A stretch of DNA of 64,000 nt from Azolla caroliniana (GCA_043228905.1 JBHGNT010000013.1:7812001-7876000), one strand, 5' to 3'. Shown: positions 1-64,000, counted from the first letter of the stretch. The notes: generated by a model from the letters alone, not told the origin. A program made the numbers and translations.

Positions 1-2131
1 GCGCGACCTACCGAGGATCATCTTCAGTGTGTGCAACGCGTACTGCGGTATGTAAGCGGCACTAAGGACCGGGGGCTACTATATCGGTCCGGTACAGCCC
101 CGTAGTTGGTCGGCTACACCGATGCCGACTGGGCTGGCAACGTCACTGATCGCCGATCCACGTCCGATTTCGCATTCTCTCTTGGGAGTTCCGTGATCGC
201 ATGGAGTAGCAAGAAACAACCGATAGTTGTGTTGTCGAGCACCGAAGCCGAGTATAGAGGAGCGGTTGTCGCGATATAAGAAGCCATATGGTTGAAGCGG
301 CTACTTAAGGATCTGCAGGTGGAGGTATCTGATCCAACGACAATCTACTGTGACAACCTCAACGGCATCGAACTAGCAAAGAACCCCGTCTTCCACGCCC
401 GGACTAAGCACATTGAGGTGCACTACCAATTTTTCCGCGAGCGTGTACTCTCCGGTGAAGTCGAACTTCAATATGTTCTGACTGATCGACAGACCGCCGA
501 CATCTTCACCAAGCCTCTTGGTCTAGACAAGTTGCGGCAATTCTCGGGTGCGCTTGGGTTGCATCACCTCGACGTGCCGAACTTGAGGGAGAGATTTCCC
601 GAATGATCACGGAAGGGGGAGAGAAGTTCCAGAAGACCGCGACGCCGAGTCGGATGACGAATTCGATTTCGGATCGGCTGAAGAAGTCGAGGGCGGATCC
701 GCGGAAGATTCCAAAAGCAAACATAAGAGGAGCAGTAAAAAGAAAGAGCCGCAAACAACCAAGGGTGGGGGAGATGAAGCCATCAATGGAGAGAAGACCG
801 AAGACGAGTTGGAGACAACCAACTCGGACGAGAGTGAAAACCAATTGAAGGAAGCCGAGTCGGTTCGGATATTTGATTCGGATCCGCTGAATCAACCAAG
901 GGCCAAGCAGAAGAGAAGGCAGCAGAAGAGGCGTCAGCACCGCAACAGCAAGGAAGCTGAGAAGGGCCGTGTGAGCAAACAAGCCGACCAGAAGGGTCGA
1001 GGAGCGCGATCAAGGCGTGAAGCCAGAAGGAACCGGAGCGTAGATCCGGAAGAGCAGATGTGATGATAGAGTGAAGATAGAAAGAAAAGATAAAGAAGAT
1101 ATATAAATCGAAAACTACAAAAGTCTATTGATCATGAAAGAAGGAATATATAGAAAGAAGATACAACTACAAGTATCTATTGAGAAGAACAACACTACAT
1201 AAATTGTAAAGAAATCACCACAAGAAAAAAGCCCTCCTCACCACCTCACTCTTCTTGCTTTATATGAAGTTCTCCTCTAGTAGATAAGTTTCGCTTGCTT
1301 TCTTTTCCACGCTTTTTTTAGAGCTTTTCCATCTCCTATTCTTAGCTATGACACAACGATCTTCTAATCGTCATATCTCCCTCAACCATGCTCCACATTT
1401 AGAGTTTTAAAAAGCTACGGATAGCTCTCGTCATAAGCTTTCTAACCCATATTTACACGTGATATTTGGGTGTCAAACGAGAGAGTTATGAGCGTTTGTT
1501 TCTGACTGCTTTTTGGTGGTCTACTTTTTCCTTCTTTTACTTTTCTCCATCTTTCTTGCTTTTTGTTTGACTTATACTTGAAACCTTAGCTCGTGTTCTT
1601 GGTCTTCGGGTGTGAATGCTCCATACCTTATATTTTTGTAGACTTCAATACCTTGAATTCTAAAAACACTTTCACAAGATGGAACCTCAAGTTGAGCTTG
1701 AGGGGGAGTGTTGAGATACAAGCTCAACATTGATTGGATCGGCTGTGCAAGCCGAGAACCGGATCAGTTGGGATCGATCGGTTAGGCCGGACCGGTGCGT
1801 AAACCAGTACGCAACGAGAAGCCGTAGCGGTGCGTAAGCCGCAAGGCCGTTGGAAAGATATTCCGCGTAGGAATATATTTTCAGAGTTAGTGTAGAGCTC
1901 ACTTATGAACATTGAAGAACTTATCAATACTTCTGTCAGTCCGTATGGACTTGTATAAAAGTGCTCACTAAGCACATCCTATGTACAGATTAAGTATTAT
2001 TTAGAATTGAATTTCGGTGTGTCTTCTCTCTCTGTGTGTCTCTCATGTGTACTATGTATATTCAAGCTCTCCATTAAACCTGCGTTTCTATGTTCGGTTT
2101 TCTATTGCTTCTGCAGGCTATTCTTTTTACA
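1..2131 (+). mobile_element. 3' part of a Ty1/copia LTR retrotransposon (RT end, RNase H, 3' extension, PPT, 3' LTR 1709-2131)
   Basis: YTDADWAG...WSSKKQ and IYCDN...NPVFHARTKHIEVHY motifs with in-frame stops; PPT TGAGGGGGAG directly before TGTTGAG at 1709; LTR ends ...TTTTACA at 2131 and resembles the LTRs at 5743 and 16727. Confidence 0.93.
1061..1676. mobile_element. Solo LTR inserted in the copia 3' extension
   Basis: TG...CA termini flanked by 5-bp TSD AGATG (1056-1060, 1677-1681); the paralogous copia at ~17160-17230 lacks this insert. Confidence 0.85.
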
Positions 2132-2725
2132 GTGATCTTGAGGAGGAAATTTACATGGAATAACCAAAAGATTTGGTGATACCTAGCCAAGAAAGTCTAC
2201 TCTGCCAGCTAAATCTTTAGTATTTACAACCTAAAACTCGCCCCCCTCACTAGTGGTATCGAAAATTTGACGACTTCATCCACTCAATCAGGTTTTCTAA
2301 GAGGAATGAGTACCATTTCCGTTATTCGAAAAATCCTCAAGATGGATCACCCATCTTCCTCATCCTGTATGTGGATGATATGCTTCTCTCTGGCCGAAAT
2401 GCCGAAGAGTTTGTCGACCTTGTTCGCCAACTACGATTGAAGTTCGCAATGAAGAACTTAGCTCCTACTTGACACATCCTTGGAATGAAGATTAGTTGGC
2501 TTCAAAATAAAAAAACAATTGTTTCCGTCTCAAGCCGAGTACATCAAACGTGTCTTAAAGCGCTTCAACATGCAATCGGCTAAATCTGCTTCGACCCTAC
2601 TCCCAATTAGTCTTCGGTTGTCTCATCAAGACTATTCGACATCCGGTCCGGAGGGAAAAGATATGAAGTTCGTACCATATGCACTGATAGTCAACTCCCT
2701 AATGTACGTTATGGTCACAACACGG
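2132..2725 (+). pseudogene. Degenerate Ty1/copia reverse transcriptase fragment (host of the preceding element)
   Basis: DLEEEIYM, LILYVDDML, YIKRVLKRFNM...SLMYVMV motifs with stops and frameshifts. Confidence 0.85.
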
Positions 2726-3215
2726 TCTCATGAAGGATTCTAGCCATAGAGGGAAACAGAGTGAGACACACGGGAATGGGTGTTTACACGGATGTACAAA
2801 ATTTAGCCTTTATGTGTGAAACATGTAATAACATTGGACTAGTAATTACTAGGTAGTAGGGTTAATGGGCACCTTAAAGACCCTCACGAATAGAGAGGAA
2901 TGTGGGAGTTTGACATTAGGGAATCGAGGATAACTCTATCCGAAGCGGTTGACTTAACTATCTGATGTAACAACTCTCTCTCCTTGGGCTATAAAAGGAG
3001 GGAGAGAAGACTAAGAAAGGGATCTAGGAATTAGGAGGAGGAAGTGTTGTCGGATTGAGCGCCGAGTTCTCTACCTCTCTCTGTCTCTTCCCGTCTTGTG
3101 CTTGGCACCGTTTCGAACAAGGAGAGGAAGCCTCTACTCGCGTTCGCAACCCGTGTGCTCCCGACCAGAGATTCTTTGTCATGTCTCCTTGTGTGTGTCT
3201 GTATGCATCTCTCCT
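2726..3215 (+). mobile_element. Partial LTR related to the gypsy LTR at 27711 (right end approximate)
   Basis: Start TCTCATGAAGGATTC resembles TGTCGTGAAGATTCC; shares TACTAGGTAGT, CTATAAAAGG and GTGCTCCCGACCA blocks with 27711-28473. Confidence 0.6.
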
Positions 3216-5742
3216 AAGAGTGGTAAGGGTGGGAGTCCGAAACCGATCCGAAGGCCTTGGTCACGGAAGATGACCACAACCGGGGAAGAGGCCAATATCG
3301 GAGTCCCTAAAACCGGGACAAATCAGGGACGAGGTCAAAGTAAAGGAGGAGGCCCACGTGCTTTTCTTGTGGGAAGCCGGGACACTTCCAGAATAACTGT
3401 CGGCATTACGGGTAGCATCCGGAACGGTGTTAGGAAGTTTAGCAAGGGAAGCTTGATAGTTGCTCGAGCCCGTAAGATCAACACAATGTACTTGATGAAT
3501 GCTTGGATATGACGGGAAGAAGTGAACACAACATCCGACACTACCGGTGAGCTGTGGTACAAAAGACTGTGTCACATGAGTTAGAAGGGGATGAAGAGGC
3601 TTGCCGAAGACAACCTCATTCTGGTGAAGGACGTGCAACTTGAGAAGTACACCGATGTCTTGGCAAGCAAGAAAAATCAAACCTCCTTCCGGTCAAGACC
3701 ACCGATGAGATGGAATGCACCACTGGAGTTGGTGCATACCGATGTGTGTCAAGTGGACACGAAGTCACATGCCGGATCATAGTACTTTGTGAAGTTCATA
3801 GATGACCACAACCGGAAGTTGTGGGTCTCACCATTAAAGACAAAGTATCAAGTGCCATCCGTCTTCAAGGAGCTTCACGCAAGAGTGGAAAGAGAAACCG
3901 GCCGGAAGCTAAAGGCGGTTCGAGCAGATAACAGAGGAGAATACCGGGGATAGTTCGAGGAGTATTGCCGGTCGACGAGAATCCGGCTCGAGTTTACTAT
4001 GCCGAAGATGCTAGAACTAAATAGGCTGGCTAAAAGGATGAACCAGACCATAATGGAGAGAGTCCGGAGCATGCTAGCACATGCAAAGTTACCCAACACG
4101 TTTTGGGCTAAGGCCCTGACGACGACGACCTATGTGATAAATAGATCACCTTCAACACCCTTGGAAGGAGACTCACCTTAGAAAGTATGGACGGGTAAAG
4201 ATGTATCTTACCGGCATCTGAAGGTGTTCGGGTGTCTCGCATATGTGCATCTTGCAAAGGACAAGAGAGAAAAATTGGATCCTAAGTGCAGGCCATGCAT
4301 ATTCCTTGGATACGACGATGATGAGTTCGGTTACCGAGTGTGGGATGTGGTCGGCAAGAAGGTGTTTCGGAGTCGGGACATAGTCTTCATGGAAGATAGG
4401 ACCATTTCCGACTGGGAGTCGAAGAAGAAGGTGATGAACTCTGGATCATTCAATGAAAACTGGCTTGAGGACACAAGGACTTACCTGGTGGAAAACCGGA
4501 CACTAGCCGGTAACCGGATGACACTCGACGAACCGGCCGAATATGGACAAGAAACCGAACTGACCGAAGAAGAAGAAGAAGAAGAAGACACCGGAACCAG
4601 ACAAGATCCCAAATCGGATTTGGATGGGGAACAAATGGAGGAATCGGCAATCAGAAACCAAGGACAAAGATATCCTCTCAGAGAGAGAAGAGCCCCCCGG
4701 AGATTTCCAGTTGTTAACCGATGAGGGGGAGCTGGAAAGCGTCGAAGAAGCAAAGAGAGACACCCACAACCGCAAGTGGTTGAGTGCCATGCAGGATGAG
4801 ATGGATTCCCTACATGAGAACCACACGTATGAACTGACGGAGTTGCCAAAAGAGAAGAGGGCACTCCGTAAAAAGTGGGTGTACAAGCTGAAACCGGGAG
4901 ATGCCGGAAATCCACCTAGGTATAAGGCCCGAATCGTGGTTCAAGGCTTCCAGCAAAAGAAAGGAGTGGACTTCGATGAGATCTTTGCCCTGGTAGTAAA
5001 ATGACATCCATCCAGATGGTATTGGGAAAACAACAAGCATGGACCTCAAGGTAGAGCAAATGGACATCAAGACGACATTCCTCCATGGTGACCTCGAAGA
5101 AGAGATCTACATGCATCAACCGGAAGGATTTGAGAAGAAAGGTAAGGAGCACCTGGTCTGCCGGTTGAGGAAGAGACTATACGGACTAAAGCAAGCTCCC
5201 CGGCAGTGGTACCGGAAGTTCGACTACTTCATGACTGACCAAGGGCACCACAAGACACAGGCCAATCATTGCATGTTTGTGAAGAAATTTGACGAAGGAG
5301 ACTTCCTGATACTCCTCCTATATGTGGATGATATGTTGATCGTCGGATGAGACCTAGTCAAGATACAGATGCTGAAGAAGGTTCTGAATCGAACCTTCTC
5401 AATGAAAGACTTGGGGCCGGCAAGACAGATATTGGGAATGCACATCATCCGGGACCGGTCGAAGAAGTTGTTGTGGTGGTCACAGGAAAAGTACGTGACA
5501 AAGGTATTCCAAAGGTTCAACATGTCGGAGGCAAAACCGATCAGATCGACACTTCTGGCAAACTGCAAGCTATCTGGAAAACAAAGCCCGAGGACAAAGG
5601 TAGACAAGACGGATATGATGAAGATACCATATGACTCTGCCGTCGGGAGCTTGATGTACACAATGGTATGTACTCGGCCAAATATCGGATATGTAGTCAA
5701 AGTGGTGAGCTGGTTCATGACCAATCCCGACAAAGAGCATTG
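3216..5742 (+). pseudogene. pol: Tnt1/Tork-like Ty1/copia pol (GAG-pre-integrase, integrase, RT), degenerate; continues at ~16171-16678 (RNase H)
   Basis: LELVHTDVC, FGCLAYVH...KLDPK, QMDIKTTFLHGDLEEEIYM, LYGLKQAPRQWY, LLLYVDDMLIVG; RNase H LYCDSQSAIHLAKN...TKHI at 16226-16678. Confidence 0.9.
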
Positions 5743-8700
5743 TGTTGAGCGGCAAGCTCAACCGGATCCGTATCAGCTGAATAAGCCTGAGCCGGATTGG
5801 CATCCAGAAGGATGAGCTGGTGAGCTGGGGAGCCAGTTGGCCGGATCCATCAGTAATCGGAAGCCTAGTAGCAGCCTAGACTACTAGGTAGTTAAAGTCT
5901 CATAGTTAGTGTTAGACACGTGTGTGAGCATTGAAGTACACCATACTTTTGTCAGTCCGTATGAACTTGTATAAAAGTGTTCACTGAACACATACGATGT
6001 ACAGAGCATTATAGAGAATTGTTATTTTTTAATAGAGTTTTATGTCTTCTCTCTCTTTCTCTATGTCTCTCACGTGTACTATGTATATTCAAGCTCTCCA
6101 TTAATCCTGCGTATTTTTCTGTCTTCGGTTTTCTACTTGCTTCCGCACGCTATTCTTTACATGGTATCCGAGCGAGAGGGTTGAGAACCTCTGCAACTGA
6201 CATAGCTTGAAAGGAAAACCAACTAAGAAGAAAAGAGAAGTAATGGATAGAGGAATGGCTAGCTCGCTCCCGGTGGAGAAGCTCGACAGATCCAACTACG
6301 CATCCTTGCCATACAAGATGCACCAGTACCTGCTTGGCCATGGGTACTGGAGCTATGTCGATGGAGATAATGACACAACACCTGGTGCGGCACACAAGGA
6401 CTTCCCAGTGTGGGAACAAGCGGCAAGTAGAGTGATGTACTGCTTCGTGACCAATGTTGGAGACCAGCTGCTAAGCCATATCCGAGATGCCAAGATGGCA
6501 AAAGAAGCTTGGGGAAACCTAAAGGGCCACAGAGAAAGTGAGTGTTGGAAGAAGCGCGCCGATTCGGACAGATCCGGATCCTGCAAGGCCGGTAGAGAGA
6601 ACCGGGAATACTCGCACTACGCAGAAGGATCAGGAGGATCCAAAACCGGAAAAGCCACTAAAGGGCCAGCCTTGGTGATGAAAAACGAGGCTAACTCGAT
6701 GAAGAAGACCACTTCCAAATCGGAGGAAGTGTGGTACATTGATTCCGGTGCGTCGAATCACATGACGAGCCACAAAGAGTGGTTCTCTTTCTTGGAGAAA
6801 TTAGAAAAACTTAGAGTTGTCGAAACAAGAGACGACACTCCTCACCCAATCGTGCATGTCGGAGAAGTCCTTTTGAGCCACATCGAACAGAGGGGGAAGC
6901 AGATGAACGTGTTACACGTTCCGACTATCACGAAGAACTTGGTGTCAGTCGGTCAGATCGTTGACCAGGGGATGCAGGTGCGGTTCACGCACCTTGGGTG
7001 CTTCATCGAGGAAGAGGGCTAGATTATTGCGCAAGGGCGTAGAGAAGGGAGGATGTTCATCCTCAACACCAATGACGTCGGCATTGCTTTGTTCGCCAAA
7101 GGACATAAGGTCGAATCGGATATCGACCTGTGGCACAAGCGGATCGGCCACGTCAATTACCAGAGGCTTCAAGACCTGCAAACGAAACAAGTTGTTTTCG
7201 GTTTGCCGAAGTTCAGTGGCCGGAAGGCCCAAATATGTGAAGCCTGCCAACTCGGGAAGCAACACCGGCTTCCATTCTCCATCGAACGAAACCGTAGCCG
7301 TAACAAACTCGACCTTATTCATTCGGATGTATGGGGACCGGCACAGAACGTTAGTCTTGGCAGGAGTCAGTATTTCGTCTCCTTCATCGACGACTACAAC
7401 CTTCACACATGGATCTACCTCATTGAGCAGAAGAGCGAAGTCTTCGAGTGTTTTCGGAGCCTAGAAAACCTGGTTGAACGGGAAATGGAGAGGAAGATCA
7501 AGTGCCTACGATTGGATGGCGGAAAAGAATATTTTTCCGGCCAATTCAACAGTTATCTGCAGCAAAAAGGAATTCGGAGAGAGTTCAGCTGCAGATACAC
7601 ACCGGAGCAAAATGGTGTGGCCGAAAGGAGGAATCGGTCGATTGTCAACGCAACAAGGGCAATGCTGGAGGAGAAGAGCATGCCCCATTTCTACTGGGCG
7701 GAGGTGGTCCGGACGACCTTCTACATCCAAAACCGGATCGATGACAAGGTGTCTGTGCATGAGTTGTATTTCGGACGCAAGCCGAATTTGAGACACCTTC
7801 GGATATTCGGTAGCATTGCATATGTGCAAGTGCCGGATGAGAAGCGGAGGAAGTTGGATGCAAAGTCGGAGAAATGCATCCTAGTCGTTTATTCGCATGA
7901 GCAAAGGAAGTATAAGTGTTATAACCCCTGGACGAAGCAGGTCTGAGTTAGCTGGGATGTTGAGTTTGATGAGACGGCATCATGGTATGCCTTACCGGCT
8001 CCGACTTCCTACCCCGACCCGATACCGAAGGATGAGGCTAGTGAGCTTGAACTGGTCCAAATAGAAGATGAAGACCTCGACACTCTAGAAGAGAGTCCAA
8101 TCTCATTTCCATTAAGTGGACCGAATGAGCGGCTATGTCGCGATGACCAGTCGAATGAGGAACCAACGAGTAATGGAGACTCTGTTGTGCTCTCCCCACG
8201 CAAGGAATCGAGGAGACAGTTCACGCGCAAAGAGAAGGGGAAGAAGAAGATGCCGGAATACGAAACCGGCAATGTTGAGTCAGATTAGAGCGAATCCGAC
8301 TCCGGCAAGGATGAAGGTGGATCTTCGGGAACGAAATCCGAACCGGCCAAGAAGGGCCCCAAACCGGGTAACGATAAGTTACGCGGTCTTCCCGCCAGAA
8401 GAACCCCATGAAGCGGTACGGGTACAATGAGTACATGGCACATCATTATGCGTACATGACCAAGGTGGCAGAAGTGTGTGAGCCGGAGAGCTACGCAAAA
8501 ATGGCAAGGGATGCAAATTGGCATGCCGATATGGAGGAAGAAATGCAGACACTTGATGCCAACGACACATGGGACCTCGTTGAGCCTCCCGGACACTATA
8601 AACCGATCGGATGTAAGTGGGTGTACAAGGTAAAGTACAATGCCGACGGTTTAGTTAACCGGTAGAAGGCCCGGTTAGTGGCGAAGGGATACGTGCAGAC

Positions 8701-11700
8701 ACACGGAATCGACTACGACGAGACCTTCGCTCCGGTAGCGAAGATGACGACGGTTCGTTTAGTGCTGGTGATTGATGCGAAAAGGGGGTGGAATCGTCAC
8801 CAGATGGACGTGAAGAATGCATTTCTTCAAGGAGATCTTGACAAAGAGGTCTTTATTACCTAACCCCGAGGGATGCTTCAGGGCTGAACAAGTCGGCGGT
8901 GTGCCGGCCGAAGAAGTCACTTTATGGCCTGAAGCCCCCCGCGTTTGGAATGCCAAGATCACGCACCGGTTGCGTAAGATGGGGTTTGCGGCTTCCAAGT
9001 CTGACTCTTCGTTGTTCATCCGGCAAGGTCCGGAAGGTTCAGTATGCATCTTGTTGTATGTTGATCATCTAGTTATCACCGGACCCGGATTTGATGAAAT
9101 CAACCGAGTCAAGTCCCAGCTGTCGGACGCATTTGAGATGAAGGACTTGGGGCACCTTCAGTATTTCCTTGGGATCGAGCTGATCCGAACCACCGATGGC
9201 ATATTGCTCTTACAAAGACACTATGTGTTGAATATGTTGTACAAGTTCGGCATGACAGAATGCTGACGGATCTCCACACCCCTGGACCGGAACCAGAAGC
9301 TTTGTCCTGACTCCGGACCGGCCGACGATGAGAAGCGGTTCCGACAAATTGTCGGAAGCCGTATATATTTGACAATCACCCGACCCAACATCAATTATCC
9401 AGTGAGCGTGATGAGCCAATATATGCAGAAGCCGACCGTGGAGCCCCTTCTGTGCGCGCATCAAATTTTGTGATATGTGAGCGGCACGAAGGACCAGGGA
9501 CTGTTATATCGGCATGGTATAACCGAAGAGCTAGTCGGCTACACCAATTCCGACTGGGCCGGCGATGCATCGGATCGCCGATCCACCTCTGACTATATGT
9601 TTTCCCTTGGTAGCACGGTTGTTGCGTGGAGTAGCAAAAAGCAGCCCACAGTGGCCCTTTCGAACACTGAGGCTGAATACCATTTCGCTTCGGCGACTGT
9701 TGCAAGACCTGCAGATCAAGGTGCCAACCCGAATCCTGATCTACTGTGACAACATAAGCAGCATGCAGCTCACCTAGAACCTCGTATTTCATGCTCGCAC
9801 AAAGCACATAGAAGTGCACTACCACTTCGTGCGTAAGCGTGTCCTGAGTGGTGAAGTTGAACTTTGGCATGTTCATACGAATCGGCAAGTTGCCGACATC
9901 TTCACCAAACTGCTCGGATCGAACAAGTTGCAGCACTTCACCGAAATGCTTGGTTTTCAGCATCTCGACGTGCCACACTTGAGGGGGAGAACGGGCAAAG
10001 ACACCGGAACATGCAAAGGCAAAGAAATTGCCGATTATGTCGGTGACGACAGAACCGACCAGAAGAAGATGGCCAATACCCGAACATGGTCCGATGTGGT
10101 GAAGGGCCTGGAACCGGAAGACGAATCGAGAGCAACCGATTCGGACAAGAGCTTGAACGAATCAGAGACAATCGATTTGGTTCAACAGATGGATTCGGAA
10201 GAACTAGATCAATTCAAGGCCAAGAGGACGAGAAGGCAGCAAAAGTCGAAGCCAACACAAAGGAATCACAGTGGCGAAGGAGCTGATTTGGGCCTATTGA
10301 GTAGATAAGCCGACCAAGGAGGTCGAGATGCGTGGAATCAAAAGGGTCGCGGCGAACAGGACTGGACCGGACAAGGAGCGCGAGCAAGGCGGAGTGACGC
10401 CAAAAGGAGCCGGGTGGAAGAACCAGCTGCTATGGAGACTGACACTACGATCCGACCTCAAGTTGAGATTGAGGGGGAGTGTTGAGCGGCAAGCTCAACC
10501 GGATCCGGATCGGCTGAATAAGCTTGAGCCGGATCGGCATCTAGAAGGATGAGCCGGTGAGCTGGGGAGCCAGTTACCCGAATCCATCAATAACCGGAAG
10601 CCTAGTAGCAGCCTAGACTACTAGGTAGTAATTGTCGGTAAGAATGTCGGATGCAACTCATCTCGGTGTCGAACTCCGGAGTAGATTTGACACTTCTCAC
10701 AGCTTTCCGTGAACTCCGCTATATCTTTGTACATATTCTTCCACCAATATTTTTGTTTGATTTTCACAAAAGTTGCCCATGTTCCTCGATGTCCAGCCCA
10801 ATCGGATTCATGAAACTCGGACATTATCCGGTTTCGTTGCTCTTTCGTCCCAACTACCCGAAGTGGTATCCCATCCGGTCTTTTCGGCTCCCTCCATATT
10901 AATCCATTTTTCAAGAAGAACTTTCGGACTTGCCGCTTCTTACTTCGGATCTCGGCTCTCTTTTCTTTATTGTCCGATGATTCCTTGATTTCTTGTAGCA
11001 CTTTCCTGATCAACAAGCTTTCTCCCTTGTATTCTTCTTCCCGAAATTCTCGGATTACGTTCACCCGGCATATGTGCTCCAAAGCAAAGTAGTCTTCGGA
11101 AACTTCTTCATTATCGGATTCCATTATGTCATCTCCAAACTACGCCCTTGATAGCATATCCGCTACTGCGTTTTTTTTTCCGGAGATGTTACCTCCAGAT
11201 TAAGTGACTTAACATATGCAATCCACCTTAGCATAGCCACATCCGGTATCGTGCAACACCGCATCATCCCGAGTATCGGAAGACAATCCGTTTCGATCAC
11301 TACTTCGACTCCGATCAATAATCTCGATCCGATTTGATTGCCGACACGACTCCCCATACTTCTCTTTTGACTTGTGCATATCCGCGTTGCCTTTCGTTGA
11401 GAACCTTTGCTCCGAATCGGATCGGATATCGCGAACCATCCGAGTTGGATTGATTGATGACCCATCCGATTCCGGTTGGACTTGTGTCAACCGTTACTAT
11501 GATCGGTCGGTCATAGTTTGGCTTCTTTAGTGCTTTTGCCCTCCGTAGTGATTTCTTGAGCTTCTTCACGGCTTTGGTATGCTCCGGTTTCCATTCAAAC
11601 TTCTTACCCTTCCACAACAAGTGATAGAGTGGGTCTGCAATATGTGCATAGTGCGGAATCCATATGTGATAGAATGCACATGCTCCAAGAAACCTTCGGA

Positions 11701-12700
11701 CTTCGGATTGTGACTCGCCTACTTCTTTCATAGCTTGAATCGCATCGATCTTGGTTGGTGACGGTCTTTGGCCGTAGGGCCCAAATAGATGTCCGACTAC
11801 CAATATTTCTTCTTGCCCGAATGCCGATTTCTCGCCAGAAAGTGTTAGGTGCACATCTTCTAACTTTAGAAGCACTTTCTTGCAATCACGAATATGGTCG
11901 ACTACGAACTTTCAGCATCCCCAATCATCCATAGTTTTATCTTTTTCTTCTACCGCGCATCCTTTCATCGGAATGTCATCTAGGAACGGCATCATTATCT
12001 CCGGAATGTAATCTCTAAGCACCTTGTTCATCGCGTTCATCATATGTGCAACCGAGTTTGTCACTCCTTGTGGTAGTGTGCACATTCGAACTAATCCTAT
12101 CGGTGTCCGCATGGTAGTGATGTCTCGGCTCTCCATGGCTAGTTGGAATTGGTCATACCCCGATGGAATATATCGCACGACCGGCAAAGGCTTCCGCAAA
12201 TTCGTCCACTATCGGACCGACTCCGGACTTCTGGATCGGGACTTTGTTCACCGGTTGCAAGTCTTGGATAAATCAGAGTGACCCATTCTTCTTCGGAACC
12301 GTAAACCATCAATTTGAGTACGGAGCGTTTGATGGCTCTAGAATCCCCATTGCCACCTTCTCCTTGAGAAAGTCGATGACTTTCAGAATATGCGCCCGTG
12401 GCACTAGAATCGGATTCAGGTTCCACGGCACATGGTCAATCATGAAGATCACCATCGGCTCCACTATCTTTGGATCAATGCATCCTATCTCCCTTGATGT
12501 GAATGTGACACTTTGCCATGTTGCTCCAACATCTCACGAAACCGTTCTTCTTCTTTTTGTAAGAGGAAACCACCTCCACTGATCCAAAGTTTCTTCCAGG
12601 TCTCATCCGTGAAGACATGTCTGATATCCACGGACTTCCAAAGTGTCGGATCTCTCGAGATTTCTTTCCTCTTTTGTTTACTATCGGCGGGTAGTGGTCC

Positions 12701-13072
12701 CACGGCCGGTTTTACCTTCTTCTCCACGGTCTTGTATTTCGTACTTACCATTCCTTCTTCTTTGCGGAGTGCATCCGGCCCCATTTTCGCAATGATCTCA
12801 TACATCTCAACCGATTCCACCGGAATTACCCGGTTTCCCTGGCTTGTATCTTCCGCGAGCTCTTCAAGCCGTTGTAGCGTGCTCCCCGCGGCCGGTTTTA
12901 CCTTCTTCTCCACGGTCTTGTATTTCATACTTACCATTCCTTCTTCTTTGCGAATCGCATCCGGCCCCATTTTTGCAATGATCTCGTACATCTCGACCGA
13001 TTCCACCGGAATTACCCAGTTTCCCTGGTTTGTATCTTCCGCGAGCTCTTCAAGCCGTTGTAGCGTGCTCCC
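12701..13072 (-). repeat. 186-bp in-frame tandem duplication (62 aa) in the PR-RT linker
   Basis: GSTLQRLEELAEDT...KYKTVEKKVKPA occurs twice in ORF 12485..13171 at an offset of 186 nt. Confidence 0.9.
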
Positions 13073-15874
13073 ATACAACACTTCTTCGACTATTCCCACG
13101 ATTTCTTCGTCTTCTTTTATTATTGATGCCGACCGTAACTTATCCTCCACTTTTCGGTATTCTTTCTTCATTCCTTCGGTTACGGCTGTGTACGTGGATG
13201 CCCCATTCGGACCGATTCGTACTTGTTTTGCTCCAAGAGTTTTCTTCCCGTGTGGGGTATTAGGGCTTCTCGGACTATCACTTCCCCACTCTGCAACAGT
13301 CCGCTCTAAAAATCCATCCTTGTTTGGGACAAGACCTTTCTCTTGTTCCTTTCATGATTTGCCGGCACAGTTAGGAATTGGACGGATTTCCCTCCGCTTT
13401 GGCTCTGAATTCGTGCGAAAGTCGCACTGCTATCGAGCACCTTCGTCCCCATCCGTGATGCCATGATAAATTGTTGCCCGAGGATCACGGAATGTGAGAG
13501 GTCGTCTTGTACGAAGAAATTTTGGTCGATTTCGACATCCCCGATCTTCACCATCACATCCGGACAAGCCGCAAGTAGATCTTCTGTTGCTTTAGTGCCT
13601 GCCCGGATCTTCCATCCATGGTTAGTGTTTATAGGCCACTTCCCCTTCTGGTAGAATTCCTTGGACATCAAAATGATCTCTGATCCATGATCAATCAATG
13701 CTACCACGGGCTCTTTGATGTTGCCGATTCGTACCAGAGTCTCCGTAGTTGCATGTGCCCATTGTGGCCTTGTGTAGTGGGAGTTCGGTATTTCGTCCTC
13801 CACTTCGGTGTCACTCATTAAGACGGTATTTGCATTCACCCTTGGAGCATTTTCCTCCGTACTTTGTCTTTTTCTCTTCACGAGATCCACAAGAAGATCG
13901 TGGAACTCCTTCTTCGCTATTCCGAGTAATTCCCGAAGCGAAAATTCTACCCGACTATCGAGGATTCTATCTTCGAACACTTTTTTTAAGTCTGTTTGTT
14001 GTTCGATTTCCGAGGCGAGCTTGAATGCCAGAATAGTCTTTTCTTTGCCCTTCCCTCCGGAGTTCCTGCTTTCCGGTGTCTTTGATGGTCCGGCCGCATC
14101 ATCCGTGCGCCGTCGTTTTTCATCCACATACACGTCATGCAATTGACATAGCGCATGTACGCTATTCTTATATACGGGGCACTCCCATCCAGTAGCTTCC
14201 CGGATACATTCTGCAGCGCTTCGGATTTCATCATGGTCGGCTTTCTTCGAAATTTCTAACACTTCTAGCCAAAAAGACACCTTTGTTGTAGATGACTCCC
14301 CCACACGTATTCCCGCGGTTGTCGCATAATTTTCTTTCGCCTCGATCTCCTCCTCTAGGACCTTCTTCATGCCACCTTTCCAGAATTTCGGTCGGAGTGG
14401 CTTCCGAGAATCCATCAAATGAATCGGATTTCCCTCGTACTAGATAAGATCCCGTCGTAACGCCTCCTTGTGCTCGTCGCAATCTCTCCGATCATGTTCG
14501 GTGCCATTGCACCATATGCATTGACGATCCATGTACTTGGAACTTGTGGGACAGTCTTTCGTCTTCTTCACCATCACGATTTTCAGATTCTCCATCTCCT
14601 TCAGCAATTGCTCCACCATGGTTGCGTTGATTCCCTTCTCGGTCATAGTCTCCCAAGCCCGCGGTTGATGGTCTTTCGATCTGGATCTCGGTTTCGGAAT
14701 TGGTTCCGAAACCCTCTTTTCTTCGTTGGCAAGCCATTGCCCCCTCTTTGTGTATCATGCGACGATATCCCGCACGCTTTCCCATGTTTCGGTGAGGCCA
14801 TTCTCGGTAGTTGTGTCCTCTAGAAGCACTCCAAGATCCTTCCGATCCCAGACGTCTACGGCTCGTAAGAACATGATAACTTTGTCCGGTGCGAGGATAC
14901 CTTGATCTCTCGCAAACAACCTCCCAAACTGACTTTCGAATGCCGAAAACACATCTAGGACCTTCATCCCCTTGTCCGGCGTTTCCACCCAATCCTCAAA
15001 TCCTCTCCGTGTTGCCTTGGAGGAGTCCTCGATAGCGAACGTGGTCTTTAGCGCCTCTTCAAACGCTTCCCACATCGGATTTTGTTGTCATAGCCCGTGG
15101 ATACTTGCTTGAAGCCCGTTGGTAGCTATCCGATTGAAGGATGTCACTTGCAGTCCTTCTGAAATCCTGCACCATATCATTTCCGCCTTGTAGTCTCGAA
15201 GATAGTGGGATACGTCCTTTCCATTGAATTGCCCAATCCGTTGCATGAGCCGCTCTATTGCTGCCGCTATCTCCGACATCGCACGTTGTTCTTGAAGCAT
15301 CCGCTCGAACATCATCATCATGTTGTTAACCTCCGATTGATTTTCCATCTCCTTTCCACCCATGTTCACATGGGGTTCACCACTTGTGTCGTGCCTTTCG
15401 GCGCCGGATCGTTTGCGTGAGTTGGGTGGGAACCACTAGGGTTTTGGACTAGGAGAAAGAAGAATATGAGATAGCATCAGTTAGGAAGAGATAGTAAGAA
15501 GAAGATATGAAACTCGTGAATCCCACGAGTATAATGTATTAATGGGTAATTAGATTGTAAGAGAGAATTAGATGGTAAAATCGTGAATCCCACAAATATT
15601 TTGTATTAATCAATCCTTCTAAAAAAAATCAACAACCACTATACATCTTTCTTTCTTCCTTATATAGTGTTGGAAGAGTCTAAGGTTATCACATGCAAGC
15701 ATTATGCTGTTCCCTAACTTTAGTTTCCATGCACAGTGCATGTGCACGATTAGCTTTCTATCCCATCTTTTCTTTTAACTCGAGTGTGTATGCATGAATA
15801 ACTTTTTGTACCATACATATCTAAAATATTTACATGGGATAAAGTTTAGTATAACTTTAAAACTCATAATCTGC

Positions 15875-15929
15875 TAGTATAGTGGTAAAGCTTAAAAATC
15901 GTTTACATGGAGGTACAGGGTTCGAATCC
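15875..15929 (+). promoter_or_regulatory. tRNA-like Pol III A box/B box cassette inside the gypsy LTR (antisense to the element)
   Basis: A box TAGTATAGTGG 15875-15885; B box GGTTCGAATCC 15919-15929; TTTT ~20 nt downstream. Confidence 0.6.
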
Positions 15930-18606
15930 TACCTTATGCATGTAACAATCTTTTCTTCTATTTACAAATTTGTCTCTTCATCCAGTGAGATTCTCACTGA
16001 ACACATACGATGTACAGAGCATTATAGAGAACTGTTATTTTTTAATAGAGTTTTGTGTCTTCTCTCTCTTTCTCTCTATCTCTCCCACGTATTGTGTATA
16101 TTCAAGCTCTCCATTAAACCCGCGTATTTTTCTGTCTTCGGTTTTCTACTTTTTTCCGCACGCTATTCTTCTGTTTCCGGTATGGCTCCAGTAATCCCTA
16201 ACGTGACGGATTCACGATTTCAGATATGTCGGTTGATGTGGATACCAACCGGTCGACATCTGGATATGTCATGACTTGTGTAGGGGGAACTGTTTTGTGG
16301 CAGTTGAGGCTGCAGAAGACGGTTGCATTGTCAACCATGGAGGCGGAGTACATGGCAGTTGTAGAAGCCGGCAAGGAGATAATCTGGATGAAGGACTTCA
16401 TAGTAGAGCTAGGAATCCAACAGGAGGAATACCAGCTCTACTGTGATAGTCAAAGTGCCATCCACCTTGCAAAGAACGCGGTCTACCATTCCCACACGAA
16501 ACATATCCAGTGGAGGTACCACTGGATCCGGGAGAGAGTAGAAGATGAAGAGTTCATGCTGACGAAGATCCACACGGAGGAGAACGGGTCGGACATGCTA
16601 ACCAAGGTCTTGACAACCCACAAGTTGGACGCGTGCCGAATGTGGATCGGGTTGACGAGATATCCCATGCCAGAGTGAATGGGGAAATTGTTGGGAAATC
16701 GGTCTCTCCGGATGGGATCCGGTGATTGTAAAAGAATACGTTGTGTAGAAGCGTATGCGAAACACAGAGTACACAATTCGAAGGAACAAGACAGTTCGGT
16801 AAAACACAGAAGACGTAGAGATGGAGAGGGAGAGGGAGAGACAGAGACAGAGACAGAGAATACACAGAAACTCAATTCAAATAATACTCAATCTGTACAT
16901 ACATTATGCTCAGTGAGCACCTTTTATACAAGCCTGGACAATAGGGCTTACACAAAAACTGACAATACTTGACCGCTCATAAATGAGCCTACTACACAAA
17001 CTCCCAAAATTATTCCCTTATGAGGAATATCTTTCTAACGGCCTCACGGTTTACGCACCGCTACGGCCTGTTGTGCGCACGGTTTTATGCACCCAGTTTA
17101 CGCACTGGGTTACGCACCCAATTACGCACCAAATGTTGAGCTTGTCTCTCAACACTCCCCCTCAAGCTCAACTTGAGGTTCCATTCGTTCTTCCGGATCT
17201 ACGCTCCGGCTCCTTCTGGCTTCACGCCTCGCTCGCACTCCTTGACCCGTTCGATTCCGCGCGCTCCGACCCTTCAAGCTTGTCTACTTGTTCGGCCCTT
17301 CTCAGCTCCCTTGTTGTCGCGGTGTCGGCGCGTCCTTCGCTACCCTTTTCTCCGCATGGCCTTCAGTTGATTCGGCGTATCCAATTCGAACATTCCGATT
17401 GAGTTGAATGATTCTGATTCAATTCAGCTCTCATCCGAATTGGTTGTCTCCAATTCGTCTCCTGTCTTTAGGCCTCTGACTACATCAAACAATGTCTTGG
17501 TCTTGGCCTTTACGCCCTTCTTGGTTGTATCTCCCCCTGATTCGGTTGTCCTCAGCTCTTTCCTACGATTGTGGCCCTTGCTTTCTTCTTCGGCTTCTTC
17601 AGCCGGTCCGAAATCGAATTCTTCATCCGATTCCTCATCACGGTCACTTCCGCCGTGATGAACACCTCCACTCCTTTCACGCTCTTGTTCCTGTTTGTCT
17701 TCCTTTCTCCCCCTCAAGTTTTGGCATGTCGAGGTGACGCAACCCTAGCTCACCCGAGAAATGTCGTAACTTGTCGAGACCAAGAGGCTTGGTGAAGATG
17801 TTAGCAACCTGCCGATCAGTTGGAACATGCAGTAGCTCAAGTGCACCTGAAAGGACCCGCTCGCAGACAAAATGGTAATGCACCTCAATGTGCTTGGTCC
17901 GGGCGTGGAAAATGGGGTTCTTTGCAAGGTGCATACTGTTGAGGTTGTCACAAAATATCGTCGGCGGATCAGACACCTCTACCTGCAGATCCCATAGCAG
18001 CCGTTTCAGCCAAATGACATCGCACATAGCAATAGTCGCCCCTCGATATTCAGCCTCCGTGCTCGACAGTGCTATTGTCGGTTGCTTTTTGCTGTTCCAT
18101 GCGATCACCGCATTTCCTAATGAGAATGCATATCCAAATGTGGATCGGCGATTGTGGGTGTTTCCGACCCAATCGGCATTCGTGTAACTGACTAACTGTT
18201 CAGCTACGCCTACCCGATAAAACAACACCATGTCTTTCGTGTCGCTGACATAACGCAGTATCTGTTGCGCGCATTGAAAGTGTTCGGCCGTGGGTTGCGG
18301 CATGAATTGACTGATTAGGCCGACTAGATAACTAAGATCCGGCCGAGTAATCGTCAAATAGATAAGGCTTCCAACAATCTGTCGGAACTGTGTCGGGTCA
18401 CACGCCTTCCCTAAATCTCGGTGAAGCTTTGCGTTTCAATCCAGAGGGGTCGAGATGGGCTTACAGTTTGCCATCCCAAACTTGAAGAGCATATTAAACG
18501 CGTAATGACGTTGTCGTAGTGTATTTCGTACACTATGTGAAAAACTTATGAAGTACCGATTTAATAAATATGAATAAATAGTAGAAAATATTAAAATATA
18601 TATAAC

Positions 18607-18676
18607 ATGCATAGGGCAAGATTCGAACCTTGCACCTCCATGTTAATAATGTAATGTCTTACCATTACACTAGCAT
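18607..18676 (-). promoter_or_regulatory. tRNA-like Pol III A/B box cassette in LTR U3 (second copy ~23395-23465)
   Basis: Minus strand reads GCTAGTGTAATGGTAAG...GGAGGTGCAAGGTTCGAATCTTGCCCTATGCAT, then TTTT. Confidence 0.6.
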
Positions 18677-19306
18677 TTCATTAGTATTAAAAAGTAGATG
18701 TCCCACATAGAAAGTTAAGTTCATGTAGGATAAACTTTAGTTAAAAGAAAAAAACGCATGCTAAAAGAAAAAGTTGTGCATGCATATCTAGCGTGTATGA
18801 ACGCTATAGTTTATAAAAAACGCACAAGTTAGAAAAAGCATGATCACTTTAGATAAAGCATATAGTCTATCTATAGAAAAAGCATGATCACTTTAGATAA
18901 AGTATATAGTCTATTTATAGAAAAAGCATGGAGTCTATAGTTAAAGAAAACGCATGGGTTGGAAAAGACTCTCTCATCTCTATATAAGGATGAGGGGCAC
19001 AATGTAAAAGGGGTGTGAAATACTTGGAAACTGGATATGTTTCTAAAAAACACCAATTAATAAACTATACTCGTGGGATTCACGAGGATTCTATATCATT
19101 CTCTTTCAACCCAAATTTATATTCTTATATTCATATTGATTAATCTAATACAATACACTCGTGGGATTCACGAGTTTGCTATAACTCTTTCTTACAACAT
19201 ATTTATATTCTTATTAGCCTTAAAACTCTCCTCTTCCTAGTCCAAAACCCTAGCGGTTTCCACCCGACTCACGCAAACGATCTGACGCCGAAAGGCACGA
19301 CACAAG

Positions 19307-19324
19307 TGGTGAACCCGACGTGAA
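19307..19324 (+). promoter_or_regulatory. Primer-binding site complementary to the 3' 18 nt of tRNA-Trp
   Basis: TGGTGAACCCGACGTGAA is the reverse complement of TTCACGTCGGGTTCACCA (plant cytosolic tRNA-Trp 3' end, from memory); lies 4 nt after the LTR; identical at 45234-45251 (-). Confidence 0.85.
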
Positions 19325-20424
19325 GGCCGGTGGCAAGGAGATGGAGAATCAACAAGAGGCGATGAGCATAACAATGATGATGATGTTCGAGCGGATGCTA
19401 CAAGAACCACGAGTGATGTCGGAGATCACGACGGCAGTAAAGCGGCTCGTACAACGAAACAGACAATTCAACGAAAACGATGTGTCACGCTATCTACGTG
19501 ACTACAAGGCGGAGATGATGCGATGTGGGATACCGGAAGGATTGCAAGTGACATCCTTCAATCGGATTGCCACGGATGCGCTACAAGAGAGAATCCACAA
19601 GATACGGCAACAAAACTCGACATGGGGGTCATTCGAAGAAGCTTTACGAGAGGCATATGATTACAAGAGATCGAAGGGACAAGATCGGCGAGAATTCGAC
19701 GAATGGGTGGCATCGAAGAAGACCCACCGAAGTGCAACACAAGCATTCCTAGAGTTCGAGCATCGTTTTGCTCGATTCTCGGAGCGGGAACAAAGATTGG
19801 AGGATAAAGTCCTAATGTTCGTAAGATCGATTGATCGGAAAGAAAGGATGGACATTGGGATCGAGCTCGAAGATGATGACGGTGCAAACGGTCTTACCGA
19901 GGATTGGGCCAAAGTCGAAAGGGTATGCCGGAGACATGATGAGAGGAAGATGAGAATCTTGTCAACGACATGGCCGATGAAGGATGGTCGATTGAAGACA
20001 AACAAAGGATAAGGCCGATAACCCAAGTGTAGAAGAAGATTTCGGAATACAAGTGTCCGAAACATAGGGTGAAAAAGGGGTAAGCATAATTGATGTTTGC
20101 ATAATTGATGTAGTGAAAGAGAGCAAGGAGGACTTGATTGAGGAGGTCGCCACGAAAGATGACATCGAATCGAAGGTGGCTATGGACGAATTAATAGTGG
20201 ATGGTCATATCGAGACTTCCCCACCATTGATTCCAGAGACTCCGGCGGTTGCATTCGAAAGGCAACATGAGACCGAAGAGACGGAAGGTGGCGAAGAGAA
20301 AACAAAGGTCGAAGCCGATGCGTACGATAGAGAGATAGCCGAGAAGATGGCTATGGGTGAAAAATCTTCTATCCCACACCAAATATATCAAAACCCATAT
20401 CTCCTACATCATCAAATTTGAATA

Positions 20425-20475
<51 letters not shown>

Positions 20476-20536
20476 CACACACACACACACACACACACAT
20501 CCCTTATCTTCCCTATATAAACCCCTCCAATTCTAT

Positions 20537-20594
20537 ATGGTCATGTGCACTGATGAGCTCCTTAGGAGCGAAACTAGTTTGCCACATCGACCAT
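20537..20594 (+). ncRNA. Type I hammerhead ribozyme (minimal palindromic stem III), predicted cleavage after GUU at 20579
   Basis: AUGGUCAUGUGCA-CUGAUGA-GCUCC UUA GGAGC-GAAAC UA GUU-UGCCACAUCGACCAU; complete core; 13-bp stem I with two bulged C; 5-bp stem II; stem III inside palindrome AAACTAGTTT. Confidence 0.88.
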
Positions 20595-21229
20595 TTCTTT
20601 GTATTACTTTTGAAGTTTCTTAATATGAATTAGTTTTTAGTCTATTTCTCTCTCTCTAAACTTTGTACATCTCTCTCTCTCTCTCTCTCTCTATAATTCT
20701 CACTCTTAATCTCACATTCACCCATCGATTGTATACCGTTCGCACTCCTTGTATTGACCTCACGGTCTAGAACTCACAATTCGTAGTAATTTCTATGGAG
20801 GACCAATCCACAGAGACGTGAACCCACGATGGCATATGATCGACGCCCTTCGAGTATCCACTTTGTGTCGAGTTCCCTCATTTCAAGTGGAAGGCATTTG
20901 CAACGGCATCATCGGCATCCCATACATGCCTTCAACATATTATCTCTCACTTCCTTACATCTTTTCATTGTAAGCATGGGACTACATTCGGTAGCCATGC
21001 ATTCCCTTTTGTCTCTTTTAGTATGTGTGCATATGGACTACTTTCAATAGTTGGCCTTTTGCATAATCTTAGTATTTCCTTTCCTTTCCAATGCACAGGA
21101 CTACATTGTAGCCGGCATTTGTATTCAACATATGTTCTACCCTTCCGTTGTAACCAATATACCTTGCATCACTCTCCCTCCCACTCACTTTCTCTTGCAT
21201 GATATCCTTCCCCTATAGTCTCTCTCTAT

Positions 21230-22150
21230 ATTAACTTTACCCCTCTTTTATCTTTACCTAATTCTCAACATACCCTTACCTATTTTCAACTCTACCCCTT
21301 CCCTAACTTTTCAATATTTTCAATGTACCCTCCCCCTTACTTTTCCTTATCTTTAACTCTACCCCTTCCCTAACTTTTCAATATTTTCACTATACCCTCC
21401 CCCTTACTTTTCCTTATCTTTAATTCTACCCCTTCCCTAACTTTTCAATATGTTCACTATACACTCCCCCTTACTTTTCCTTATCTTTAACTCTACCCCT
21501 CACATTTTAACTTTTAGCATCCTCCCCTAATTCAGTTTCTCCTAATTCAGTTTCTCCTATTTTCCAATTCTACCCCTCACTTCTTAATTTTTAGCCTCTT
21601 CCCCTCATTCTCCTTTTTCCTATTTTCTAATCCTACCCCTCCCCTCACCTTTTATTGTTTCCAAATTTTATTTTTTTCTAACCATCACGTCCCCCCTATT
21701 TTTTCCTAATTTGATTTTCTACCCCTCCCTTTACTTTTTCATTGCCACTCTAACTTTACCCCTACCTTTCCCTAACTCACGCCAAGTATATGAAATGATT
21801 TGGGTGCGCTTGAATCGTTCTTGGTGATCTTTTCACTTCATTCCCACTTTGTCAATTTACTCTAGCCCTGTCTCATTCACTAATTTCAATCTACCCCTTT
21901 CCCCCTTCTTTTTTTCTAGAATTACATTCATACCCCTCCCTCTTTTAGTAATTTTCTCGTACCCCTCCCCCTTTCATTCTTCTTAATCTCACTCTACCCT
22001 TTCCTCCTCCACTTTAATTTCCAATCTACCCTCCAATTCTTCCTACCCCCCTCCTTTTATCTAAGATCTCCATACAATCTAACATACTTCACCATCCCTA
22101 ACTCCCACCTCACACACTTCTCTCCTACCCTTCCTCTCTCTTTCTCTCTC
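21230..22150. repeat. C/T-rich minisatellite region; core of three 67-bp tandem units at 21288-~21500
   Basis: AACTCTACCCCTTCCCTAACTTTTCAATATTTTCA...CTTATCTTT units start at 21288, 21355, 21422 and 21489 (partial); degenerate TACCC(C)T motifs continue to ~22130. Confidence 0.85.
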
Positions 22151-22247
22151 ACACTCCCCTACATTGTTTTCACATAAGCCCAAAAAATCTTCTATCCCAC
22201 ACCAAATATATCAAAACCCATATCTCCTACATCATCAAATTTGAATA

Positions 22248-22324
<77 letters not shown>

Positions 22325-22360
22325 CCCTTATCTTCCCTATATAAACCCCTCCAATTCTAT

Positions 22361-22418
22361 ATGGTCATGTGCACTGATGAGCTCCTTAGGAGCGAAACTA
22401 GTTTGCCACATCGACCAT
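22361..22418 (+). ncRNA. Second, identical type I hammerhead ribozyme, predicted cleavage after 22403
   Basis: Sequence identical to 20537-20594, 1824 nt downstream. Confidence 0.88.
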
Positions 22419-25400
22419 TTCTTTGTATTACTTTTTAAGTTTCTTAATATGAATTAGTTTTTAGTCTATTTCTCTCTCTAAACTTTGTACATATCTCTCT
22501 CTCTCTCTCTCTCTCTCTCTATAATTCTCACTCCTAATCTCACATTCACCCATCGATTGTATACCGTTCGCACTCCTTGTATTGACCTCATGGTGTAGAA
22601 CTCACAGCACGTAATACAGAGCACGCGCTACGGCGCAAAAAGAAGCATGTGCTACGGCGTGAAAAGAAGCACGCGCTACAATGGAATACGAAGCATGCAC
22701 TACGGCGTAATACGATGCATGCACTACGATGGAATACAAAGCATGCGCTACGGCGTAATACGACGCATGCGCAACAGCGAGAAATAAAGCATACATTAAA
22801 GCCGCACAAGGACCTAACAACGAGCGCATATTCAAAGGTCGACATCGACACGTGGGTAGAACCTACGGAAGACAAGCGCGGAGCAGAGAGAGACAACACA
22901 CCGAGATGCTCAAGAGGACCACAAGGGACCATGACAACCACTCATGGCAATGCAAAGAATGAACAAAGACTATGGTGGATCGGATGTCGACAATGGTTCA
23001 GGTGGAAAGAATGGATGTGCTCAAAATGGAGAGACAAAGCTGACATAGCGAGAGAAACGAAGGGTACAACAAGTAACGAAGAATTACGAGGGCTGCTAAC
23101 CGGAGACTAGACAGAGCCGGCAACCGAACTGAACCGGAAACCGGGCGGAGTCGGCAACCAAAAACCGGAGACCGAACAAGGCCGGCAACCAAAAATGACC
23201 GGCGACGAAACCAACCATGCGGAGAACGAACGGACGAGACTAACAATCACCGACAACTTCGGCACATACCGGAGGATGTGCGGGCTCGGAGGGGGCGAGT
23301 GTCGTAGTGTATTTCGTACACTATGTGAAAAACTTATAAAATACCGATTTAATAAATATGAATAAATAGTAGAAAATATTAAAATATATATAACATGCAT
23401 AGGGCAAGATTCAAACCTTGCACCTCCATGTTAATAATGTAATGTCTTACCATTACACTATCATTTCATTAGTTTTAAAAAATAGATGTCCCACATAGAA
23501 AGTGAAGTTCACGTAGGATAAACTTTAGTTAAAAGAAAAAAACGCATGCTAAAAGAAAAAGATACGCATGCATATCTAGCGTGTATGAACGCTATAGTTT
23601 ATAAAAAATGCACAAGTTAGAAAAAGCATGATCACTTTAGATAAAGCATATAGTCTATCTATAGAAAAAGCATGGAGTCTATAGTTAAAGGAAACGCATG
23701 GGTTGGAAAAGACTCTCTCATCTCTATATAAGGATGAGGAGCACAATGTAAAAGGGGTGTGAAATACTTGGAAACTGGATATGTTTCTAAAAAACACCAA
23801 TTAATAAACTATACTCGTGGGATTCACGAGGATTCTATATCATTCTCTTTCAACCCAAATTTATATTCTTATATTCATATTGATTAATCTAATACAATAC
23901 ACTCGTGGGATTCACGAGTTTGCTATAACTCTTTCTTACAACATGTTTATATTCTTATTAGCCTTAAAACTCTCCTCGTCCTAGTCCAAAACCCTAGCGG
24001 TTTCCACCTGACTCACGCAAACGATCTGACGCCGAAAGGCACGACAACGTTGGCTGATCAATATGCCTTCGGTGGTACGGATCACTTCGATCCCAAGGAA
24101 GTAGTGAATGTCCCCCAGATCCTTCATGTCGAATGATGCCGCAAGCTAGAGCTTCACGTGGTCAATCTCACCTAGGTCGGCGTTGTTGATGACCAAGTCA
24201 TCAACATAAAGTAAAACACTAACCAGTCCGAGTCGACCTTTCCAGATGAATAGTGAGGAGTCTGATTTTGACGTTGCAAAGCCCATCCGACGCAATCGTT
24301 GCGTGATCTTCGCCTTCCAGGCACGCGGGGCTTCCTTTAGTCCGTAAAGGGATTTCATCAATCGGCACACCGCCAAAGTGCTCGTTCCGGAGTGAAATCT
24401 GGGGGGTTGTACCATGTACACCTGTTCCTCAAGCTCATCTTGCAGTAACACATTCTTTACATCCATTTGATGTAAGTGCCACCCCTTTGCCGCAGCTACC
24501 GCGAGCAAAACACGGACGGTCGTCATCTTCGCGACCGGTGCGAACGTCTCATCGTAGTCAATGTCATGTTTCTGCGCTTAACTTTTCGCTACTATCCGGG
24601 CCTTGTATCGGTCGACCGAGCCGTTAGTGTTATAGTTGACCTTGTACACCCACCTACATCCGATCGGCTTCACACCTTTCGGTGCATCAACTAGGTCCGA
24701 GGTTTCATTCTCTACCAATGCGCGCATCTCTTCCTCCATTGCGGCACGCCAATTCGCGTCTTTCGCCACTCCTGCGTAGCTCTCCGGCTCACGCACTTCC
24801 ACTACTCGCATCATGTACGCATAATGGTGCGTCATGTACTCATTATACCCGTATCTCTTTACGGGGTTCTTGAGGCGGGTAGATCAGCGTAATTCGTGAT
24901 TACCCGATTTCGTGACCTTTTCGGCTGATTTCGACCTCTTTTGTAGAGGTTCCTTCTCGACTGGCTCGAGGTTAGATTCACTTCAAACTGACTCGGCATT
25001 ACCGAAATCGTATTCCGGCATTTTCTTCTTGCCCTTCTCCTTATACGTAAGCCGTCTCCTCGGTTCTTTACACGGGGACATCACGGCCGAGTCTCCACTG
25101 CTCGCCGTCTCATCATTTGGTTGGCTAGCTCGGCCCAACCCTTCATTAGGCCCACTTAGTCGGACTGAAATCATCGATGAAGGTTACAAAGTAACGGCTT
25201 CCACCGAGACTCATGTTCCATGTCGGACCCCACACATCCGAATGGATCAAATCGAGCTGATTACAGCTCCGATTGCGCTCATTAGGGAATGGAAGTCGGT
25301 GTTGTTTTCCCATCTGACAGGCTTCACAGACTTGGCCATTCCGGCCACGAAATTTCAGCAACCCGAAAACAATGTTCTTCTTCTGCATTTCACGAAGCTG

Positions 25401-27710
25401 TGGGAAATTTACGTGTCTGAACCACTTGTGCTAAATGTCGATATCCAATTCGACTTTTTGTCCTTTCGCGTACAACACGGTTCTGGCTTGATTAGTGACG
25501 AGGATAAACATCCTCCCTTCACGGCGCCCTTGCACGATTACTATGCCTTCCTCTTCTATGAAGCAGCCGAGGTGCGTGAATCGAACTTGCATACCTTGGT
25601 CGACGATCTGACCGACCGACACCAAGTTCTTCGTTATTGTTGGGACGTACAACACGTTCATAAGCTTCCCCTTCTGCCCGACGTGGCTGAGGAGAACTTC
25701 ACTGACATGTTCGATGGTATGCGGGGTGTCATCTCCCGTTTTGACAACCCCTCGTAATTCCGGCTTCTCCAAGTACGAGAACCATTCCTCGTGACTCGTC
25801 ATATCATTTGACGCTCCGGAACTTTGTCCGAGTCGGCTTGTTTCTTCCAGCACTCGCTCTCCCTGTGGCCTTTCTTGCCACAGTACCAGCATTCCGACGC
25901 GGTCTTCTCTTGCCGTCTTTCGGCGCCGCCATGACTCCCCCTGCTTGCGGAGGGTTCGGAATTGCTTCTGGCATCTCGATTATGCCGTACATTTTGCTCT
26001 TTTTGGCTGCCTCCATTGTGCGCCGATCCACCACGACCACGGGGCCTATCATCCTCCGTGTAAAGCATCTTTCCATCGGCGTGCGCACTCATCGACACAC
26101 CCATGTGGTTTTCTTCTACGAGCAACATTGACTGCAGCTCGAAAAATGAAGGTGTAATCTCCCTCATGCAGACCACCGTTCGGAAATGTCCGAACTTTGA
26201 TGCCAAGCCACCAAGACAAACCTGCACCATTTCATCTTCCTCGACATTCACATTGATGAAGGCGAGAGAGTCGCAGATTTCTTTGATCTTGATGGTGTAA
26301 TCAGCCACCAACATATCTCTTTGTCGTACATTGTTGAGCTCCTGTCTGAGCTGTAGCTTTCTGGCCGTTGTGCTGGCGGCGAAAATCCTTTTGAGATTCG
26401 CCCACGCGTCCTTCTATGTCTTGGCATCCCGAATATAGCTCAAAAGCTGATCGCTCACACAGGACACAAAGCAGTACAACACTTTGCTTGCTGCTTGTTC
26501 CCAAGCCGGATAGTCCGTGTGTGTCGAGTTGGGTGCCACATCGTTTGCTCCTTCAACATAACTTCAGTAGCCATGGCCAAGCAGGTACTGGTGCATCTTG
26601 TAAGACCAAGATGCATAGTTGCTTCTGTCAAGCTTTTCAGTCGGAAGTGAGCTTCCCATTCCTCGGTCCATATTGTTGTCTTTTTCTTCTCCGAAAGTGA
26701 ACAACTTCAACTCTGTTTCATCACAAACTTTTCTTGTCGGCTGCAGAGGACTTCAACCCTCGCGCTCTGATACCATGTAAAAGAATATGTTGTGCGAAAG
26801 CGTATGCGAAACACAGAGTACACAGTTCGAAGGAACAAGACTGTTTGGTAAAACATAGAAGACGCAGAGAGGGAGATGGAGAGGGAGAGACAGAGAGAGA
26901 GAGAATACACAGAAACTCAATTCAAATAATACTCATTCTATACATACACCGTGCTCAGTGAGCACCTTTTATACAAACCCTGACAATAGGGCTGACACAA
27001 GTACTGATAGTACTTGACTGCTCATAAATGAGCCTACTACACAAACTCCCAAAATTATTCCCTTACGAGGAATATCTTTCTAACGGCCTCGTGCTTTACG
27101 CACCGCTACGGCCTGTTGTGCGCATGGTTTTACGCACCCAGTTTACGCACTGGGTTACACACCCAATTACGCAGCGAATGTTGAGGTTGTCTCTCAACAG
27201 TGATGAATAAAGAGGAGCCGGTGAGAACCGGAAGAGATCCGGAAACCGGAGGAAACCTGGTGAGAACCAGAAGAGAGCCGGTGAGAACCGGAAGAGAAGA
27301 CATATCTGTATATATGTTTTGAGTAAGCCTATTGAGGCTATATTTGTAAATAACCCTAAGTTCACATAAGTATAAATATGACTTAGGGCAATCACTTTGT
27401 AATGTGGTTGTTATTGTCATATTGTAGCATAAAGAGAGTGATAGAGAGAGTGTGTGAGATACAGAGATACTCTATTGTAACCGCGAGGTTAGCAAAGATA
27501 TAGAGCTCAAAGTTGTTGCCTCTAAGGCTCTGATTGTACCTTTCTCCTATAGTGATAGTTGGAGTCCGTGGGCTCCCGTGGTTTTTCCCTATATGGGTTT
27601 TCCACGTAAACATCCTGTGTATTTCCTTTGTGTACTTGCCACTTCCCATTTTTGTGTTTGATTCTTATCAAAGTGATTCATTACTCGGTTGTGGCCGAGC
27701 TATATTCTGT

Positions 27711-30700
27711 TGTCGTGAAGATTCCGGGCCATCGGTAGAAAGAATGTGAAACGCGCGGGAGCACTGGTGTGCATGAGTGCATACCCGTAGTGAATTAGAT
27801 AGTGTAAGTACTAGGCATAGGGAAAAAGGAGGTGTACTAGGTAGTTAAAGCATTAATAGGGATTAAGACATCGCGTAAGTAGGGAGAGTTACGAGGAGAG
27901 CGAATTAGGGAGGGAGAATTTAGGAAGTTAAATCGACAAGGCCATGAATGCTCTGTAACGGTCGATCCTTGTGCTATAAAAGGGGTGACCCTCGACTGTT
28001 TTTGGGGATGTCAATTCTAGAGGGAGGAGAAAGGAAACAGAGAGAAAAAAAGACGAGTCCTACGACGTGCCACCGGAAGGTGCTTCCCCTGCTCGCGTTA
28101 GACGCCCGAGTGCTCCCGACCAAGGGATCGACCTTCTGTGTGCCCACTCATCTCCGTATCTGACTACTGTAGAGCCTACGCTCGAACACCGGCACTAATC
28201 CGGTTGTAATCACCCATAGCGCCACGCGCATATTTTGATAAATAAAAGCTTATCCACCGAACGCAAGTTATTCTTAACATATCTGTCTGCACCTTTGTCT
28301 CCGCACGTTCCTCTTACACTATCTCTTTCTCGTTTCGCTAATCTCTTCTGTTTAAACCACGGTCTCAGAGCTCACGTAAACCACAAACTCTTCCTCCTCA
28401 CTTCTCGATTCCTTGGTTCAAAACCCTCGTGGTCCTGCCCAACTACTACACATCCAAGAGAATTTCCCCCACATATTTGGTGCACCCGACATGAAGAAGG
28501 GCGGCAAAGGAATCTGAAAATGAGAGGGAGTGAACTTGCAGAAGCAATGGCGGTGGCGGTAGACCTCCTGGTTAGCGCTCGCGAGGGTGCGAGTGCCCTC
28601 GACAGGGCCATAGAAGCAACGATTAACAAGATAGGTTGGTTCAGTGGGAAAGACGCCACGAGTTATTTAGAGGCCGACAAATATGAAATGCAGATGAGGA
28701 ATAGACCCGAGGATAGACGGCTGACAGGATTTCCCCGGGTCGTGACACCACACATCCATGCAGAGATGACCGAAATACAAGCGGGTTGTCGTGCTTGGGC
28801 AGAGTTTGCGGAGGACATTCTCAAAAGATACAGCTATGACGACTCGCTCCGGCTATCGAGAACGGACTTTATGGATTGGGTCAACAACCCCAACAAGGGT
28901 CAGAATGCTTCGGCGCTCCTCCAGGAGTTCGCGTCACGATTCGCACAACTCTCTAGATTGGACCGAACCGTGCTCGAAACGAGCAAAGTCCTATTTTTTG
29001 TCACATCGTTCGACTCGCGCGTCCGGGAAAACGTGGATCTTCTTCTTGAAACCAACCGCGGTCTCACGACTAACTGGGCGACCGTCAAAAGAAGTATGCG
29101 GTAGGATTGACAAACGCCGAGATTGGAAAGAAAGGGGGTCCTCGCCAGCCGGACCGGCTATCGAAACCAAAGCCAAGCCGATGCCGAGCCGAATGGAAGA
29201 AACGAGGAAGTGGCTCAAGCTAGGCCCACCCTCGACAAACGTAGTCGCGGGACTTGGAGGCAGCGCAGGACTAGAAGAACTGACAAGGATGGTGCGCGAC
29301 CTCCAGATCGCCCAGGCCCGGCGAAGCGACGAGGGTCAGCCGCGCCACCGATGACCGCCGGCCAATCAGAGGTGCATATGGTGCGACGCCACCGCACATT
29401 CCCCGAGAGATTGCGCTGACCTCGGTGAAGCACTCAGAAGTAATGTAGTCTATTTCTCGAATGGCAGGATATATGCGAGCGACACACGAAGATTGCTTGA
29501 CGCGAATTTCGGACGAGGTGGCATGAAGAGGCTAATGGAAGAAGCCGCGGTACGGCACGTCGAAGCCGTCCACTACTCGACTTCGGCCGGCATCCACGTA
29601 GGCGAAAAGGCGGCCAAACCCGATTCAAACCCTAGGTTCTAGCCGGTTATTCTCGAGACCTTGTCCGGAGGAAGGTTGCAGAATGGAGAAGCAGAGCGCG
29701 TGGAGGAGAGTGTGCACGAAGTTACCGGCTAGAGCGACCCCGTCGAGTAGAGCACCGGCTTTGTGGAGGCCGTGTGCAGGAACTACGAGGCCCTGATCGA
29801 CGAAAGGTGAGCGGAGAAAACCAGGGCAGCAGGCCCTTCGGGAGGTATGAAACCCGAAGCACGCTGAAGGGCACAATGCCATTCCGACCGGGTCCTAGGA
29901 GAAGGAGAAGGGCAGGACTCTGAGCTTCCGTTTAAGCTCGGAAATTGAGAAAACAACGAACCTACAGAAGGTTCTAGAGGAGCGAATTCTCCACAGTCGC
30001 ATAGAACACACATTTAGGGAAGTGCTTGGCATAACCAGAAGGGAATTCCACGACAACATCGTGGACCTCGTTAAGAGAAAGCATCTCGCGACAGAACCAG
30101 AGCCCGAGAAGCCGGTTGAGGTAAGGATGGCACTCCTCGACGAGATGGCCGCAGAAGACGAGCTTGCGGAAAGCCACTACACCAAGCCGCACTGGGCAAG
30201 AGCGACTACAGAAACCCATGTTCGTATCGGGGACGTGAAGGAATTGGTGGTAGCATTAATCGACCACGAGTCGGAAATTAACCTGATGTCCATGGACTTC
30301 TACAGAAAGGGGAATTGGCCGATCAACATGGGTGGAAGATACGCGCGGCTACACGAGCCATGGAAGAACTACACGAGGCTTGCCCGAACGTCAGGGTGAG
30401 CATTGGAGACGTTGATATAAACCAACATTTTTTCGTGCAAGAGACGTCCTCCCACCCGGTCATCCTTGGCGAACCATACATCACGGCGGCAAGAATGGAG
30501 ACGAAAGTGTTGGACAATGGTTCAGCCTATGCGAGGGTAAAAAGTCAAGACGGCCGTCACTCCGTCCAATTTTTGACCGTTCGGAAGAATCACGAGTGGA
30601 ACTGGGACACCCTCGGAAATAACGACAGGGCGGATTTTGTTCCCCGCACCTGTAAAATAAGAAGGAAGGTTTTGTTCTCCGACAACGGGGGATGTACCAT

Positions 30701-33700
30701 AGCCAGCATCAGTGGCCGAGAAAGAAAACGGGCCGAGATACGCTTAAAGGCATGTGGAGCCTTGAGTCACGATGAAGGAATTGGGGAAGCCATGGAGGCG
30801 GTCTCGTTCAATGACACCCTTGGAGAAATCGGGAAGGTAGTCGAAGGAGGCCTAAGAGAAGACCGAGTCATACCGGTCAACTCGGTCGACATGTATGAAA
30901 TCATTGCGGACTTCTAAAGATAAACCAGGGCGCATCGGATCGCCCGAGTAGACATCAAGTACAAGACTGTGGACAGGAAGGTGAAGCCCGTCGTGGCTCC
31001 CTTACCGGAGGGCAGCTGGGAACGAATAAAGGAGGTCGTTACCATCCTAAGCTTGCAAGATTCGGCCAGCATAGGACACCGTTTCACTGACAAAACGCTA
31101 CGAGAACTGAAGATCGGTGGGGGTGGCTTCCTACTGCCGGTAGAAGGGGACCGGTTCAGAAGGATGCTCGAGAGGCACGGGAAAGCCTTCGCATTCTCCC
31201 CTAGAGAGATCGGGTGCGTCAACCCGACCATTGTCAAACCAATGGTGATCTTTACCGTGCCACACGTGCCATGGAGTCTCAAACCAATTCAAGTACCAAG
31301 AGCTCACATGCCAATGATGGAGCTTCTTAAGCAGAAGGTGGAGTTGGGCATCCTCAAACCATCGAGTGCCCCTTACTCTAACCGGTGGTTTACAGTACCA
31401 AAGAAGAACGGTACGTTGCGCTTCATCCAGGGCTTACAACCGGTCAATAAGGTGACCATCTGCAATACGGGAGTTGGACCGTCGATCAATGAGTTCGCAG
31501 AAGCCTTCGCCGAAAGGTCCATATACTCAGTCGGAGACCTTTACTCGGGGTACGACCAGTTCCAGCTGGCCGTGGAAAGCAGGGACATCACTACAATGCA
31601 AACCCCTCTCAGCCTAGTTCGAATGTGTACCCTACCACAGGGAGAGACCAACTCGGTGGCACACATGGTGAATGCAATGAACAAAGTCCTACGGGACTGC
31701 ATTCTGGACATCACCATGCCTTTCCTGGACGACATCCCTATCAAGGGGTGTCCGGAGGACACCAAGGATGAATCGATCGGGGCGGACGGTTGCCGAAGGT
31801 TTGTCACCGACCATATCTCCGACTGCTCGAAGACGCGCGGCTTACCTTCTCGGGAGAAAAGTCAGCCTTCGGACAGCTAGAGATCTTAGTGGTGGGCCGT
31901 CTATGCGGGTCGTACGGCCGGAAGCCATCGCCAACCAAGGTAGAGGCCATCTCAGCAATAAAGGAGGAGTGCGGATCCATCACAGAGGTCCGGCGATTCT
32001 TAGGAGCATGCGCCTTCTACCACAGATGGATCCCTCATTATGCGCACGTCTCTAAACCACTTTACGGCTTGCTCAAGAAGAGTAGGAAATTTGAATGGAG
32101 AAAGGAACATACTGAGGCGGTCCGAAGGCTAAAACGAACGCTCACCGTGGCACCAACTTTACGCAAAGCAGAATACACACCGGGAACTCCGGTCTACATC
32201 ACGGTAGACACCAGCCCAACAGGGATCGGATGGGTCGTGAATCAAGAGGACGAAGACGGCACGCACTTCCCTATCTGGTTCGGTGCGAAGATACTGAGTG
32301 AGCGACAACGAGGGTACGCCCAAGTCAAGCGAGAGCTATGGGGTATCGTTTCAGTAGTTAAGGTCGACAAAGACTACCTAAACAGGTCAGAAGTGATTAT
32401 AGAAACGGACTACCTGCCGATTCTCGGTATGGTCTCCGGATGCGCAACTCCCCACCTGGCCATGCTCAGGTGGATTGCGTACATCAAGTCCCTGAACCCG
32501 GAGATATGACACATCTCGGGTAAGGACAACGCCATGGCCGATATGCTTTCCAGAGCAAGGTTCGAGGATGAGGATGGCATGGTAATGGAGAACGAAGAAG
32601 TCAGTGCGGACTTCTTCGAATCAGCAAGGATGAGGATAAAAGGGCGAGAGGCTCCACCCCTGAACGAGTTCGACAAAGACGACTACAACAGGGAATGGCT
32701 TCTAATCAGAAGGTTTCTAAAAACAATGACGGTGGACGCCTCGATGACTAGGGAGGAAGCGGGACAGCTCTGAAAAAGGGCATACCGATACTTCCTACGG
32801 AACGGGAAGATCTGGAGGGTCCCAAAGAAGCGGAACGACGCGCCGCTCCGGGTAGTAGCGCGGGCAGATGATCAAGAGAAGCTAATATCGGAGTTGCACG
32901 AAAGCACTTGGTCTGGACACCGGGGTACATGGGCCACATTCGAGATGATAAAGGAGAAATACCGGTGGTCGGGTATATATGAGAGCGTGCACGACTTCGT
33001 GTCCATGTGCGAAAGCTTCCAAATGCACTCGGTGGTTCGACACCGCGACGAGCTGCACCCAACATACCCCCCCCCGGCCGTGCACTTCAAATGGATGGTC
33101 GACTTAGTAACCATGCCGATGGGAGAGGGTCAGAAGCGATACCTGGTGCTGGCTAGAGAAGACCTAACGAACCAAGTAAAGGGTCGAGAACTAACTAACA
33201 AGACCACCACCGCAATATGTAAGTTTCTGATCAAAGATTTCATATGCCGATACGGGTGCGTCGGAAAAATCGTGGTTGACCGAGGAGAGTTAGACGCGGA
33301 AGAGGCCGAAGAACTGTTCAATCGGCTAGGCGTAAAATTGTCCCTCACGATGGCGTACAACCCGGAGGCAAATGGAAAGATAGAGCGGGGCCACAGTCCG
33401 ATCGTAAAGGCCATTGTACGCGCGTGCAAAGGGCGAGGCGGTGACTAGCTGAGGTTCCTCCCTTACGCGCTATGAGCGGACTGGACTACCCACAATTCGG
33501 TGACAAGGTACATGCCAATGGAACTAATGTTTGCACAGAAACCCATCATGCCAGTAGAACTAATGATCGCCTCGTGGACGGCGATCGATTGGGCCAACAA
33601 AATGAGCCGAGAAGATTTGCTTGCGGCCTGGATCCGGCAACTCGAGCGAAGGCTAGAAGACATGTAGCGGGCCACGACAAGGGTGAAAAAAGCGAAAATC

Positions 33701-34844
33701 CGTAGCAAGGCCCAGTTCGACCGGACACACTGGCTCCGGCCAAGGAAGATCGAGGAAGACGATTGGGTGTTAGTCTACAATAGCAGCCTCGACAACCAGC
33801 ATAGGTCTATGCGTAAGTTCGCAAAGCAATGGTTCGGTCCATATGTGGTAATCGGCGTCAACGATAACGCGACGTATCATCTCGCGGAGCTTGACGGGAC
33901 CCGAATGACGACTCTAGTGGCCAGGAAGCAGATAAAAGGCCTTCAAAAGGCGGAGCGAGGCAGACTCTGCATTTTGTCCCAAATATATAATCTTTTGTAC
34001 AAAGCTAAGGCTTTCTTTGGATTTCTAAATTTGACATAGTCATGGATAAGGGAGTCAAAAGAAAAATTGTTATTACGGTCTAGCACGTTACTGGGAGATT
34101 GGAAAAGGTGTTTACCAAGTAACTCATGTGATTGTATACCAAATCTCTTCAAGTAGGCATAGAGACACAGTGGATGGACTTCTCTTCTGCATTGTTTAAT
34201 GGTGCAGATGAACAAGAGGACGTGGATGGAAGATTGAGGAAGCATCTTTCAGCTACTCTTCTAAATCAAAATTCAATCATCATCATATTCTCCTTCGTCT
34301 TCTTCTTCCTCTTCCTCTTCCTCTTCTTCTTGTTGGACCTTGCATGAACCATACCAAAGGATAGGTACACAGGAAATAACAGACGGAGGTCGGCCATGGA
34401 AGCTTGGATCGCTGAGAGAGATCACAATCCATTTGAAAAAGGGTCAGCAGGAAGATTCGGATCGATTGCAACAATAAAATCATTAAAGTTAATCATTTCA
34501 TTAAAATCATTCAACTATCCGTGACACTTTCTTTACTCTGGCCATTCATGTATGGGTCGCCAAAAGGCCACACATTTCATTATTATTCATATAGTACACA
34601 TATTTATTACCAGACCCAGGAGCCGAAAGGACCAGTTCAGAAGGGGAGAACGAGTATGTGCGGTTTAGTGGGGGTGGATGTCGTGAAGATTCCGGGCCAT
34701 TGGTAGAAAGAATGTGAAATGCGCGGGAGCACTGGTGTGCACGAGTGTACCCCCCTAGTGAATTAGATAGTGTAAGTACTAGGCATAGGGGAAAAGGAGG
34801 TGTACTAGGTAGTTAAAGCATTAATAGGGATTCAGACATCGCGT
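27711..34844 (+). mobile_element. Degenerate Ty3/gypsy element (same pol lineage as 10630-15960, different LTR); 5' LTR 27711-~28473, 3' LTR from 34679 interrupted at 34845
   Basis: Both LTRs begin TGTCGTGAAGATTCC; PBS-like TGGTGCACCCGACATGAA 28478-28495; gag, LIDHESEINLM, LPQGETNSVAH/PFLDDIPIKG, RNase H, integrase (WMVDLV...YNPEANGKIER, WFGPY); PPT TTTAGTGGGGGTGGA. Confidence 0.92.
33961..34611 (-). pseudogene. Host-gene-like insert with a PPR-like fragment between integrase and PPT (boundaries approximate)
   Basis: ORF 33943..34245 (-): LYAYLKRFGIQSHELLGKHL...VLDRNNNFSFDSLIHDYVKFRNPKKALALYKR resembles PPR motifs (xWNSLIxGYVKxGxPxxALxLY); AT-richer than the flanking TE. Confidence 0.55.
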
Positions 34845-37800
34845 TGTCAAGGAAATCCTCGCATGCGTGTAGAATAAGGCGGGACCACGGGGGTCTTGGA
34901 CTAGGGAGTAGATGGGAAGACGGGCATTAGCAAAGTGGAAGAGATTAACACGGTAGAGAAAGTAGAAAGAGACAAGATTTAAGAAGTTACATATATTATG
35001 GCATGAAAGCCTCAATGCAATTACAACCGAGGCTGCGTGGGCCGGACTGAAGACGTAAGTAGAATGTAAACCCTAATAGGATAAGTAAAGAAAGAAATGA
35101 AGAAACCCTAAACCGAATAGATACTCTCGACCTAAGTGGTATACCTTTTCTTACTCAAAATAGGCAACCCCTCAATGGTGCCCCTTCCTCTCCTTTTATA
35201 GCATAATGAGAGGAAGCCGTTACGAAAAAGAGAGACTAAATATCCCCTTCATTCAATGGGGGATATTTGCTTAGATTCTTGGAAGAGGGATTGATGGGGC
35301 CTTAACTCCCACTCCTCGCACATACTACTATGCCCATTACTCACCTCGTACTCCTATGTACCCTTCTCTTTCTCATGTGGATGTGCACGTAAATGCACAT
35401 CACATTTACATTTTAGGAATCTTGTGGTGCATTTCTTACAATTTACATTTGTTCTTATTAATATTTTACAAATACATCATGTGCGTGTGCAAAGTTGCAC
35501 AACCAAGTTTTGCTCCCTCCGCTTGGTTTTCCCCCTATGGAAGAAAATCTTCACGACATCCGCCCCCACCAAACCGCACATCCATCGGTATGTGCCAAGA
35601 AGGGGGAGAGGTGAGATTTTCGGTCATGGTGATCAACCGAGTCCTTAGCGTCCTTGTCGGCTTTGCCCGACTTCGTCTTCCACTTCGAGCAAGCCCATCC
35701 CTTCCACATGGACCACCGTAGCCTCCCAGTCCGCCATACCCGTCGTATGCTCTCGAACCGTCGGCTCCACCCGATCCACCATCCTCGACGGAGTTTGCCA
35801 AACCACTGTCTCCGCCCGATCCACCAGACCCGGTCTTCACACACCTCTCTTTGGCTTCCTTCGTTTTCTACGCGCGACCTTTGACCGAATCCTCATTCTT
35901 CCTGATTGTTTGCCGGATATCGCACCATGTGTTGTTCGTCCACGCTTTTCTTGCCTCGGCCGCTTCCTCGACTCGGCACTGTCGCGTGCCAAACTTCGTC
36001 GTCGATCATCCTCGTGCTCGTCGTCAGCCCTTCTGCGGCCACATCGCACGTCTCGCACTTCGCTTCGCTCCGTGTACCCTTTCGAAAAGGTACATTGCTT
36101 CCCCGACATCCGTGTCGGTGCTCTCATCTTCGGTGTCCTCCGCAACCTCCGAAGTTGCCGCTTCGCCCCAAGGTACACCCTCTTGGTCTGCCTGGCCCAC
36201 TCGGCCGCACACATCCTTTGGGATGTGCCGTTTGCCCTTCACGGTGCGTGACCCTCCGTTCATCACGCACCTCCTTCGTTTCCCTAGACACAATCCTTGA
36301 TTCATGCCGATCGCGCTCGTCTCGTTCCGTCGATCTTGGCGTCTCGTCGCACCGTCCTTTGTCCCGCGCTTGCCTCTTGAAGGCTCCCGGTCACTCCGTT
36401 TGTACGCCGGATTCCGCGCCTCACGTGTCCCGTGTGTCCCTCCTTTGGTTCGACCGTCTCCTCGTCCCGAGCACCTCGGTGTTCCATCTCTCTCCGTTCT
36501 GCGCTTGCCTTCCGTGGACTCGACCAGTCCGCCATTGGCGGTCACTCGTTGCCGCTCTTCCGGGTGCATGCTTGCTTCTTGGCTCTTCGTCGGCCGTAGT
36601 GCATGCTCCGTTTTACACCCTTCACTCGCCGTAGACCCGACCTCAACGTCGACCTCTTTTCCCTTTGTTGCCATAGCCCGTTCCGACTCAGGCTTGCCAT
36701 CTTGGCCCAGCTCGTTCATTATTTCATACCGGATACCCACTCTGGTAACCTCGTTCCCTCCGGTAATTGACTCCTCACCGCCACCCTCCATCTCTTCGGT
36801 CTTACGTCAATCCGCAACCGCCAAAGTCTCAAGAATTGGTGTGGAGGGTTCCTCTCGCTCTCGGTCTCTCACCGAGTCATACTCCTCGTGCATGTTCGGC
36901 CTCTTCGTGTTCACCGCCTCCCACCGGGTGTTGCGGTTCACTCGCCACGATCTCCAATTAGGCCGGCTTAGCCCTTTTTGGGACCGGTTTCAGTCGTTTG
37001 GTTGGCTCTTCTTCCGTTCAGGCCCGGTTGACCGGGCCCCGCTCCAATCTTCTTCCGCATCGTCTTCCGGTCGTGTTGGATTACCGACTGGTTTGTCTTC
37101 TGGGACCGGTCTCAGTCGTTTGGTTGGCTCTTCTTCCGTTCGGGCCCGGTTGACCGGGCCCCGCTCCAATCTTCTTCTGCATCGTCTTCCGGTCGTGTTG
37201 GATTACCGACTGGTTTGTCTTCTGGTAGGGTCAGTTCCTGACTCTCTCCTCGTTGCCGCTCCCGGCCTCTTCTTCAGTACCTTTGGATATGCCCGTTCCG
37301 GGCCTTGCATCTTCTTCGTATGTGCCCGCTCCGATCCGCAACTCCTCACGGCCACCGCCCATCTATCTGGTCTTATGTCCGCACTCGGGCGCAATCGCCG
37401 TAATCTCCAGTCTCGGTGTCGAGGGATCTCACCTCCGTCCGCTATGACCTTCCTCGTCGTCGTTTCGGTCGTACGCCTTGCCGCCGCCACCGTCCGTCAC
37501 TCTAGGTGTCATGCCAACACTCGGGCCGGCCGCCAGAGTCTCTAGAACCGGTGTGGGTAAGGTCCTAGCACCGCCGCTCGTCATGTCCGTAGCCACCTCC
37601 GTCCGAACGTTGTCCGCGGCTGCCTCTTCCTCGATTCTGCAACCCTCGATTATGCTTGCCTCCTCCTCTTCCTCGTTCTCCTCCTTGTCGTCTTGGTTGC
37701 CCGCTTTGCCGCTGCCACCTTCCGTCTCTCCAATCTCACGTGGGCTCTCGGGGTCGACCGCCGAAGTCTCTAGAATAGGTGTGGGAAAAGTCCTGGTACC

Positions 37801-38775
37801 ATCACTCGCTGATGTCATGTTCGTAGCCACCTTCATTCGGACGCCATGGTCCGTGGCTATCTCTTCCTCGATTCTGCAAGCCTCGATTATTCTTGCTTCC
37901 TCGTTTTCCTCCTCTTCTTCTTGGTTGCTCTCTTTGCCGCCGCCACCTTCCGTCTCTCCGGTCTCACATTGGCTCTCGAGGCTGACTGCCGAAGTCTCTA
38001 GAAGAGGTGTGGGAAAAGTCCCGGTACCATCACTCGCCGATGTCATGTTCATAGCCACCTTCGTTCGGACGCCGTGGTCTGTGGCTATCTCTTCCTCCAT
38101 TCCGCAAGCCTCGGTTATGCTTGCTACCTCCTCGTAGAATGTTTCGGGCAATCGCGTCCCGAAACTTACGCCCACTCTCGAAGTGGTGTTCATTGCTCCA
38201 TAGTTACCCGGCCTTATCCGTGGCCGTCCTTTTCCCGCAAGACGATAGGGTGGCTCACTCCGCACCCTCTCCCATGTCACCGTTGTACGCTCTTTCGGCC
38301 TCCGCATAGGCCCCATCCTTCGTATGTAGGGAGGCGTCTTCCTCCGCATCCTCCGATCCTCTCGGGCCCGTCTCCATAGTAGACCCTTCTTCGGCTTCGA
38401 TTTGTGTCTTCACAATCTCGTACACTTCCCATACCAAGGCTTCGATGTCGAGCTCCACCGAACCATTCCGCGGTGAGCTTTCCTCTGTCGGTGGTGAGGC
38501 GTAGTCACTCATCATCCTCCTTTCGCCGCCGCTTGCGGGCCGTGTTACAGACGACCGCATCTCCTCATGTCGTCGGCATACCCTCTCTACCTCGTTCCAA
38601 TCCTCAGTGAGGCCGTATGCCCATTCATCTTCTTCAAGTTCGGGTAAAATGACCATTCTCCCCTTTTCATCGACCGACTTAAAAAATAATTGAACCTTGT
38701 CCGCCCCCACCGATCTTCGATCCCGGTCCAAGAGTTGAGCAAAACGATGCTCAAACTCTCAAAATACTTTTATTG
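34845..38775 (-). mobile_element. 5'-truncated non-autonomous gag-only element with a third LTR type (3' LTR 34845-35558)
   Basis: TGTC...GACA LTR; PPT GGTTTGGTGGGGGCGGA; gag C-terminus (DKVQLFFKSVD...GLTEDWNEVERVCRRH), ~76-aa acidic repeats, and KTEHALR / WWIG..QWFG blocks homologous to 43259-45217; no pol. Confidence 0.85.
36980..37225. repeat. 122-bp tandem duplication containing the hairpin GGCCCGG-TTGA-CCGGGCC
   Basis: Units start at 36980 and 37102. Confidence 0.85.
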
Positions 38776-41700
38776 CGCTCCGAGGAGCCTTCGCCGATGG
38801 TACCCATAGACCGAACTCGCGTCGATCATACTCGTATGCCTCGTCCCATCTTTCTCTTCTCCTTGCAAAATCCCTTTCCGATGAAGAGGAATTGGAGGAC
38901 GAAGAATATCGGGGCAACAACTGATATAATAAAGGGGGGCGTCGTTATAACAATTGACCTTTTGCAACCAATCGCGGGGGATTCAATGGAGCACAGCCAT
39001 AGGGACATAATAGGCAGTATAAGGACCAATATCGGTATGACAAAAGTTCAGAAGATGAACGGCGCTAGGAGACACATCACGAAGCCCGGCACCCACCACG
39101 GAATAACAAGAGGTTCCAACCAAACCAGGATGAACTTGCAATAGCCACAGAAACGACTACTCTGCCAGGAAGAGAGACAGGCAAGTCTAGTGTCCACTAC
39201 TTCGTATGCCAACAACCTGGACATTACGTGACAGAGTGTCTACTTTGCAAAGGCAAAGCACATGCCATACATACGATTACGGTGGAAGTTCAACAAGTGT
39301 CAACACGGCAGCAAACCAAGAATGCGGACTGGACTGTGCAAGACGAGATACGCAAAGCGGCCCAAGCCTGGGTAGAAAAAGCTAACGCGGCAAATACGGA
39401 ACTTATGAGGTAGGAACCCGCAAACAACTTACCAAGGGGAGAAGATATGGCATCATCAGATTCCATATGGCAAGCATTGGCGAACTACGAGATAACGATG
39501 ACCATGGAGAAGCTCCTTTGACTAGTTCCACGATTCCGACAAGCAGTGGAGAATCGCATTACGGGCACATTTGGGATAGATGTCTCGACAAATTTTGTAG
39601 AAACCAGTTTCGGTCCCACGGTAGTAGACCATCACAACCCAGCCATTCAACTAGTGATACAGGGTCAAGAAGTCGACGGATGTATAGTTGATGGGGGTTC
39701 TAGCGTCAATGTCATTAGTAAGACTACATGCGAACGATTAGGAATTTCGAATTGGGAAGTTTGCCCTTTTTGGCTTTGCATGGCAGACACCAAATCTGTC
39801 TAACCCTTAGGGTTGATCCGGAAATTAGGCATTATCGTCGGCAGTCATCGTTTTGACATTTCGGCAATAGTATTGGCATTGGACGCGTCAGGAGCGTACC
39901 CAATATTGCTCGGCAAGCCGTGGCTTTGGGCTGCTAACATCAAACAGGACTAGCAGCATAACTGTATCAGTTTCCGATGAGGACGCAACAAAATCCGCGT
40001 ACCCACTCAGGAAATGGCTGCATAACCCAAGGGCATAACACCATTATATGCAGAAGACATAAATATGCTAGAAGGGGTAGATGATGTGGAGCTGGAAGCA
40101 TACCTTGATGACCACCCACGGATCATCCCATTATTTGAAATTGATATTATGGAAACCGTTGCGAACTACGCGCCCAGTAATACGCTTCAGGAAGAGGCGT
40201 ACGAGCCGGATCCAGAATCATTACTAGGCTAAGCAGGGCACGAGCAGCGTTTGACTAGGAAATGGAAATCTCACGGCGAGTCTCAGCCTCAACATTGGAG
40301 GACGTCAACGTCAGAACGACAACGGATCCACGAGTGCTTTCAATTGCAAAGGATTTATCCCCGAGTCAGAAGGAAGCAATGATAGCACTGCTCAAGGACT
40401 ATAAAGATGTGTTCGTTTGGTCCCATGAAGACATGAAGGGTTGGACCCAAAGTTTTACCAGCATAAGATCAACTTATCTACCGATGTGAAACCCGTATAG
40501 CAGCATCGGTATCGCATGAATCCGAATTACGCAGCTCGCGTAAAAGAGGAAATTGACAAAGTTCTCAAGGCAGGGTTTATTCGACCGGTTAAGCAAGCTA
40601 CGTGGCTAAGCCCAATAGTCGTAGTACCCAAGAAAAATGGAAAAATCCACGTTTGCGTAGACTATCATAAATTGAACGCCGTAACAATTACAGATGTGTT
40701 CCCCTTACCTTTCACCGACAACATACTAGACGCAGTCGCAAGGCATGACATTTACAGTTTTCTAGACGGCTTCAGTGGATATAATCAATTGTGCATGCAT
40801 CTTGATGACCAAGAGAAGACAACGTTTGTCACCGACTGGGGGTTTATGTCGCGGTAATCATGATGTTTGGGCTAAAGACTTCGCCTGCCACATTCCAACG
40901 GACAATTACGGAAATTTTTGGGGAATACATACCCACCTTTTTGCAAGTCTTTCTGGACGATTTCGCAGTGTATGGGGCAACAACCGAACATCTCAGTCAT
41001 CTACGGCTTTGTCTGGAGTGTTGCCGTACTTCACACTTAAGTCTAAATCCGGCTAAATGCGCATTCGGAGTCACCGGTGGAGCCCTTCTCGGCCACATCG
41101 TAAGCAAGGAAGGGATAGCTGTGGACCCGAAAAAAATTTCCGCTATCATTCAGGCAAAAACATCAACAACTGCCAAAGCCCTTAGCCGTTTTTTGGGACA
41201 GATACGTTGGAATAGTCGTATGTTATGATATTTGGCAGATTTCGCTACACCACTACATGCCGTCGTACACGGTACACCTTTCAAATGGACGACAGTCAAA
41301 GAAGAAGTGTACAACGCACATAAAATAATGTTAACGCAAGCACCGATCGTACAACCACCGGATTGGGTGAAACTATTCCATGTTTTTGTGGATGCTTCAG
41401 AGATAGCAATAGGCAATGCATTGATGCAGTTGACGGAACCGAATTGGTACAAACCAGTGTATTACGCCAGTCGAAAACTATCAACGACGGAACGTAACTA
41501 CTCCACAACAAAACGGGAGGTGTTGGGAATGATATACAGAATGATATACAGCATCAACTATCAACTACCACGCAAAAGGACGCACACGTCTATTCCAAGC
41601 AGTGTGATTTATGCCAACGATTGGGTCAGCCCACGTAGGGCGCGAGGATGCCACATCAACCCGTTCTTCCGCTAGATCACTCCAGAAGTGGGGTCTTGAT

Positions 41701-43126
41701 TTTGTGGGACCCTTTACACCAGCAGCAACGCGAACAGGTAATAGATATATTCTGGTAGCCATGGATTATTGCACTAAGTGGGTGGAAGCAAACGCGCTAC
41801 AGGACAACACGGCGGCATCTACGGCAAAAAATTTGTATGAATACATCTGGTGTCGTTTTGGTTGCCCCATCCAGCTCATCAGTGATCAAAGGAGTCACCT
41901 TCTGAATTCAGTCATCCACGAGCTCACGCACCATTACGTCATCGTCCATAAGAAAAGCACGTCGTACTATCCACAGGCGAATGGACTAGTGGAGTCCACG
42001 AACAAAATCTTGCAAACAATACTGAAGAAAATCGTGAATGAAAATAGAACGGATTGGGACCCTAAATTACACAGCGCTTTGTGGGCGTATCGAACCAGTT
42101 ATAAGACTAGCATACAATCTACGCCATTCCCACTGGTATATGGGTTAGAAGCCGTAATGCATGTTGAATTCCAGGTGCCAAGTCTACGGATTCAAGTACG
42201 AGACCGCCTAGCGGAAGACCAAACCGAACAGCTACGGTTACATCAACTCCTCGAATTAGGAGAGGCTCGGGTACGTAGTATGGCTATACTAGAGCAGGAA
42301 CAGAGACCGCGTAAAGCATTCGTCGATCGTCATTGAGTCACACGGGGGAAGGACTTCGTAGTCGGAAAGGCCATATTGGTTTTTCTAACACGCATGGGCC
42401 AAATGCCCGGAAAATTAAGATTCCGCTGGATAGGGCCATATTGGATAGTCGGAGTGGAAAACAACACTTTTCAATTGGGCACCTTAGCCGGAGAGGTACT
42501 TCGACAAAAAGTAAATGGGTTTCGATTGAAACCCTATCTAGGACCTACGCCTCCAAACCCGTTCCACGCCGTTGTCGTGCCTTTCGGCTCCGGATCGTTG
42601 CGTGAGTCGGGTGGGAACCACTGAGGTTTTGGACTAAGAGAAAGAAAAATACAAATAAGGCTAGTAAAGAATAGGTATAAAGAGTTATAAGATAAGAATC
42701 TCGTGAATCCCACGAGTTTAGTATATTTAGTCAATATTTAGGTAGTAAGAGAGAATTATTTTAGCAAATTCGTGAATCCCACGAACATTTTAGATTGATT
42801 GATCATTATAGAAAAATAATCAACAAAAACTACAATGTCCTCCCCATCCTTATATAGTGATGGGAGAGACTAAGCATAGCTACATGCTTTTTCTCATATG
42901 TTCATGCACACTAAATGTGCATGTGATGCTTTTCTAATCCTTGCTTTTATTTGCTAAATATAGTGCTCATGCACGCTAGATGTGCATGAGTCACTTTATA
43001 GTCGCTTGCGTTTTTCTATAAAATATTCACGCACTCTAAAAATACATGATTTACCTTTTAATAAAGGTAGGCGCAAATAAATCACTTATGGTTATTAAAT
43101 CTATTTATAGAGCACTAAAGATAAGG

Positions 43127-43180
43127 TAGCATAATGGTAAAGTTGAGGTTTGGCTACGTGGAGGTACAGGGTTCGAATCT
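43127..43180 (+). promoter_or_regulatory. tRNA-like Pol III A/B box cassette in LTR (identical copy 45810-45863)
   Basis: A box TAGCATAATGG 43127-43137; B box GGTTCGAATCT 43170-43180; TTTT at 43217-43220. Confidence 0.6.
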
Positions 43181-43258
43181 TGCCCTATGCACGTGATAAA
43201 TATCTTGATATTCTTATTTTATTTATTGGTGATAAATATCTTAATATTCTTATTTTAT

Positions 43259-45217
43259 TTATTTATATGTAATTAAATCGGTTATATTATTTTTTACTTT
43301 TTCACGTAGTGTACGAAATACACTACAACACTCGCCCCCTCCGAACCCGCACATCCTCCGGTATGTGCCGAAGTTGCCGATGCTCGTTGTCTCCCCTTCA
43401 TCCTCCGTTTGTCCCGCTATGTCAACTTTGTCTCTCCATTTTGAGTAGACCCATTCTTTCCACCCGAACCATTGTCGCCATCCGATCCACCATATTCTTT
43501 GTTCATTCTTTGCATTGCCATGAGTGGTTGTCATGGTCCCTTGTGGTACTCTTGAGCATCTCGGTGTGTTGTCTCTCTCCACTCCGCGCTTGTCTTCCGT
43601 AGGTTCTACCCACGCGTCGATGTCGACCTCCGAATACGCGCTCGCTGTTAGGTCCTTGTGCGGCTTTAATGCATGCTTTATTTCTCGATGTTGCGCATGC
43701 GTCGTATTAGGCCGTAGCGCATGCTTCGTATTCCATCGTAGTGCATGCGTCGTATTACCCCGTAGTGCATGCTTATTTTTGCACCGTAGCGCGTGCTTCT
43801 TTTTGCGCCGTAGCGTGTGCTTCTCTTTACGCCGTAGCACGTGCTTCTTTTGGTGCCGTAGTGCGTGCTCCGTATTACATGCTTCTCCCATCGTAGACCC
43901 GACCTTCGCGTTGTCATGCTTTTGTTTACATCGGAATTTCAGACGGATCATCTTCCATCCGAACCGGCTTCCGACTTTACCTTCCTTGCTGCCACCTCCC
44001 GTCTCTCCGGTCTCACGTTGGTTCTCGGACACAACCGCCGAAGTCTCTAGAATTAGTGGGTAGGAATCCTCGGTATTATCATCTTCTGTCATTTCAACCA
44101 TAGCCTCCTTCTCGGCTATCTCTCCGTCGTATGAATCGGCTTCGACCTTTGTTTTCTCTCCGCCACCTTCCGTCTCTTCGGTCTCACGTTGCCTTTCGAA
44201 CGCAACCGCCGGAGTCTCTGGAATCAGCGGTGGAGAAATCTCGATATGGCAATCCGCCATTGATTCGTCCATAGCCACCTCCGATTCGATTTCGTCTTTT
44301 GTGGCTACCTCCTTAATCACATCCGCTTCACACTCTTTATCTGCATCAATTATGCAAACATCTATTATGCTTACCCCTTTTTGACCCGATGTCTCGGGCA
44401 CTTGTATCCCGAAATTTCCTTCTACACTTGAATTATCGGCCTTATCCTTCGCCATCGTTCTTTCAGAAGACGAGTGGGTGTCTTGTTCCACTCTTTCTCC
44501 CGTGGTACCATCATGTTGTATTTCGGCCTTCATATTGGCTTCATCGTTTTTCCTCAATCGATCATCCTTCATAGGCCATGTCGTTGTTGACGAGATTCTC
44601 AGCTTCCTTTCATCATGTCTTCGGCATACCCTTTCGACTTTGGCCCAATCCTCGGTAAGACCGTTCGCACCGTCATCATCTTCGAGTTCGATCCCGATGT
44701 CCATCCTTTCTTTTCGATCGATCGATTTTACGAACATTAGGACTTTATCTTCTCCCACCAATCGTTGTTCCCGCTCCGAGAGTTGAGCAAAACGATGCTC
44801 GAACTCTAGGAATGCTTGTGTTGCACTTCGGTGGGTCTTCTCCGATGCCACCCATTCGTCAAATTCTCGCCGATCTTTTCCCTTCGATCTCTTGTAATCA
44901 TATGCCTCTCGTAAAGCTTCTTCGAATGACCCCCATGTCGAGTTTTGTTGCCGTATCTTGTGGATTCTCTCTTGTAGCTCATCCGTGGCCACCCGATTGA
45001 AGGATGTCACTTGCAATCCTTCCGGTATCCCACATCGTATCATCTCCGCCTTGTAGTCACGTAGATAGCGTGACACATCATTTCCGTTGAATTGTCCGTT
45101 TCGTTGTACGAGCCGCTTTACTGCCCCCGTGATCTCCGACATCACTCGTTGTTCTTGTAGCATCCGCTCGAACATCATCATCATCGTTATGCTCATTGCC
45201 TCTTGTTGATTCTCCAT
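43259..45217 (-). CDS. gag: Gag-derived protein (652 aa from first ATG) with acidic repeats, 8-aa HALR repeats and a Trp-rich tail; runs into the 3' LTR
   Basis: Uninterrupted ORF; N-terminus aligns with the gag of 10630-15960 (FNGNDVSRYLRDYKAEM...GLTEDW). Confidence 0.8.
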   Translation of the reverse strand: MENQQEAMSITMMMMFERMLQEQRVMSEITGAVKRLVQRNGQFNGNDVSRYLRDYKAEMIRCGIPEGLQVTSFNRVATDELQERIHKIRQQNSTWGSFEEALREAYDYKRSKGKDRREFDEWVASEKTHRSATQAFLEFEHRFAQLSEREQRLVGEDKVLMFVKSIDRKERMDIGIELEDDDGANGLTEDWAKVERVCRRHDERKLRISSTTTWPMKDDRLRKNDEANMKAEIQHDGTTGERVEQDTHSSSERTMAKDKADNSSVEGNFGIQVPETSGQKGVSIIDVCIIDADKECEADVIKEVATKDEIESEVAMDESMADCHIEISPPLIPETPAVAFERQRETEETEGGGEKTKVEADSYDGEIAEKEAMVEMTEDDNTEDSYPLILETSAVVSENQRETGETGGGSKEGKVGSRFGWKMIRLKFRCKQKHDNAKVGSTMGEACNTEHALRHQKKHVLRRKEKHTLRRKKKHALRCKNKHALRGNTTHALRWNTKHALRPNTTHAQHREIKHALKPHKDLTASAYSEVDIDAWVEPTEDKRGVERDNTPRCSRVPQGTMTTTHGNAKNEQRIWWIGWRQWFGWKEWVYSKWRDKVDIAGQTEDEGETTSIGNFGTYRRMCGFGGGECCSVFRTLREKVKNNITDLITYK

Positions 45218-48020
45218 CTCCTTGCCACCCGCCTTCACGTCGGGTTCACCAACTGTGTCGTGCCTTTCGGCTCCGGATCGTTGCGTGAGTCGGGTGGGAA
45301 CCACTGAGGTTTTGGACTAAGAGAAAGAAAAATACAAATAAGGCTAGTAAAGAATAGGTATAAAGAGTTATAAGATAAGAATCTCGTGAATCCCACGAGT
45401 TTAGTATATTTAGTCAATATTTAGGTAGTAAGAGAGAATTATTTTAGCAAATTCGTGAATCCCACGAACATTTTAGATTGATTGATCATTATAGAAAAAT
45501 AATCAACAAAAACTACAATGTGCTCCCCATCCTTATATAGTGATGGGAGAGACTAAGCATAGCTACATGCTTTTTCTCATATGTTCATGCACACTAAATG
45601 TGCATGTGATGCTTTTCTAATCCTTGCTTTTATTTGCTAAATATAGTGCTCATGCACGCTAGATGTGCATGAGTCACTTTTTAGTCGCTTGCGTTTTTCT
45701 ATAAAATATTCACGCACTCTAAAAATACATGATTTACCTTTTAATAAAGGTAGGCGCAAATAAATCACTTATGGTTATTAAATCTATTTATAGAGCACTA
45801 AAGATAAGGTAGCATAATGGTAAAGTTGAGGTTTGGCTACGTGGAGGTACAGGGTTCGAATCTTGCCCTATGCACGTGATAAATATCTTGATATTCTTAT
45901 TTTATTTATTGGTGATAAATATCTTAATATTCTTATTTTATTTATTTATATGTAATTAAATCGGTTATATTATTTTTTACTTTTTCACGTAGTGTACGAA
46001 ATACACTACGACACCGTCACTGACACGGCGGAGGAGCCCATACAATAATTATTAAGCTGGGGGCCACTATTATTAAGTAATCATGTATTTAACCATTAAA
46101 AAAAAAAAAGAGAGAACGTACTATTTCCCCCTCACGGACTCCCCCTCCCCCACACCAAGCGAATCAACACCTACGCCACGATCCGCGAAACGACAGCTAG
46201 CAAAGTTAGCTACCACCGAATGGGAGGAAGAAGCACAACCTTCTCCTACCACCCAGCGGAGGACACAAAAGGAGCCACCAGCCAAATACGCAGAGACGCA
46301 ACCCTCCACAACTATTAGAGATCTAAGTACTAAAGTAAGCTTAAGATAAGGATAAACAAATGATAGATAGAAAGGAGAAAGAGAAACAAGGGTGCCGATC
46401 CACCTGACCACCCTTGAGCGAAGGGATCGAGACGGACTCGAGCCTCGATCGGCGTCCCATACCACCGCCGTGGCGTCGAGTTGTACATGGTGCTGGCACG
46501 CTCGCTACAAGAGTTGACCCACCACAAGAGCAGAGTCTCGATGTAGTCAAAAGATGATCAAATGAGGGTAGCTAGGCCTCTTATTTATAGCGATACCCAA
46601 GGCCCCCAGGCAAGTTCACACTTGACCTAATGGGTTGTCTCAATCCCGAGGATTAAAAGTAATCCTCCCCTTCTTTACACTCTCGTTTAACCCTCACACT
46701 TATCCACGTGTATAGAATACTACGGTAAATTCTCACCACGAGATATTAAATGGTCATGCCTAAACCCTTTAAAACATTGCACTCTTGCAATGGAAAGTTA
46801 GGGAAATTAGTTCTGAGAGTATTTTCGTGTTCCCATGTGGCATCTTTTATTGATTTATCCATCCATTTTATTTTAAATTCTTGGATTTCTTTAGTACGTA
46901 ATTTTTTTGTTTTAACATCGAGAATTCTTTCTGGTACATGTGGTTTAGAAGATAATTCTTCAGAAGTAACCAGAGTTTCAGTTTTAACTGTATTGTCGCT
47001 AGAACCTAGAAGTTCTTTTAGACGACTCACATGAAAGACTGGATGAATTCCGACACCATCGGGAAGAGCAAGACGATTGGCTGATGACCCAATGCGTTTG
47101 AGGACTGTAAAAGGTCCACAAAACCGTGGGGCTAACTTAGCGCACTTACTCGTAGACAATGTCTTAGAATTGTGAGGTACACGTAAAAATACCTTCTGTC
47201 CAGGGTTGAATACACGAGGTTGCCTGTGACGATCGGCATAAAAACGCGCTTTATCTTGAGCTGTTTTTATATTATCTCGTGCAATATGCAACATATCTTG
47301 CATATCCCGAAGAAATTTTTGCGTACTTCGCAACTCATCATGATGTATATTAACATCAATCGGGGCTCGTGGCTGAAAACCATACATCAACATAAAAGGA
47401 CTATATCCCGTCGACGTATGCTTGGAGCTTTTATAAGCAAACTCCAAAATTGGGAGATAACATTCCCATTTTGTTGGTTTTGCACCAACGTATGCTCGAA
47501 GCATGTCCTCAATAATTTGATTTACTCGTTCTGTCTGTCCATCGGATTGAGGATGATCCGTGGAGCTCATGCTCAACGTAGTTTCTAACTTCTTAAAGAC
47601 TTGCGTCCAGAAGTCACTAGTAAACTTTGGATCTCGATCACTCACGATATCCATCGGTAACCCATAAAAACGAAACAATTCGTCAACGAATTGGTAAGCC
47701 AATTCAGGAGCTGTTACCGTGGTTTTAGTCATGGATATACTTTCCCACTTATTATTGGGAATGTCCAAGGGATGTAAAAGTCATGCGGCTTTAAGTCGCT
47801 CAGCTTTGTTAACCTGACAGTGGTGACATTTAGTCACATAGCTATGTATGTCATGACGCATCTTAGGCCAATAAAATTGAGTGGAGATGAGAACAAGTGT
47901 ACGATGTATTCCAGGGTGCCCTGCTGAGGGTGCATCATGGCATTCAAAAAGAATCCTCTTTTTGACCTCGGGTAAATCTGGAACACAAACCTTCCCATTA
48001 CGGTAGAGCAAACCGTTAGC

Positions 48021-50034
48021 AATGTGGAAGTATTCCTTCGAGGATGTGATGGTGTCTGTTCCAGACTCAACTCTCGCCCAGTATTTTGCAAAATAATTGT
48101 CATCAGGATACTTTCCTCGAAGGTGATTATAAAGATCGGATGTTATTTCAGTGAGGCTAAGCATGTTAAATTCACGGATGCGACTTAGTGCATCAGCGAT
48201 AGTGTTCATGGAACCTTTACAATATCGTAGGGAGAAATCAAAGTCCTGGGTGAGATTAGCCCATCGTGCCTTACGACCTTTCAGGTCTTGTTGGTCACAA
48301 AAATATTTCAAGGACTCGTGGTTCGTAGTTATCAAAAAGCGATTTCCATAAAGATAATGGCGCCATGTTTTGAGCGCATGTACAACTGCAAATAACTCCT
48401 TTTCTTGAACGGTATACCGACATTGAGCAGAATCAAGTTTCTTACTCTCGAATGCTATTGGTTTACCATCTTGATATAAGACAGCACCTATAGCATAATC
48501 GCTTGCATCGGTTTCAACCTCAAAAGGTTTTGAAGGATCAGGTAAAAGAAGTGAAGGAGCCTTGCAAACCAGGTCCTTGAGTTCCTTAAACGCAAGTCTA
48601 GTGTAGCATTCCACACAATAGGTTTTGTAAACTTACGCATTTGACCTTTTAAAAGATCAGTAAACGGCGTCGTCAATTGGGAGTAATTACAAAGAGACTT
48701 TCGCAAAAACCCGACAAAACCAAGGAATGATCGAACTTCTCGAATATTCTAAAGAGTGGGCCAAAGCTTGATTTTCTCAATGCGAGAAGGATCAATTTCA
48801 ACTCCTGGTTCGGTTATGAGATGTCCAAGATAAGTAATTTATTTTTTGAAGAACTCACATTTTGAGATCTTCGCATAAAATTTTTTGTCACGCAATGTTT
48901 GTAAAACAAAGCGGACATGTCTAGCATGTTCTTGTAATGTATGGCTATAAACTAAAATATCATCCAAGAAAATAACGACAAATTTTCCAAGTTGTTCTCA
49001 GAAAATGTCATTCATTTCTTGTTGAAAATGTGGAAGTATTCCTTCGAGGATGTGGTGGTGTCTGTTCTAGACTCAACTCTTGCCCAGTATTTTGCAAAAT
49101 AACTGTCATCAGGATACTTTCCTCGAAGGTGATCATAAAGATCTGATGTTATTTCAGTGAAGCTAAGCATGTTAACTTCACGGATGCGACTTAGTGCATC
49201 AGCGACAGTGTTCATGGAACCTTTACGATATCGTATGGAAAAATCAAAGTCCTGGATGAGATCAGCCCATCGTGCCTTACGACCTTTCAGGTCTTGTTGG
49301 TCACAAAAATATTTCAAGGACTCGTGGTCCGTAGTTACCACAAAGCGATTTCCATAAAGATAATGGCGCCATGTTTTGAGCGCATGTATAACTGCAAATA
49401 ATTCCTTTTCTTGAATGGTATACCGACATTGAGCAGAATCAAGTTTCTTACTCTCGAATGCTATTGGTTTACCATCTTGATACAAGATAGCACCTATAGC
49501 ATAATCGCTTGCATCGGTTTCACCTCAAAAGGTTTTGAAGGATCAGGTAAAAGAAGTGAAGGAGCCTTGCAAACCAGGTCCTTGAGTTCCTTAAAGGCGA
49601 GGTCTAGTGTAGCATTCCACACAATAGGTTTTGTAGACTTATGCATTTGACCTTTTAAAAGATCAGTAAACGGCGTCGTCAATTGGGAGTAATTACGAAG
49701 AGACTTTCGCAAAAACCCGACAAAACCAAGGAATGATCGAACTTCTCGAATATTCCGAAGAGTGGGCCAAAGCTTGATTTTCTCAATGCGAGAAGGATCA
49801 ATTTCAACTCCTCGTTCGGTTATGAGATGCCCTAGATAAGTAATTGATTTCTTGAAGAACTCACATTTTGAGATCTTTGCATAAAACTGTTTGTCACGCA
49901 ATGTTTGTAAAACAAAGTGGACATGTCTAGCATGTTCTTGTAATGTACAGCTATAAACTAAAATATCATCCAAGAAAATAACGACAAATTTTCCAAGTTG
50001 TTCTCGGAAAATGTCATTCATTTCTTGTTGAAAA
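48021..50034 (-). repeat. ~1006-bp tandem duplication of the RT end and RNase H inside the chromovirus
   Basis: AATGTGGAAGTATTCC at 48021 and 49027; duplicated RNase H ORFs 47781..48614 and 49012..49485. Confidence 0.92.
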
Positions 50035-50925
50035 GTAGCCGGAGCATTGGTCAAACCAAAAGGCATAACCAAAAACTCGTAATGGCCATAGCGCGTACGA
50101 AATGTCGTTTTAGGAACATTGCCCTCACTTATTCGTATTTGATGGTAGCCAGTACGGAGATCAAGTTTCGTAAAATACCGAGCTCCTTGGAGATGGTCAA
50201 TTAGATCGTTAGCCCGGGGCAATGGGTACGAATTCTTGATCGTCACTTTATTCAAGCGTCGGTAATTAATACACATACGCCATGTGCCCTCTTTCTTTTT
50301 AACCAAGAGAACTGGTGCACCCCATGGAGATTTACTATAACGTATATAACCCATTCGTAAATAGTCCTTGAGTTGCTTAGATACCTCATCTTCTTCGGAT
50401 CGACTTAAGCGATACGGAGGTATACTTATTGGTGTAACACCAAGTACAATATCTATACGATGGTGTATATTACATTTAGAAGGTAACCCATCAGGTAGTT
50501 CACTTGGAAAAACATCATGAAAATCATTTAAGATTTCATCAAGTTGTTGTTGTTCAAAATATGTTAATTGAACCGGGACATTATCGATATTGTAAGTGGG
50601 TCAAGCCCTACGTACTCAACATCATTATGGCTATTGGCGTTTCTTTACGTAACGAAATCGAGGTCATCAACGGGGTTATCAACAATAAAAAATTGTTGAA
50701 AAAGGGATGATGACAACGCCATTCTCACAAAAATGTGAGGACGGCCACCAACATCCTTTTCCCGATAAGGACAACTTTCGATATAATCACGTAATAACGA
50801 ATATACACATATGTTTACTTATCACATATATACGATCAAATACGTATATATGTGACCACATATGCCTATATTAAACATATCGTTATATTAAATAGCCACA
50901 AATGATGTGATCGAGATACGTAATC

Positions 50926-51168
50926 GAGGTATATACCTCTACGCACACGAAACATCCACAAATAAGAGATCATCGTAATACGCAATTGAGGTATTGACCT
51001 CTTACGCATACGAGACCAACCGCATATCGTTTACAACAAATCAAGGTATTAAACTCATACGCAAACATAACATATGTTCGTGAACGTAATACATAATTGA
51101 GGTATTAACCTCGTACGCATACGACACTCATCACATATTATTAATATGTCAAACGAGGTATTGACCTC
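50926..51168. repeat. Array of five GAGGT-N4-ACCTC hairpin repeats with unique spacers in the chromovirus 5' leader
   Basis: Copies at 50926, 50988, 51043 (degenerate), 51099 and 51155; spacing 62/55/56/56 bp. Confidence 0.8.
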
Positions 51169-51885
51169 GTGCACATATGTAAACGTTTTAGATAATCAAT
51201 TAAAGACCACTACAACATCATTGACTTAATGAAAAAAAAGACATATAAACTAAACACATGATTAGATGGGAGAAGAGAGGATAGAAAAAAAAAATCTGGA
51301 AAGAGTTACCGAAGTTCTTTGTTGATCGTTGTCTGGATCAAGGCCGACCGCACATCGATCGATCACCATCAATCAAACGACAAATGAAAAACAAAGAAAC
51401 ATTAGTACATAAATCTGATACCAAATATTAGAGATCTAAGTACTAAAGTAAGCTTAAGATAAGGATAAACAAATGATAGATAGAAAGGAGAAAGAGAAAC
51501 AAGGGTGCCGATCCACCCGACCACCCCCGAGCAAAGGGATCGAGACGGACTCGAGCCTCGATCGGCGTCCCATACCACCGCCGTGGCGTCGAGTCGTACC
51601 TGGTGCTGGCACGCTCGCTACAAGAGTTGACCCACCACAAGAGCAGAGTCTCGATGTAGTCAAAAGATGATCAAATGAGGGTAGCTAGGCCTCTTATTTA
51701 TAGCGATACCCAAGGCCCCCAGGCAAGTTCACACTTGACCTAATGGGTTGTCTCAATCCCGAGGATTAAAAGTAATCCTCCCCTTCTTTACACTCTCGTT
51801 TAACCCTCACACTTATCCACGTGTATAGAATACTACGGTAAATTCTCACCACGGGATATTAAATGGTCATGCCCGTAACAACAAC

Positions 51886-52933
51886 AGTAGCAGAGGAAGA
51901 GCCCGCCGGTGACAGTTCCAGACCCAAACGGCAAAGATTTGACTCAAAGGACGGCCGGGGATTGGTAAAAGATATGGTTGTCCCCACCGAGACGACCGAC
52001 CCCGCAGAGCCCACTACGACACTTGAGATATCCCACGAACCGCGACCCATCATTAAGGCACAATCTCAGCGGGGCAAAGGAGTGTTTACATCGGAAAGTG
52101 AAGTCCTGACTTATCTTGACATTCCGGACACGGCACATGAGATCAGTGTGTTATTACAGTATGGTACCACGTATGAGCTCATGGAATTTCTAGCGACTCA
52201 ACAGATCAAGGTGTCGCAGCGAATGGCCGAAGAACACGCAGAGTTGTAGATGGTAGAGCGCGCGCTAATGCAAACAACGGAAACCGAGGATGAGGCGCCT
52301 CTAGCCAAGGTAGGCAAGCAGCGGAGTGCGGGGATTCGGCGTATGGGCATTGAACTACCCCCATTGAATGTGGCCCTAGTCGAGGCACATCGGGAATTCG
52401 CTAGAGTTAGTATGGGGGCCAAGGATATGGCTATCAAGAATAAAAACGTTTGGAAAACAGTCAAGTTGACTCAAGCCCAATTACAGAAGGCCCAAGAGCG
52501 CATTACGGAGCCAGAACACACCGTCACTATGGCACCGCAAAACCCCGAACTAGCAGCAGGTGATGACACATCGATAACCCTACAAGAGGAGATTGCAGCA
52601 CAAAAGGCCATCGCTGCTAAAGCAAAAAGGGCTACGCAGCTTGCGGAGTTCGAGATTGACCGCCTCCGCGCCGAATTCCACCAATCCTCTGACAGAGAAA
52701 TGGACATCCGGGCCAAAGGCCAAAGGGCAGTGAAGGCACTCGAAGAGAAACTTGACACGGAGGCAACAACGCACACTAGCACGAAAGAAGAAAACACCAA
52801 GCTACGGGAAGAAGCCCAAAAGTCGGAAGCGGCAATCTCAGGACTCCATGAGTTATTGGAAAAGAAGAAAGCGTGGTACGATGAGCAACTCGTACGGGAA
52901 CAGCTTGCCCACAGACAGAAGCGCCAAACGTAG
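51886..52933 (+). pseudogene. Extra ORF downstream of gypsy pol, coiled-coil rich (N-part at ~46083-46312; one stop at 52247-52249)
   Basis: ORFs 51863..52249 and 52250..52933 are in the same frame; E/K/A/Q-rich helical sequence; continues from ...AETQPSTT across the TSD. Confidence 0.6.
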
Positions 52934-53638
52934 TAGACAAGAGCGAGCCAGCAGAGCCGGCTCCGACCACAAAGGGAGAAGTGGACAACATAGAAACCCC
53001 CACGCCGGCCAAAGAGGAACAGGATGCGCAACAGAGCAACGAAGCACCGACGGACACTACGCCATCTCCGGACCAGAACGTGCGAGCGGAGCCGAACATC
53101 CTGGACATCTAGGAGGACGAATAGAGGGATGGGTCCGACGTGCCATGGCACTGTCCCACAGGCGTGCCAGGTGTTGTCCGCCGGAATTGTAACCGCCAGA
53201 CAGAATGCGTAATTCGATTAGAAGTGTTAAAGAAAAGAAATGTAACAGTTCACGCGGGAAGTGTGAACGGCTAAACGCCCTGTGTATATAAAGAGCAAAA
53301 ATCCTCTGTAAGAGGTAACGTGTAATTTTTAAGCGTGAGGTTCTTTCTTTTCTAATAGGATGTTATATTCTCTCATTTTCTGTGTCTGTGCAACTCGTGT
53401 TGTCTTGTGTGATCTCTGTACTATTCATAAGTGCGTTTTTGAAAGCGTAGGGTAAGAGGCAACGTAGTATCACACTCAGGTTCTCGGTCGCAGCCATGAA
53501 CCTTCACCCATAGATACGCATTATTATGCAACCAACGGAGTACGTCTCAAGCTTCATGTAATAGCATACCTTGTCACGCAATCACCTTGAGGTCTATCTC
53601 AAAGGACTAAAGATAAACAGTGTTCCGTATCGGTAACA

Positions 53639-56613
53639 CTCCTTACCGACTTCAACTCCCGACGAAGACCCGATTCCGGAAGATGAGGCTAGTGAGCCCG
53701 AGGAGGTCCAAGTAGAAGATGAAGATTTTGGCACTCTAGAAGAGAGTCTGATTTCATTCCGGTTGAGTGGACCGAATGAGCGGCTGAGTCGGGATAACTA
53801 GTCGAATGAAGAACCGGCGAATAGTGGAGACTCTGTCGTGCTCTCCCCGCGCAAGGAACCAAGGAGACGGTACACGCGCAAAGAGAAGGGGAAGAAGAAG
53901 AAGCCGGAATACGAAACCGGCAACGTTGAGTCGGATCGAAGTGCATCTAACTCCGGAAAGGATGAAGGCGGATATTTGGGAACGAAGTCTGAACCAGCCA
54001 AGAAGGGCCCCAAACCGGGTGATACCAAGTTACGTCGATCTTCCCGCCTGAAGAATCTCGTTACACGGTACGGGTACAATGAGTACATGGTGCATCACTA
54101 TGCGTACATGACCAAAGTGGCAGAAGTGCGTGAGCCAGAGAGCTACGCAAAAGTGGCAAAGGACGCAAATTGGCGTACCACTATGGAAGAAGAAATGTGG
54201 GCACTCAATGGCAACGACACATGGGACCTCGTTGACCCTTCCCGACACTGTAAACCGATCAGTTGCAAATGGTTGTATAAGGTAAAGTACAATGCCGACT
54301 GTTCAGTTAACCAGTACAAGGCTCGGTTAGTGGTGAAGGGATACGCACAGACCCATGGAATCGACTACGACGAGACCTTCGCTCCGGTAGCGAAGATGAC
54401 GACGGTTCGTGTGGTACTAGTGGTTGTTGCATCAAGGGGGTGGCATCTTCACCAGATGGACGTGAAGAATGTGTTTCTTCAAGATGACCTTGAAGAACGG
54501 GTCTATATGATCCAACCTCCCGATTTTCAGTCGCAGATGAAGAAGTCGGTTGTGTGTCGTCTTAAGAAGTTGCTTTACGGTCTAAAACAAGCCCCCCAAG
54601 CTTGGAATTCGAAGATTACGCACCGGTTGCGTAAGATGGGGTTTGTGACCTCTAAATCCGACTCATAATTGTTCATCCGACAAGGTCCGAACAGTCCGGT
54701 TTGCATCTTGCTTTATGTAGATGATTTGGTCATCACCAGACCCGGACTAAATGAAATCGGCCGAGTAAAGTCCCAGCTGTTGGACGCATTTAAAATGAAG
54801 AACCTGGGGGACCTTCATTATTTTCTTGGGATCAAGGTGATCCGAACTCCCGACGGCATATTGTTCTCACAACGACACTATGTGTTGAATATGTTGTACA
54901 AGTTCGGCATGAAGGACGGAAACCAGAAGCTCTGTCCCAACTCCAGACCGGCCTATGACGAGAAACAGTTTCGACAAATCGTCGGAAGCCTCATATACCT
55001 GACAATCACTCAACCCAACCTCAGTTACCCAGTCAGAGTGATCAGCCAATTCATGCAGAAGCCGACCGTCAAGCACCTTCAGTGCGCACACCGGATACTC
55101 TCGTATGTTAGCGGCATGAAGGATCGGGAACTGTTATACCGACACGGTATAGCTGGGAAGCTAGTCGGATATACTGATGTCGATTGGGCTGGTGATGCAT
55201 TGGATCGCCGATCCACCTCCGATTACATGTTTTCTCTAGGTAGTGCGGATGTTGCGTGGAGCAGCAAAAAGCAGCCAACAGTGGCTCTGTCGAGCACTGA
55301 TGTTGAGTACCGGGGCGCTACCAATGCCACCTATGAAGCCATCTAGCTTCGGCGACTATTGCAAGACCTTCGGATTGAGGTACCGACCCCAATCCTGATC
55401 TACTGTGACAACATGAGCAGCATTCAGCTCACCAAGAACCCCGTGTTCCATGCATGCGTGAGCGAGTTAGGAGTGGTAAAGTTGAACTTCTATATGTTCA
55501 AATGGATCGGCAAGTTGCCGATATCTTCACCAAACCGCTCGGATCAGACAAGTTGCAGCACTTCACCGAAATGCTTGGTGTTCAGCATCTCGACATGCCG
55601 CACTTGAGGGGGAGGAAAGGGAAGGGAAGGGATGGCACCGGACAAAGAGCCGGAGAGGAAGAAAGAACCAACAAAGGGGGAGACAAAGGGAAAAAGGAAG
55701 CCGAGTTGACGAAGGAAGTCGGCACATCCGAACAAGTCGGAACGAGCGGCAATGGCGGCAGAGTCAAGAAGGACAGAGCCGACCGGAAGGAGAAGGCCAA
55801 GACCAGGTCATGATCTGATGTGGTGAAGGGCCTGAAACCGGAAGACGAGTTGGAGAACACCGACTCGGACAAGAGCAGGAATGAATCGGAGACAGTCGAT
55901 TCGCTTCAACAGTTGGATTCTGAGGAGCCGGATCAACTAAAGGCCAAGCGGACACAAACGCAGCGGAAGTTGACACAGCAGAAGTCGACAAGCGCCAGAG
56001 TCGTAGTAGCAAGGGAGCTGAAATGGGCCTATTGAGCAGACAAGACAACCAAGGAGGTCGAGGTGCGTAGAACCAGAAGGGTCTCGGCAAACAGGACCGG
56101 ACCGGACAAGGAGTGCGAGCAAGGAGGAGCAACACCAGAAGGAGCCGGGCAGAAGAACCAGCTGCCACAGACACTAACACCACGATCCGACCTCAAGTTG
56201 AGGTTGAGGGGGAGTGTTGAGCAAGCCAGCTCAACCGGATCTAGATCGGCTGAAGAAGCCTGAGCCGGATCGGTATCCGGAAACAACCGGCCGGATCGTG
56301 GAGACGGATTCGAGCGAGAACTGGAAGCCTAGTAGTAGCTTAGACTACTGGGTAATCATTGTCTCATAGTTGGTGTCAGTCGCACGTAGGAATATTGAAG
56401 TACCTGTCAGTACTTCTATCAGTCCTTTATGGACTTGTATAAATAGTGCTTTTTAGCATGTTGTATATACAGAGTTGTAGAGTTATTTTTTAATACAGTC
56501 TATGTCTCTCCCATATATACTCTCTGTGTTAAGCTTCTCCAAAGAAACCTTCATCTCATTTTCTGATGTTATCTGGTTGAGCCGGTTCTATCTGACGCTT
56601 CCACACATTAACA
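53639..56613 (+). mobile_element. 3' half of a Ty1/copia element (RT, RNase H, 3' extension, PPT, 3' LTR 56215-56613)
   Basis: QMDVKN, LYGLKQAP, LLYVDDLVI, YTDVDWAG, IYCDN; PPT TGAGGGGGAG then TGTTGAG...TTAACA. Confidence 0.92.
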
Positions 56614-56619
56614 TTCACA

Positions 56620-59600
56620 CATAGGAATGCACTTTCAAACCCCAAGTTAAGTACCATTTGGCTCCAACTGTACTTTTATAGTGTAAACATATATTTTCTT
56701 TCTCAAAATGGTACTTACCATATAAACAATGATATGTGTGCAAGCATGGTGTAATGATAGCATCCATGGCCTCAAACTTGAATCCAAGGACACAATATAC
56801 ACACCTTCAAATACGAGACACAACATACACTATATTAGCAACGATGATATTTTATACAATAGAAGGTCAACTTGTAAAAATATAAACCATTACCTTGATA
56901 CAGTAATTCTTGTAATGGTACTTTCATTGCAAGTGGGATGCTCAACTACTTCTGGCCATAGAAGATCTAAACCTTTATCTTTTAGACCCTTCATCAAACA
57001 TGTCAGGTTCTCAGAGTGACTTTTTAAGGCTCATAACTTATCATCAATTTCAGAACGAGATGACCTCCATGTCTCCAGATCTTTCTTCTATTTTCCCAGT
57101 TGAGTGCCCATATTTGTCAGCTCCTTCTTCAACTCCTCTTTCAACACATCGCTTTCAGAATGTTGGATTGTTTTTGTTATCCATTCGTATGTATTCGATA
57201 TAGATGTGAATTGTTTTTCTACCGCCATCTCACTAGATGAAACTTCTTCCAAATCGTTGTGCAACGCTTGCATTCTTGTTTGCATGGAATCTATGCAACG
57301 CAACAATCGTTGTTCATGCTTTTCTGTTAGTGTAGCTCTTTCTTTTGCAATCTGTTTAGTCAACACAGATGTCCTAGCTGGGATTTCAATGTGAGAGGTA
57401 CCCTCAGACTTCATAGTAGTGTTAGTACTTGAGGACCCTCTATAATGTGATGATCAATGATGAGCAAAATCTTCCCAATCAACTTCAATTCCACCATGGA
57501 GTTCACATGCAAATGCACATGCAAAAACAGCTCCTACCTCATTGTTTAGGATATGTTTTGTATCATAAACTTGTTAATATCGTGACTTCAGTTCAATGAT
57601 ATAATCCTTCTTCAATTGATTTAGCTCATAACAACCCTATTTTTGTTGTATTGTTTTCAAAGTCTGGCTTTTGACGTGTACCTGGGAGTGTGATAAATTT
57701 GTCTTCATGATCAGGTTTTGGACTCGTATCTCTGTCACCAAATATCATTTCATCATCAACTAGTAACACAAGTACATGGTATTAGACAATGGATTAGGTT
57801 GACAATGCTCCAGACAGGTGAGAACTTATATGACTCACCGTTGCATTCAACTTTGCCTTTCTTGCCGTTTCCATACAACATTCTTGCAGCATTTCTCTTC
57901 TTACTGGGCTCTATTTGTAAAGAAACTGCATTTCTCTTCTTAGTGGGCTCTATTTCTTGATGTTGACCGGAGCTTGGGGAATTTGTTTGTAGAAGCATAT
58001 GTTCCACTGCTCCAATGGCCCTTCTCATACATTCATCCTCATCATAAAAATCATAGGTTATTGGTAATGATGGTCCCTGAACCTTGGAATGTGCAGCAGA
58101 TATTGAGGGTTTAGGCATAGGGGCTGGTTGTTCCATTACCTTCCCTGGCGTGGAGTTGCTTGACACTACAACATTCATTGCAAGAAACAAAAAAACCTTG
58201 AATGTTAGTACCATCATCTAAAATATATAATGTAGGTCACAAGAGCTGCTTCCCATTTTACACAATGTACCAATCATGAACAATGTACTACTCACATAGT
58301 TCCTAAATTACTGAACTAGTACTAATAAGGAACACTGTACTGCTCACTTAGTTCCCAATTTACACGATTAGTACTAATCATGCACAATATACACAAGTAG
58401 TACTAATCATGCACAATATACTACTCACTTAGTTACCAAATTACACAAGTACTAATCCCGAAAAATGTACCACTGACTTAGTCAAATTAATAAGTAGTAC
58501 TAATCTTGAACAATGTACTACTCACTTATTTCCTAAATCACTAAACTAGTACTAATCCTGAACAATGTACTACTCACTTAGTTCCCAATTTACACAAGTA
58601 GTACTAATCATGCACAATATACTACTCACTTAGTTACCAAATTACACAAGGAGTACTAATCCCGAACAATGTAATGCTCACTTAGTTCCCAATTTACACA
58701 AGTAGTACTAATCATGCACAATATACTACTCACTTAGTTAGCAAATTACACAAGGAGTACTAATCCCGAACAATGTACTGCTCACTTAGTTCCCAATTTA
58801 CACAAGTAGTACTAATCATGCACAATATACTACTCACTTAGTTACCAAATTACACAAGGAGTACTAATCCCGAACAATGTAATGCTCACTTAGTTCCCAA
58901 TTTACACAAGTAGTACTAATCATGCACAATATACTACTCACTTAGTTACCAAATTACACAAGGAGTACTAATCCCGAACAATGTACCACTGACTTAGTCA
59001 AATTACACAATTAGTACTAATCCTGAACAATGTACTACTCAACAATGTACCACTGACTTAGTCAAATTACACAATTAGTACTAATCCTACAAAATGTACT
59101 ACTCACTTATTTTCTAGATTACTGATCTAGTATTGATAAGGTACAAAACTAGTACTAATAAGGAACAAAGTACTACTTAGTTCCCAAATTACAAAACTAG
59201 TATTAATCATGAGCAATGTACTAGTAACTTAGTTCACAAAGTACAGAACTAGTACTAATCATGAACCATGTAGTACTTACTAAGTACTAATCCAACAAAT
59301 GTAGATTGGTATTTTGCACACAAGTAATACTAAACATGATATGTGTTCTACACACCTAGTTACATAACTTGTACTAATTACACCAACAGTATTAATCTTG
59401 AACAGTATTAGTACTAAACGTGATATGTGTTTGACACACCTCATTTCCAAATTACAATAATTGTACTATTATTCAGCAATGTACTATACACCTTGTTCCC
59501 AAATTACATTACTAGTACTAATTCCCAAGTTACACAAACAATACTAACAGTCAACAGTGTACTATAAGTATAGTGTTTACTAAACTAATACTAGGCAAGT

Positions 59601-61186
59601 TGCAATATAGATTGGACGATGTTGTACCTGGTTCCCTTTTAGTACTACTAATTTTGGAAAATATCCTTTCAACTACACATACCAATTATATATTAAGAGT
59701 ACTGCCAATACTAACCCACATAATTAGGGTTCCACATAATAGTTGTTAGAGATTACACTAAATTTGAAGTATGAATTGTGGCATACATTAGTTCTAGTCC
59801 AAATGTTAATTGACATCATATAATACAAACAATAGAATAGTAGAGCCACATACCGTACGGGTATACTTTTAAACCCCAAGCATAGTACCACTCAGCCGCA
59901 ATTGTAGTTTTACAGTCCATACATGTATTCTCTTTCTCAAAATGATACTTAGCACATAGCACATGATATGTGTGCAAGCATGATGTAATCACAATATCCA
60001 TAGCCTCCAGCTTGAATCCGAGGCCACAAAATATACACCTGGAAGATTGCAAACACAAGTTATAATATATTAGCTGCTCACTTATTTATACCAGAGAAGT
60101 AGAAATAAATAACTTTTAAAGCCAATACCGTGATATAGCTATACTAATAATGGTACTTTCTATACCACTTGGGTGCTCAATTACAGATGGACACAAAGTA
60201 TCAAAACCATTTTGTTTTAAATCCTGCATCAAGCATGCAAGGTTCTCAGAATGCAACTTCAAGGCTGACAACTTATTATCTATTTCTTCATGTGCATTCC
60301 TGCAAGTATCAAGGTCTCTCATCTGTGAACCTAATTGAGTGCCCATATTGTTCAGCTCTTTCTTCAACTCCTCTTTCAACACCTCACTTTCTGAATTTTG
60401 GATTGTCGATGCAATCCATTCATATGTAGTTTTTATTGAAGAAAATTTCTTTTCTGCCTGTATCTCAGCTGATTTAACTACTTCCAAATCAGCAAGTAGT
60501 GTTTGTATTCTTGAGCTCATAGAAGCTATGCAACCGGCCATCATCTGTTCATGCTTTTCAGTCATTGTGGCCCGTACCTTTGCCTCTAGAACTTGGTGGA
60601 CAGGTGTTATAGCTAGAATATCCACATGAGAGGTTCTAGATGGCTTCAAGCTAGTGTTGGTACTGGAGGACCCTTTGTAATGTTCTGACCGGTGCCAATT
60701 AAAATCTTCCCAATTTACGTCAATGCCACCTTGAACTTCACATGCAAAAGCACGTGCAAAAACAGTACCCACCTCATTGTTAGTGATTTGATTTGTATCA
60801 TAAACATGTTCGTATCTTGTCTTCAATAAATTCATGTATTCCCTCTTCAAACCACTTATGTGGAATCCTTGCCTTGTGTCGGGATGTGCTGACCCCCAGG
60901 TTTTTAACAACCACTCTCTCAGCTCTGGATAAACGTCAGGTCGTGCTCGAAGGAAATAATTCCATCCAAGAGGTGTGTCTCGACTGATGGAGTGGTACAT
61001 CTTCTTTCTCTGTGTTGATGAATTCATCACCCTTTCTCTTGTGGGTGTCTTCTTGCTTTCTTCCATGGGTGTCCTTCTTCCTTCCTTCACTGGTGTCTTC
61101 ACTTTCTCTTTCATCAATGTCTTCTTTATGGGTGTCCTTCTCGTCATTGTCCTAGTCAACACAATTCTCAGGGAATGAATATGCAT
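56620..61186 (-). pseudogene. Multi-exon gene with two tandem [unknown domain + coiled coil + RING-H2] modules; first module open, second disabled
   Basis: GT-AG exons 61186-60129, 60038-59854, 59672-59628, 58165-57839, 57731-56894 and 56804-~56620 splice in frame; RING-H2 CIFC-x15-CLHTYHVLC-x10-CMDC; the second module has at least 4 stops and C-to-Y ligand losses. Confidence 0.75.
58250..59600. repeat. Intronic 52-bp minisatellite with a 104-bp A/B higher-order core (~58550-59020)
   Basis: AGTACTAAT recurs at 58600, 58652, 58704, 58756, 58808, 58860, 58912 and 58964, alternating CATGCACAATATAC and CCCGAACAATGTA variants. Confidence 0.9.
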
Positions 61187-61224
61187 GTACTAGAAGAAAA
61201 CTCAAGCAATTACCATCAACACAT

Positions 61225-61570
61225 AGCAAATCATCACATTGCATTTACAAACCATGTCAAACACACAATAACCCTAAATAGTCGGAAAAAAACTCATCCA
61301 TGTCAAACACACAGACAATAAAAACAGACGGATAGGAAAGTCAAAGAAAATGAAAACATTGTAAATCATCATAGCCAACTCCATCACATTGCATGTACAA
61401 GCCATGTCAAACACACAAAAACCCAAAATAGTCGGAAAAACACTCATCCATGTCAAACTCACACAAAATAAAACAGATGGACAGGAAATAAGAACAAAAC
61501 GAAAACATAGCAACTCATCATAGCCAACTCCATTTACGTTGCATGTACAAACATGTCTAACACACAACCA
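61225..61570. repeat. ~150-bp degenerate tandem repeat (about 2.3 copies) upstream of the RING gene CDS
   Basis: CATCACATTGCA...CATGTCAAACACACA...AATAGTCGGAAAAA at ~61232 and 61382, partial at ~61531. Confidence 0.75.
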
Positions 61571-62445
61571 CCTCGATCAAAATATTGTCATACATTTTTA
61601 AAAGAAACACAGAGAAACACAGAGAAAACAAAAACATACCAGTTGGGCATGCAACACATAGACTATGAATAATCAAACCCTAAAAATGGCCATACACATG
61701 CAAATAAAAAACAGACAGACAGGAAACATTCAGAAAAAGAAAACATACCAGTTGGGCATGCAACACAGAGAATACCTGGAGATTGTAGAACTTGCAGAGG
61801 TACCACACCGTGTTGATTTCGACAAACGAGGCTGCTGCAGAGGAGACAAACGAGCATAGACAGAGGAGACAAACGAGCATACACAAGGAAGGAAAATCAA
61901 CAACACATACAACGAGCAGGGGAAACAAAAATCTCTGCGTATACAGAGTTCAGAGATCGAACCTGGCACAGAGGGGAACACAAGAACAGCTACGCGGGGA
62001 AACAGAGAATCGAAGGTGGAGTGAGAGAGAGAAACAGAAAGAAAGAAAGAAATAGAGCTTCGAAGGTGGAGTGAGAGAGAGAAAGAGAGAGATAGACCTG
62101 TAATAGATATGTCGTCTTTCTTTAACTTTCTGCCACTGTCTGTCTGACAACTTCGAGGCAGAAGAGAGAGAGAGAGAGAGAGAGATACTGAGACTGACCA
62201 ACTGTCACAATGGATACCTTCTCTAGGTGTGCTTTCGTACAACTCTACCTAGGAGACTGGGGCAACAATTAATGTATTAAATATGGCCTAGGGACATTTC
62301 GAGTGTGACGTATAATATCTTTGTGCATTCGAGTGTGACATAATGAATTTTTTTTTTGTTTTTTGAAATTTATTTACAATTTTTAATGTTTATTTTCTTC
62401 TTCGATTTAGTACTAAATTTTTGGCCAAAAGTTGGTACACCGTAG

Positions 62446-63317
62446 CATGCTTCGACGCATCTCGGATGCTTCATTGAGGAAGAGGGGTGGATCATCGCGC
62501 AAGGGCACTGGGACAGGAGGATGTTCATCCTCAACTCCAACGACATAGGCACCACCTTGTTTGCAAAATGATAGCAAGTTGAGTTGGATATCAACTTGTG
62601 GCACAAGCGGATCGGCCACGTCAACTATCAGCGGCTTCAAGACCTGCAATTGAAACAACTTGTTTTCGGATTGCCAAAATTTAGTGGCCGGAACGCCCAA
62701 ATGTGTGAAGCCTGCAACCTTGGGAAGCAACATCGGCTTCCATTCCCCACCAAAAGAAACCGGAGCCGTAACAAGCTTGACTTGATAAACTCAGATGTAT
62801 GGGGACTGACACATAACGTTAGTCTTGGCAGGAGCCGATCTTTTGTCTCGTTCATCGACGACTACAATCGGCACATATGGATCTATCTCATCGAGAAGAA
62901 AAACGAAGTCTTCAACTGTTTTCGGAATTTGCAAAGTCTTGTCGAACAGGAAACAGAGAGAAAGATCAAGTGCCTGTGGTCGGATGGTGAAAAAGAATAC
63001 TTTTCTAGCCAATTCAGTAGTTATTTGCAGCAAAAAGGAATTTGGAGGGAATTTAGCTGCAGATACACACTTGAATAAAACAGTCTGGCCAAAAGAAAGA
63101 GAATAGCATGCCCACGTTCTACTAGGCCGAAGTGGTCCGGACGGCCGTCTATATCCAAAACCGGATCGGGGATAAGGTGTCATCACACGAGTTGTATTTC
63201 GGGTAGAAGCCGAATTTTAGGCACCTGAGGATATTCAGCAACATTGCCTATGTGCATGTGCTAGATGAGAAGCAGAGGCAGCTAGACCCAAAGTGGGAGA
63301 AGTGCATTCTAACGGGT
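62446..63317 (+). pseudogene. Ty1/copia GAG-pre-integrase/integrase fragment
   Basis: LWHKRIGHVN, CEAC, INSDVWG, FIDDY motifs with stops. Confidence 0.9.
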
Positions 63318-64000
63318 TGTTGAGCGAACAAGCTCAACCGGATCCGGATTGGCTAAATAAGCCAAAGCTGGATTGAAGAACCAGATCGGTGTCTGGATGG
63401 TATCCGGAACCAGGAGCCGGTTCGGGGAACCGGATCAGATTGTAACCGGTAGGCCGTTAGAGGCAACCGAATCTAGCCTAGTACGTAGGCATATTTCTAG
63501 GAGACAATGTCAATCGCTCATATGAGCAGTGAATTACATTTCATTACTTCTGTTAGTACTTCTGTCAGTCCTTTGAGGGGCTTGTATAAAAGGTGTTATG
63601 CAGGACATTCTATGTGCAAAACGTTATTATTTTGAATTGAGTTTCACTGTTCTGCTCTCTTTGTCTCTCCCGTGTATTTCTAAGGTTCCATTAAACCTAT
63701 CTCTATTCTGTTGTTGTTCGGTTAAGCTGTTTCTGTCTTAGCTTCTGCATATTCACTTTTACATGGCATCAGAGCACGAGGGTTGAGAACCTCCACAACT
63801 GACAAGTGTTTTGTGAAGACAAACCCTAACACCCGGTAAAGAACAGATAGAAGAAAAATATGGATAAAGGAATGGCTAGCTCGCTTCCGATGGTGAAGCT
63901 CAACAGATCCAACTATGAATCCTGGTCATACAAGATGCACCAATACCTGTTTGGGCACGGTTACTGGAGCTATGTTGATGGAGTTAATGATACGGCGCCT
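63318..64000 (+). mobile_element. 5' end of a Ty1/copia element: LTR 63318-63763, PBS 63764-63775, gag from 63860
   Basis: TGTTGAG...TTTTACA; PBS TGGCATCAGAGC; gag MDKGMASSLP...SYKMHQYLFGHGYWSYVDG. Confidence 0.92.

Follow-up and report, generated by a model that had tools for sequence, protein, structure and literature searches.

Canonical type I hammerhead ribozymes in the pseudo-LTRs of endonuclease-less Penelope-like elements (PLEs) of Selaginella were published in 2014 (PMC4209133), and four twin type I hammerhead repeats of 757-994 nt were listed for this genus in 2016 (PMC4918200, Additional file 1). The protein-less twin-hammerhead design described here is therefore not a new kind of system, having been reported for this spikemoss between 2014 and 2017, and a preliminary description of our locus, which had set it against described plant LTR retrozymes with type III hammerheads, overstated the contrast since the Selaginella type I motifs were already in print (PMC4209133, PMC4918200). 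The Selaginella moellendorffii PLEs (Gladyshev & Arkhipova 2007; Cervera & de la Peña 2014, PMC4209133) resemble our element in that both have plant hosts and pseudo-LTRs containing a type I hammerhead whose helix III is short and palindromic. Unlike them, our element has lost both ORFs, resides in a host other than S. moellendorffii and is nested in an LTR retrotransposon, and the 64-kb stretch of DNA that we analyzed (hereafter the window) contains no telomere repeats. The twin repeats of Selaginella (PMC4918200, Additional file 1; PMC5680766) likewise combine a plant host, two type I hammerheads and no reported coding capacity; their hammerheads lie a few hundred to about a thousand nt apart, and the four loci were listed but never dissected, whereas here ends, promoter module, homology to autonomous elements and covariation are documented.

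Three further groups invite comparison. The telomere-attaching Athena/Coprina PLEs and Terminons (Gladyshev & Arkhipova 2007; Arkhipova 2017; PMC8557442) find their likeness in a sister family of our element, family b, in which the hammerhead is followed by reverse-complement telomere units and the 3' end is joined to (CCCTAAA)n, and in the splitting of ORF1 and ORF2 by a frame shift in autonomous relatives; the window family, by contrast, ends in GAACTCACA without a telomere-complementary stretch and is inserted internally. Metazoan non-LTR retrozymes (PMC7229834; bioRxiv 10.64898/2026.07.22.740005) share with our element a non-coding body, type I hammerheads, a tandem or partial-tandem layout, co-resident autonomous PLEs and an apparent origin from PLE pseudo-LTRs. 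They differ in monomer size (170-400 nt versus 1,824 nt) and are highly paired circular RNAs, whereas our putative monomer is predicted to be 26% paired; the plant host and the retention of 5'UTR, ORF1 and 3'UTR relics also set our element apart. Plant LTR retrozymes (PMC4918200) are similarly non-autonomous, with a hammerhead and a promoter in each terminal repeat, but type III hammerheads and true LTRs occur only in them, as do a tRNA-Met PBS, a PPT, a TSD of 4 bp and circles of 600-1000 nt that are GC-rich and highly paired.

The features of the locus are as follows.

18512-19302, plus strand: 5' LTR of the host LTR element, 97-98% identical to 23300-24046
19320-20361, resuming at 22607-23110, plus strand: host gag-like reading frame, 87-93% identical to its paralogue
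20362-20778, plus strand: upstream pseudo-LTR, a 5'-truncated partial copy comprising the last 417 nt of the unit
20427-20499, second copy 22250-22323, plus strand: (CT)n(CA)n microsatellite (Tandem Repeats Finder), upstream of the putative promoter
20514-20521, second copy 22338-22345, plus strand: TATA box TATATAAA, beginning 36 nt upstream of CUGAUGA
20537-20594, plus strand: hammerhead 1, type I, 58 nt, predicted cleavage between 20579 and 20580
20770-20778, plus strand: GAACTCACA, 3' terminus of the unit, directly adjoined by the unit start (tandem junction)
20779-22184, plus strand: non-coding body, comprising the 5'UTR remainder, ORF1-start relic, tandem repeats and C/T-rich part
20795 (ATG) to about 20935, plus strand: ORF1-start relic, similar to PLE ORF1 N-termini (blastx)
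21281-21500, plus strand: 67-bp tandem repeats (Tandem Repeats Finder)
About 21868-22184, plus strand: C/T-rich part resembling PLE 3'UTRs (blastn)
22185-22606, plus strand: downstream pseudo-LTR, which closes the full unit 20779-22606 (1,828 bp)
22361-22418, plus strand: hammerhead 2, same sequence as hammerhead 1, predicted cleavage site 22403|22404
23300-24046, plus strand: 3' LTR of the host LTR element, from repeat comparison with the 5' LTR
43259-45304, minus strand: intact paralogue of the host ORF, 681 aa, the reference for the empty site

Self-BLAST of the window and alignment showed that the insert, which occurs once in the 64 kb, is bounded by direct repeats of 417 and 422 bp that are 96% identical, differ almost exclusively in microsatellite length and are spaced 1,824 bp apart. 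It amounts to 1.23 units, a partial unit followed by a full one. The longest ATG-initiated ORF within 20362-22606 is 73 aa, and PLE reverse transcriptase coding is absent. The insert holds no PBS candidate for the tRNA-iMet site at three or fewer mismatches and no purine run of 9 or more that could represent a polypurine tract; its repeats lack an initial TG, and reading and alignment of the flanks revealed no TSD. A TATA-like box, usually CTATATAAAC, is similarly spaced before the hammerhead in nearly all displayed loci, protein-coding elements included, and probably acts as the promoter in the pseudo-LTR. A (CT)n tract lies upstream of this box in most other hammerhead families, family b being the exception.

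The surrounding reading frame matched nothing in a Pfam search and has neighbors annotated 'retrotransposon gag' at 0.88 in the Atlas, which hints at a gag identity. Gypsy elements are abundant in the window. Contigs carrying uninterrupted copies of the host family diverge from the window precisely at 20362 and 22606, and the host junction GGT GAA/GCA is exact. Relative to the paralogue at 43259-45304 and to the uninterrupted contigs, the interrupted copy lacks 210 bp of host DNA where the element is inserted. Because an imperfect 9-bp direct repeat, host to host, flanks this gap, it could be an unrelated slippage deletion and not part of the insertion. The preliminary description of two approximately 420-bp repeats enclosing an insert with no long ORF, PBS/PPT or TSD, which splits the host gag at this very junction, thus holds in each respect.

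Each repeat contains an identical hammerhead motif, arranged as a stem I 5' arm (ATGGTCATGTGCA), CTGATGA, GCTCC-TTA-GGAGC, GAA, AC-TA-GT, T17 and a stem I 3' arm (TGCCACATCGACCAT). Direct reading found the core (C3 U4 G5 A6 N7 G8 A9 and G12 A13 A14) complete in both copies, along with the A15.1-U16.1 and G10.1-C11.1 pairs and an H17 that is not G. Stem I carries two bulged C residues and stem II has 5 bp, whereas stem III is limited to 2 bp (AC/GU) closed by a UA loop within the palindrome ACUAGU; AAACTAGTTT is a perfect palindrome. The 30-nt string spanning core and stem II occurs exactly twice in the window (20550-20579 and 22374-22403), against 0.00 occurrences expected by chance. An Rfam search returned nothing at gathering score, but once the threshold is relaxed both copies match Hammerhead_HH9 (RF02275; 17.9 bits, E 0.53) over the full length. 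The consensus core and stem II of this best match are nearly identical to our motif, and its gathering score of 52 bits is out of reach because the stem III hairpin is missing, being reduced to 2 bp and a 2-nt loop, and stem I differs. With a stem III this short, activity would be possible only through pairing of ACUAGU palindromes in a dimer; RNA cofolding of the hammerheads returned a trivial duplex. The earlier claim of a full-core 58-nt hammerhead in each repeat is corroborated by sequence reading, string count and the HH9 alignment, and the cut positions it predicted, 20579 and 22403, were recovered on re-reading, although the Rfam comparison proposed for it succeeded only at the relaxed threshold.

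The motif recurs in 33 metagenome contigs representing five families, and in 37 of 37 strong matches the ACUAGU palindrome with helix III AC/GU is invariant. Since the core and four stem II pairs were preset in our search pattern, only stem I and the fifth stem II pair are unbiased. The outer helix of stem I reads GGUC/GACC in families a and d and GACC/GGUC in families b, c and e; arms of the same helix type pair at a mean of -8.9 kcal/mol, compared to -1.8 for arms of different types. On an alignment fitted to the model, 88.7% of cells are paired, versus 30-50% when partners are slid, and both-sided changes occur at 7 pairs (6 of the 8 outer stem I pairs plus one in stem II), a covariation score reached by none of 500 shuffles. 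Among the nine copies of family a, 0 of 58 hammerhead columns vary, whereas the downstream flanks vary at 12 of 65 and 22 of 79 columns. Because the element is multi-copy and its motif persists in five families whose stem I sequences differ by compensatory changes, the hammerhead string is not a chance occurrence, and these patterns support a real, structurally constrained motif. The absence of such conservation and covariation among copies had been named in advance as grounds for rejecting the initial reading; both are found across families.

The element is mobile, and at least three related organisms carry it in many copies. Contigs of its internal part reach a depth of 871-966 in organism A, versus approximately 31-48 for diverged, apparently low-copy host-family contigs, and 703-754 in organism B, versus approximately 9-14 for host-family contigs; the internal part is present in organism C as well. 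Seven metagenome contigs, assumed to derive from the same or a closely related plant, carry copies at 86-95% identity. The unit junction 1828->1 is seamless in seven of seven related contigs, two of which, L005 and L029, extend beyond a single unit. The comparison of ends covered two true 3' ends and three 5' ends. The 3' end is the same in the window (22598-22606) and in an independent insertion with unrelated flanks (L027), whereas the 5' ends fall at unit positions of approximately 1407 (window), 1677 (L027) and 1783 (L005). This combination of a fixed, shared 3' end and differing 5' ends argues that the DNA copy owes its ends to reverse transcription and not to ribozyme cutting; the inserted DNA stops 199 nt downstream of the predicted cleavage site, so the ribozyme does not determine where the copy ends.

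The origin of the element is indicated by protein-coding relatives, in which an ORF1 of approximately 750-900 aa is followed, via a frame shift with a 13-nt overlap, by an ORF2 of approximately 660 aa and then by approximately 250-400 nt, a TATA box, a hammerhead, approximately 200 nt and the next ORF1, some being arranged in tandem. ORF2 contains the motifs PADKNxG, FDVxSLYPSIP, GTAMGS and RYIDD, and is 39% identical over 583 aa to S. moellendorffii LOC112343723 (E 9e-123) and 31% identical over 573 aa to an RT+GIY-YIG protein (E 3e-61). By these signatures ORF2 is a PLE reverse transcriptase. No GIY-YIG domain was found in either ORF of the relatives, a lack shared with the S. moellendorffii reverse transcriptase. 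Because the reverse transcriptase is present and GIY-YIG is absent, the relatives would be telomere-type, endonuclease-less PLEs. The autonomous partner sought on the basis of the preliminary description was thus found in its reverse transcriptase but not in its expected GIY-YIG domain. The non-coding element and the two-ORF PLEs have in common a module of (CT)n, TATA box, hammerhead and 5'UTR (approximately 200 nt): window positions 20421-20926 (approximately 500 nt) are approximately 64% identical to the relatives' pseudo-LTR plus ORF1 start (blastn), the element matches PLE ORF1 N-termini at 38-47% identity (blastx, E 1e-4 to 1e-5), and its similarity to the pseudo-LTR/ORF1 start and 3'UTRs of autonomous loci is approximately 60-64% (blastn). 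This homology bears out the initial assignment to a non-autonomous PLE-type element and supports reading the repeats as pseudo-LTRs of a more-than-unit-length copy, as opposed to true LTRs.

A connection to telomeres emerges from sister family b, in which CCCTAAA units follow the hammerhead and the 3' end, in contig L002, continues into (CCCTAAA)9. In L008 and L020, the ORF1 ATG lies 12 nt beyond this same telomere-join point. Immediately ahead of the point stands the block CGCACTCCTTG, which also occurs in the 3' region of the window element, and the 3' end of the window family is homologous to the telomere-joined 3' end of family b. Neither a telomere-complementary stretch at the 3' end of the window family nor a telomere array in the 64-kb window was found.

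Taken together, we consider it probable that the insert at 20362-22606 is a non-autonomous, internally deleted, ORF-less derivative of endonuclease-less two-ORF PLEs with the following life cycle. RNA polymerase II would initiate at the TATA box of the pseudo-LTR, and a PLE reverse transcriptase acting in trans would start cDNA at a fixed internal site (…GAACUCACA) on a template longer than one unit, which may be a read-through or tandem transcript or a circle. PLE reverse transcription is known to begin at internal sites matching genomic ends (PMC11167929). Synthesis would halt at variable points and so leave a partial unit ahead of the full one (1.23 units in this case), and in the absence of an endonuclease the cDNA would join a free DNA end or break, which fits with the missing TSD and the missing 210 bp of host sequence. 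The hammerheads most likely process RNA, by taking off a capped leader, by cutting multimers into monomers of 1,824 nt, or both; hammerhead mutations leave PLE insertion in vitro unaffected (PMC11167929).

A retrozyme-like cycle differs from this PLE-derived scheme solely in its template: both hammerheads would cut, a host RNA ligase would close the 1,824-nt monomer, and rolling-circle reverse transcription would yield the 1.2-mer and tandems. Two complete hammerheads that have a palindromic stem III in common, the seamless junction in all seven contigs and the longer-than-unit copies in L005 and L029 would suit such a circle, a model already proposed for metazoan type I retrozymes (PMC7229834). 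We nonetheless regard it as rather unlikely: the predicted monomer (7% G, 26% of bases paired, -0.09 kcal/mol per nt) is unlike highly paired retrozyme circles, the one PLE tested in vitro inserted uncleaved RNA with no reads ending at the hammerhead site (PMC11167929), and a read-through transcript of an existing tandem accounts for the same layout.

An LTR-type retrozyme or TRIM-like element, with true LTRs and mobilized by Ty3/gypsy machinery as in known plant retrozymes, could be suspected from the non-coding center between two approximately 420-bp direct repeats in a window rich in Gypsy elements, yet is contradicted by the missing PBS, polypurine tract, TG start and TSD, a 5' truncation point that varies between insertions, a type I and not type III hammerhead, and homology to PLE pseudo-LTR, ORF1 start and 3'UTR; we hold it to be very improbable. 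Slimmer still is the prospect of an immobile duplication at a single locus with a chance hammerhead-like string. That the element occurs once in the window and that Rfam gives no match at gathering score would agree with this outcome, which had been anticipated as a possible refutation, but it is refuted by copy number in three organisms, seven more copies in other sequence contexts and a motif that covaries across families. The PLE-derived reading thus presents the window element as a protein-less, multi-copy retroelement of a non-flowering plant that would descend from telomerase-related PLEs lacking a DNA-cutting enzyme.

Comparison within the window shows an insert without a long reading frame that interrupts the gag-like frame of an LTR element and carries the same hammerhead motif in a repeat at either end:

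18512-19302 and 23300-24046: LTRs of the host element, 97-98% identical to each other
20362-22606: insert, splitting the gag-like reading frame of the LTR element
20362-20778 (417 bp) and 22185-22606 (422 bp): direct repeats at the insert ends, 96% identical
20537-20594 and 22361-22418: 58-nt type I hammerhead, identical in both repeats

Nearly all differences between the two repeats are differences in microsatellite length, and the 1.2-mer layout resolves into the terminal 417 nt of one unit followed by a second, complete unit (20779-22606). The insert contains no ORF longer than 73 amino acids, and a tRNA-Met primer site (with up to three mismatches), a polypurine tract and a target-site duplication (TSD) are all absent from it. 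Its non-coding body includes a 67-bp unit repeated 3.3 times with 94% matches (21281-21500), the repeat number of which differs in two related loci (L029 and L030).

Host-matching contigs in public runs from three related organisms (A, B and C) depart from the host element at exactly 20362 and 22606 and carry on as the uninterrupted paralogue at 43259-45304 (minus strand), which fixes the boundaries of the insert to the base and bears out the earlier proposal that it splits a host ORF. When the flanks are aligned with the paralogue, 210 bp of host sequence are absent from the interrupted copy at the insertion point, and this gap is flanked by an imperfect 9-bp repeat, ATGGTTGAA and ATGGGAGAA. 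Because the 210 bp are present in dozens of host-family contigs, and no contig among the joints shown lacks them without also carrying the insert, their loss may have accompanied insertion; a separate slippage deletion is also conceivable. The host ORF itself has no Pfam match, even at an E-value of 5, and an Atlas look-up returned weak gag neighbours and nothing else. It contains a 24-bp tandem repeat encoding a basic repeat (22610-22779; 43700-43860 in the paralogue), of which the interrupted copy has approximately seven units and the paralogue a greater number. Host-family copies are very abundant, with a summed contig depth of up to approximately 135,000 in organism A, versus approximately 40 for low-copy-looking contigs. 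The rest of the window consists of Copia and chromodomain-Gypsy fragments encoding integrase, reverse transcriptase and RNase H (6207-7946, 28235-33448, 46746-50354 on the minus strand, and 53838-55346), the nearest named relatives of the Gypsy reverse transcriptase being 52-55% identical, and no host gene was recognised there.

Each hammerhead consists, in order, of a 13-nt 5' arm, CUGAUGA, a GCUCC/GGAGC hairpin with the loop UUA, GAA, AC-UA-GU, U17 and a 15-nt 3' arm, which forms stem I with the 5' arm and leaves two C residues bulged. Every position of the type I core is present in both copies, and helix III comprises 2 bp and a 2-nt loop within the palindrome ACUAGU. The central 30-nt string occurs twice in the window, against an expectation of 0.00. 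Rfam, to which the preliminary description had looked for confirmation, gave no match at curated (gathering) thresholds; at a relaxed threshold both copies aligned end to end with Hammerhead_HH9 at 17.9 bits, versus the required 52. In every detail that could be checked, that description was correct.

A scan of metagenome contigs with the hammerhead pattern returned 33 loci, all from one set of ENA assemblies. Seven of these (L005, L019, L025, L027, L029, L030 and L032) are the same non-coding element, 86-95% identical, and with the window copy belong to what we term family a. The internal part of the element reaches a summed contig depth of 871-966 in organism A, where diverged, low-copy-looking host-family contigs of the same run stand at approximately 31-48, and of 703-754 versus approximately 9-14 for diverged host-family contigs in organism B; it is present in organism C too. 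Together with the seven loci, these depths substantiate the suggestion of a mobile, multi-copy family, and a single-copy local duplication was rejected. In all seven loci the unit end (GAACTCACA, at 20778 and 22606 in the window) joins the unit start seamlessly, and L005 and L029 contain more than one unit. The true 3' end is seen twice, in the window and in L027, and is identical in both despite unrelated flanks, whereas the 5' ends fall at different unit positions (approximately 1407 in the window, 1677 in L027 and 1783 in L005). A fixed 3' end combined with variable 5' truncation on a template of more than one unit is the signature of the pseudo-LTRs of Penelope-like elements (PLEs) and is unlike LTR elements; the LTR-retrozyme reading was likewise rejected. 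At L030:1776-1860, the second hammerhead of a family a copy has a shortened 3' arm (TGCCATAGACCAT), followed by a degenerate telomere-like C-strand (ACCCTAACACCCCCAAACCCC) and then unrelated sequence; either a joint to a second PLE or an alternative 3' end may lie here.

The remaining 26 loci fall into four more hammerhead families, b to e, which have the CUGAUGA…GAAACUAGUU frame in common and differ in arms and loops. Since the stem I arms had been left out of the search pattern, they offer an unbiased test of the fold. The outer helix of stem I reads GGUC/GACC in families a and d and GACC/GGUC in b, c and e, such that two base pairs have changed on both sides, and the neighbouring pairs differ between families as well. 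Arms paired with their own partners at a mean of -9.8 kcal/mol, with partners of the same helix type at -8.9 and with those of different types at -1.8. A covariance model built from 17 variants gave 38 matches in the window and loci, two of them new (an additional hammerhead in L006 and a weak hit in L022), with no further site in the window. In the model's alignment, which was fitted to the model and hence leans towards it, 88.7% of cells are paired, versus 30-50% when partners are slid; seven pairs change on both sides, and none of 500 shuffles reached the covariation score. Across nine family a copies, all 58 hammerhead columns are constant, versus 12 of 65 and 22 of 79 variable columns in the downstream flanks, and no strong match departs from ACUAGU or U17. 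The conservation and covariation expected of a genuine ribozyme are thus found in stem I, in the model alignment and in the invariant family a columns, and they indicate that the hammerhead fold is under selection; catalysis is predicted. The two L006 hammerheads (5491-5557 and 5748-5814) lie 257 nt apart downstream of an autonomous PLE's ORF2, forming a short tandem unit the size of metazoan retrozymes, and the second was missed by the exact pattern and found by the covariance model only.

The autonomous loci, those of families b to e, encode on one strand an ORF1 of approximately 750-900 amino acids and then, in another frame and with a 13-nt overlap, an ORF2 of approximately 660, beyond which come some 250-400 nt, a TATA box, the hammerhead, approximately 200 nt and the next ORF1, with some loci in tandem. 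ORF2 matches Pfam RVT_1 below threshold only; its alignment displays the hallmarks of PLE reverse transcriptases (an N-terminal LS..E..LL.LGL block, PADKNxG, FDVxSLYPSIP, GTAMGS and RYIDD). Among named sequences, ORF2 is related to uncharacterised proteins from Cryptomeria, Selaginella moellendorffii and Ginkgo with 39-40% identity (for the Selaginella protein, 39% over 583 residues, E 9e-123), and more distant relatives are animal proteins that join the same type of reverse transcriptase to a GIY-YIG endonuclease. One of the latter, P0187, exceeds the Pfam thresholds for both RVT_1 and GIY-YIG and aligns with ORF2 over 573 residues (31% identity, E 3e-61), ORF2 ending where the endonuclease would start. 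ORF1 has no Pfam match, even at an E-value of 5, and ORF2, compared with PDB sequences both singly and as a profile, had no match there. An autonomous partner carrying both a PLE reverse transcriptase and a GIY-YIG domain had been anticipated; the reverse transcriptase is there, and GIY-YIG is absent from every ORF1 and ORF2 examined, which by sequence identifies these relatives as endonuclease-less PLEs. Family b has CCCTAAA units scattered after the hammerhead (L002, 2-64 and 167-247 on the minus strand; L008; L020; L026). In L002, the family b 3' end gives way to an array of perfect CCCTAAA repeats, nine or more in number, with which the contig terminates, and in the tandem copies L008 and L020 the ORF1 start codon lies 12 nt after the equivalent point. 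We read this joint in the assembled sequence as direct evidence of telomere attachment, which is classic for endonuclease-less PLEs.

The window element retains traces of this organisation. Positions 20421-20926 align at approximately 64% with several autonomous loci across their pseudo-LTR and ORF1 start, translated searching picks up what is left of an ORF1 N-terminus at approximately 20732-20935 (ATG at 20795), and 21868-22337 resembles the 3'UTRs of L034 and L016. The element's 3' terminus lies 16 nt upstream of the relic ATG, which corresponds in position to the telomere-joined end of family b, and is preceded by a block, CGCACTCCTTG, common to both. These similarities indicate that the element is a gutted, gene-less member of the endonuclease-less PLE group. 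CCCTAA occurs six times on its sense strand and not at all on the other, a bias we discounted (approximately 1.5 expected from composition; three of the six in one tandem repeat).

Almost every locus shown has, at a similar distance upstream of the hammerhead, a TATA-like box (mostly CTATATAAAC), which in the window starts 36 nt before CUGAUGA, and most families other than b have a (CT)n tract upstream of it. This spacing suggests a putative polymerase II promoter and predicts a transcription start some 25-35 nt after 20514, in or just before the stem I 5' arm, which would place the promoter-proximal ribozyme, perhaps incomplete, at the very 5' end of the RNA and leave the downstream ribozyme complete. 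(CT)n tracts, some with (CA)n, flank the TATA-hammerhead module in the window (20427-20499, 20666-20692, 22250-22323 and 22494-22520) and in most loci. They may be favoured as a target, may arise by slippage of the reverse transcriptase or may belong to the promoter; a microsatellite insertion bias has been noted for other PLE clades (Craig et al. 2021, PMC8557442). While no RNA run is on record as containing the element, one run, X20, whose RNA label is a guess, contains diverged family members on 20511-22404. In its 755-nt contig, approximately 15 other letters connect a hammerhead (22332-22404, two mismatches) with the body (20708-21350, 93% identical); this is a family variant without approximately 127 nt downstream of the ribozyme. 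In other contigs the core is kept and the arms differ. If X20 is truly RNA, several hammerhead families are transcribed, although contigs cannot reveal starts, ends or circles.

By analogy with other PLEs, a single motif with a 2-bp helix III would be unable to fold actively, and two motifs could pair their palindromes, as Lünse et al. 2016 demonstrated with PLE hammerheads (cited in PMC6765202) and as PMC4209133 discusses; cofolding of our two hammerheads gave a trivial full duplex without bearing on a helix III dimer. The DNA copies end 199 nt past the predicted cleavage site, so the reverse-transcribed RNA includes sequence downstream of the cut and is either uncut or a joined circle. In the only PLE studied in vitro, the internal start sites of reverse transcription correspond to genomic ends, and hammerhead activity is not needed for insertion (PMC11167929). 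Given these two observations, we favour mobilisation in trans, in which the reverse transcriptase of an endonuclease-less PLE would start at …CUCACA on an RNA longer than one unit, the cDNA would be joined at a free DNA end and the hammerheads would serve RNA processing. A ribozyme-cut and joined 1,824-nt monomer would account for the same ends, and we hold it to be a serious but clearly less probable route: with 7% G, 26% of positions paired and -0.09 kcal/mol per nt, the predicted monomer is unlike known retrozymes, which are compact circles. Slightly less probable again is the broader proposal that the element is a plant counterpart of metazoan non-LTR retrozymes and a PLE-retrozyme intermediate, with its own TATA box, twin cuts, a 1.8-kb circle, rolling-circle reverse transcription and an exit from telomeres to internal breaks without an endonuclease.

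A 2014 study described canonical type I hammerheads within pseudo-LTRs of endonuclease-less Selaginella PLEs (PMC4209133), and for the same genus the retrozyme paper of 2016 catalogues 111 type I hammerheads, along with four twin repeats spanning 757-994 nt (PMC4918200 Additional file 1). Endonuclease-less PLE-X families with canonical hammerheads occur in spikemosses, with hints in mosses (Craig et al. 2021, PMC8557442). Descent of retrozymes from PLEs was proposed in a 2017 essay (PMC5680766), and animal non-LTR retrozymes are traced to PLE pseudo-LTRs in a 2026 preprint (bioRxiv 10.64898/2026.07.22.740005). For true ferns, our literature search found no paper on PLEs or on elements with type I hammerheads. 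The locus is not a new class of system; it is real and well preserved, and represents an already known kind of element in a gene-less form and a new host lineage. At 39% identity, the reverse transcriptase of its relatives sets the host apart from S. moellendorffii. Earlier plant evidence for the descent of hammerhead retrozymes from PLEs, as proposed by De la Peña and Cervera, was a list of motifs in Selaginella. In another non-seed plant, the element supplies a concrete step of that descent, as a PLE that has lost its genes, keeps the promoter-hammerhead-5'UTR module and still spreads. With its sister families it forms a clean natural data set for two questions about PLEs, what the hammerhead is for, given DNA that ends 199 nt from the cut site, and how insertion without an endonuclease proceeds away from telomeres, here with no TSD and with host sequence missing, and it is useful as material on both PLE hammerheads and endonuclease-independent insertion.
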